Of a stretch of 64,000 bases of DNA, positions 1-64,000 are shown piece by piece. Both the position numbers and the translations under genes were made by a program. This DNA is from Antedon mediterranea. Its lineage: Eukaryota; Animalia; Echinodermata. The stretch spans positions 27,153,648 to 27,217,647 of the forward strand of contig NC_092673.1 in the NCBI RefSeq assembly GCF_964355755.1, given 5' to 3'. Each line of letters opens with the position of its first letter. Positions within the stretch are counted from its first letter, which is position 1. Under the pieces are notes generated by a model. It had not been told where the DNA came from. It worked only from the letters and a program-made list of their open reading frames with translations, and did not search any database.

Positions 1-2338
1 TGCACAACTTCACGTGAATGCCCATATGTTGACAAAGTTATGAAATGTTATGTTTACACGTTTTTGAGATACGCGAGACACAAAAGCAGAGGAAAAATGC
101 GCGTGCGCGCGTAACGTCTTGTAAAACATGCCATTTTTAATCCACAAAAAGTTTGCCCTTGATATGACTTAAATTTTCACAAAGTGTCAAAACAAATTTA
201 TGCTTGGTTTTTAGCCTATGATCAATCATAAAAAATCATAAAATCGCACGTAAGTCACGTTGCGCAACTCTGACGTCATTTAAAAATAGGAGGTGCACAA
301 CTTCACGTAAATGCCCATATGTTGACAAAGTTATGAAATGTTACGTTTACACATGTTAGAGAAACGCTCTACACAAAAATGGAAGGAAAGAAATAAGAAT
401 AATACAGAAAAAAAAATAAACTAGACATGAAACTCGTCACTTTGACGAGTTAGTTATCCGCACGACAAACGCCACGTGCACGTCATACGTTGGAATATTG
501 CACACGGATAAAGATTATGGCATTATGACCTGAACTGAAGAATATCATACGTTTTTAGTGCTGAATTCAGTCTATTTTGTGTCATATAGTATATACATGC
601 AAACAGTATAAATCTGTATACATATTACATACAGTGTAGAATAGGTGAAATTATGGAACCCGCAATTTATTCAAATTTTTAACATGGTTACGGTATCAAA
701 ATGAAACACTAAGATAGCAATTTCGGGAGGAAATTATCTCAGTAAAAACATATTAACGTGTAGAAGAAATTCGAATACGTGAAATATTGATGCGCGTTCT
801 TTTGAATGTAATGAATGATGACGCAAAATATGAAAATACGACATTTTTTATTTAACTGGCCATATGATGACGTCACAACATGCGATTGGCAAAATGTTCA
901 CAGGATTTCGTATCTACAATCCAATAGCTTCCAGAAAATGTTTTAATCGTGATTATCACATTTTATTCTTACGAGCTACAACAGATAAAAATTTACTGTA
1001 AAGATGAAATTAATGACCCACGTAATTAAAATTTTTAGGCATGATGACCTCATAAAAATTTAAATATTTTTAACTTGTGCGAAAGATAGTTGATTTACCT
1101 AGACAATATCAAAATCGGGGTGAAAATGGAAAACTGATAAGTGGCGATGCGTTCTACTAAATGTGATGAGCTATGACGAAAGATACAAAAATCCTAAATT
1201 TTATATTCACGTGGCCATACGATGACGTCACAATGTCCGGTTAGCCATAAAAATACATGATCCGATATCTACAACTCATCAACTTCCAGAATTTGTCATC
1301 CACAAAAAGTTGATCGTGTAGTTTAGAAATTATGACTGTTTAAAAAAAGGCATAATTTTGACAAATTTTTGAACTTTTTCATCAAAAACGCGCGCAAATT
1401 GTCCAATTCGACGTGCTCGTATGACGTAACTTTATGTCAAAATTGTTTAAAAGTTGGTAAAATTACTAGAAAAGGCTGGAAAAATATAAATCACGCAAAA
1501 AAAATATGTTTTTAATGCTACGTGCGCACCACACACGTAAAAATTTGCGCACGCGTTGGAATTTTTGAAATGCTTAAAATGACATGAAACTCGTAGAAAA
1601 TTGATTAGAAATTAATTTTGCGCATTTTAAAATTTTAAATGCGCGTGCACGCGTAACTTTGTGTAAAACACGCAATTTTTTTTTCACAGGAAGTTAGCGC
1701 ATGACACAAATTAAACTTTTGCAAAGTTTCAGTTTAAAATCTTTTATGGTTTTCGATCTATGTTAAATACGCGAAATTCATAAAATCGCACGTAAGTCAC
1801 GTTGCACAACTCTGACGTCATTAAAAAATAGGAGGTGCACAAGTTCACGTAAATGCCCACATGTTGTCAAAGTTATGAAATGTTATGTTTACACATTTTA
1901 GAGAAACGCTCTACACAAAAATAGCGAGAAAGAAAGAAGAATAATACAGAAAAAAATATTGATCCCATACAATAACAAGGAGTTATCCGCCAAGTGCGGA
2001 TAACTAAAAATGATGATCCCATACAATCACAAGGAGTTATCCGCCAAGTGCGGATAACTAATAAAGAAAAAAAAAAAAAGATCCAGGACGATTACAAGGA
2101 GTTATCCGCTACTAAGCGGATAACTAATAATACACAAAAAAAAAAAAAAAATGATGATCCCATACAATCACAAGGAGTTATCCGCCATGTGCGGATAACT
2201 AAAAAAAAAAAAAAAAAAGTAACAGGACGATTACAAGGAGTTATCCGCTACTAAGCGGATAACTAATAATACAGAAAAAAACTGTTGATCTCATACAATA
2301 ACAAGGAGTTATCCGCTTGGTATACCAAGCGGATAACT
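1..2338 (-). mobile_element. Distal end of a nested cluster of non-autonomous Helentron/HINE-like elements: partial unit 1-420, complete unit 421-2005, five extra terminal hairpin caps 2006-2338
   Basis: Same family as 47405-64000. Read on -, the unit has a 5' AGTTATCCGC-loop-GCGGATAACT hairpin, a 3' GCGGATAACT sub-terminal repeat, an AACTCGTCA-aag-TGACGAGTT stem-loop and a CTAG end flanked by TT. This is the DINE-1/HINE architecture. No Rep/helicase ORF. Confidence 0.8.
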
Positions 2339-2633
2339 AAAAAAACTGTAATAGGCATAAAACTATTTATTTGCTGTGTATGTGGTAGCCTTGATTTTAC
2401 TCCAAGGCCTAAATCAATAAAAAGAGCCTCGGCAAATCAATGCCGTGGTAAGCTAGCAGGACCTCGGCATTTACCTCGGCATTGCCGAATGCCGAGGTAA
2501 ATTTCGCGGGCTGCAAGCTTTAAAAAACAGCATGGGACCTTTTTGTTTTCATAATGGACCAACATGTGCGCATGAGAAAAATGAATAATTAAATATGTGT
2601 ATAATCTACAATTTTGTTCTTCAACTTACGTAG

Positions 2634-2852
<219 letters not shown>

Positions 2853-5462
2853 ACTGATTGCATCGCTCATTGATTGTTAAGCAAGTGTTATAGTAACAGT
2901 TGTGTCATCATTCTTTTTATTGTACTTTTTTTTTCCTTATTAAGCAACCAACATGGAATAGTCAATTCAAAACATAAATGTTGTTTACCATTGTGTGTAA
3001 TTATCATCAAAAAACCAGTCAAATATTAATAGTTTTTATTTGAAAAATTGGTTGGTTGTACTGTATCACAAAAACAAAAGGCCTCTGTAAATTAATATAA
3101 CTGTATAAATTATAAACAAAAACACATTTTTTTTTTAATCACAAGAATTGAGAATGTTTTAGTAGTAATGAAATTAGTGTTTAGTATACTAAATTCATTT
3201 ATTATAAATGGTTAGGAAGATATGGCTATAAAAAATAACTAAATAAATAAAGATGATTTAGATTTATAGCAAAAAATGTTCATCTAATTATATTGCTTTA
3301 CTACAGGTATCACTCTGTTAATATTCATAGAATTACATTACTTGTATTGTTTCTTTTTAAAACATAAAATGTGTTTAACATACAAAATAAAATTGAAATG
3401 CTGAACAGACCTTGACGGAACTCATCCTTTTATTTCATATATCAGTCATTTGCATAAGAAACATCTTATTAAATTTGCAACTTTTCATATCAATCTATAT
3501 TTTGCATAGATGTGATGCGACGAACTAGAGAAATAACTAGGCAACAAAGATACGAACAGGACAGGGAATCTTTGAAATGTCTGCTATATCTGTTAATGCA
3601 GATATCAAAACAGCTTCAAAAAGGCATAGCTGATTGAGAATACAGGCCTATTTGATAGTAACTATGTCCAAGTTGTCTCTCTAGTTTTATAAATAATACC
3701 TCTATGATATTTTGTAATATTTTTCTGTTTTATTCACCACACAAAATAACTCTCCCAATACTCAACACCTTTGAATTTTGACCTGTTTCGTAATGTTTTA
3801 GAATTTGTGTGTGATAAACTTGAATCATTCTATTTTTCAAATTAAGTTTGAAAGTATAATATGGAAAATTGTGAAATGACATCCAAAAGAAAAGTATCTT
3901 TTGATTAAATTATCCATCGTCTAAATTTGGAATATTCATTTACAGAAATGTCATGGTCATGTGAATTACTTATATTTTTGTTTGTACAAGGGACATAAAA
4001 GAAAAGTAGTCATTGTGCTAAATAGTTGAAATAATAAATACTAAAGCTTTCAAACTATTTTTCTACAAGTGTTTTTTATTTTGCTCTGGCCTTTTTAACT
4101 TTGACCATTCATTTCATGCAAGCAATGATGCCAAATAATAATGAAAAATGACCAAACCTTCAACAATGTTTTGAGTTAACTTGTATCATGATAACTAAAT
4201 ATGTAAAAAAAGGGCACTTTTTTTCAAAAAAATGTCAAGCATTTTATTGTGTGATCTGTATTCGCATAGCACATACGGTAGACTGCGTTTATACCGTCTT
4301 AAAGAGCCATAGTAAATGATTATGTCAAAAAATAAAAGGGTTGAATATTTGTCAATTTTTGGGAAAATTTTCCTGTCCTATAGTACAGGTATTTTTTTAA
4401 AAAAATGTTGACTTTTTAAAATTCTTATTATGCAATAATTTGCATAGCGCATATATAATGTACTAGCGCGTTATTGCCCTCATACAGAGCCATAATAAAG
4501 AATTATGCCAAAAAATAAAAGGGTTGGACTTTGGTTATTTTTTGTCTGTGTAGTATATTATTACAGCTGGGATTGGCAAAATAGCAAAAAAAGGTAACAA
4601 TTTCCCTGAACTATAATAATATTGCATCATATCATCTTTATAGACGTAGTGAGACTAATAGATAGTAACCATAACATTTTAATAAATCATGTAAAAATTG
4701 CCAAAATAATAAACTTTCAAAATTCTTATTCTATATTTTTGTAAAGAAATGGCAAGAGGACAGAGTAGTCCTAGAGGGTGTGGTCCAGGTTTTTTTTTCA
4801 TTTTTCATATCGAATATGACAATCACTTCAAATAGTTTTTGATTAGGAAATAAAATATGATGAACGTTCTTTAATTAAAACATTATTATATTATTCACAG
4901 AAGAAAGTGTTTTCAAAGATTACAGAAAATTGTAAAGTAGACTATATTGGGTGTGGTTCTTGCTTTTTATTACAGCATTACGTCAAGCTAACAGATATTA
5001 ATATATATCATATATAATCGATAATCGATATAACTATTATTAATTATATATATGTATTGATATAGTATTTTTTTGATATGCATATGTTGACTTTAATACA
5101 AATTCACCACATTATGTGTACATCTTCGTATTTAGGAAATAGCATGAAATTAAATGGACCATTTATTAAAAGCAAATTATACATTTACTGTACACACATT
5201 TTACTGTATTAAAAATAGAATTTGTAATGGAATGTCTGTAAAAGAACACTTAAAATAAATAGCACATTTCAAAGCTATCAATATTATATAACAATCAATA
5301 TTACCAACAGCGCCATGCAAACTGGGATCTTTCATCTTAAGGATTGCAAGACCCCAAACTTGTAATTGAAATTTGGACCAGCCTAAAAGGGCCCTGTCCG
5401 GTTTCCAGCCCTAAATCTGTGCCACTGTACATTGGGATACCATAATATTAATCATATATACA

Positions 5463-5821
5463 TTAAGATGTACAGTATTGTCCCCCTGAAAAAATAATTC
5501 TTAAAACAATGTTTGTTGAAAATTCTATTTTTAATGTAACATAATAGTTATCCACTTTGACCAAAAATTGGATCGAAAAAATATGTATTTACCTGAAAAA
5601 ATGTAATTTAAAGCAAAAAATGTTCAAATTGGCTGCCAGCCAATGGATTTTTGGTTGAATTTTAACATTTATTTCGTCATTTTATAAGTTAAAACAAGAT
5701 TTTTTTTCGTTTTTTTTTCTATTGAAGTGATTAACTTTATGAAAACTACAAAATAACATATTCAAAGTCTGATTTAATTAATCTTCATTTTTCATGTTTT
5801 TGAGGGACAATACATCTTTAA
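5463..5821. mobile_element. Kolobok-like MITE (TTAA-flanked), degenerate
   Basis: Imperfect terminal inverted repeats ttaagatgta..tattgtcccc / gagggacaatacatctttaa. Confidence 0.45.
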
Positions 5822-5900
5822 GAATTGCATAAATTGTTTTAAAAATACTTTACATTCGTGGAGTCAGCTGACCATGTGTATCTGAAACTGCAATGCATAA

Positions 5901-6081
5901 AGGGTCTTTCACACCTGTCCCGGCACGGTTCCGGTCCGGCGCCGGAAAATCCAATCGAACGTCAATGTTTCGTTTTCACGCGGCTACGCGCATATCGATT
6001 GGCGCATAGCCGCGTGAAAACGAAACATTGATGTTCGATTCGCCGGACCGGAACCGGGCCGGAACAGGTGTGAAAGACCCT
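5901..6081. mobile_element. PIF/Harbinger-type palindromic MITE
   Basis: TIRs AGGGTCTTTCACACCTG / CAGGTGTGAAAGACCCT, near full-length fold-back, 3-bp TAA duplication on both sides. Confidence 0.8.
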
Positions 6082-6188
6082 TAACGCCTGTTCATACATA
6101 GTGTGGGCCGCCAGTCTATGTACTATTCAGAAAAGGGTAGGTCTTATATACTGTATTAATATATACAATAATATGCTAAACAAAATAT

Positions 6189-6451
6189 TTATCCAAAAAA
6201 AATTCAATTAAACAATTACGATAAAATGTGTTTTTTAAAATTAAATTTAAACGAGTTAATATTGGTACATTCTTTCAAAACAGAAGGTAATACATTATAT
6301 AAAATACAAGCAGAATAAATAAAAGAGCGCCGGAAACATTCCAATTTAACTTTGGGTACCAGCAAGTCTCCCCTGGAAGCAGCCCTAGTCCTCATAGAGC
6401 GTATCGGAACAGTGGAAAATCGTTGGGTGATGTATCGAGGGGCAATATTGT
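6189..6451 (-). mobile_element. Inverted partial copy of the adjacent LINE 3' fragment
   Basis: Reverse complement of 7019-7281. The ORF track shows the same peptide NIAPRYITQRF...FKKHILS on both strands. Confidence 0.9.
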
Positions 6452-6831
6452 AAAATATTTTACTTTGACTATATACACAAATATGAATAATCCAGTTATA
6501 ATTACAGTAATTAGCCCTGACTGCCTTCATGACAATCTGCCACTGATACACAGTAGGCCGGCTGGTCATGTTTTAAAAAAACTCTGCTTGTGTATACATA
6601 CTGTATACAATCTTCTGCCCCAGTAGGACCTACATTGAGCACCTTTTCATGAAATTACCTCAGAGTACAATATTTACAATTTATAATTACAGGCATAGAG
6701 AAATGCTGATACACTGAAAAATAATATTATAAAATGAAGATGAGGACATTTGCTACAAAGATAAAAAGCTGCCTCAATACAGATTCAAACCCATTGATAT
6801 GCAGGCATTATTACCATGGTATCAAATCTGA

Positions 6832-7455
6832 TTGGATAATGACACCGAAAGTAAAACAAACATTAATAAGATTCAAAAACTTCAAAATCGCGCTATGCGT
6901 GTTGTTCTTCAAGCTCCGCCTCGCACCAGCACTCACATTCTTCTAACATCTCTCCACATCATGAATGTGTCACAGAGGGTGCAGTACCAGGTAGGCTGCC
7001 TAGCTTTTAAAGCCATGAACAATATTGCCCCTCGATACATCACCCAACGATTTTCCACTGTTCCGATACGCTCTATGAGGACTAGGGCTGCTTCCAGGGG
7101 AGACTTGCTGGTACCCAAAGTTAAATTGGAATGTTTCCGGCGCTCTTTTATTTATTCTGCTTGTATTTTATATAATGTATTACCTTCTGTTTTGAAAGAA
7201 TGTACCAATATTAACTCGTTTAAATTTAATTTTAAAAAACACATTTTATCGTAATTGTTTAATTGAATTTTTTTTGGATAATTATTTTTTTATATAATAG
7301 TTTTAAATTTAAATGTATATAGTAGATTCGTATTAGTTAAGTATAGTTTTATATATTTTGTCATTTTTAAGAGGGCTCCTGAATATCAGCTGGCCTGCGG
7401 GTTCAGCTGGAAGGGTTACCCTCTATAAATAAAGTTGAAATAAATAAATAAAAAA
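6832..7455 (+). mobile_element. 5'-truncated non-LTR retrotransposon (CR1/L2 group), ORF2 C-terminus plus 3' UTR
   Basis: KIQKLQNRAMRVVL...FIYSACILYNVLPSVLK...NSFK is typical of the CR1/L2/Crack ORF2 C-terminus. The 3' stem-loop gagggctcc...gggttaccctc is followed by a (TAAA)n tail. Confidence 0.85.
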
Positions 7456-8038
7456 TGACTTTTTGGCACCTGAATTTCAATATTTTAATTACACATTTGG
7501 TCTTTGTTGTTTGTCAACTATATTGTAATGAACATTAAAATAATTTATAGCTCTATTAATAAATGTATCAATACAGTGAAACTTGAAATGTATGCTTCAT
7601 ATCAGGGTCAACTTCCTATAGCATTTACAAGTATTTGTGCCATAATTTATGTGCATTTCAAAATTAAAAACTTTGAATCTTTAAGTTTAAATCTATTTTT
7701 AGCCAATTTGAAAATTATGAAAGACAGTAAAGTTTATTATAATTGTAACTAATGGCAAGAATTTAGCCCAGCTGACTTGTGGCACTCACTGTTTGGTGCG
7801 ATAGAAAGACTAAATAGGTTAACAAATCTACGAGCTAGATAAATGTGTATCTGCCGTCTGACAACTAGTCCCGCTTCCAGATACGTAGTTCCCAGAAGAA
7901 AGTGTGCTTCTGTTGATTAAATAACTCTCGGAGTCACACTCTGAGTAAGGAACAGAACTGTCTGCAAATGGGTCAACTGAGGTCAATGGTTCTTCAGAAA
8001 TCATAGCATCATTTTGTACTTCAGTCAGTAAATTTCCA

Positions 8039-8151
8039 TTACAGAGTTGAAGGTAACGAACATCTGCACTGCCTTCTTAATTCGGCGTACAGTATTATAA
8101 AAATTATGAGTACTATTGACACTATTATAATAACTGCTATATACTCCTTGC
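8039..8151 (-). CDS. Cytokine receptor-like exon: transmembrane helix and short tail
   Basis: Acceptor ttttattttcag. Translates GKEYIAVIIIVSIVLIIFIILYAELRRQCRCSLPSTL*. Confidence 0.75.
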
Positions 8152-11100
8152 CTGAAAATAAAACAACCAGAAAATGTATATAAATATATATATAAACATA
8201 CATTTTAATAATTATCAATCAATACATTTTCTCTGTATTTTTTTTGTTGGTGGGGGGAGTGATTTTTCTACTGTATTGAAGAACTTTCTTATAAGTAGTG
8301 GGGGGTGTTTCACTGTACCCACCTACTTTTTTAACATTTCTGGAGGTCCCACAACATGAGATTGAACTATCTAACTATTAAACAAAAAAATTAGGCTTTT
8401 TTAGAAGAAAAGCAAAATGTTCTATTTTATCATAATAAGATAAATCCTTCTGGAAATAACACATTTTAAATTTATGTACACATAACCAACAGTTTGAGGC
8501 TCAGTTTATTTTTTATGTACAAGTGTCTTTTAATTAATACCAGATACCTGCTTACTAAATTTGTACTATTTGTTTTTGAAGTGTGAATAATTAAATAAAA
8601 AAAATAATCTTCTAGATTCATACAGACCCAAATGAATACTGTTCTGAAATTCTAAAAACAGTCTTACCTATGCCACTTGCAGTTAATTGACCAGCAACAA
8701 AACTGGAGCTAATCGTGGTATAACCAACTGAATTGTGTGCTGTGATGTTTACAATGTAGTCATTATATAGTGCCAAACCTACAGTATGAATCAAATTGTT
8801 TTATGGTATACATAATCAATTAGTTTGTTTCACATAAATCATCTCCGAAAAAAAAACCCCACCAAAATAAGATCTGTCTACACTATCAAACTAGTTTGAC
8901 AAAAAACAAGGGGTGATGTTCCCAAATAAGGTAGTGATATGCTTAATGCTTAAATTTCTGCTCAACCGACCTGTTCACTCCACATTCGGTGTAAATGTAA
9001 GTACATTTCGTATTTTTTTCTAATTTTATACGGTCATCATAATTGTATAATTGTAATGGAGGGGCGGATCTAGGATTTTGATAAAGAGGGGGCCGATATG
9101 GGAAACTAATCATCTAGGGGCGTCCGAGACATGCTCCCCCTGAAATGTTTTTTTTCTAGACGCCCGGAGACAGCATCTGAGGCGTTTTGGCCAGTCGATT
9201 TTTGTCATATAATTATCTGAATATAGTGTGTTTTATAGACCATATTTAATATACAGAACTGTTTATTATTATTTTTTTTCGTCAATAGCCTAAAGCCTGT
9301 TTTCCTGTCGACGAAACGTTACGACTAGTTGCATTATAATTTTAAAATAAAATTTGAAAATAAATAACGATAACGATGATCGAACCGGACTGCGAATATT
9401 TTCACATTTTTACGCAATCGTTAATGGTGGTTACTGAGACACATGGACGTGAAGTTTTGCAAAGCCAAGGCCGGTCATGCGCAGCCGTGCCCGCTGAAAA
9501 ATTGAAAAAGTTACTTAATCTAGGCTTTACACTAAAGACAAACATTAAATTAAATTGTTTTTATATTATAACTTAGTTTTACTTAAGTAATTGTGTATTG
9601 TAACTGTTAAGCTTATTTTAACTTGAAATGGAAGGCAATGTCATTCAATTTACTTCTCAACAATTTTCCATTACTTTACACTAAAGACAAACATTAAATT
9701 AAATTGTTTTTATATTATAACTTAGTTTTACTTAAGTAATTGTGTATTGTAACTGTTAAGCTTATTTTAACTTGAAATGGAAGGCAATGTCATTCAATTT
9801 ACTTCTCAACAATTTTCCATTACTCAACACAATAGTGCCATTTTTCAAGTAGCTTTAGGAGTAAAAGGTATCGGTTCATACAGTATTTACCTGTAAATTC
9901 AACTTGAAGTGATGTGTTGTATTTTGTAGTAGCTATATCCACTTCTCTATCATCAGAAAAAACTGTTATTTTGTATTTAAGAAGATGACCATTTTGTTTT
10001 TCTGGAGGTAGTTCCTAAGAAACAAATTAGTTTTCTTTTTAATTATACTGTAACAACAGGAATGATTCTTTTTTTTTTAAAGAAAATGAAGATTTATTTC
10101 TAAAGACATTTGCATTTGTCAAAATCTTAATGAAATGTTAAATTATGTCACCATTGCATGTTATAAATATTTAAAACCATGCTATAAAAGTGTGGTATGA
10201 GGAGTATTGGAGGATCCCAATAATTTGTTCTGGTTAGGTAGCTTTTAGTGGGTTTCATCATGGAGAATTCTCCATGGTTTTATGAATCAGTTTCCTAAAG
10301 CTTAAAAAAAAAAACCAATCTTATTATACTGATTGATCGATCGATGTTTGGTGTATTATTTCATTTATCTGCTATTGTTAATAGCCTTTAGATAACCATC
10401 ATAAGTTTGGATACTACAAACATGATGAAATAATTATGTATTTTTGTAACTTATACAGGATTTGTTGCAATTCAAAAGAATTTTATTACAATAATTTTTC
10501 ATTTTGGTCATTCATTATCTGCCAAGTAAAAACTATAGATAGCATTATTCATTTTTTTATAAAAAAAAGAATCATATCAGCAGTTTTGAGGTAAAAAGTA
10601 AATACATAAATTCACTTTCATATACTCATGTTTGGTGTGCGCAGAAGTGTACTCTATGGTCCTCGATGTCTGCGAATATACCCGTTTATTACTCTCAATT
10701 CCTAACCCGCTCTACTTTTTTCACTTTTTCCGTCTGATAATATCTTTACAAATATATATTTTGTGGTGTTTATTTTCATACCTCCCAATTGCACGTAAGT
10801 ACATCATATCCATCTTTCCTTTTGCAGTTACCATCCACTGTACCTTCCGGTGGTTCTGTTGAAAAATGTTTAGTTCAAACTAAATTAAAGGAACTTAAAA
10901 TTGTTGATGATTTCATGGAAATAGTAAAAACCTTAATCAACTAGGGACCAGTTGCTTTTTGTACTTTTCTGTGGTTTTATCCTTGATTATCCACTTGATC
11001 AACAGAATGAATAAGTAAATAAAAAAGAAACTTAATATATCTTGACTTAGCTTTTTGTCAAAACATGAAAAAGTATTGCATCCCTGGTTTTAATATACAA

Positions 11101-14100
11101 ACAAATACTAGAGGCCTACGGCAAAAATAAACTGTAGCTCAATTGAAGATAGAAGCAATGGTTTGCGATTATATGGTCAAACTTTAATATAATGCAAAAA
11201 TGTATTCAACTTTACTTGTTTCTTCTTTCATGACAACAACAATGTCCGACCATTTATTAATGTTGCCTTCTCTTGAATATCTGACGGCAACTTGTACCTC
11301 ATACTCCTTGTAGCCTGTAGGTATGTCAAGAATTTTCTCAGACAAATCGTCATGTGATCTATCACAAGGGATCTGAAAAACAATACAAAAATATCAAAGT
11401 TTAGTGTGAGCAGAAAAAGGAAACAATAGTGTCTATGAAAGTGGGAACTATCGCCCAACAAATAATTTATTTAAATTTTAATTAATTTAAATTTATTTAA
11501 TACACTTCGCTTCCAGTCCATCGCCTCTCGTACAAATAGATTTCGTAATAGTTTTTACCCATCTGCCATTAGAATACTGAATCTTACAGAATGATGTGTC
11601 ATGGCATTTTGTTCTGTATTATATTGTGCTGTAGTTTCAGAGATACACACTTTTAGGCGAATGATGTAATTGAATTGAATTAAATGTACATAACGTACAT
11701 TTTTTTAGGTTATTGGATTTTTAAAAACATACCTCGTTCTTCTCTGGAGGTTTCATGTTTGGATACACCTCCTTATAACTAACAACGTAAACATGCTCTA
11801 TTTTATATTTTGTTGGATCCCAATTTACTTTAAGTAACGTGTCATTTTCAATCCGTCCCACAACATTCTTTGGAGGATACATCATGACTATTAAAAGAAA
11901 AACAAGAAATTAGTGGCAGTGGTTTCAACATAATATATTACAATAAGAAAATGGCAATTCATTCATTTATCTAGTATGATTTTTCTGCTATATTGATTTT
12001 ATATAATTGCCCATTCACTGCACAGTGTTATTTCCAATTTTGTGCAGAAATAGTGATTTTGAAATTAATTGTTTTACTTACTAAAACAGTTTTTCAAAAT
12101 TGTGTTTATATTGTACTGTAGGTGGGGGTTGGTCTAGGGGGAAACAAACAAAATTATGAAAGACTTTTTTTTCCCCATGAAATTCTTATAAAACTAGAAG
12201 GCCACTATACAATTAGTATAATTCCCCTACATGATTTCCCCGACATTTTTTAAAAAGTTTTATGTCTAGTGCTCAGTGTGATTAGATTAAAGTGTACTAC
12301 AACTTTTGAATGTGAGTTTGGTGTAATGGTTATATATCCAGCCTTACACTGTTGCGTTCCCTGGTTTATTTCCTGCTGTGAAGATCTTTTTTGTTTATCA
12401 TCCTTATTATTTCTTTTAATATTTTATTATTATTTTTAATAATTATAATATTTTATATTTTAATAACCTAAGGTTACGTTAAGACTGATCACTACCAGAT
12501 CACCGGCTTCTCTATCAAGGCCTATTGTAAGCTCTCCTAACCTGGTAACAACAATCTTGAGCAGCTGTGCAAGCTGCACAATTTCAGATGTACAAGTATC
12601 GTACCTCTATAGATTATTGGACTAGCATTGTGTTGTCTGGTTGCTGAATTGTTTTTCTTTTTTGGCAGAATCCATTAATTAAAAACGAGAAAGACCCAAT
12701 TTTATACAATTGTATGTTTTTCTTCATGATCAACTCTATATATCGTTGTGATGATATAAGTGTGATGCATGCAATTTCAATTATTAGAGTCGGCTTATTT
12801 TCCACATTATTGCAATTATAGGCCCATGTTGGATTTCTATTTACAAAAAAAATGTAGGCAAGTTTGCGACCTTTAAAAGACTGAGGAAAAAAATTAATAA
12901 CTTATACTAACTTATAAATTGTGTGTATATAGAACTTACTGCTATAGAAAGCAAAATAAGCAATGTCGTGGTCTCCTAAAGCATTTGAGACATGCAACTG
13001 TACTTTCATTCTGCCATGGTCATAAGCTAAATCTATATATTCATTATGTGTCTTTTTATAATTTCTACAAAAAAAAAAAGAGAAAAACATCATAATACAT
13101 TTAGTCAATATTTATGAACAGTATATATGTGTACAGTTTATATATACAGTATATATAAATACCACAGGAACTGCAGAATATTAATTCTAAACTGCCTGGT
13201 AATAAATAAATTAATTAATTTGAAATGATAAATAAATCTGTGAGAATGAGAAAAAGTTTCAAACCAGGATATGTAGATGCCCTAACCATTGAACTTTCAA
13301 ACTATCAAATGTGGCATATCTTCATTTTTTTGTCACATCAAATTTGATAGTGTAGACAAAGCTTTACATTCTGTCTTTGACAAGGCAAATCCATGATTAT
13401 ATGCTGTAAGCAAACTCTCCATAAACTTACAATAAAGGTACTGAGGCCCTTCCATAGTAAATAAGGTACTCATTTGGAAGGTTTGTATCCAAGTCTCCAG
13501 GTAGCCATGTGCATCTGAAATGTGTAATATTCGTCTCAAAGCATGTAAGATTTTTGATCGCTACCGGTCTACCTGTTGAAGGATATTAAATTTATTGTAA
13601 TTGATAACTTTACTGTACCATGTAGTAATTGAGAAATCAATTAAGTACACAAAAAAGCTGACACAAGAATAAGTGGTGGCGCTAGACCACACCGAGATAC
13701 AATGGTGAGGTATGATAAACAATCAAGACGTCACTCATGTGAATAAGGCCACCGATGCTAGTAGCTGTAAACATGTACGATTATTGACCGCTCCCTGTTT
13801 ACCTGTTGAAGGATATTAAATTTACTATAATTGATAAACAAATTTAATACACACAAAGAAACATTTTGTTAGAAAATGATATTACAACATTATATATACC
13901 GTACTGACGCGGGAATAAGCCCACCCCCCTCGAACATGAAATCACGTCAAGTTTGGGGGGTGGGCTTATACCCGAGGATCCAAAAATGCAGATCGTCAAA
14001 AACAGCACATGTACACTGTGTATTCCACCATGCGAGCGAGCGCCCTCACGTGTACGACGTTGCCTCTAAATACACGAGGTGTAGAGTGTCGGAAAATTAA

Positions 14101-15215
14101 GCTTATAGTTCGTGTAATTTATCGTAGAATATCTTATTTTAAACATCAATTGAACAAGAATTTATCAAGCAGAAAAGCAAGTATACAATATTCGTTAAAT
14201 AGAAATGTACCAAAGAAATTTAATAAGCTTGTTAATGGCAGCCGATACCAAATAGTGGTTTTCCGTTTTGGCGACTTGTAGCGTCGTGTGTGAAGCGATC
14301 TTTGACCGCGATGGAGTGTAAACAAAACAGGACCGCTAGGCCTCATATGGCCTAGCGTATATTAGCCTAGCTTGGTTATGATCAAAGGTAGGTGTATTCG
14401 GTGTATGGACGTCGCCAAATACAAAATAATGTATTACGACACACACTGTAGATCTTCGAATTAATGGGTGGGCTTATACCCGAGTGCCTCATTTTTCATG
14501 AAAATTAGTCAAAAGTCGGGGGTGGGCTTATACCCGAGTATGGGCTTATACCCGCGTCAGTACGGTATATATATATTTTTTTTAAACCATATTTAATGAG
14601 GGTGATCCATCCAGCTATTGCTGCAGTCATTAGGGACCCTTCACAAGACAAACATATACACAAGCTGCTCTACATAACAAAGTCTTATTACAAGTCTTTG
14701 GAAGTGGAGAATTTGGTCCTTAGAAAAAATCCTGACATGTGACGGGACTTGAACCCAGGACCCTTGGAGTGGTAGCCAAGCATCATAACCACCAAGCCAC
14801 AACTCCACCCAAACAAAATTTGATAGGATATTCTGGGACCTGTTCACTAGATCGTTGACTGATGCTGCAGTCCTAGAATAAAGCCCATTCTGTTTTCTTA
14901 GAAAAGTTCATATTTATTTTGACTAATTGTAACATTTTATTTCTAGTTTTAAGGTTTAACTAAATTGAGTAATCGGAATATACCTACGTCCAAAAGTGAT
15001 GAAGACCTCTTGCCTGTCATTAGAAACTCGACAAGAATATTTACCACTTTGATCAAAAGATGACATATTAATTCCCAAAATCGATTCATTAGATTCTAAA
15101 ATGGTCTCAATAAAATACCATGTTATTGTATATGCTGTCATATCCAAGTTGCAGCGTAACTCTAATACATCACCCTCAATAAGTTCAAAAGTTTTTGGTT
15201 TGCTAGGCAATGTCA
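8039..15215 (-). CDS. Class I cytokine receptor-like gene (gp130/LIFR/Domeless type): Ig + cytokine-binding module + FN3 + TM; 9 exons, about 409 aa, signal-peptide exon not located; may be truncated or pseudogenised
   Basis: Exons 15215-14988, 13572-13431, 13064-12940, 11887-11733, 11372-11216, 10855-10782, 10014-9891, 8778-8668 and 8151-8039. The eight introns joining them are GT-AG and splice in one open frame. Intron phases across the cytokine-binding module are 1-2-1-0-1, the pattern known for class I cytokine receptors. Confidence 0.85.
8668..8778 (-). CDS. Cytokine receptor-like exon: C-terminal part of the membrane-proximal FN3
   Basis: GLALYNDYIVNITAHNSVGYTTISS..., matching the FN3 L-x4-Y-x-V-x-I-x-A-x-N-x-x-G motif. 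Donor AG|gtaaga. Confidence 0.88.
9525..9824. repeat. 149-bp direct tandem duplication (2 copies), intronic
   Basis: ctttacactaaagacaaac...caattttccatta occurs at 9525 and 9674; the copies look identical. Confidence 0.9.
9891..10014 (-). CDS. Cytokine receptor-like exon: FN3 middle
   Basis: ELPPEKQNGHLLKYKITVFSDDREVDIATTKYNTSLQVEFT resembles the W-x-x-LPP-x-x-x-NG-x-I/L-x-x-Y motif of the first membrane-proximal FN3 of tall receptors. Canonical splice sites. Confidence 0.88.
10782..10855 (-). CDS. Cytokine receptor-like exon: FN3 start
   Basis: KPPEGTVDGNCKRKDGYDVLTCNWE. Phase 1-0, acceptor tttttcaacag, donor GAG|gtatga. Confidence 0.8.
11216..11372 (-). CDS. Cytokine receptor-like exon: second half of CBM domain 2, with degenerate WSxWS (INKWS)
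   Basis: IPCDRSHDDLSEKILDIPTGYKEYEVQVAVRYSREGNINKWSDIVVVMKEET. The YEVQV strand is followed by G-x-INKWS. Phase 0-1. Confidence 0.85.
11733..11887 (-). CDS. Cytokine receptor-like exon: first half of CBM domain 2
   Basis: IMMYPPKNVVGRIENDTLLKVNWDPTKYKIEHVYVVSYKEVYPNMKPPEKNE (PPxNV, LxVxW, YxVxY). Phase 1-0. Confidence 0.88.
12940..13064 (-). CDS. Cytokine receptor-like exon: second half of CBM domain 1
   Basis: NYKKTHNEYIDLAYDHGRMKVQLHVSNALGDHDIAYFAFYS (NALG motif). Phase 2-1, strong donor gtaagt. Confidence 0.83.
13431..13572 (-). CDS. Cytokine receptor-like exon: first half of CBM domain 1
   Basis: RPVAIKNLTCFETNITHFRCTWLPGDLDTNLPNEYLIYYG matches the class I receptor signature P-x-x-x-x-NL(S/T)C-x9-C-x-W-x-x-G...T-x-L-x-x-x-Y. 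Phase 1-2. Confidence 0.9.
13899..14565. mobile_element. Tc1/mariner (pogo/Tc2-like) non-autonomous element
   Basis: TA|CCGTACTGACGCGGG.ATAAGCCCA ... TGGGCTTATACCCGCGTCAGTACGG|TA, with internal repeats of the GGGCTTATACCCG motif. Confidence 0.8.
14580..14812 (-). mobile_element. tRNA-derived SINE
   Basis: On -, A-box-like TGGCTTGGTGG and B-box GGTTCAAGTCC, followed by a body and an A-rich tail. Boundaries approximate. Confidence 0.55.
14988..15215 (-). CDS. Cytokine receptor-like exon: N-terminal Ig-like domain
   Basis: EGDVLELRC...ITWY...DQSGKYSCRVSN is the Ig C-W-DxGxYxC pattern. Symmetric phase 1-1 exon, acceptor ttttcttttacag. Confidence 0.88.
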
Positions 15216-15319
15216 CTGTAAAAGAAAAAATTTGTTCACCTATGTTATAGGTGTACTGGATTCAAAAGTGAAGGTGAAAGAAATGTCATAATCTACATTA
15301 AATGAAATGCTATTCATTA

Positions 15320-15490
15320 AGCATTATACGGTATATTTTGGAATATACCGTATAATAGCCACAAACGATGGGAATATTTATATATACGGTATATTCTTTA
15401 TGAGACCCGTTTCTGCTGCCAAAAAATATACCGTATATAAAATATACCGTATATATACGGTATATTTTTGGCAGCAGAAACGGGGCCATG
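15320..15490. repeat. Palindromic ATACGGTAT/ATACCGTAT motif repeat (same family as 29340-29700)
   Basis: Hairpin ccgtttctgctgccaaaaaatataccg...cggtatatttttggcagcagaaacgg. The same motifs recur near 29.4-29.7 kb. Confidence 0.65.
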
Positions 15491-16801
15491 TATGGATCTC
15501 TCAAAAAAGAACTTATTCCCTAATTTTCAAATCAAATTATAGCAAATAAAGTATATTCTAATCATTCATTTTAGGAACAATTACATTTTTATAATAATAT
15601 GTCCATCCATTTTTTCAACTTCCTTTTATAACCACAGGCTTTGTATATAATTGTTTTGTATAATTTATATAGATTTATATATATAATTTATATAGATTTT
15701 TATTAATTCATTTTTAAAATGTTATCTAAGCATACTACATATATGTACTACGTTCTCAAAATAATGTGTGAAACAGAGACTACTGTACATCTTATCCTTC
15801 TTTTTTTAATTTAAAAAATAAATAATCAAATAAAATCAAATGATCATTGCTAATAATTGATCAGAAAACTAAAAGTATGTGTGAGAATTTCACTGTATGC
15901 ACGTACTGTACGAAAGTACAATTTACAACATTTCTATTGTTTTTTTAAAATTTAGCATCGAAAATCTTAAAATTGATTTAAGTGCATGTGATATTAACAA
16001 CATGATGCAAAACCTTGTGCAATGTACTCAAAATGAAATTCTATGCGTTGATTGGATGCTGAAAAATATAAATTTGGAAATCATTGTGAAACAACAAAAG
16101 AACAAGGGTGTGCTAACCAATGCTTACCGGTATTGTATCAGGAAACATTTAAAAAAAAAACACAAAAACAAAGGAAGAAAATACAGATTTAAAAACAAAG
16201 TAAAAAAACAAGGTAGCCTGAAAACATGCAAGTCTGTGTCTGCAGTAAGGTCTGTCAGCCTGAATTCTGTGCAAGGCTGCAGCCTATTGTGATATGTAGC
16301 TACAAGCTTGGAATTATGTGCAAGTATGCATCCAGAAGACTATTCAAACCTGCAGCCATGTAGAATTCTATCCAAGGCTGCAGCAACATTATTTTGCAGC
16401 GGCAAAAGTCTGCTGACATTTAAATCTTTCAACTCATTAAAATATTTTCCTTATTCAACTCATAAGACATTCATAATTATTTGAACGCTATCAATGCATG
16501 AGACTGTTGTTTACAAAAGTGAAGAATTCCTGTGAAAAAAAAGTCTAAAGCCTGGGCAGTTGGTTCAGGAAAAAGATTCAAAAACATAATCAATTTAATC
16601 ATACAAAAAATTATAAGGAAGTGTTTTATTTTCATAGAAGCGCAAAAAATATTTTTTGTTGACCTTTTTATAACTTAGAGAATGAGTAGGAAAAAATTAA
16701 CTGTAAATATAGCACCAAAATAAATAACAACTTTAAGTTGCTATTATGTGATTAGAACATGTATGGTGTAAACAAAATGCCTCTCCCCTTGGGTAGGCAT
16801 G

Positions 16802-19800
16802 TTAAAACCTATAAAAACAATGGACAAGAAATTGAAGTTAAAGATTAAAAACAAATAAACATGTGTAATAATATTAGGAATTTTGACCGTATTAGTAATT
16901 TGTAATTATTAAAAATTATGGGGTAAGGGGTAACATTTTCGCTAATAACTTTGAATTTATTGAACATATTTTGCATTTCTTGGTAACAATAAGTAGGGTA
17001 CTGTATAAACTGTTTAATCAAAAATTGTTATATTCAAAAATTATGCAACATTTTGATCTCAAATAATAGTGGTTGTGTAGTTTTATTTAAAGCCTGTAGA
17101 CAAAATTTTAGTATTTAGTGTTGTTGTGGGGTACACAATGCACACATTATGCATGACTTGTTGGAGGGTATAAATTATTGAAAAAAAAATTAATGATTTT
17201 GTTTTAATATGATAGGAGTTTTATAAAAACATATATTTCATCGTGAAATTACAGGGTGGATAAACTATTTTATAATTTATCGTGATTATAAACTAAGTCT
17301 CACTTAAGGCTTAAGGAGTGGAGTTGAAAGAGTCGTGAGTTACAAGCCTGGCACTAGGTCAGGATTGAACCACGGAACTTGGGATTGGAAGGCAAGCATG
17401 TTAACCACCAAGCTACAGCTCCACTACTTTAGATAGGGTATTTGGTTATTTTTTAAATACATCCTACGGCTCGCTACTGTTTTTAGGCTATACTGTATAT
17501 GTAAATTGTTATTATTTTACAGATTGTACTTTAAATCAATTAATCGACTTATATAGCAATTTTAAAAATGACACTAGGGCCTACCAATTAAATTTGTACA
17601 GTATTTAAAAGATATTCTTTTTCTATAAATGTTCATCTGACATTTTCCTGTATCTTGGTTTACAAAAATGAACTCCGTAACAATATGTAAATGTTTCAGA
17701 TCTGCATATCAGCTGCAGTTTAGCAATTCACACTTTCTCGAAAAATTAATTCTATTATATTACATCGTCAAATTCCAGTAAAGGAATATAATAGAGATAC
17801 TCAGTTCTTTCAAACGTATGTGGAAGATGTGGAACTGCAGCTAATATGAAAATCTAAAAAATTGACATATTAATGAGTTTGAATAAACTAACTGTTTTCT
17901 TTAAATCAAGATGAAGTAAAATGTAATTGTCCTGTAATATTACAATACCATAACAGTTTTGTTTAGAAAAAACTATCTCATTTGCATTTGCAAACCAGAT
18001 GAACAATTATAACCTTAGAATATCTTATCAGTTACAAATAAAAGATATAATTGGTAATCTAAACAATTTCTATGATTACTATAGACAATTGAATGTTTAG
18101 AATGTAAATTATAAAAAACAATTTACAACACAGAAGCTGGATATGTTTATTTAATATCCTCATATTTAAATTTCATTTATTTTAATTAATAATAAATCAA
18201 ATAATGTATAGCTTCCAAAAAGTCATGCATTTTGTTATTTCGTACCCCATAACAATACTAAACGGTGAATTTTTTCCTATAGGTTTAATATGTTAAAAAC
18301 CACATAAATCTATTGGTAATAACATTTTGATAATTTTTTAATATATAGCAATTAAACAGTTTATATACTACTTATTGGTTCCTAGAAATGCAAAATATGT
18401 AGACTAAATTCAAAGTTATTACCAAAAATGTTACCCCTTACCCCATAATTTTTAATAATTACAAATTACTATTACGGTCACAATTCCTAATATTATTACA
18501 CATGTTTATTTGTTTTTAATCTTTAACTTCAATTTCTTGTCCATTGTTTTTATAGGTTTTAAAAAAAATTTAGATTTGGTGTATTTTTGCGTTAAATATT
18601 GAAACTTTATTAATGTTAAATTTGGACGAAATTGCATTTCTTTAAATGTTCAATGACCATTTGACCTACAATGATGTCAATATATGTTACGTTTTATTTT
18701 TTCACAATGATAACAATTAGGCAACCTACGCAGTACATATTAATACCAAAAATATGCAAATGTGATCACTAAATACAAAGTTATTAGGAAAAATGTAACC
18801 CCTTACCCTATAATTGTTAATAATAATACTATTAACAGACAGAATGTCCTCATAAATTCACAGAATATTTGTTTGTTAAATTCAATTTTCTTATTTATTG
18901 TGTCTATAGGTTTAAGAAAACATTAGTTTGCATAAGATATCTTGTATTTTTGTGTTTAAAATTGAAATTTATAAGCTAATTTAGAAGAAATTGCATTTTT
19001 GATTAAAGGTTATTGACCTTTGACCTCTAAAAGACATCAATAGATGTTCGATTCATTTTTTAAAAGCATATTACAATAAAGAAATCCATACACTACATAC
19101 TGATAACAAGAAAATGTAAATCTGTTCACTAAATCTTAAGTTATTTGCAAAAACGTTACCCCCTACCCCATTATTGTCAAAGATAACTAATGACGAACAA
19201 GTTTTGTTATAATGCACAGCATATTCAATTTAGAAAAAATGTTAAATTCAATTTTCTTATTTATTGTGTCTATAGGTTTAAGAAAACATTAGTTTGCATA
19301 AGATTTCCTGTATTTTTGTGTTTAAAATTGAAATTTATAAGCTAATTTAGAAGAAATTGCATTTTTTATTAAAGGTCAGTGACCTTTTGACCTCTAAAGA
19401 TGTCAATAAATGCGGGATTCATTTTTAAAAAGTATATTACAATTAGGCAATCTATACACTACATACTGATAGCAAGAAAATGCAAATCTGTTAACTAAAT
19501 TGTAAGTTATTCGCAAAAATGTTACCCCCTACCCCATAATTGTAAACGATTACAAATTACTAAAACAACAAATTTCTTCATAATACACAGCATATTCATA
19601 TTTTGTTAATCTTTAACTTCAATTTTCTTCTTTATTGGGTCTATATGTTCATGAAAACATCAGTTTGCATAACATCTATTGTATTTTTTTGTGTAAAAAA
19701 CTGAAAGTTATAAGTTAATATTAGACAAAAAATCATTTTTTACTAAAGTTCAATGACCTTCTGATCTCTAATGGCGTCAATAATTGTTGGATTTACTTAG

Positions 19801-20100
19801 AAAAATATATTACACTTAAGCAGTCTATACACTACATATTGATACCAAGAAAATGCAAATCTGTTCATTAAATCCCGAGTTATTAGCAAAAGTGTTACCC
19901 CCTACCCCAAAATTTTGTGGTGCATATTTTCCGTAGGCGGTGTTATATAATCCTAAAAAATTACTATTAAGCTGTACAATTGGCATTGCTATCATGGATT
20001 TCTGAAAAGTAGACATATTAAGCTTTCCAAAAATGTATGGTAGCATTTGCCACCAATTTGATACTGCTTTCGCAAAAAACTGGACCTGGCCCATGGACTA
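16802..20100. repeat. Degenerate ~360-bp tandem array (units near 18430, 18795, 19155, 19520, 19895) with an inverted copy at 16802-17110; probably the sub-terminal region of a DNA transposon
   Basis: Recurring aaatgttacccc(t/c)tacccca...tgacctttgacctcta module. 16802-16960 is the near-exact reverse complement of 18404-18562. Confidence 0.7.
17345..17428 (-). mobile_element. tRNA-related SINE head fragment
   Basis: On -, tagcttgtggttaa (A-box-like) and ggttcaatcc (B-box-like). Confidence 0.4.
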
Positions 20101-23046
20101 TGGTGGATTTTTCGTCCAGATGGTTTTCTAATTTTTTATAGCCAGAGGCGTAAGTTAATTGCCACACGCGACCTCACAGTTGGAAGTACACGGTAGTTTC
20201 AGTCCCGTCCGAGATGGATCTATTGTCAATTTTTACTATTCAGAACACCAAGGCTAGCCAAAATAATTGGTTTTTTTTTCTGGTGTTGGAAGAGTTTCTG
20301 GTTTTCAGAATCTGAATAAGACAACTAAACATGAATAAGCAAAACACTCAATCAATACATAATTCAAAACACCAAGCCTTCTATAAAAAAACTAGGCCTT
20401 CATTATTTATTCAATTTTTTGATTACAATACTCTTTTGACACTAATAATAATAATGTAGTTTTTAGTGGTAAATATTCACATTTTTTAGTGTAATATTAA
20501 TTCTCTGAAGCAGGTCAAATTTTGCTAATAATAAAATATTTTTACCCATATTTTTGTCAAATTCTAGCAATAGAACAAGTCATTTAGCAACAGAACATTA
20601 AGACTCCGTGTGTAAAAGAGAAACAGATTGTTACTGTGAGGCTAAGAAAAACATCACACAATAATTCTGAACAATGTATTCAATTACAGATTTCTGAAGC
20701 GCACAACATATTAACAAATTAAGGAATATGTAATTGGGTTAATTGCACAAGTGCAGCTAACCTTGATAATACAAACTTTTCAGATCTTACTTTTTTAATA
20801 TTTCATACTCATCCAACAGCGAGCACAAACTCGCCAATTACAGGATGGACAAACTATTTTATAATTTAACTTAGGCTACTTGCCTAATTGTTGTCATTTG
20901 AGGGTGCTGTGTCATGGAAACACCATTAATGGATAGGGGAGCATCCTTAGAAATGTTATTCTATAGTGTCAGCCTATAATAAATATATACAGTACTACAA
21001 TAAAATTACATTTGTTTCATGGTGAAATTTTATGCAAATATTACACTTGCTCATTGTAGGAAGAGTGAGTTAATTCATAGAAATCATAGTGAACTGTGAT
21101 AAATGATCAATTATTATTCCAGCATTCTCATAACAGAATTTAAAATGGTGTTAAAAACATTTAAAAAAAAGAAAATGTTGATGTAGGCCAACTATAGCCA
21201 TGTTAAATTTCTAGAGCAATCAGACAATACACTTTATCAAAGGAATTGGTAAAGAACCCCAAAAACATAATGACATTTTTTATATTTATTTCTTTTTATA
21301 TTTATAGATACGTATTTATTATATTATCACCTACTGTGGGGTTTGGTACCTCACTTTGTCCTAAAATCTGTATTCAAAACAATTTTAGAATAATGGTAAG
21401 AATGCCATTTCAAAAGAATTGTCATGTGACGACGTACATGGAACTAGCATTTCAATTAATTGAAATGGCCTAATTTTACAATAGTTATTAAGATCAATTT
21501 GCTAAAATGGTTTTTGGAAATCTATTGCTGAAATTAAATTGAAGTCTTTAATATGGGTTTTTTTTGTTTTTTCATTTCTTACAATTTCAGATAAAGAACA
21601 GATGGAGTCAACAAAGTGATCCATTTTCATAATAATTAATTAAAATAAAATAAAACTTAATTTATATGATTATTGAATATTGATGATTTTTTGGTGAATT
21701 TATTTTTCATGAAACATGTACGTATGGAGAATTATTTATAGCTTATTGTGAACACTGAAGATTTAATTGAACACAATTTCTAAATAGATATAAAAATCGT
21801 ATAATGTATTTTCTTATAGGAACATAATGTGTATGCATTTTATTTTAAATGTTATTAAATAAAGTATACTAAAATTACCATTATGATAAATAATTATATT
21901 ATTCTCATTATACCATGTGTTTTGTTATTTGTTTCATGTATTTCTTTGTGAGAGCTTCTCGACTATTATACATTTATAAGTAATTTTTCTTCATTAATCT
22001 ATCATGTTCTGTTTTGATGCTGTGTAGCAAATTCAATTAAATTTATATTTATTTAGCATGGTTCTTAACATTTTTTGTATTTGTGAGACAAAAAATGATG
22101 AACAAACATAAATACATAAACAGTTTATATAAATGTTATCACAATAAGCAGAAGAAGGGAATTAGATAATTTTGGATTTATAAAAGTCTAGTAAAAACCT
22201 GCTCAAGGTTGAATAAAAACTTGCTTGTTGAAAATGTATGCAGCATTTTGTTTTTGTAAATCGTTAAAGTTAAGAGTAAATAACTTAATGCAATAGGAAG
22301 ACACACATACTACTTTGTGACAATTATGCTGCAGAACATTAATCTATTAAAATTTTCACCCGAAGACTTTTACTAAATCAAATCAACATTGGATGATCCG
22401 TCACTATGAAACTCATAAGCGCAGAATAAAAACCGCTATACGCCTAGAGAATTTGCAGATTTTTTTTTTTCGCAAGTTGCGAAATTATTTTCTGAACTTA
22501 AAGACACTAAATCTATGTTTTTTACCTAATTTAAGGTTACCCACTACATTTTATGTAAAAATAATTACCATATGGACCTATTGCAATATTTTTTTTCCTT
22601 TTTAAAAGGTTACAAATTTGAAAATTAAGTCGATTCTAATAGTGGCCCGCTATAAATCCCAACATGCACCACGCACGGATTGATATTTTCATATTGTGAT
22701 GTGATGCACCCACTTCGATCAATCGTGTAAAAGGGTAAACAAATAAAAGAACCGTAACTTTTCAGCTAAAATACCAGATCTTGCCAAATTTGTATTAATG
22801 GAATCTGCCAAAAAAGGAAAGACAATTAATTCAGCAACGTCAGGCTAGGCCTATAGTCAAAATAATACCTGAGGACACTTCCAACACACCAACAGCAACC
22901 GGGAATCCACAAAATTTTAGGATTCAGCCAAGTAGCCTTTTTTGTAATTAAAATCTCATTACACGGAATCTCTTCGATGTTATACAACACACTTCTTGTA
23001 GGCGTGTTGAATATGCGTGTAATAGCGTGTTGTATAAACGGGGCCT

Positions 23047-24515
23047 TATGGAATTAGAGGTATTTCATTGAATTGGTTTAATAGTTATTTGAAAGATAGA
23101 AAACAATATGTTGCATAAGGATCTTGTACATCGTCGACGATGGATATTACTTGCGGAGTGCCACAGGGATCTGTGCTTGGGCCATTGCTCTTCCTTATTT
23201 ATGTTAATGATCTGGCTAATGTCAGTAACAAATTGCAAGTAATATCCTTCGCCTTTTGTGACTGGTTTATTTCAAACAAATTACTTATTAATACTCTTAA
23301 AACAAATTATTTAATTTTTCACAATTCTCAACGTAAACTAAAAGTTGATGACCTAAATATACTTCTTGACGGAATTCAAATTGAACGCAAAACTGAAACA
23401 CTTTTTTTAGGTGTATATATTCATGAAAACCTCAAATGGACCAGTCATCAAAATTACGTTTCGAAAAAAATATCAAGATCTATTAGTATTATTAACAGAC
23501 TTAAGCATTTCTTCCCTCTAAATATTTTAATTTCTCTTTATAACACACTTGTACTTCCTTATTTCCAGTATTGTAACATTATTTGGGCTGCAGATTACTC
23601 TTCTAATATTGCTAGATTAACTAAATTACAAAAACGTGCAGCTAGAATTATTACTTTTTCACCATATAGAACCTCATCTGAACCCCTTTTTAAACGTCTT
23701 GGTATATTAAAATTAACGGATATCCACAATGTTCAAGTTGCCAGTTTTATGCTTAATTATTTTAAAAACCAACTTCCTATTTCTATGATTGATATGCTCT
23801 GTAAACGTACCAAATTTCACAATTACAATTTAAGAACTTCTCATGTAAACATTCCTTTTGCTAGACTTACTAAAACTAAATTTTTTATAACTATATCAGG
23901 TCCTAATTTGTGGAATCATATCCCACCAAATATCAAAACGTCAATATCATTATTTACTTTCCGAAAAAAGTTAAAGAATCATTATATATCTAAATATTAT
24001 ACTGCTTAGTTAATATGCTTATTATCATTATTTATACTCATATACTATTTATGTCTTACACAAAATATTAGTTGTTGTTTATTATTGCAATCTTTAATCT
24101 ATACTATATATAATGTATATATAGTATATACTATATATATACTGGAATTATAATTTATGTATACATATTTTTTTTTTCATTTACCAATATCGGTAGTTAT
24201 TTCATTTATAATTATCATGAAACTATTGAAATATAATTTAAATAATTTTTATAAAGAAGATGTTAGTTATGTTATTATACTGTAATTTTTTATCCTAAAT
24301 TATATAATTATATATTCTAGGTTATTTTTATTTTTTTAGTAATGTGTTTTGTTGTGGGTCCCTACGAGACAAGTTTTTAACTTCTAGAAGGGATCCATGA
24401 TAATAATGACTACCAATTACTGCTTTATCTATGTTCACTTTATTATCTTTTTTCTATTTTGTATATATTCATTCATTATTATCTAAATAAATATTATCTA
24501 AAAATAAAAATAAAA
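23047..24515 (+). mobile_element. 5'-truncated, inactivated CR1/L2-group LINE (RT C-terminal half and 3' UTR)
   Basis: YGIRGISLNWFNSYLKDRKQYVA* then GVPQGSVLGPLLFLIYVNDL, FLGVYIHENLKW and LQKRAARII. Premature stop and deletion of the catalytic FADD segment. 3' stem-loop near 24355-24397 and an A-rich tail. Confidence 0.9.
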
Positions 24516-25680
24516 CCGATTTTTATATTATACAATTTGTTTGATAAAAATTATGCATTACATACTAAGATACTATAAATTGATTTATACCAGGTACATA
24601 TAAACATTCACATTGTCTTCTTATATGGCATTTTGCCAAGTAGCCTATATTACTTGCTTTGTATGTTTCATTGGATAATAAATTCTCCACAATATTTCAA
24701 GTAATTGTTTATTTTTAGAAATATAGAAAGACAGACCATGCCTATTGATTTTCAAGAAGCAAACATATTTGGCACATTTGGCAATATGACCCCACTCTAT
24801 GACTCCACTCCTATCCCCAACCCCTCAAAGTGCGTAAACATTCTGGAATGTTTTAGGACAAGATTTCTTCGATTTTTAGGTTGCTTTGCTAGGCATGATA
24901 AACAAAATATTTTAAAGTTTTAAAGCGCTTTGAAAAAAAAATAAAATTTTGGTTTAATTATATAAAGATTGACAATAATTGTGAAATGGCGTGAGATATT
25001 AGGTGTGTGGCATAAGAAGTCAAGAAGCTTGAGCCTCACGCCAGATTTGAGAAACTTGATGTGTGTGTGTGCTTTTTTGTAATTCTCACATTCTCTATAC
25101 ATAAACTCAACTACTGTATGTTAGTTACACCAAGGAATTTTCTCATATCATAGGTCACTGTAATTGCCATATTTATTTGCTATTAAGCATGTATTTAATG
25201 TGATGAAATTAATAAATAACTTTAAGTATAGAATATCAAATAATCTACAACCCTACCTGCTGACAAAAGTAATAACTAACAGTTTTGATGTTCATAAAAG
25301 TCAGCTTATCAGGCTTATAGTGAAAAATATCGCGGTAATTTAATATGAAAATTATATTAACTGTAAGAAACATCTATCAAATAAATCAACTAAATAGAAT
25401 TAAATTTTCCAAGAAATTTATTAAAACGATTTATCTGTTGGCTGTGAAGAGGGGGTGCTAGAGGCCCAGGAGAAAAGAGAAAAGAAGATCAGATGTCTTA
25501 AACTGGGTATTTTAAATTTGTTAGCATTTATTACCGACTATTACCGACGTATTCTTCTATATATTTTTATGATGAAATCTTCAACCCAAATGTAGGGTAA
25601 TGAAATTCAAACTACTATAAATTCATAATTCTTCAATTAGTTATTGTAGTTTGTATAATTGAAAGTAAGTAATATACTTA

Positions 25681-25796
25681 ACAAGGCCATATACATGGCT
25701 GCAGTCGCGTGCTCAAATTTGAGTTAGTGTTTACCGACCAACTGACTGACCAACCGACCGACATAGTGAGCAATAGACTCGTGTTTGTACGCTACT
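25681..25796 (-). mobile_element. Miniature HINE/Helentron-like element of a second family
   Basis: ACAAG end, gccat-atac-atggc hairpin, sub-terminal agtcgcgt, (GACC/GACT)n microsatellite core, degenerate terminal hairpin gactcgtgt..acgctact|aa. Confidence 0.45.
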
Positions 25797-27249
25797 AATA
25801 ATTGAATCATGGCCCTGGTGCAACAATCAGGAGCTTTCGATCTGTGAAAATATGTCATGTTAGTTAATTTTGTGCGCATGCGGAAATATTGGGGAAATGT
25901 TTCCTCTATCTCCACCTTGACACAACTTTGATATGTTTTCTAGGTCCAGACGACCGACGATACATCAATTGACCTGACCTAGGTTGGTCATCGGTCCTCG
26001 GTCGTTGCAAATCGAAAGTTTTCTATTAACTCCAGTACTAAGTGTAGCTGAGTTAGCTTGGGTAGTTGACCAAGTGAAATGAAAGGTTTTACATTGGACA
26101 TATTCTGGTCAAACTTGCTGGCCACTCAGTTAGTTATAAAGTCCAGTGCGCATAATGCAATGGTAATTGAACATATCCAATGATGCAGTGTACCATCTTC
26201 CCTACATTTTTAATCATCTTCTTAATATATTTATAAGCGAAAATACCCATATATAGAAATCATCCCTAATTGACGATAACACACACTCAAACACAGGCTG
26301 TACTGTAATCATTAAGTCAGAAATTTAAATTTCCATATTTTTCAACCAAATATGATTAAAGTGGAAACATGCTAAAATCCAATTGTAAAATGGTAAACCA
26401 ATTCCATTAGGTAAACTAATGTTGAATCTGTAAAGAACAGAATAACTACCCTGGGAATTATCCAGGGACTTATGCAACATAGAGTGTTTGGGATAGGCTA
26501 AGAAACATTATTTAATCATGGTAAAATGTGTTTTTTGCATCTCCGTAAATTTAAGATATTAATAATTCAACTGATACTGTCTTATCCAATTATATGTTTG
26601 ATTATTGTATTAATACACTGGAAAATAATTGTCATCTTAAACCTTGGTCATCCATATAAATGGTCACGTTTCTTTAAAAAACCTTATACTAGGACGATAA
26701 CGAACGACGATAAGATAAAATAATCATTCATTTTTGTCTAAAGAAAACAAGAAATGTTTTCATCCCAGAACTATTATGAATAACCATTTCTTACTGTCTT
26801 TGAAGAAAACAACGATACAATGATTAAATTTGATTCAAGTGGCTGTAGGAGTAATTTTTTAGGCAGCAGCAGAAACAGAGTGCAAAATGTAATTCCAGTC
26901 AAGTGAAATTTGCTTAAGAACACTCACTTAATTGAGTGTTATCAGTACAGTTATCAACGTACAATTTTTAGCTGCAATGCAAAATATTGATTATTTTGAT
27001 TGACAGTCCTCATTTTTCTTCCAAGACCTCATATTGAATACATTTTTAAAAATGCAGTCCGTTGTTAAATATGTAATTTAACTTGAAATAAAACTGATAT
27101 TCTGAGTTATTGACAGAAACACACCCAAACTGTTATCAAACAAAGATAACAATAATCCATAAATTTGAACAACAAAGGAAAACCTATCTTGTCGGCAGAA
27201 AGAAAGCATCTAAGAAATAGTATTGTTGTGTATAGGTTTTATAGTACTA

Positions 27250-28655
27250 CGAAAGCCCATTAATGCCATTTTAAGTGTATGTTTTTCGAACGTAATCCGT
27301 TCTAACGAATTAGTAATTCGTTGGAACGGATTAATAATCTGTTCAAACGAATTAGTAATCCGTTCAAACGAATTGAAACATATACAACAAGTGCCATTTA
27401 AAGTATATGTTGTAATTCGTTTAAACGGATTACTAATCCGTTCAAACGAATTACTAATTTGTTTAAACGGATTACTAATTTGTTCAAACGAATTACTAAT
27501 TCGTTCAAACGAATTACTAATTTGTTTAAACAAATTATTAATTTGTTTAAACGAATTAATAATTTGTTTAAACGGATTACTAATTCGTTTGAACGAACTA
27601 GTAATCCGTTTAAACAAATTATTAATTCGTTTAAACAAATTAGTAATTCGTTTGAACGAATTAATAATTCGTTTGAACAAATTAGTAATCCGTTTAAACA
27701 AATTAGTAATTCGTTTGAACGGATTAGTAATCCGTTTAAACGAATTACAACATATACTTTAAATGGCACTTGTTGTATATGTTGCAATTCGTTTGAACGG
27801 ATTACTAATTCGTTTGAACAGATTATTAATCCGTTCAAACGAATTACTAATTCGTTAGAACGGATTACGTTCGAAAAACATATACTTAAAATGGCATTAA
27901 TGGGCTTTCGTAACATATTCTTTAAATGGCACTTGTTGTATATGTTGCAATTGGTTTGAACAGATTACTAATTCGTTTGAACAGATTACTAATCCGTTCA
28001 AACGAATTACTAATTTGTTTAAACAGATTAATAATCTGTTCAAACGAATTAGGAATCCGTCCAAACGGATTAGTAATTTGTTTAAACGGATTACTAATCT
28101 GTTTAAACGAATTACTAATTCGTTTAAACGAATTAGTAATCCGTTTAAACAAATTATTAATTTGTTTAAACAAATTACTAATTTGTTTAAACAGATTACT
28201 AATTCGTTCAAACGAATTACTAATTCGTTCAAACAGATTAGTAATCCGTTTAAACAAATTATTAATTTGTTTAAACAAATTATTAATTTGTTTAAACGGA
28301 TTACTAATTCGTTTGAACGAATTAGTAATCCGTTTAAACAAATTATTAATTCGTTTAAACGAATTAGTAATCCGTTTAAACAAATTAGTAATTCGTTTGA
28401 ACGAATTAGTAATTCGTTTGAACAAATTAGTAATCCGTTTAAACAAATTAGTAATTCGTTTGAACGGATTAGTAATCCGTTCAAACGAATTACAACATAT
28501 ACTTTAAATGGCACTTGTTGTATATGTTGCAATTCGTTTGAACGGATTACTAATTCGTTTGAACAGATTATTAATCCGTTCAAACGAATTACTAATTCGT
28601 TAGAACGGATTACGTTCGAAAAACATATACTTCAAATGGCATTAATGGGCTTTCG
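27250..28655. repeat. Fold-back element built from a 21-bp quasi-palindromic minisatellite; full palindrome 27250-27910 (TA-flanked) plus a second partial copy to 28655
   Basis: TA|CGAAAGCCCATTAATGCCATTT ... AAATGGCATTAATGGGCTTTCG|TA. Unit is about aattactaattcgtttaaacg. The same right end recurs at 28655. Confidence 0.85.
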
Positions 28656-29339
28656 AAGGATCCACCCCTGCCACCATCTTTAAGCATGTTTAATAAAAAT
28701 ATTACCAAACAATGTAACATAGTAAATGAAATGAAAAAATCTAGGACTCTCTCATCTTCATCCGACACTATTGAGTAAAAGTGCGATTTATAAAGTACTA
28801 CTCCTCCCTTATTCGTTGTAGTATTGAGCTGGGATTTGGCATGAATATACTACAGGGACATGTCCTCAAAGCGGATTTGTAAATTTCAAACCGGATGCAG
28901 CCATATGACGTCTCGAAGAAGGTACCATAGCTGTATAAACTATTGGTAGCAAGGTTATTAATGTGTATGTGACGTCACATCCCGTCTTATAACGTCATTA
29001 CAGCTTCTTTTACTGTACCCCGAGTATCGCACATTCGTGCTTGTTTAGTTTTTAAAGATGAATGTTAACATCATTTGACATTCTATATTTTGGTTAGAAA
29101 TGTTTTTAAAAACATGATTTCATTTAACTTTTAGCCTTTAAAACATACAAATCTACTCTTGATCAACCCAATGCAAAGCTACAGTACCTTCCTAAACCAC
29201 ATTCAATTCAAATTGATTTCAATTTCAATAGAATAACATATGGGAATGACCATAGATTACAGTAATATACAGTAAAATCTCTATGGTATGACATCACTGA
29301 TTTATAGCACACACTATAATATATATATATATATATATG

Positions 29340-29700
29340 GAATATATACCGTATAATATCTACAATCAAGATAAATATACATCTGCCAAGTATATACATC
29401 TGCCAAGTATATACCGTATTTACCATATATATATACGGTATATTTTTGGCAGCGGAAGCAGCGGTCACAAAAAATATAACATATTTTCGCTACCAAATTT
29501 GTGGATAAAATACGGTATTTATAACTATATACCGTATTTTGGGTACCCATTTCTGCTGCCAATAAAAAAAAATACCATCTTTTATATTATACCGTATTTT
29601 GAGGATGCAGCAGAAACAGGCCCAATACCCATTTTGCTGCCACAAAAACATACTGTATATAAATGTACCACCTAGGCCTACAGATTACGGTATATTCTTG
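29340..29700. repeat. ATACCGTAT/ATACGGTAT and ttgctgcc/ggcagc motif repeat (family shared with 15320-15490)
   Basis: Multiple direct and inverted copies of these motifs. Confidence 0.6.
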
Positions 29701-31109
29701 AAAGCAGAAATAGGGTCTAAGACTTTGTGGTATAGTAAAAATGAACAAAAACCATCTGTAGGAAAATTTATATGAGTTGTGGGTCACATGTGAAAGAATA
29801 CGGTACTAAATATACGGTAGTGCAGTATACAATAATACTAATGTATCAAATAGGCCTCTGGGTTTACGTAAAAGCTTAATTTTGCGTCATTATAAAGACG
29901 AAATAGATCATAACGGACAATGGCAAGCTTACCTTTCATATCATCACTTCCTGTTAAACAACATAAAAATAGTTTACAAGGGGTCAAATACAGGTTTAAT
30001 TGGAATAGCATTCTCTTTTTGTTTTTATAGCATCATTTAATGGCCTATTGTGATAAATTTGAGAGAAAAACAACAGAAATGAAAAAATTAAAGTATAAGT
30101 AGGGCACGCCAATCAGTGATCAATCACAAATGACTAAATCATAATGTCCTTGACTTGGTAGGAGGAAAACCTAACTAATTATTCACTAGAATGGTACACA
30201 CATGTCACATTTTGTATACCAAACTGTAGCGAGATTGAATCTTAAATTGTGTGAAATGTCATTACCTAATTGGTCATTTTTCTTTGGGAAAAATTTCAAA
30301 TAATGTACTTTCAATTTCATCGAAGCGTAAAAATTAAATGTTTAATAAAAGAATGATGACAAATATATATTAACTCTATACAGTACATCCTATTCCTAAA
30401 TTGTGTGAATGTCAGTACATCATTAGTCAATTTTCTTTTGGAAAAATTTCAATTAAAGTACACTCTAAATTTAATTGAAGCGTAAAAATTAAATGTTTAC
30501 AGTATGATATGTAGAAACACTCATTTTGTTAACATTTCAAGCCATTTTCTTCTTTTGGCTAATTTTAAATTTATTAAAGGAGGGTAACAATTATTTATAA
30601 AGAATTAAATCTACATTTCACTGTAGTAAAACATTATTTGTTACAATTTCGAACTGTTTGACCTTCATCATTTAAATTGAAAATTTGAAAAATACTGCTG
30701 TCAAGCGAGAGTAAATTTTTAATATTATTAAAATATATTTCCTTTGTTTGAGTAATGAAAAAAAAGTTCAAAATGTCATGTAGTAGATGGTCATACAGCT
30801 GCAGATAAAATTAATATCATAAAAATAATGTAATGAAAAAAAAAGTGTCCACAATATACTCGAGGAGAATAGTTTTCTTTAATATTATAACTAAATTTTA
30901 CATATTAATGTTGTTTTACAGTAAGTTGACCAATTCCAATTCGAACATTGTTAAATTAACCAACACCAATGGTTATTTCAAACACCGCCTGCTCGGTAGA
31001 ACTTACCTTGGTCTCGGTAAAACTAACAATGCTGACGTGTCAGACTCAGTTTTTAAAAAAGACTTTCACCATGCGATTCAATCGTAGCTTTTAACATCAT
31101 GGTAAAACT

Positions 31110-31800
31110 ACCCTATAAAAAAAATCGTCGGGACGGGATCCGGTAAAATCCCGCGGGATTTTCGGGCGGTATTTCCGGTCGGGAATCCCGGAAAAATCGG
31201 GATATTTTCGGGATTTCCGACCGGGAAATTAGCGAAATTGTGTTCGGGATTTTTGCGATATTCACGGCCGGGATCCCGGTCATCCCGCGGGATTTTCGGG
31301 CGGTATTCCCGGATTTTACCGGGATCCCGATAAAAATATCCCAATTTTTTACGACCTTTAAATCGGGATTTTTGCGATATTCACGGCCGGGATCCCGGTC
31401 ATCCCGCGGGATTTTCGGGCGGTATTCCCGGTTTTTACCGGGATCCCGGTAACAAATATCCCGATTTTTGCCACCATTTTAATCGGGATTTTTGCGATAT
31501 TCACGGCCGGGATCCCGGTCATCCCGCGGGATTTTCGGGCGGTATTCCCGGTTTTTACCGGGATCCCAATAATAAAATATCTCGATTTTTTTGGCGAAAT
31601 TTTAATCGGGATAATGCGCAAAAACGAACGGGATTTTTAACCGGGATATCGATCGGGATCCCGCCAAGAATCCCGACCGGGATATCGATCGGGATCCCGC
31701 CAAGAATCCCGATCGATATTCCGGTTAAAAATCCCGTTCGTTTTTGCGCATTATCCCGATTAAAATTTCGCCAAAATATCGAGATGTTTTTTATTGGGAT
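31110..31800. repeat. GC-rich ~120-bp tandem repeat (about 3.5 units) ending in a ~240-bp inverted repeat; probable DNA transposon end
   Basis: cgggatttttgcgatattcacggccgggatcccggtcatcccgcgggattttcgggcggtattcccgg occurs near 31245, 31364 and 31484. 31563-31800 folds back on itself. Confidence 0.8.
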
Positions 31801-32535
31801 TTAAGTGCCATCCGGGATTTCAGCTGTAAATTTAAAACGGTATGCTCAATAAATTTAATCCCGCCAAAATTTAGACTTATAAATATAACATCCTGGTCGG
31901 TACTCCCGTTCTGAAATACTGTGATTCTACCAAACTCTTACTCCAAGAAGGACAGACGTCTAGAAATTAAATGAAATCTGTTAAAACAATAAAAATTAAA
32001 AATGCATTTTTATATTATATACACATTTCATTACGGTAATTGTGTGCTTAAATCTGAAACTAAAATAAAGATTTAACTGATTCACTGTTGTTGTTGATTG
32101 TTATCGGTAGTAATTGGCAACATTTTGGTCGTTTGATGTGTTTGTAATATTTACTGTTTCCTTCTTTTATTTCAGAATAAAGTCTGTAATATTTTGAGTA
32201 GGTCTGTTGTATTAAACATGTTTTTTTGTTTTACTAACAATGTTCATTAATTATTCTAACTAATTATTTGTATTTATTAATATCGTAAATGATTGAACAA
32301 CTGATCTGCCGATGTAGGATAATATGTCATAGTAATACAATATAACCAAAACATGAGAGATGAGATTTCAAAAACCCTCTGCAATACTCATCCGGCATTA
32401 TTATCAGTGTTGATCCATCTTTTACGATATGTTGTTTATGATTTAATAACGAGTTAAAATAACACCTTTTTTGTATATTATTGAATAGCTTTCCATTGTT
32501 TTTATGACCAAGTTGAGTTTTATTAACTTGTTGAG

Positions 32536-33641
32536 GGGGTGTCACGAAACCTCAGACCACGAAAGCTCAGACCCCCTAAGACCTAAGATCACGAAAGCTA
32601 AGACCCAACACCTAAGATTACAAATACTAAGATATACTACAGCTTAAAAACAATACTTGTTTATCCATACATAATTTTAAACACAGTAGGTTTCATTTAT
32701 TACCATAAATATAATTTAATACTACCGCAAAACATAGATAAACTCACATTATTTTCGCCCGTTGAGTAAATATAATAATAATAATATTTTTTCTTTACAA
32801 CAAACAAACTTGACGGGTTGTTTGTTGGTATATATTTACTCCATTGTGTTGGTTCAGAGGATGTTTTTCTTACGCACCTGCCTTTCTTGTATTTTGACTC
32901 CAAATTTGTTGACTAACTTTATCCTGAACACCACACTTTAAAATTAGGACTTATAAGTACTTTCAGAAGGAGAAACACATAATAACAAATAAATAAATCC
33001 TTTAAATTGATGATTTTACAGATGTGTTTCTTTGTACTGTATACTGTATGACAATGTAACTCCTCGAGCTCCCAATGCTCAATGTTTTTGTTTCTATGGA
33101 GCGCCAAAAGAGCAACAATAATAGTACAAGTATAAAAACAGAAAGAAAACGAAACAAAAAAACTTATCATGATTTTTAAATTAAAATTTATTTGCCAGTA
33201 TTTATTTCTTCGTACTTGCATGATTATACTATTATCATTACAATTTTAATTTTACATTGTTCCATCCACACTGTAGATGGACTCCACAGAGTTTTCAGCC
33301 CTCTATATAATTTTTGCTCTTTTGACGTTCCATAGAAACAAAAACATTGAACATGGCCCATGGGGTAGGCCTACTGTACTGTAGGCTAGTCATTTTGTGT
33401 GCGAGAAAAACGTCTGTAAAATCATCAATTTAAAAATGTATTTGTTACTTTTTATGTGATTCTTTTTCATGAAAGTGCCAATTCTAAGGTGTGGTATGTA
33501 TTCAGAATAAATGTTGGGAGTTAAAATACAAGGCAGGTGCGAAAGATAAATATTTGTAATCTTAGGTGTTGGGTCTTAGCTTTCGTGATCTTAGGTCTTA
33601 GGGGGTCTGAGCTTTCGTGGTCTGAGCTTTCGTGACACCCC
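32536..33641. mobile_element. Fold-back non-autonomous DNA transposon (MULE- or hAT-like)
   Basis: ~90-bp TIRs GGGGTGTCACGAAA... made of short sub-repeats. Flanking direct repeat TTGTTGAG (8 bp; 10 bp CTTGTTGAGG if the TIR starts GGG). Internal arms (32870-33125 vs 33310-33542) are also inverted. Confidence 0.85.
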
Positions 33642-34784
33642 TTGTTGAGGATATAGCTATTGGTTTCCAGCTGATGAGTGCAATATGCACTCCTGCATAG
33701 ACAATGCATGTTTCGTTTTATGCAGGAGATCCAATCAATAGCCACCTCCCTAACTGTAAGGATCGAAACAGCCATAACATCATCGATAATATTTCCAATT
33801 CAAATATTTGATAATTAATAATTTAATGTAAAATAACACTTTTTTTAAAGTAATTTTCGAACATTTTCTAAAAAATTTAATGAAGATGATGATATGACTG
33901 TCCTGGGATAAACCCGTTTCAATTTTAAAAGTGTTTTTCATTTAATTTTGTTTTCGCAATGACTCCTACAAAAATATAATTATGTCTGTTTATAACGAAA
34001 AGAAAGCGCAATAGGGCCTATATGATATATGTGTTTTTTGTTTACCGTTTATAATTACATTTTTAAACAATAATCCTTCAAATTCTAAATAGCCTATAGG
34101 CCTGTAACTTACCTTACAAAATACTTTGTACCTTTATTATCATAAATATTCTGATAATAAATGTTCTGATCATGTTATTTATAGTTTACCCATTAGTCTA
34201 GCCTAGCTTGACTGTTCCTTCTTCATCCTCATTCACCGCAATTTTCCGAATTAGGCCTAGCCTTGCACACAAAGCAATATTCATAATTAATTATATTAAT
34301 TATTATTATATTATTATTGAGTATGGTGGTGTGATAAACATTTTAATAAATATATGCACAAAATAGTTTTCACATTGTGTCTGGAGAGACCAAAATAATA
34401 ATAATATGCCTAGGCCTAGTAAAGCTTAGTATCAAAGACCTAGCCTACGTAGGATACGCACGGCGGGGGCGGGTGTGGTAGGCTAGACTGATGAGGAAGG
34501 GGGAGGGCCGGGGAGTCTGGCAAGGCAGGCTGCTGTACCTTTTTGACTTGCAATGCTACACAAATATGAGCTTCTTGGCCTATATTTCAACTAAATGAGC
34601 TACTATGATAGGGTATAACAATAAGGTGTAATTAATAAATATTAATCACAACGAATAAATCTACAAATTTATCAAAGACACCTACGGTTTGAATGCGTTG
34701 TACGTCGCCGCTAGAATTGCTGTGGTCTGGTTACAAATTTAAATCAAGGAGGCGGGAACGAGATGCGTAAATGTCACGCGCACG

Positions 34785-36409
34785 CAAGTTCCCATGAACT
34801 TAAACTCGTCACTTGAGGACGAGTTTGGTTATCCGCCAGCAACAAAGCGTATCTTGCGTATTCAAGTACTTCCAAGTTATGACTTTTCCAAAAAAAGTAG
34901 GCTATTCAAAATTAAAACTGCCCTCTCAGTGTAATAACCAACTAAACCCTTTTAATTAATTGTTTTCCCGTGACGGGACTCGAACCCGGTACCTCTGATA
35001 CCAAAGTCGGTTGCATTACACATCGAGCCATATGACCACCTGCTGACGAAAATCCGAAGAAAGAGTCCTCGTTCATTCGGTATGTCGTGAACCCCCTCGA
35101 TGCAAGTTGATTATTACATATCAAACTTAAATCATAAATTTTACTATGATGAAATCTTCAAAAATTTTAAACGCTGATATTTTATGAAAGTACCTACTTT
35201 CAAGTTTTATATATTAACATGTAAAGAAAAAAGATAAATGTTATGTTTATTGTTTTGCTCTTTGAATAAGTTTATGTTTGTTTGATGATAAATATTTCAA
35301 AAATTATATTTAATATGCAAATAATGTAGCCATCAAACACGTTTTAGCATTCAACACTATAATAAATCAGACCTATGATTCATACACTGCAAGAAATTAA
35401 AATAAAAAATGGGGGTAACCTTGCATTCTGATGAACTGTGTCATTTTTAAAAGTAGACATATTTTGGAACATTTTCACAATTTGTTGACGTTTTCGTGCG
35501 CAACCTGTCATGTTTAACGTGCTCGTAGAACGCCATTTCAAGTTGAAAAGTGAATAAAATAACGTAAAATTGTTAACAGAAGATTTAAAAACACAAATCG
35601 TGTAAAAGAAATGCTCATACCTGTTCCCTGCGCCGTGCGCGCGTAAAAATGTGCGCACCAGTGGCAATTTTTTAAACGCTTAAAATGACCTGAATCGTGC
35701 TCTAATTTAATCAGAAATTGATTTGAAGCATTTTAAAATTCCAAACGCCATTTACGCGCGCACTTTCTAATGTTACAAATTGCGATAGCGTTAAAAAAGT
35801 TAACTATTGATGTGAAGCAAACGTGGCTGAAAATGACGTTAAAAAATATTCATTTGTTTCGAAGTTATAACCAATTTAAGATTTTCAGAAAATCACGCGT
35901 AACTTACGCTACGCGGCTCTGACATCGTCAAAAAGCTTGGCTGGACAACTTCAGTAAAATGTCTATATGTTGAACAAGTTACAAAATGTTATGTTAACGC
36001 GTTACAGAGAAACAGCGTGCACAAATTAGGAGCATTTTAAAATTTCAAACGCAGTTTACGCGCAGACTTTCTAGTGTTCAAAAATTTGCTGAAGAGCGAA
36101 AAAGTTAGCCATTGATGTGAAGAAAACGTGGCTGAAAATTTCGTTAAAAAATATTTATCGGTTTCGAAGTTATGACCGATTTAAGATTTTCAGAAAATCG
36201 CGCGTAACTTACGCTACGCGGATCTGACATTGTCAAAAAGCTTCGCAGTACATCTTCAGTTAATTGTCTATATGTTGACCAAGTTACAAAATGTTATGTT
36301 AACACGTTCAAGAGAAAACGCGTACACAAAATCGGAGAAAGAAAGAAGAATAATAAAAAAAAAAAGTAACACTACAATAACAAAGGTTATCCGCTTGAGG
36401 CGGATAACC
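34785..36409 (-). mobile_element. Diverged solo HINE/Helentron-like element (relative of the nested family) carrying a tRNA-like segment
   Basis: aaactcgtc-acttgag-gacgagttt hairpin plus GGTTATCCGC at 34802-34836. Terminal hairpin GGTTATCCGC-ttgag-GCGGATAACC at 36384-36409. Internal modules are homologous to the array units. Confidence 0.75.
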
Positions 36410-36420
36410 AAAAAAAAAAA

Positions 36421-36535
36421 ATAATAAAGATTTCATACAATAACAATAGGTGATCATTTTATTCTAAATGATCACCTAATAATAAAGATTTCATACAATA
36501 ACAATAGGTGATCATTTTATTCTAAATGATCACCT
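36421..36535. repeat. Two 58-bp tandem hairpin caps (AGGTGATCATTT..AAATGATCACCT)
   Basis: Same catacaataacaa + hairpin + aa layout as the HINE caps, but a different stem sequence. Confidence 0.75.
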
Positions 36536-36850
36536 AATTAGATGAGAAAAGGGTCTATCTATAAGTGACTGAATAAATGGTACTTAAAATTACTAAATAA
36601 TTGCACATAAAATGCAGGTTATAATAAGGACATAAGTATAAATTAGATGAGAAAAGGGTCTATCTATAAGTGACTGAATAAATGGTACTTAAAATTACTA
36701 AATAATTGCACATAAAATGCAGGTTATAATAAGGACATAAGTATAAATTAGATGAGAAAAGGGTCTATCTATAAGTGACTGAATAAATGGTACTTAAAAT
36801 TACTAAATAATTGCACATAAAATGCAGGTTATAATAAGGACATAAGTATA
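36536..36850. repeat. 105-bp perfect tandem repeat x3
   Basis: aattagatgagaaaagggtc...ggacataagtata at 36536, 36641 and 36746. Confidence 0.92.
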
Positions 36851-36909
36851 CATATAATGGTACAGGTTATAAATATTTAATTATAATAATTAATGATGAG
36901 AACACTTAC

Positions 36910-37371
36910 GGTTACGAGTAGACATGTACATTGGTACATTACAGTACGAGCAATCCTTGGCAGTTGGATAAAGACCCCTTCGTTGGAAAAAGTCCAGGTA
37001 GTCATCAAATCTATCTTCGGCAGCATGGTCCTTGGTTTAAATCGCAGTAAATCAAATCGAGACGCAGTAAAATATCGGAGTTGTATAATATAGTTGAAAG
37101 TCTTTCGAAAAATGAGTGATTTGAAGACAACTGAACTTGGTTTATATACATGTGCCATATTTTAGTTTGTATACATAGCTCCATGTCGGCATGAGTGATA
37201 TTGTTATATGCTTTATTATGTAATATATTTATTGTAAGCTTAACGCATTTTTGCGGCGCGTGGCCGGCCGGCGGCCTGTTTGTGTGTGCGCATGCGGCGC
37301 ATTTCTCTGATGAACAATGTAATCGGAACATCAATGAGACACCTTTGTGCGGCGATTTTTGTTTCTTAACC
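36910..37371 (-). mobile_element. Possible Merlin/IS1595-like transposon left end with a degenerate transposase N-terminus
   Basis: A minus frame at 37030-36910 reads DHAAEDRFDDYLDFFQRRGLYPTAKDCSYCNVPMYMSTRN, resembling the F-x-Q-x-x-GL...CxxC-x-x-x-M zinc-ribbon start of Merlin transposases. The GC-rich leader starts with GG at 37371. Confidence 0.35.
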
Positions 37372-37924
37372 TGATTACATATTTTATTAATATTTATTTC
37401 TTCCCAACCATTTTTTTTTTAAACTCAAAATTTGAAACACTACCGTTTAGCTTTTTCATTCAAATTGAAGATTGAATTTAATGAAATGCTATGTACTGTA
37501 CTGTTTAACAAATCAACGTAACGGTACAATAGGTTATGATTACTTCAAATCGAAATAGCTAGGTTTTTAACGACTGATTTATCTTTAAAAAACGCCTAAA
37601 AATAAAAGAGAGAGAGAGAGAGAGAATAGCAATTACGTGTTGTAATAATACAGTAGTAACGGTACAATATATAATACTTTTGGTAAAGGAAATCGAATAC
37701 TAGGTTTTTTAAGGACTGAATAAACACAAGTGTGACGTCGTCTGGAATCAGGAATTTTATATTCATAATTACAAGTTGTACTTGGATATCAAACTGTCTA
37801 TTTGGTCGTCTTGAGCCTCAAGAGAATAGCAACTATGTATGAGCTGTAATGAACAGTACCGGTAAGTACAGTATAAAAATCATATATCGACTAGCATTAA
37901 AATTACAAGTGAGAGTCTGTAGTA

Positions 37925-40922
37925 CAGTGAAAAATTTCATTTCAAAATTTTAGCAAAATTGCTAATCAAACTGATTTTTGAGTCGAGAAACATAGTTTTG
38001 TATTGTATTTTTTGCTACACAATTTTCAAAATGTGTAGCAATAAGGTTGTTTTGTATAGCTTTTTGCTATGCCACACTGGCGAAATTATTTTTTTTAAAT
38101 TTATTTTATTTATTTATTCGGTATATAGAAATATATTACAAAACGACAGTCAAGGACTGAAATGAATTTTATTACAAATGACTAAAAATTAGTTAAAATT
38201 GCTATAAAAATAGAAACATCTTATTAAAATTAGATATCGTACCATAAAATTAAAAACATACATGAATAAAAAACCTTAAAACATTCACTTATAACATATC
38301 TAAAAAAAAGTAGTAGATAAAAAAGACGTTCAAAACAGGTTAAAAAAGATATTATATATAGTGATTTAATACGCAAATAATGTTTCTACATTTTTTTTAC
38401 TGCAGAGTTTACGTGAATTTCTGTCAGCATTGATCATGTTGTATTCCACCACTAGATTTGCATTTGTAAAGAACGCCTTTGTCTTAAAATTCCGTCTCCA
38501 CCCTGCTTTGACGTGATTTCTTTGTTTAACATACCTAGGTCTATATTGTTCCATTGTGGCAGTCCAGCAATCACATAGTGGTTTTCTAACGTTAGTGTTT
38601 GGTTAATGTTTAGGTTCACTAATAACTGTTATTTTATTACATTTCTATAACGTCAAAAGAAACATTCAGATAACGTTTTTAGGTTAGCATTTATAGGATA
38701 CATAACGCTATAAAAACGGTACTTGAATTTTAAAACTATAAAAATTAGAAAAAAAAATTAATAAAAACATTATTAGATAATGCCTCATTTCTATCATTTT
38801 ATTATACATAACCCTAACCCTTTATTTGTTAATACTGTACTAACTTAGTTATTTAGATAGATTTAGATACACATAGGCGCTAGGCCGGCAAAAGTTATTA
38901 AAATATATATATTTAAAATTAAATAATATAAATAGATATATTTTATCTGTATTTTATTGTTAACCGTTTTTGATGTTGTATTGTTTTATGTTTCAAACCT
39001 GTTAGTGGCGGTATTTATCGCTGTTGGTTTTAATTGAATAAAAGAATAAAATAAAAAATATGTTTCAGAACACCAGGTTTATTTCATTTTTACATTATAT
39101 TTTATCAGTAAACTGTATATTATTAAATGCCTGGAATTTTTATCATTTTATTTTATTGATGATCCTCCTTTATCTGCAAAAAAATAAAAACATTGTTAGA
39201 TAGGTCTACATTGTTATATAATTATGTAAACATTTAGTATATTCTTTAGTTGTTGGAATTCGATCATGATTAAGTCAATTACAAGGCGGTAGACCGGGAA
39301 CCAGTCAACTGACAGAAGAGGGCTCTCAATGTCATTTCTATTGACGTACCTGCACACAATATTTATAACCACACACCCCCACTTTAATAATGGAATAACC
39401 CTAATAACCGACTGGCCTCTAGACTCTAGCAGCCTCTACTAACTAGCCTAGTCTAGTCACTGGTCTGTGCTCGTGTCTATGGCCCTGTTCAGACCCATGG
39501 CGTTAGACCGTTTTAGCGTACGACGCTAAAAGAATGTGTGTCTGAACAGTTGGGGATTAGCGTACAACGCGTCGTACAACGGTTGTAGCGTTGTAGTGGA
39601 AAACGGTTGATAGTACCGTTTTAGCGTACGACGCTACTGTAAGTCAACGTTGTATCCAATCAGAACGTTTCCTGTTATGACGCGAAACAAGGTTTGACCT
39701 AGGCTGACATCTTGTATCGTCAATGTGTGAGATGGATTTCAATAACAAAAAGGCCAGAATAAATAAGGCCTAACTACACTACAAATACAACTGTTACAAA
39801 GGCTACAAACTATTATCAACTGATTACCATTATATTTTCTAACAAATGACATAAATACATGCACCTTGTATTTCAACATAGGGACTACGATCCCATCCGC
39901 TTTTAGGCCTAGCTAGGCCTAGAGCCATTCAGGCATTTCATTCAAGCTAAAAACTAGCGTGGGACATCAAGTCACTCATTCATACAAGGCAGACTAGACT
40001 GGACAAGTTTAATGCTGAAAACCCCCTAACTCCTAAAAAAATCAGTAAACAAACAAGGGGAGCTGTGTCCCTTTTATTAGCAAGTTAAGGGTTATTTTCA
40101 ACCGACTGGACTGGGTGGGAATATATATCTTTGACTGGACTGGATAGACTAATCACAATCATATTTTTCTTCATCATTACGAGGCCTGCTTTATTTTCGT
40201 AGCACAAGAGCCTGGGGAAAATGTTTTTTACTACAAAATAAAAACAATTGAAACAGAAATTTGGCTTTACTATATTTTTCTTAAATAAATTCTGAGGTAT
40301 GTTTTATTTACGGCAAATGTTGTCATAATTGTAGGGCTGAGATCTAGGCCTATATACAGTGGAAATGATGAAAACACGTGGGTAAGAGCACATGAATATG
40401 CAACTAGAAACAACCTGGATGACGTACTTCCGTTGTAACAATAATCGTACGCTATGGGTCTGAACACCTCGTTTTTTTCTCTGCGGTTTGTAACGTGACC
40501 TTGATAGTAACGTTGTACGCTAAAACGGTCTAACGCCATGGGTCTGAACAGGGCCTATGGCACACAAGGTACCGAGATCGAGTCTCACCTTGGGAAACGA
40601 AATAAGATTTTTTTTATTATCCGTATTGTTTGTTCAATTTATTTTTTAGTGTATAGATTATAATATACACATAATTTATAATGAAATCTATATAAAATGT
40701 AAGTAATGTCTTCATTACTTATGTAACAATGTGGTTTATGACATTATCAGGGAACATTTTCGCCAGTGTAGCGTAGCAAAAAGCTATACAAAACAACCTT
40801 ATTGCTACACATTTTGAAAATTGTGTAGCAAAAAATACAATACAAAACTATGTTTCTCGACTTAAAAATCAGTTTGATTAGCAATATTGCTAAACAAAAT
40901 TTTTAAATGAAAATTTTCCCTG
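37925..40922. mobile_element. ~3-kb region bounded by ~160-bp inverted repeats (CAG...CTG); probable non-autonomous DNA transposon
   Basis: 37925-38085 is the near reverse complement of 40758-40922. No clean TSD is visible. Confidence 0.6.
39481..40555. mobile_element. PIF/Harbinger-like non-autonomous element nested in the 37925-40922 element
   Basis: ~45-bp TIRs GGCCCTGTTCAGACCCATGGCGTTAGACCGTTTTAGCGTAC. 3-bp TAT duplication on both sides. Confidence 0.82.
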
Positions 40923-41920
40923 AGGGATCTTTGATCGGATTGTGATACCGGCTATTGTATTCCCGTTAGCAAGATCCTATAATATATCAAAATAATTAAA
41001 GATTATGAGAAAATCAATCAATCAATATATCTTTTAAAAATTATCTTTATTTAAATCAATGCATAAACCTATAATTCGTCATAATGATTTTGATTTGTCA
41101 TTTCAATGTGCTTTTCTAACCATTGGGCTTTTTGCATATAAAAGTTTATATTTCCCACTTGATTCTGTTAATGATCAATTATTACATTTTTTCCCATGCT
41201 TAAATTTGCTGGTACCAAACAGGTTAATTGGTTTAGAAATAAAGAATTCCATTTCTTTTATAATATAGTTTATTTGTAATACAAAAGAATTAGAATTCAT
41301 TGTCTTACAGTACAATCAGCTAAAATGTGCAGGTACCAAATGTTAATTTGTTTAGAAATAACGAATTCCATTTTTTTTGTAAATACAAAAGAATTATAAT
41401 TCATTGTCTTACTCTTACACTGTACAGTACAATCAGCTAAACTTTATTAGAATATAGAGACATTCCACAGTAAATTGCAATCCTATTGCAACATAAGTTG
41501 ACACATCATAAATTGTTTTACACCAAATTGGAAATTTTCATATTTTTGAATTGTATAAAAGTTGTTTTATATTATTGAAAATGCAAATTTTATGTCACAG
41601 AATTATATCAATTACCTATAATTTTTTTAAATAAACAAATCCTACAATTTTTTAGTTAGATACTGTATGTTTATAGATGTTCACTTTTTTATGATTTGCA
41701 TGATCCATTTTGACATAAACCATATTAAAAATAGGCATGGTAATAGGATACATTCCGGCATACAGTTCTGTGAGGAAAATCAATTCAAATGGTTTGGAAA
41801 TCTTTAAAAATGTTAGTGTTATTATTTTAGTATGGTGCTGTCTTTGATACTATAGCAAAATATATTTTATTGAAATAGTTACAGCATAGAGCCTTCTGAA
41901 CCATTTTCAGTTCCTTTTAA

Positions 41921-42748
41921 AGTCCCACCCATGCCCTACGTTTTTTAGATCTAATTTAAGGGCAAAAACGACATTTAATGTAAAAACAAATACTATTTAT
42001 GGTCCTATTGCGATAACTATTTTTGTCTTTACGGTTAAAAATGTGAAAAATAAGTTGATTCTAATAATATTAGCGGCCTGCTATAATAAGAAAACAAAAT
42101 CAAAGTAATTATTTAAATGTATAGTAATAATAAAAATATTTGGTGCATTTGTTAAATTTAATATTAAAACAAAAAGTTACCAGTTTTAAAGTGTCTTGGC
42201 TGCAATCAGCAAAAAAAATTGTTATAATGTTTGAATATTTGGAGTGAGTGGCCGAGCGGTTAAGACAGTGGAACCGTAATTACGTAGCCATAACATCGGC
42301 AGGGTTCGAGGCGCACTCACTCCATGTTCCTGGTGGTAGAACGAGTCTTCTCGGATAAGGACTATAAACCGTAGGTCCAGTGTACACATCTAGCTCGTGT
42401 GCACTTTAAAGAACCTAGTACATCTTTCGAGACAAGTAGGGGGTATTAGTACATCACAGCCACTGATCATCAACTGGGCCGTCTGGGAGACCAGTCTTTG
42501 ACTGAAGAGGTTACCCAGTATAAATATAAATTTCAATCAATCAATCAATATTAAATATTTATGTACTGCTGTTTTTCTTGGTTGAATCAATGTAGGAAAT
42601 GAATTAAAGTTACTAGTAGTACTAGTATTTTAATTAATTTTTGTTGTATGTTTTTTGTTTGTTACATTACGACAAGGAATGACCTGGTTTAATGTTTTTA
42701 AAGTAATATATGCATTATAAAACGTCAAAAATTGTAGGGAATGGGTCT
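41921..42748. mobile_element. Kolobok-like element (TTAA-flanked); related left-end sequence at about 22498-22655
   Basis: TTAA|AGTCCCACCCATGCCCTAC ... GTAGGGAATGGGTCT|TTAA. Confidence 0.5.
42241..42549 (+). mobile_element. Full-length tRNA-derived SINE with a Deu/Nin-like central domain
   Basis: A box TGGCCGAGCGG and B box GGTTCGAG. Core CGGATAAGGACTATAAACCGTAGGTCC...TTAAAGAACC...TTTCGAGACAAGTAGGGG recalls the Deu/Nin SINE domain. (CAAT)n tail and an AATATT target duplication. Confidence 0.8.
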
Positions 42749-43374
42749 TTAACTAAGTAAGTAATTTATTTAATTTTCTTACTGGCACCAAACACAACAA
42801 TTCTTTTGTATTGCACAAAAGAAATCTAATTCTTTTGTGTTTGATTAGTGATTGTTCTGAGTGGTTAATGTCTGATTACCAAATTTTAAAAAGTCATTAA
42901 ACAATGCAATTTAAACAGCATTCTATCTCACTTGAAGACAAAATCAACAGTAATGATAAAAAGATTTGGTACATTTGTTAAATTTAAAATTAAAACAAAA
43001 GGTTACCAGTTTTAAAGTGTCTTGGCTGCAATCAGCAAAAAAAATGTTATAATGTTTGAATGTTAAATATTTATCATATATGTACTGCAGCGCTGTTTTT
43101 CTTGGTTGAATCAATGTAGGAAATGAATTAAAGTTATAAGTACTTGATATTTTAATTATTACAAGTTATATACAGTACTATAGTTAGTAATTATTATTAT
43201 ATACTGTAATAGCCAGTTGCAAACAGGTGTGAAATAAAATAATTGTTTGTGATTTTTTATCTTTTATTATAGTGAATTAGAAGTTGTGAGGTTATGACTG
43301 AATTGCAGACATACTGAACAGGCCTGTGTTTCCAAAATGGTGATGTTTACCGTACTCATTTTCTCAATTTTAGA

Positions 43375-43717
43375 AATTCATGTGCAGTTGATAGCTTTTT
43401 AGAATTGGCATTTTTTTTGTTTGTTTCATAAACCTGTTACAATTCAAAGAAACCCATTTTTGGATCTTGTGTATAAAACTTGTGTGAATCGAAATCTAAA
43501 CTGTCAATATGCTGTTCTGAAAGAAGTTTGTGAGCCTGTGTGGAATTGGCTGATCAGTAAAAATAGAAGTTTCTACCCGAAAGGAAGTATCAATACGTCG
43601 TTTGAAGAAATATTGGATTATATCTCTATTACTGATGACGAGAGGAAACTGTTTTCATTAGGCATTCAAAAGATTTGTGCTTGCAAAACATCTCATACAT
43701 TGTCATTATGCCCATAA
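43375..43717 (+). pseudogene. Frameshifted fragment resembling a USP/papain-fold cysteine peptidase domain (probably transposon-borne)
   Basis: NSCAVDSFLELAF (Cys-box-like NxCxxDSxL) joins the listed 98-aa ORF if one T is removed from the T8 run at 43411-43418. Confidence 0.3.
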
Positions 43718-45531
43718 TTTTAATGTGTAACATCAAGTTGTATTACTTATTCAAACAGTTGTATTAGTTTTAGTAATTTGTGATGTTGCTACTGTTGGTA
43801 ACTTGCTAATCAAAGTCTTTATAAGAGAGTTGACACCACTTCTACAGTCCAAGCAGAAGTTGTTGATTATAAATCAATTACTACAGTAGTATTAATTTCT
43901 GTATAACTGTCATTATATATTTATTAACGGAATATTTTGTTGAATTGTAAAAAAAATGTTTAATTATTGTGTATTTTTATCCTGATATTTACAATCACAT
44001 GATGTGTTAATTTCAGTGTGTCTATGGGGGCAATACTCCTTGCATAATTTTAATGTGTCAAGTTGTATTACTTATTCAAACAGTTGTATTAGTTCTAGTA
44101 ATTTGTGATGTTGCTGCTGTTGGTAAATAAAATTGATATTCAGTGGAAATAATTTTAATTTCTTATCATTTTTATTGTTGTTATATATTAGGTATTAATT
44201 TTTTAAATTTTATTATTTACTGAATTGTGCCATGGATAAATAATTATCCGTATTGTTATTTTTCCATGGTATAACAGAATATTTTATTCTGTAAACAGGA
44301 AATACTATTGGGAAACACAGAAAGATAAGCAGGGGGTTAGTGTGATTATTGGAATAGCTAAAATTAAATTTAGAAAAATACTGCGATACAGAGTAACTTT
44401 TTAAGTACTTGGTGGATTTTTTCGCAAAAAAGTATGTAATGATTCTTTTGATTAAATATATTCAAATTAGAATATAGAATATTCATAATATCAATTAAAA
44501 TAATACGGAAAATATAATCAGCCAAACATTTGTTATCTATCATTTCCCCATACAGGAAGCTGTATGACCTCAAGCGTACTTAATCCTTTTTTCCGCTTTT
44601 ACTGGTGACTCTATTTGTAATGCATTATTTTCAAAAAGTTGTGCAGTATTTCTTATTCTTTAATCGATTTTATTTGATTTAATTTAAATAATTGTTTGTT
44701 GCAATAATATAGGATTACAAATAATAATATTAATTGTATTTTGAATGGTAATTACGGACCATGCTTCTATTCCCGTCACCTCAACCCAGAACATGTCACT
44801 GAGTATAACTAAAGTAATTTCAAAATAATAGCTGTGATAATGATGATTTTGATATAGATTTTCTGAGTAAAACCATGGAGTAATTACTCCATGGTAAAAC
44901 TATCTACCCTCTTGCTTAGTGAGTAAGGGAACATATTCAATATCTTATCCCAGCTTATCATATTTTCGTCAAAGTTGAGACTTTTATTGCAATTTATGTA
45001 TTGTTGAGGTGGTACTTATTTAATATGAACCGGATTGACTCAACAGTATAAAAACACTGTAATACTAATCATTACAGTAGAACTCCTAAAAAACCTTTCC
45101 GGACTGCATAAGAAAGATGTCCCCTTAATAGAGGTTTCCTCTCTGAATTGGGGCCCAGCCATTATCATTTCAAACCTATTGACCATAGTTCATTTTACAG
45201 AAAAATGTCCCCTTAATAGCGTGTCTCAAAGAGGGGTCCTTATAATTGATTTATTGGTAACTCATGAAATACAGTTACTTTTACAGTAATAATAATTATT
45301 TTCCTACACATTCGGTTTTCTACCATAGACACATTTTAATTTAATTAACCGATTCAATACACGGCGTTATAAAATTAATATCATGTGTTGAAACATTAAC
45401 GTCAACAACTGTAGCATTTCATCTTGGTATAATATGTTTAAATGTAAAATAATTTACATTTTACATTACTGCTGGTTGAGTTTAAATAAATTGAATCTAT
45501 AAATGATTTTAATTTACAGTACTGTACTTAC

Positions 45532-45710
45532 CTCAATTAAAAGTGAAGAACTAATATCGAAGTAAATATTAGATACTTCTACCGCGTGACTTATCTTCTA
45601 AGAAGCTTTGTACATTGTGTCATTAACCTTAAATTGTTAATCTTAATGCATTAAACACTTTTGATCTTCCTCGTACCTGAGCGGCTGCTTCTAGACGGGT
45701 ACTGAAACCA
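45532..45710 (-). other. Candidate non-coding first exon/promoter of a minus-strand gene
   Basis: Consensus donor GAG|GTAAGT at 45532/45531, preceded by a locally CpG-richer stretch with an Inr-like TCAGT and no long ORF. Confidence 0.25.
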
Positions 45711-46319
45711 GGTTTTGTCTAATCGCATTACACATCAAAATAATAGGCCGCGCGACCTTACAAAGTGTCAATAAATCACTGGGAAATGTGTCCGATCAAA
45801 TTACTCTCTCATGGTCAAATGAAGTGACTGAATGTTTGAAAATGTGTTTTTCTATAAAATAATAGTAATATCATTTGTTTAACCATGAATAAAAAGAAAA
45901 AGTGATATATCAGCAATTTCAAATCGTAAAAATTGATTAATTCTACGCGAAGTTAGAATTCGTTGAAAAATCACGATTTCAGTGCAGTGGCGTAACAGGC
46001 GGGGGGGGGGGGGGGGGCAGGGGGGGGGGAATACCCCCCTGGCGGATTTTACCGGGTTGAGAAGCGTTCGATCGGGCTGGGTAACAAGTAAAAAAAATAA
46101 AATAAAATACAAAGAAGGGATAGAAGAAAGAAAATATAAGATAAGAATAAAATATACGATATATGATATGGCTTCAAATGAGTCACAGTACAGTATGATA
46201 TTCAAGTAAGATGATATGAAATACACAAAATCCTGACTGACAACTCGTGGGAAGACGCACTGCTTATCAGTACATTAACATGCGGTCAGTTGACTGTGGT
46301 TTTTGGCGTCTTTTATCTA

Positions 46320-47404
46320 AGCCGCCATAAATTATGCTTTAATTTTGAAAAGTCAAATATACTGATAACTGGTAAACGTGTTGATAAAGTAAGACAATGG
46401 AAATTAGGTAATGGCTTTATATCTGAAACTGAATCATATAAATATCTCGGTGTACATATTTCTCGTAAATTAAATGACCATATACAAATTGAGAATGTTA
46501 TAAAAAAAGGTCAAAGATTAATAGCGTACGTTAAATCAATTATCAGTAGCTTTGATAACTTTAACAGAGTATATTATGGGGATACTCTGTGGAGATCGAT
46601 AGTTCTCCCATCTATCAACTATGGTTGTTCAGTATGGTGCTCTTTAAGTAGAATAGATATAGATAAACTAGAGCGTCTCCAGCTCCAAATGGCACGTTAT
46701 ATCTTAAAAGCACCTCGAAATACACCTTGTGCCGCCTTATATGGAGAGCTTGGTTGGTCTCCAATTAACGAGATTCATAACGCTCTTCGTATGAAATACT
46801 TCCATAGAATTATAAAGATGGAAAATTATCGATGGCCAAAAATTATGTTTATTGGAATGCTACAACTTAATTGTGAATTTAAAGACTTAAGGTATAAGTT
46901 TCTATCTTGTATAAACGATATTCTCTTGAAGTGTAATTGTGAATCCAAAAATATTTTCACCACTCTCTCAAATTATAAAGAAGTCTACTTTCCAATTTCT
47001 GAAATCTTAAGAAAACTTAACTATATAATGATAGATGAATGGAGAATTGAATTACAAAATAAATCAAGTCTCCACATCTATGAAACATTAAAATCAAAAC
47101 CTGGACTTGAAAATTACTTAATTGATAAAACTAATTTTGAAGGTGCTGCATTAAAATTTAAAGCTCGTTCAAATACTCTACCTTTGAATGATAGAACTGC
47201 AAATTGGAATATTGATAATAATAAAAAATGTAAATTGTGCGGTACAAATTCGGACGAAGACATCCATCATTTCATCCTTAATTGTCCAGCTTTAAATAAT
47301 ATACGTAATCAGGAATTATTTAATTTATATGTGGATATGTATAGAAATGGCAGCAAAGATATGTTTGATACTTTTTATACTTCTCCTGAAAATGACAAAC
47401 TTAA
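46320..47404 (+). mobile_element. 5'-truncated non-LTR retrotransposon ORF2 (RT thumb + CCHC zinc motif; RTE-X-like, clade uncertain), interrupted by the HINE nest
   Basis: YKYLGVHI, LERLQLQMARYIL, ALYGELGW and CKLCGTNSDEDIHHFILNC. The ORF stop codon is supplied by the CTAG of the inserted element at 47405. Confidence 0.88.
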
Positions 47405-50400
47405 CTAGACATGAAACTCGTCACTTTGACGAGTTAGTTATCCGCACGACAGATGCCACGTGCACGTCATACGTTAAAAACTATAATAAGAGGTGGTCCT
47501 GTATTTTCGCCTTGTATTATAATTATACAGTACACTGTGTATAAAAGGAGACATTAATTCTACATGATACAGAGGGCGGCAAACAACAATTTGCTCACAT
47601 CAGAGACTATGCTGGTGTACATTGTACTACTGTACTGTATATTATATGACATATTAACTGAATTATGGGACCTGCCTTTAATTCAAATATTTAACATGAT
47701 GACGTCATAAAAAAAACAACACAACGATAGCAATTTCTGAAGAAAATTATCTTAGCAACAACATATTAACGTGTAGAAGAAATTTGAATACGTAAAATGT
47801 TGGTGCGCGCACATTTAAATGTGATGAACTATTACGCAAAATATGAAAATACGACTTTTTTTATTCAACTGGCAATATGATGACGTCACAACATCCGATT
47901 GGCAAAATGTTTACATGAATTCGTATCTACAATCCTATAGCTTCCAGAAAACGTTTTAATCGTGATTATCACATTTTATTCTTACGAGCTATTACAGATT
48001 AAAATTTACTGTAAAGATGAAATTAATGACCCACGTAATTAAAATTTTTAGGCATGATGACGTTATAAAAATTTAAATATTTTTATCTCATGCTAAAGAA
48101 AGTTGATTGACCTAGACAATATATAAATATAGGAGAAAAAGGAATACAGATAAGCGTGATGCGCTCCATTGAATGTGATGAGCAATAACGAAACAGACAA
48201 AAATCCTATATTTTACATTCGTGTGGCCATACGATTACGTCACAATGTTTTTTTAGCCTTATCGATGCATGATCCGATATCTGCAACTCATCAACTTCTA
48301 GATTTTGTAATAAAAATAAACGGTTCACGGTTTACTTTAGAAACTATGACTGTTTAAAAAAAGACATTATTTTGATGATTTTTTAAGCTTTTTCATAAAA
48401 AACGCGCACAAATTGTCTAATTCAACGTGTTCGTATGGCGTTATTTAAACTGGAAAAGTTCTAAATTGTTTTCAAAATTACTAGGAAAGGCTTGAAAAAT
48501 ATAATTCAAGAGAAAAAAATATGTTTTTATCGCTACGTGCGCACCGCGTGCGTAAAAAATTGCGCGCCCGTGGGAATTTTTGACATGCTCAAAATGACAT
48601 GAAACGCGTAAAAAGTTGGATAGAAATTAATTTTGCGCATTTTGAAATTTTAAATGCGCGTGCGCGCGTAACTTCTTGTGAAACATGCCATTTTTAATCC
48701 GTAGAAAGTTTGCCCCTGATATGACTTAAATTTTGTCAAAGTGTCAATACTAAATGACTTTTGGTTTTTAATCTATGATCAATCATTGAAATTCATAAAA
48801 TTGCGCGTAAGTCACGTTGCGCAACTATGACGTCATTCAAAAATAGGAGGTGCACAACTTCACGTAAATGCCCATATGTTGTCAAAGTTATGAAATGTTA
48901 TGTTTACACATTTTAGAGAAACGCGATCCACAAAAAGGAAGGAAGGAAAGAAGAACTAGACATGAAACTCGTCACTTTGACGAGTTAGTTATCCGCTCGA
49001 CAAACGCCACGCGCACGTCATACGTTAGAATATTGCACACAGAGAAATATTAAGGCATTATGACCTGAACTGAAGAATATGATATGTTGTTATTTCTGAA
49101 TTCTGTTATTTTGTGTCATATAGTATACACAGTACAATCTGTATACATATCACAAACAGTGTAAAATAGGTGAAATTACGGGACCCGTATTTTATTGTAA
49201 TTTTTAACATCTTGACGGTTTCAAAATGAAATGCAAAAGTAGAAATTTCAGAATGAAATTATCTCAGCAACAACATATTAACGTGTAGAAGAAATTTGAA
49301 TACTTGAAATATTGATGCGCGCTCTTTTAAATGTAATGAAATATAACGCAAAAGATGAAAATACGACTTTTTGTATTTAACTTGCCATATGATGACGTCA
49401 CAACATTCGATTGGCACAATTTTCACATGATTTTGTATCTACAATACAATAGCTTCCTGAAAACGTTTTAATCCTGATTATCACATTTTATTCTTACGAG
49501 CTATAACAGATTAAAATTTACTGTAAAGATGAAATTAATGACCAACGTAATTTAAATTTTTAGGCATGATGACGATAAAAAAATTAAAAAATGTTTAATT
49601 CATGCAAAAGATAGTTGATTGACCTAGAATATATTAAAATCGGGGTGAAAATCGACTACGAATAAGTGGAGATGCGCTCTATTAAATGTGATGAGCTATG
49701 ACGAAAGAGACAAAAATCCTATATTTTATATTCGCGTGGCCATACGATGACGTCACAATGTCCGGTTAGCCATATTAATGCATGATTCGATATCTACAAC
49801 TCATCAACTTCCAGAATATGTAATTAAAAAAAAGTTCTCCATGTAGTTTAGAATCTATGACTGTTTAAAAATAGGCATAATTTTGACGAATTTTTGAACT
49901 TTTTCACCAGAAACGCGTGCAAATTATTTAATTCGACGTGCTCGTATGACGTAATTTTAAGTCGAAATTGTTTAAAGGTTGGTAACATTACTATAAAAGG
50001 CTGAAAAAACATGAATCACGCGAAAAAAATATGTTTTTAACTCTAAGTGTGCACCGCGTGCGTAAAAAGTTTCGCGCGCCTGGGAATTTTTGACATGCTC
50101 AAAATGACATGAAACGCATAGAAAGTTGATTAGAAGTTGATTTTTCGCACTCTAAAATTTTAAACGCGCGTGCGCGCGTAACTTTTTGTGAAACATGCTA
50201 TTTTTAATCCATAGGAAGTTTGCGCTTGATGTGACTTAAATTTTCACAAAGTGTCAAAACAAAATTATGTTTCGTTTTTAGTCTATGATCAATCATTGAA
50301 ATTCATAAAATCGCGCACAAGTCACGTTGCGCAACTCTGACGTCATTCAAAAATAGGAGGTGCACAAGTTCACGTAAATGTCGATATGTTGACAAAGTTA

Positions 50401-53400
50401 CGATATGTTCTGTTTACACATTTTAGAGAAACGCGATCCACAAAAAGGAAGGATGGAAAGAAGAACTAGACATGAAACTCGTCACTTTGACGAGTTAGTT
50501 ATCCGCTCGACAAACGCCACGCGCACGTCATACGTTAGAATATTGTACACAGAAAAATATTAAGGCATTATGACCTGAACTGAAGAATATGATATGCTGT
50601 TATTAGTGCTGAATTCTGTCAATTTTGTGTCATATAGTATATACATGCAAACAGTATAATCTGTATACATATTACATACAGTGTAGAAAAGGTGAAATTA
50701 CGGGACCCGCCATTTATTCCAATTTTTAACATGGCGACGGTATCAAAATGAAACACTTAGATAGCAATTTCAGAAGGAAATTATCTCAGGAACAACATAT
50801 TAACGTGTAGAAGAAATTTGAATACGTAAAATATAGATGCGCACCCTTTTAAATGTGATGAACTATTACGCAAAATATGAAAATACGTCTTTTTTTATTC
50901 AACTGGCCATATGATGACGTCCCAACATCCGATTGGCAAAATGTTTACATGAATTCGTATCTACAATCCAATAGCTTCCAGAAAACGTTTTAATCGTGAT
51001 TATCACATTTTATTCTGATGAGCTATAACAGATTAAAATTCACTGTAAAGATAAATATAAGTGACCCACGTTATTTATATTTTTAGACATTATGACGTCA
51101 TAAAAATAAAAAAATGTTTACTCTTGCGTAAGATAGTTGATTGACCTAGAAAATTTCAAAATCTGGGTTAAAATGGAATACGGATAAGTGGAGAGGTGCT
51201 CTATTAAATGAGATGCGCTATGACGAAAGATACAAAAATCCTATATTTTATATTCGCGTGGCCATACGATGACGTCACAATGTCCCGTTTGCCATATCAA
51301 TGCATGATTCCTTATCTACAACTTATCATCTTCCTGGATATGTAATTTAAACAAAGTTCACCTCGTAGTTTAGAATCTATGATTGTTTAAAAAAAGGTAT
51401 AATTTTGACAAATGTTTGAACTTTTTCCTCAAAAACGCACATAAATTATCCAATTCGACGTGCCCGTATGACGTAATTTGAAGTCGAAATTGTTTCAAAG
51501 TTGGTAAAATTACTATAAAAGGCTTGAAAACATAAATCACGAGAGAAAAATGGTTTTCAACGCTACGTTCGCACCGCGCGCGTAAAAAAAAGCGCGCGCG
51601 TGGGAATTTTTTACATGCTTAAAATGACATGAAACACGTAGAAAGTTGATTAGAAATTGATTTTTCGCATTTTGAATTTTAAATTAGCGTGCGCGCGTAA
51701 CTTTGTGTAAAACACGCAATTTTTTATCCACAGAAAGTTAGCGCATGATATAAATTAAACTTTTGCTAAGTTTCAATTTAAATTGTTATATGGTTTTAAA
51801 TCTATGTTAAATACGCGAAATTCATAAAATTGTGCGTAAGTCACGTTGCGCATTTCTGACGTCATTCACAATAGGAGGTGCACAACTTCACGTGAATGCC
51901 CATATGTTGACAAAGTTATGAAATGTTATGTTTACACGTTTTTTAGATACGCGAGACACAAAAATAGAGGAGAAATGCGCGTGCGCGCGTAACGTCTTGT
52001 AAAACATGCCATTTTTAATCCACAAAAAGTTTTCCCTTGATATGACTTAAATTTTCACAAAGTGTCAAAACAAATTTATGCTTGGTTTTTAGTCTATGAT
52101 CAATCATAAAAAATCATAAAATCGCACGTAAGTCACGTTGCGCAACTCTGACGTCATTCAAAAATAGGAGGTGCACAACTTCACGTAAATGTCCATATGT
52201 TGACAAAGTAATGAAATGTTATGTTTACAAGTTTTTGAGATACGTGAGACACAAAAATGAGGGAGAAAGAAATAAGAAAAACTAGACATGTAACTCGTCA
52301 CTTTGACGAGTTAGTTATCCGCACGACAAACGCCACGTGCACGTCATACGTTAGAATATTGCACACAGAAAAAATTATGGCATTATGACCTGATCTGAAG
52401 AATATGATATGTTGTTAGTGCTGAATTCTGTCAATTTTGTGTCATATAGTATATACATGCAAACAGTATAATCTGTATACATGTTACATACAGTGTAGAA
52501 TAGGTGAAATTACGGGACCCGCCATTTATTCAAATTTGTAACATGGCGACGGTATCAAGATGAAACACTAAGATAGCAATTTCGGAAGCAAATTATCTCA
52601 GCAACAACATATTAACGTGTAGAAGAAATTTGAATACGTTTAATATTGATGCGCGCTCTTTTAAATATAATGAACTATGATGCAAAAGATGAAAATACGA
52701 CTTTTTTTATTTAACTTGCAATATGATGACGTCACAGCATCTGATTGGCAAAATGTTCACATGATTTCATATCTACAATCCAAGAGCTTCCAGAAAATGT
52801 TTTAATCGTGATTATCACATTTTATTTTGACGGGCTATTACAGATTAAAATTTACTGTAAAGATGAAATTAATGACCCACGTAATTAAAATTTTTAGGCA
52901 TGATGACGTCATAAAAATTAAAATATTTTTATCTCATGCGAAAGATAGTTGATTGACCTAGACAATATTAAAATCTCGGAGAAAAAGAAATACGTATAAG
53001 CGTGATGCGCTCCATTGAATGTGATGAGCAATAACGAAAGACAAAAAAATCCTATATTTTACATTCGTGTGGCCATATGATGACGTCACAACATCCGTGA
53101 GGTAAAAATTCTGCATGAATTCATATCTACAACATATCTGCTTACATATTAAGTTAAAAAAATTAGGGGTAATCGTTGATCCTGAGAAGCTATAAAACAT
53201 TCAAAATAGGCATAATTTTGACAACATTTTGTAACTTTTTCAACTAAAACGCGCGCAAATGGGCTAAATCAACGTGTTCGTATGACGTAATTTTAATTTG
53301 AAATGATGTCAATCTTTTTGAAAATGACTAGGAAAGGCTGGAAAATCACAATTCAAGAGAAAAAAACATGATTTTCATGCTCTATGCGCACCGTGCGCGT

Positions 53401-56400
53401 AATATTTTTCGCGCGCGCGGTAATTTTGTACATGCTTAAAATGACATGAAACGCGTAGAAAGTTGATTAGAAATTATTTTTGCGCATTTTGAAATTTTAA
53501 ATGCGCGTGCGCGCGTAACTTCGTGTAAAACACGCAATTTTTTTCAAACAGAAAGTTAGCGCATGATATAAATTAAACTTTCACAAAGTGTCAATTAAAA
53601 ATCACTTTTAGTTTTTAATCTATGATCAATCATAAAAAATCATAAAATCGCGCGTAAGTCACGTTGCGCAACTCTGACGTAATTCAAAAATAGGAGGTGC
53701 ACAACTTCACGTAAATGCCCACATGTTGTCAAAGTTATAAAATGTTATGTTTACACATTTTAGAGAAACGCTCTACACAAAAATAGCGAGAAAGAAAGAA
53801 GAATAATACAGAAAAAAATATTGATCCCATACAATAACAAGGAGTTATCCGCCAAGTGCGGATAACTAACTAGACATGAAACTCGTCACTTTGACGAGTT
53901 AGTTATCCGCTCGCGACAAACGCCACGTGCACGTCATACGTTGGAATGTTGCACACAGAAAAGATTATGGCATTATGACCTGAACTGAAGAATATGATAC
54001 GTTGTTAGTGCTAAATTCTGTCTATTTTGTGTCATATAGTATATACATTTTAAAGTACACAGTATAACACCTAATTTAAATTTTTAGGCATGATGATGTC
54101 ATAAAAATTAAATATTTTTAACACATGCATAAGATAGTTGATTGACCTAGACAATATTAAAATCTCGGAGAAAAAGGAATACAGATAACGGTGATGCGCT
54201 CCATTTAATGTGAGGAGCAATAATGAAAGAGACAAAAATCATATATTTTACATTCGTGTGACCATACGATGACGTCACAATGTCCGGTTAACCATATTGA
54301 TTAATGATCCGATATCTACAACTCATCACCTTCCAGAATATGTAAGTAAAAAAAAGTTTACCTCGTAGTTTAGAATCTATGATTGTTTAAAAAAAGGCAT
54401 AATTTTGACGAATTTTTGAATTTTTTCATTAAAAACACGCACAAATTGTACAATTCGACGTGCTCGTATGACGTAAGTTTAAGTCTAAATTGTTTTAAAA
54501 GTTGATAAAATTACTATAAAAGGCTGAAAAAACATAATTCATGCAAAAAAGATGTTTTTAGCGCTACGTGCGGACCACGCGCGCAAGATTGTTAGCGCGC
54601 GTGGGAATTTTTGACATGCTCAAAATGTCATGATCAGCGTAGAAAGTTGATTAGAAATTAATTTTGCGCATTTTAAATTTTAAATGCGCGTGCGCGCGTA
54701 ACTTCGTGTAAAACATGCCATTTTTAGTGCACAAAAAGTTAGCGCAAGATATAAATTAAACTTTTGCTAAGTTTCAATTTAAATTGTTATATGGTTTTCA
54801 ATCTATGTTAAATACGCGAAATTCATAAAATCTCGCGTAAGTCACGTTGCGCATTTCTGAGGTCATTCACAATAGGAGGTGCACAACTTCACGTGAATGC
54901 CCATATGTTGACAAAGTTATGAAATGTTATATTTACACGTTTTTGAGATACGCGAGACACAAAAATGGAGGAGAAATGCGCGTGTGCACGTAAACTTCTT
55001 GTAAAACATGCCATTTTTAATCCATAGAAAGTTTGCCCTTGATATGACTTAAATATTCACCAAGTGTCAATACAAAATGACTTTTATTTTTTATCCTATG
55101 ATCAATCAATGAAATTCAAAAAATCGCGCGTAAGTCACGTTGCGCAACTCTGACGTCATTAAAAAATAGGAGGTGCACAACTTCACGTAAATGTCCGTAT
55201 GATGACAAAGTTATGAAATGTTATGTGTACAAGTTTTTGAGATACGCGAGACACAAAAATGGAGGAGAAAGAAAGAAGAATAATACTAGACATGAAACTC
55301 GTCACTTTGACGAGTTAGTTATCCGCACGACAAACGCCACGTGCACGTCATACGTTGGAATATTGCACACCGAAAAAGATTATGTCATTATGACCTGAAC
55401 TGAAGAATATGATGTGTTGTTAGTACTGAATGCTGTATATTTTCTGTCATATAGTATACACAGTATAATCTGTATGCATGTCACAAACAGTGTAAAATAG
55501 GTGAAATTACGGGACCCGTATTTTATTTTAATTTTCAAAAGGAAACGCGAAGGTACAGTAGTAATTTCGGAAGAAAAGTATCTCAGCAACAACATATTAA
55601 CGTTTAGAAGAAATTTGAATACGTGAAATATTAATGCGCGCTTTTTTAAATGTAATGAACTATGACGCAAAAGATGAAAATATGACTTTGTTTATTTAAC
55701 TGGCCATATGATGACGTCACAACATCTGATTGGCAAAAAGTTTACATGATTTCGTATCTACAATCCCATAGCTTCCTGAAAACGTTTTAATCGTGATTAT
55801 CACATTTTATTCTTACGAGCTATAACAGATTAAAATTTACTGTAAAGATGAAATTAATGACGCTGTTAATTAAAATTTTTAGGCATGGTGACGTCATAAA
55901 AATTAAAATATTTTTAACTCATGCGTAAGATAGTTGATTGACCTAGACAATATTAAAATCTCAGAGAAAAAGGAATACAGATAGGCGTGATGCGCTCCAT
56001 TGAATATGATGAGCAATAACGAAAGAGACAAAAATCCTATATTTTACATTCGTGTGGCCATACGATGACGTGACGTCACACAATGTCCGGTTAGCCATAT
56101 TGATTCATGATCCGATTTCTACAACTCATCAACTTCCAGAATATGTAATTAAAAAAAAGTTCACCTCGTTGTTTAGAATCTATGACTTTTTAAAAAAAGG
56201 CATTATTTTGAAGAATTTTTTAACTTTTTCATTAAAAATGCGCGCAAATTGTACAATTCGACGTGCTCGTATGACGTAATTTTAAGTCGAAATTGTTAAA
56301 AAATTGGTAAAATTACTATAAAAGGCTGGAAAAACATAATTCATGCAAAAAAAACGTCTTTAGCGCTACGTGCGCACCGCGCGTGTAAAATTTTTCGCGC

Positions 56401-59400
56401 GCTTGGGAATTTTTGACATGCTCAAAATGTCATGATCAGCGTAGAAAGTTGATTAGAAATTAATTTTGCGCATTTTGAAATTTTAAATGCGTGTGCGCGC
56501 GTAACTTCTTGTAAAACATGCCATTTTTAATCCACAAAAAGTTTGCCCTTGATATGACTTAAATTTTCACTAATTGTCAAAATAAAATTATGCTTGGTTT
56601 TTAGTCTATGATCAATCATAAAAAATCATAAAATCGCGCGTAAGTCACGTTGCGCAACTCTGACGTCATTCAAAAATAGGAGGTGCACAACTTCACGTAA
56701 ATGTCCATATGCAGACAAAGTTATGAAATGTTATGTTTTCAAGTTTTTGAGATACGTGAGCCACAAAAATGAGGGAGAAAGAAAGAAGAAGAACTAGACA
56801 TGAAACTCGTCACTTTGACGAGTTAGTTATCCGCTCGACAAACGCCACGTGCACGTCATACGTTAGAATATTGCACACAGAAAAATATTAAGGCATTATG
56901 ACCTGAACTGAAGAATATGATATGTTGTTATTTATGAATTCTGTTATTTTGTGTCATATAGTATACACAGTACAATCTGTATACATATCACAAACAGTGT
57001 AAAATAGGTGAAATTACGGGACCCGTATTTTATTGTAATTTTTAACATCTTGACGGTTTCAAAATGAAATGCAAAAGTAGAAATTTCAGAATAAAATTAT
57101 CTCAGCAACAACATATTAACGTGTAGAAGAAATTTGAATACGTGAAATATTAATGCGCGCTCTTTTAAATGTAATGAAATATAACGCAAAAGATGAAAAT
57201 ACGACTTTTTTTATTTAACTGGCCATATGATGACGTCACAACATTCAATTGGCACAATTTTCACATGATTTTGTATCTACAATACAATAGCTTCCTGAAA
57301 ACGTTTTAATCGTGATTATCACATTTTATTCTTACGAGCTATAACAGATTAAAATTTACTGTAAAGATGAAATTAATGACCAACGTAATTTAAATTTTTA
57401 GGCATGATGACGTTAAAAAAATTAAAAAAATTTTAATTCATGCAAAAGATAGTTGATTGACCTAGAATATATTAAAATCGGGGTGAAAATGGACAACGAA
57501 TAAGTGGAGATGCGCTCTATTAAATGTGATGAGCTATGACGAAAGAGACAAAAATCCTATATTTTATATTCGCGTGGCCATACGATGACGTCACAATGTC
57601 CGGTTAGCCATATTTATTAATGATCCGATATCTACAACTCATCACCTTCCAGAATATGTAAGTAAAAAAAAGTTCTCCACGTAGTTTAGAATCTATGATT
57701 GTTTAAAAAAAGGCATAATTTTGACGAATTTTTGAATTTTTTCTTTAAAAACACGCACAAATTGTATAATTCGACGTGCTCGTATGACGTAATTTTAAGT
57801 CTAAATTGTTTTAAAATTTGATAAAATTACTATAAAAGGCTGGAAAGACATAATTCACGCAAAAACAGATGTTTTTAGCGCTACGTGCGGACCACGCGCG
57901 TAAAATTGTTCGCGCGCGTGGGAATTTTTGACATGGTCAAAATGTCATGATCAGCGTAGAAAGTTGATTAGAAATTAATTTTGCGCATTTTAAATTTTAA
58001 ATGCGCGTGCGCGCGTAACTTCGTTTAAAAAATGCCATTTTTAGTGCACAAAAAGTTAGCGCAAGATGTAAATTAAACTTTTGCTAAGTTTCAACTTACA
58101 TAGTTATATGGTTTTCAATCTATGTTGAATACGGGAAATTCATAAAATCACGCGTAAGTCACGTTACGCATTTCTGACGTCATTCACAATAGTAGGTGCA
58201 CAACTTAACGTGAATGCCCATATGTTGACAAAGTTATGAAATGTTATGTTTACACATTTTTGATATAAGCGAGACACAAAAATAGAGGAGAAATGCGCGT
58301 GCGCGAGTAATGTCTTGTAAAACATGGCATTTTTAATCCACAAAAAGTTTGCCCTTGATATGACTTAAATTTTCAGAAAGTGTCAAAATAAAATTATGCT
58401 TGGTTTTTAGCCTATGATCAATCATAAAAAATCATAAAATCGCACGTAAGTCACATTGCGCAACTCTGACGTCATTCAAAATAGGAGGTGCACAACTTCA
58501 CGTAAATGCCCATATGTTGACAAAGTTATGAAATGTTATGTTTACAAGTTTTTGAGATACGCGAGACACAAAAATGGAGGAGAAAGAAAGAAGAATAATA
58601 TAAAGAAAAAAAAAAAGATCCAGGACGATTACAAGGAGTTATCCGCTACTAAGCGGATAACTAAAAAAAAGTAACAGGACGATTACAAGGAGTTATCCGC
58701 TGAATGCGGATAACTAACTAGACATGAAACTCGTCACTTTGACGAGTTAGTTATCCGCTCGACAAACGCCACGTGCACGTCATACGTTAGAATATTGCAC
58801 ACAGAAAAATATTAAGGCATTATGACCTGAACTGAAGAATATGATATGTTGTTATTTCTGAATTCTGTTATTTTGTGTCATATACATAGTATACACAGTA
58901 CAATCTGTATACATATCACAAACAGTGCAAAATAGGTGAAATTACGGGACCCGTATTTTATTGTAATTTTTAACATCTTGACGGTTTCAAAATGAAATGC
59001 AAAAGTAGAAATTTCAGAATGAAATTATCTCAGCAACAACATATTAACGTGTAGAAGAAATTTGAATACGTGAAATATTGATGCGCGCTCTTTTAAATGC
59101 AATGAAATATAACGCAAAAGATGAAAATACGACTTTTTGTATTTAACTGGCCATATGATGACGTCACAACATTCGAATGGGACAATTTTTACATGATTTT
59201 GTATCTACAATACAATAGCTTCCTGAAAACGTTTTAATCGTGATTATCACATTTTATTCTTACGAGGTATAACAGATTAAAATTTACTGTAAAGATGAAA
59301 TTAATGACCAATGTAATTTAAATTTTTAGGCATGATGACGTTAAAAAAATTAAAAAATTTTTAATTCATGCAAAACATAGTTGATAGACCTAGAATATAT

Positions 59401-62400
59401 TAAAATCGGGGTGAAAATGAACAACGAATAAGTGGAGATGCGCTCTATTAAATGTGATGAGCTATGACGAAAGAGACAAAAATTCTATATTTTATATTCG
59501 CGTGGCTATACGATGATGTCACAATGTCCGGTTAGCCATATTAATGCATGATTCGATATCTACAACTCATCAACTTCCAGAATATGTAATTAAAAAAAAG
59601 TTCTCCACGTAGTTTAGAATCTATGACTGTTTAAAAATAGGCATAATTTTGACGAATTTTTGAACTTTTTCACCAGAAACGCGTGCAAATTATTTAATTC
59701 GACGTGCTCGTATGACGTAATTTTAAGTCGAAATTGTTTAAAAGTTGGTAACATTACTATAAAAAGCTGAAAAAACATAAATCACGCGAAAAAAATATGT
59801 TTTTAACGCTACGTGTGCACCGCGTGCGTAAAAAGTTTCGCGCGCGTGGGAATTTTTGACATGCTCAAAATGACATGAAACGCATAGAAAGTTGATTAGA
59901 CGTTGCTTTTTCGCACTCTAAAATTTTAAACGCGCGTGCGCGCGTAACTTTTTGTGAATGATGCTATTTTTAATCCATAGAAAGTTTGCGCTTGATGTGA
60001 CTTAAATTTTCACAAAGTGTCAAAACAAAATTATGTTTGGTTTTTAATTTATGATCAATCATTGAAATTCATAAAATCGCGCGTAATTCACGTTGCGCAA
60101 CTGTGACGTCATTCAAAAATAGGAGGTGCACAAGTTCACGTAAATGTCGATATGTTGACAAAGTTACGATATGTTCTGTTTACACGTTTTAGAGAAACGC
60201 GACGCACAAAAATGACAGAAGGAAAGAAGTATAATACAGAACTAGATTTGAACTCGTCACTACGGACGAGTTAGGTTATCCGCATCGCAAAAGCCACGCG
60301 CACGTCGTACGTTAGAATATTGCGCGCAGAAAAACGATTATGCCATTGAAAAAAATGTTAGTGCGCCCTCTATTTTGCGTCGCCTCTAAGTATACGGTAT
60401 AACACTATGTACTGAATACGTACTACATACAGTGCAGAATAGGTGAAAATAAGTGACCAAAGTTATTAACGCTTTTGAACATGATGACGTCATCACAATT
60501 TTTAAAATGGTGAATCGTGCGAAAGATAATTGATTGACCTAGACAATATAAAAAAAATGGGAGAAAATAGAATACGGATAAGTGGAGTTGCGCTCTATTT
60601 AATGTAACGAGCTATGAAGAAAGAGACAAAAATCCTATATTTTATATTCGAGTGGCCATACGATGACGTCATAAGGTCCGGTTAGCCATTTTGATGCATG
60701 ATTCGATATCTGCAACTCATCTACTACCAGAATATGTAATTATAAAAAAGTTCACCACGTAGTTTAGAATCTATGACAGTTTAAAAAAAGGCATAATTTT
60801 GACAAATTTTTGAAATTTTTCTTCAAAAATGCGCGCAAATTGTTTAATTCTACGTGCTCGTATGACGTGATTTTAAGTCGAAATTGATTTAAAATTGATA
60901 AATGTACTAGAAAAGGCTGAAAAAACAAAAATCAAGCAAAAAAAAGATGTTTTTGCGCTACGTGCGCACGCGCGCGTAAAAAAATTGCGCACGCGTGGGA
61001 ATTTTTGAAATGCTCAAAATGACATGAAACGCGTAGAAAGTTGATTAGAAATTGAATTTTCGCATTTTGAAATTTTAAACGCTCGTGCGCGCGTAACTTT
61101 TTGGAAAAGTGCCATTTTAAATCCATAGAAAGTTAGCGCATGATATAAATTACACTTTTGCCAAGTTTCAATTAAAATTGCTTTTTGGTTTTCAACCTAT
61201 GTTAAATACGCAAAATTCACAAAATTGCGCGTAACTTACGCTGCGCGACTCTAAAGTCAAAAAACGAGACGTCCTGCACATCTACAGCTACAGGTCAATC
61301 TTATGAAAAAGTTACACAATCTTCTGTTTGCCAGAATTTGAGATATGCGACCAACAAAATTCGTGGAAAGAAAGAAGAACATAGAAAAAAAAAGATCCTG
61401 ACAATAACAAGGGGTTATCCGCCAAGTGCGGATAACCAACTAGATTTGAACTCGTCACGTTGACGAGTTAGGCTATCGCCCAACGCATCGTAACACGAGC
61501 ATGTTATTTATTATGCTTAGTCTATAGGCTGCACTACAACGATTGTAACGAACAGCTGGAATGCATCAAAATCGTTCAGTAAGTGTCAACAGTTGACGGT
61601 ATTAGCATTGTAAACGGTTTAGTTGACGGTTATTTTTTATTTTACACCACTCACGTTTATTCAATTGTTTGAAAATGATGACCTTTTCAAATTAAAAAAA
61701 AAGTTCATAAGTCTAAAGAGGAATTGTTTTAGTAATAGAATATTGAAAATTGGAAGAAAATTGATAACGTTTACGCGGTATGCGCTCTATTGAATGTGAC
61801 GAACTGTGTCGAAAGAGACAAAATCGCTATATTTTACATTTGTGTGGCCATACGATGACGTCACAACAGCCCAGAGGTAAAAATTTTGAATGAATTCATA
61901 TCTACAACATATCTGCTTACATATTAAGTTAAAAAAATTGGGGGTCACCAGACATCCCGGCGAGCTATAATCGATTCAAAATAGGCATATTTTTACACAA
62001 ATTTGCATAAAATTACCAATTTTCAAGCGCACGATTTTTAAAGTTTGACGTGCACGTGTGTCATTATTTTGCATTCATAATTCATCAAATGTGAAAGAAA
62101 TATATCATAAAACTATGAAAAACAATAATCAAGCCCAAAAACGGGCTTTCTATGCTGCGTACGAGCGAAGTGCGCAAAAGCGCGCGCGCAACGCAAATTT
62201 TTTTGAAAAATGTGAAATGCTTAAAATGTCCTGAAACGTGTAGAAAGTTGATTAGAAATTGATTTTGAGCATTTTTAACTTTCAAAGCGCGCGTACGCGC
62301 GATTTGACCAATGTTCAAAATTTTGCTGATGATACAGGAAGATGACCCTTGACATGAAGCATACGTGTTTCAAGTGGTATTTAAAAATAGCTATTGGTTT

Positions 62401-64000
62401 TCAAGTTATAGTCAATCTAAGAATTTCAGAAAATCGCGCGTAGTTACGCTACGCGACAATATTTTCATTAAACCAAAGTGTGTTGCACAACTACATATAT
62501 ACGTGCATCTGCTGGCCAAGTTACAACATAACTGCTACCGCCGTTTTTGAGATCTGCTGCGCACAAAAATTGAGCAGAAAAAATGAAATTTGTGACAATA
62601 AATATAGGCTATCGCTCTACAGAGAGCGATAGCCTAAAAAAAAAAAAAATATGATGAAACAGGACGATTACAAGGAGTTATCCGCTACTAAGCGGATAAC
62701 TAACTAGACATGAAACTCGTCACTTTGACGAGTTAGTTATCCGCTCGACAAACGCCACGTGCACGTCATACGTTACAATATTGCGCACAGAAAAATATTA
62801 AGGCATTATGACCTGAACTGAAGAATATGATATGTTGTTATTTCTGAATTCTGTTATTTTGTGTCATATAGTATACAGAGTACAATCTGTATACATATCA
62901 CAAACAGTGTAAAATAGGTGAAATTACGGGACCCGTATTTTATTGTAATTTTTAACATCTTGACGGTTTCAAAATGAAATGCAAAAGTAGAAATTTCAGA
63001 ATGAAATTATCTCAGCAACAACATATTAACGTGTAGAAGAAATTTGAATACGTGAAATATTGATGCGCGCTCTTTTAAATGTAATGAAATATAATGCAAA
63101 AGATGAAAATACGACTTTTTTTATTTAACTGGCCATATGATGACGTCACGACATTCAATTGGCACAATTTACACATGATTTTGTATCTACAATACAATAG
63201 CTTCCTGAAAACGTTTTAATCGTGATTATCACATTTTATTCTTACGAGGTATAACAGATTAAAATTTACTGTAAAGATGAAATTAATGACCAACGTAATT
63301 TAAATTTTTAGGCATGATGACGTTAAAAAAATTAAAAAAATTTTAATTCATGCAAAAGATAGTTGATTGACCTAGAATATATTAAAATCGGGGTGAAAAT
63401 AGACAACGAATAAGTGGAGATGCGCTCTATTAAATGTGATGAGCTATGACGAAAGAGACAAAAATCCTATATTTTATATTCGCGTGGCCATACGATGACG
63501 TCACAATGTCCGGTTACCCATATTAATGCATGATCCGATATCTACAACTCATCAACTTCCAGAATATGTAATTAAAAAAAAGTTCTCCATGTAGTTTAGA
63601 ATCTATGACTGTTTAAAAATAGGCATAATTTTGACAAATTTTTGAACTTTTTCACCAAAAACGCGTGCAAATTATGTAATTCGACGTGCTCGTATGACGT
63701 AATTTTAAGTCGAAATTGTTTAAAAGTTGGTAACATTACTAGAAAAGGCTGAAAAAACATAAATCACGCGAAAAAAATATGTTTTTAACGCTACGTGTGC
63801 ACCGCGTGCGTAAAAATTTTCGCGCGCGTGGGAATTTTTGACATGCTCAAAATGACATGAAACGCATAGAAAGTTGATTAGAAGTTGATTTTTCGCATCC
63901 TAAAATTTTAAACGCACGTACGCGCGTAACTTTTTGTGAAACATGCTATTTTTAATCCATAGAAAGTTTGCGCTTGATATGACTTAAATTTTCACAAAGT
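47405..64000 (-). mobile_element. Nested cluster of at least 11 non-autonomous Helentron/HINE-like elements (1.2-1.9 kb each)
   Basis: CTAG ends at 47405, 48956, 50466, 52282, 53870, 55286, 56794, 58718, 60242, 61440 and 62704. Hairpin caps end at 53867, 58662, 58715, 61437, 62635 and 62701. All copies share one orientation and sit at A-rich (TT on -) sites. Confidence 0.85.

What the first reader, a model, noticed from the sequence alone, without database searches (positions are those of the whole stretch)
47405..64000. Self-targeting Russian-doll nest of Helentron-like elements whose ends match like nested brackets
Seen: 11 same-orientation units (A-K), but only some are followed by their terminal hairpin cap. 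Uncapped units stop abruptly inside the A-rich tract just before the cap, where the next unit begins with (a)CTAG. Displaced caps reappear downstream in last-in-first-out order. G closes at 58662, then an orphan cap (58663-58715) continues F, which was cut at 56793. I and J close themselves, then an orphan cap (62636-62701) continues H, which was cut at ...aatacagaa 60241. E, H, J and K are inserted immediately after a cap (aact|aa|ctag or aacc|aa|ctag). Established: Helentrons/HINEs (DINE-1 type) have subTIRs, a 3' stem-loop, TT targets and no TSD. Inference: insertion is directed to within a few tens of bp of the element's own 5' hairpin, a homing or safe-harbour mechanism that builds satellite-like blocks by serial nesting rather than by rolling-circle concatemerisation. 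Neighbouring units are diverged subfamilies, which concatemers would not produce.
Basis: partly seen in the sequence, partly recalled or inferred. Interest (0 to 1): 0.85.

Follow-up and report, generated by a model that had tools for sequence, protein, structure and literature searches.

The report
Rolling-circle transposons nested behind own heads
Eleven small protein-less transposons, likely of the rolling-circle (Helentron) kind, lie one inside another in a block of over 16 kb, most likely because each landed in the T-rich stretch just behind a resident copy's front-end hairpin; such self-insertion was already proposed in fungi, and here the nested stage survives intact.

Summary
There are 11 same-facing units, four closed and six cut, with K running off the window, plus two displaced caps at the stated coordinates. 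They have HINE (non-autonomous Helentron) anatomy on the minus strand: 5'-TT with a subTIR hairpin, a T-rich tract, then a 3' subTIR, stem-loop and CTAG.

Nesting is supported three ways. Public contigs hold the H-tail/O2-cap joint at about 5-6 times single-copy depth. A second nest end at 1-2340 carries five more orphan caps that restart where tails get cut. The LINE frame under unit A lacks about 44 C-terminal residues.

Three corrections. Junctions A|B and B|C share about 180 nt at 98%, so one is likely a copy of the other, and G is a chimera: recombination also shaped the block. The 5' tract is often the T-richest site of an element, so the poly-T preference described for Helentrons may replace hairpin 'homing'. 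Self-insertion near the 5' end is already published for Fusarium Helitron2-type elements. Downstream closure and the autonomous partner could not be tested because no genome is held.

The parts
46335..47404 (+). 3' part of a LINE ORF2, cut by unit A (start approximate)
   Evidence: zf-RVT E=1.3e-7. 22 of 27 relatives that align to the last residues run on for 30-60 aa, median 44. A full-length relative has endonuclease and RT domains.
47405..48955 (-). Unit A, outermost; 5' cap missing, cut in the T-rich tract
48956..50465 (-). Unit B; H/K-type body with an A-type last ~53 nt; cap missing
50466..52281 (-). Unit C; B-type first ~128 nt, duplicated ~292-nt module; cap missing
52282..53869 (-). 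Unit D, complete (5'-TT hairpin to CTAG-3'); subTIRs match 13 of 13
53870..55285 (-). Unit E; internal deletion, duplicated ~293-nt module; cap missing; abuts D's 5' end
55286..56793 (-). Unit F body, cut at 56793
56794..58664 (-). Unit G, complete but chimeric (B/H/K-type first 800 nt at about 98%, then 86%; E-like beyond)
58665..58717 (-). Orphan cap O1, by position the 5' end of F
   Evidence: Tail-to-O1-type joints occur in contigs, but the exact F form is not among the listed rows.
58718..60241 (-). Unit H body, cut at 60241
60242..61439 (-). Unit I, complete, diverged subfamily with its own subTIR variant at both ends (12 of 13)
61440..62637 (-). Unit J, complete, distant family with a different subTIR; about 19-28 times single-copy depth in contigs
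62638..62703 (-). Orphan cap O2, the 5' end of H
   Evidence: Joint 60239 to 62636 in contigs, depth 1304 (X7) and 299 (X8).
62704..64000 (-). Unit K, runs off the window; 96-97% identical to H
1..420 (-). Second nest: end of body X, cut at 420
421..2007 (-). Second nest: complete unit Y inside X
2008..2340 (-). Second nest: stack of five orphan caps (hairpins 2035, 2100, 2176, 2239, 2307), then unrelated DNA
34786..36537 (-). Diverged relative Z: one 3' end, its own cap and two identical caps with another subTIR (left boundary approximate)

Best explanation
The block is a nest of HINE-type (likely non-autonomous Helentron/HLE2) elements on the minus strand, most likely built by repeated insertion of new copies, with no clear target duplication, before a T in or at the edge of the T-rich tract that each resident copy carries within about 70 nt of its 5' hairpin, and likely reworked afterwards by recombination between units. 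Each landing inside the tract separates the resident's cap from its body; each landing at the resident's 5' junction adds a complete unit in front. Every newcomer brings a fresh tract, so the process would feed itself, keep one orientation and pile caps at the far end in reverse order. Shown: the anatomy, the junction sequences, the intact H+O2 type elsewhere, and the cut LINE frame. Inferred: the order of events, mobilisation in trans by an unseen Rep/Helicase partner, and that the attraction is mainly the described poly-T preference, perhaps helped by local effects.
For: All 12 of 12 3' junctions read CTAG then T (11 TT), and all 15 of 15 5' junctions begin TT. SubTIR variants co-vary between the two ends in 6 of 6 closed units, 12-13 of 13 matches, and O2 carries H's variant, not I's or J's. 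The joint 60239 to 62636 is among the 15 listed of 378 and lies at 4.6 and 6.4 times single-copy depth. The seven cut points and seven restart points fall into complementary classes. Tail-to-head and cap-to-cap joints at several other positions occur in contigs of organism B, and the E|F type also in one contig of organism A. The LINE frame lacks about 44 residues. The four contexts with both sides in the window have 14-16 T in 20 nt. The model matches Chellapan 2016, Fig. 7.
Against: A|B and B|C differ at only 2 of 60 nt left and 2 of 120 nt right, unlike any other of the 66 junction pairs, so insertion alone does not explain the block. The exact F+O1 form was not among the joints listed, and O1 would also rejoin plausibly to E, giving a Z-like end. 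The listed tail and cap joints have only 19-41 nt on the shorter side, at 85% likeness, and the tables are truncated. The four organism-B runs are one sample and hold 51-68% of the words, so this array itself was not confirmed in reads. Four junctions are equally a head-to-tail join.
Confidence: 0.75

Rival explanations
1. True homing: transposase bound at a resident 5' hairpin or subTIR recruits the incoming circle, so landing depends on the hairpin and not only on T-richness. This is a variant of the best explanation that differs in the targeting step.
For: 15 of 18 landings seen in the window lie at element 5' tracts, although 43 kb of other DNA has 91 clusters with T>=14 of 20 and 34 with T>=15; rough binomial P 5e-10 and 5e-5. 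Four landings are exactly at a 5' junction. T-rich body sites in D and I are unused.
Against: If events are collapsed to 5 of 8, P is 0.004 at T>=14 and 0.11 at T>=15. The window was picked for its nest, and selection against flank insertions is not modelled. J and Z sit beside caps with other subTIRs, so it is not recognition of the element's own sequence. Helraiser (HLE1) showed no local hopping in 701 events.
Confidence: 0.3
2. Much of the block arose by copying ready-made nests or junctions (read-through or composite rolling-circle transposition, unequal exchange, gene conversion) from only a few true self-insertions.
For: A|B is nearly identical to B|C; G, B and C are mosaics. The E|F-type junction stands at 22-32 times single-copy depth, and a tail-to-head joint with an extra C at about 4 times. 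Z has one 3' end and three caps, the product drawn in Chellapan Fig. 7.
Against: Only 1 of 66 junction pairs is alike on both sides; cut points fall in at least four classes; neighbours are 58-90% alike; many joints are single-copy and differ from each other. The high-depth contig has only 19 nt of generic tail, so a recurrent hotspot fits too.
Confidence: 0.2
3. Rolling-circle concatemer of 5'-truncated copies, with caps multiplied separately by local duplication.
For: Four junctions are precise head-to-tail joins; K and H are 96-97% alike; caps at 2006-2281 score as two 139-nt repeats at 94%; the two caps after Z are identical.
Against: Neighbours are diverged; orphan caps restart at positions complementary to the cuts; O2 matches H across two foreign units.
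Confidence: 0.05
4. Mis-assembly of dispersed repeats.
For: No read or contig spanning the array was available.
Against: The closest units compared differ by at least 11 of 800 nt; the junction types exist in read-derived contigs; the junctions obey one base-level rule.
Confidence: 0.03

Closest known systems
HINE / DINE-1 non-autonomous Helentrons (Thomas, Vadnagara & Pritham 2014, PMC4067079; parts 1-2 of 8 and passages read)
   Same: Non-coding; subTIRs; an inverted repeat at the 5' end; 3' stem-loop; T-rich targets; no clear target duplication; internal tandem module in some copies.
   Different: 1.2-1.9 kb, with a CTAG 3' end, which that paper reports for proto-Helentron-Pi (5'-TT and CTAG-3'). 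No autonomous partner found. The parts read mention clustering of related insertions but not deep nests with stacked caps.
Fusarium FoHeli (Helitron2-type) with multiple 5' termini (Chellapan et al. 2016, PMC5148889, sections 10 and 16 and passages; Nat Commun 2026, PMC13342296, passages)
   Same: Self-insertion 31-85 nt inside the 5' end is proposed to make stacked 5' termini (up to five in TR4). One copy lies 2 bp upstream of another's 5' end. Three tandem copies in Metarhizium were read as possible double insertion into a 5' end.
   Different: There the stacked ends mostly sit on a single body. Here bodies and caps are both kept, with at least 11 units over 16 kb, several subfamilies, and a probable animal host.
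Maize Helitrons with multiple termini (PMC3288121, passages) and Xenopus HelenXT233 with two left ends (PMC11417382, section 18 and passages)
   Same: Extra termini, explained by nesting in the maize paper; maize Helitrons are reported to insert near each other.
   Different: Maize elements are canonical HLE1. The Xenopus section reports two left ends without proposing nesting.
Oyster Cg_HINE (PMC7492417, passages) and rolling-circle tandem arrays (PMC12001565, passages)
   Same: HINE architecture; Helitron-related tandem blocks.
   Different: Those arrays are internal repeats or short runs of similar monomers, not nests of diverged units with displaced ends.

Membership tests
HINE / non-autonomous Helentron (HLE2) | Short subterminal inverted repeats (11-18 nt) at both ends | tested here: met
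   12-13 of 13 matches in 6 of 6 closed units; the 3' copy lies 28-30 nt from the end (39 in Z, whose boundary is uncertain).
HINE / non-autonomous Helentron (HLE2) | 5' hairpin overlapping the subTIR and a 3' stem-loop after the 3' subTIR | tested here: met
HINE / non-autonomous Helentron (HLE2) | Insertion into TT or T-rich sequence | tested here: met
   T follows CTAG in 12 of 12 and TT in 11 of 12; the base before the 5' TT is T in 6, A in 5 and the G of an upstream element in 4 of 15.
HINE / non-autonomous Helentron (HLE2) | No target-site duplication | tested here: inconclusive
   The 5' TT pairs with the 3' subTIR and E|F has a single T, which favours TT being part of the element, but a 1-2 nt duplication inside T runs cannot be excluded.
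HINE / non-autonomous Helentron (HLE2) | No coding capacity | tested here: met
   No frame of 120 aa or more within the units; no Rfam match in 46000-64000.
Helentron proper (versus Helitron2) | Autonomous partner with the same termini encoding Rep/Helicase plus AP endonuclease | not testable with these tools
   No genome held; no such frame among the window's 17 long frames; pattern scans of metagenome and prokaryote contigs gave 0.
Canonical Helitron (HLE1) | 5'-TC start, no terminal inverted repeats | tested here: not met
   Starts TT and has subTIRs; only the CTAG-3' end is shared.
Rolling-circle concatemer | Near-identical adjacent copies joined head to tail | tested here: not met
   Neighbours 58-90% identical; K/H is the only possible pair.

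The most novel reading that the evidence does not exclude
An animal HLE2 family homes to resident 5' hairpins of its own and of related families, because transposase bound there captures the incoming circle. It builds self-feeding, single-orientation nests of tens of kilobases across the genome as a safe harbour and as a source of chimeric subfamilies: a route to repeat blocks distinct from concatemerisation.
Probability: 0.3. Interest if true: 0.65.

Novelty: new variant of a known kind. Interest (0 to 1): 0.4.

Why it matters
HLE2 target choice has, to my knowledge (recalled, not searched exhaustively), not been worked out biochemically. Nests like this record many landings at base resolution and keep the intermediate that the Fusarium self-insertion model predicted, so poly-T preference versus hairpin-guided landing becomes testable by counting in one good assembly. 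They would also explain how multi-capped and chimeric subfamilies arise, and why such blocks get annotated as satellites or truncated copies. The basic behaviour is published, and two earlier unchecked notes of this scan describe it in other genomes, so it looks like a recurring habit of HLE2 elements rather than a discovery unique to this locus.

Tried and rejected
No whole genome is held, so extension beyond 64000, genome-wide distances and the partner search were impossible. A degenerate 3'-end pattern found 0 matches in metagenome and prokaryote contigs. Rfam gave 0 matches. Earlier notes by place and by sequence gave nothing.

The share of copies that sit next to another copy could not be got from contigs: tables are truncated and summed depth is not copy number. 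The missing LINE tail has no convincing match in the window (best E=0.003 at 29% identity). The second protein search was not needed for the elements, which code for nothing.

A motif-only null (A/T then T, at least 5 T in 8 nt) made the 5' bias look overwhelming (about 1e-8 to 1e-9). I rejected it as too lax once 20-nt T-richness showed the 5' tract to be the top site in G and Y. The inputs of the binomial test (20 tracts; 2-40 body clusters) are rough.

Nine literature searches showed no paper on deep HINE nests with stacked caps in an animal. The library lacks most subscription papers, I read passages only, and no supplements were opened; Chellapan's Table S6 and Figs S11-S13 may hold closer cases.

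Full report
Observation. The region 47405-64000 holds eleven same-facing units. Nine heads match one 20-nt motif; the heads of I and J are variants, read from the sequence and printed. Perfect terminal hairpins follow D, G, I and J, and two further hairpins (O1 58691-58715, O2 62676-62701) have no body in front of them. A, B, C, E, F and H end in the A-rich tract; K runs off the window.

What the units are. On the minus strand a closed unit reads 5'-TT, subTIR hairpin, T-rich tract, body, reverse subTIR, stem-loop, CTAG-3'. The subTIR differs between subfamilies, and the two ends agree in 6 of 6 closed units in the window (12-13 of 13 nt). No unit has a frame of 120 aa or an Rfam match. This is the HINE/DINE-1 layout of Thomas et al. 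2014 (PMC4067079, parts 1-2 read) and the HLE2 definition of HELIANO (PMC11417382, passages). The autonomous partner could not be sought because no genome is held, so Helentron versus Helitron2 stays open. The host is probably an animal (inference from the LINE and a calponin-repeat exon at 2634-2849).

Junction rule. All 12 of 12 3' junctions read CTAG then T, 11 of them TT. All 15 of 15 5' junctions start TT; the base before is T in 6, A in 5, and the G of an upstream element in 4. Cuts lie within about 70 nt of the 5' end. The seven cut points and the seven orphan-cap restarts in the window fall into complementary classes, which is what insertion into a tail produces.

Tests of nesting. (1) The rejoined H+O2 type exists intact elsewhere. 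The joint 60239 to 62636, differing only in A-run length, is one of 15 listed of 378 joints, at depth 1304 in X7 and 299 in X8 and not seen in X9 or X10; that is 4.6 and 6.4 times my single-copy estimate. O2 carries H's subTIR, not I's or J's. (2) For F+O1 the result is weaker: tails running straight into an O1-type cap exist (5.5 times single copy in X8), but the exact F form is not among the listed rows, and O1 would also fit E. (3) The window starts inside a second nest: X is cut at 420, Y is complete, and five orphan caps follow before unrelated DNA at 2340. This is the far end that the model predicts, though those bodies lie outside the window. (4) The LINE frame under A has a zf-RVT domain, and 22 of 27 relatives aligning to its last residues continue 30-60 aa (median 44; 2 of 27 do not continue), so A interrupts it. 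(5) Tail-to-head and cap-to-cap joints at other positions occur in organism B contigs, and the E|F type also in one contig of organism A. Caveats: these joints have 19-41 nt on the shorter side, the tables are cut, and the four organism-B runs are one sample holding 51-68% of the words, so this array itself is unconfirmed in reads.

Not a simple concatemer. Neighbours are 58-90% alike, whereas B, H and K are 97% alike. The four cap-then-head junctions do, however, have the sequence of a head-to-tail join, and K/H could be a tandem dimer later split by I and J.

Junctions A|B and B|C differ at 2 of 60 nt on the left and 2 of 120 nt on the right, share private variants on both sides, and diverge beyond; no other of the 66 pairs does this. 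One is likely a copy of the other, by conversion or exchange. G matches B/H/K at about 98% for 800 nt and 86% afterwards. The E|F junction type stands at 22-32 times single-copy depth, either a hotspot or amplification. So recombination or block copying adds to insertion, and the number of independent landings is below ten.

Why there? The four target contexts with both sides in the window have 14-16 T in 20 nt. All T>=15 sites of G and all T>=14 sites of Y lie in the first 90 nt, D and I have a few body sites as rich, J has none in its first 90 nt, and the opposite strand has almost none. A steep poly-T preference, proposed for Helentrons by Thomas et al., thus explains position and orientation within most elements. 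It explains less well why 15 of 18 landings in the window are at element tracts when the flanks offer 91 clusters at T>=14: rough P 5e-10, or 5e-5 at T>=15, but 0.004 to 0.11 if events are collapsed to 5 of 8, with window selection and purifying selection unmodelled. J and Z sit beside caps with other subTIRs, so any homing is not to the element's own sequence. Helraiser, an HLE1, showed no local hopping (PMC4778049, passages). I put hairpin-guided homing at about 0.3.

Prior art. Chellapan et al. 2016 (PMC5148889; sections 10 and 16 and passages) report FoHeli copies repeating the first 31-85 nt and explain them by self-insertion. They note a copy 2 bp upstream of another's 5' end and a Metarhizium triple. 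A 2026 paper finds up to five 5' termini (PMC13342296, passages). Maize multiple termini are ascribed to nesting (PMC3288121, passages), and Xenopus HelenXT233 has two left ends. Element Z in this window, with one 3' end and three caps, resembles the composite of Chellapan's Fig. 7. Nine searches showed no description of deep nests with bodies and caps both kept in an animal; the library is partial and no supplements were read. Two unchecked notes of this scan describe similar nests in other genomes; I treat them as leads only. I also read passages of PMC4224331, PMC7492417, PMC12628747, PMC12001565 and bioRxiv 10.1101/2025.11.06.686955.

Verdict. The feature is real and mostly correctly read: a deep, well-preserved case of a published HLE2 behaviour, with homing unproven. 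Novelty: new variant of a known kind. Interest 0.4.

Noticed in passing
window 1-2340: End of a second nest of the same family and orientation, 45 kb away, with six stacked hairpins, about 300 nt before a calponin-repeat exon (2634-2849, PF00402 E=7.6e-15).
   Followed up: yes
window 34786-36537: Diverged HINE Z followed by two identical 58-nt caps with a different subTIR; that subTIR occurs nowhere else between 2400 and 47300. It is followed by three identical 105-nt repeats (36536-36850).
   Followed up: partly
window 34960-35060: A short stretch inside Z looks by eye like a tRNA-derived segment in reverse orientation; recalled resemblance, not tested.
   Followed up: no
window 27250-28660: Array of a 21-nt near-palindromic unit in direct and inverted blocks, with 500-nt arms 93% complementary.
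   Followed up: no
window 6179-7291: 273-nt inverted arms, 99% complementary and 567 nt apart, overlapping a LINE-like frame at 6832-7254 that had no Pfam match.
   Followed up: no
window 23119-24009: Another LINE RT fragment (RVT_1 E=5e-4, below the curated cut-off).
   Followed up: no
window 32540-33640: 15-nt repeat arrays at 32543-32617 and 33559-33635 appear by eye to be inverted copies bounding an element of about 1.1 kb.
   Followed up: no
window 9525-9824, 18580-19914, 31244-31712: A perfect 149-nt duplication, a 366-nt array and 120-nt and 36-nt arrays.
   Followed up: no
window 15323-15469 and 29409-29540: Related hairpins sharing a short core motif at two distant places, possibly ends of another element family.
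   Followed up: no
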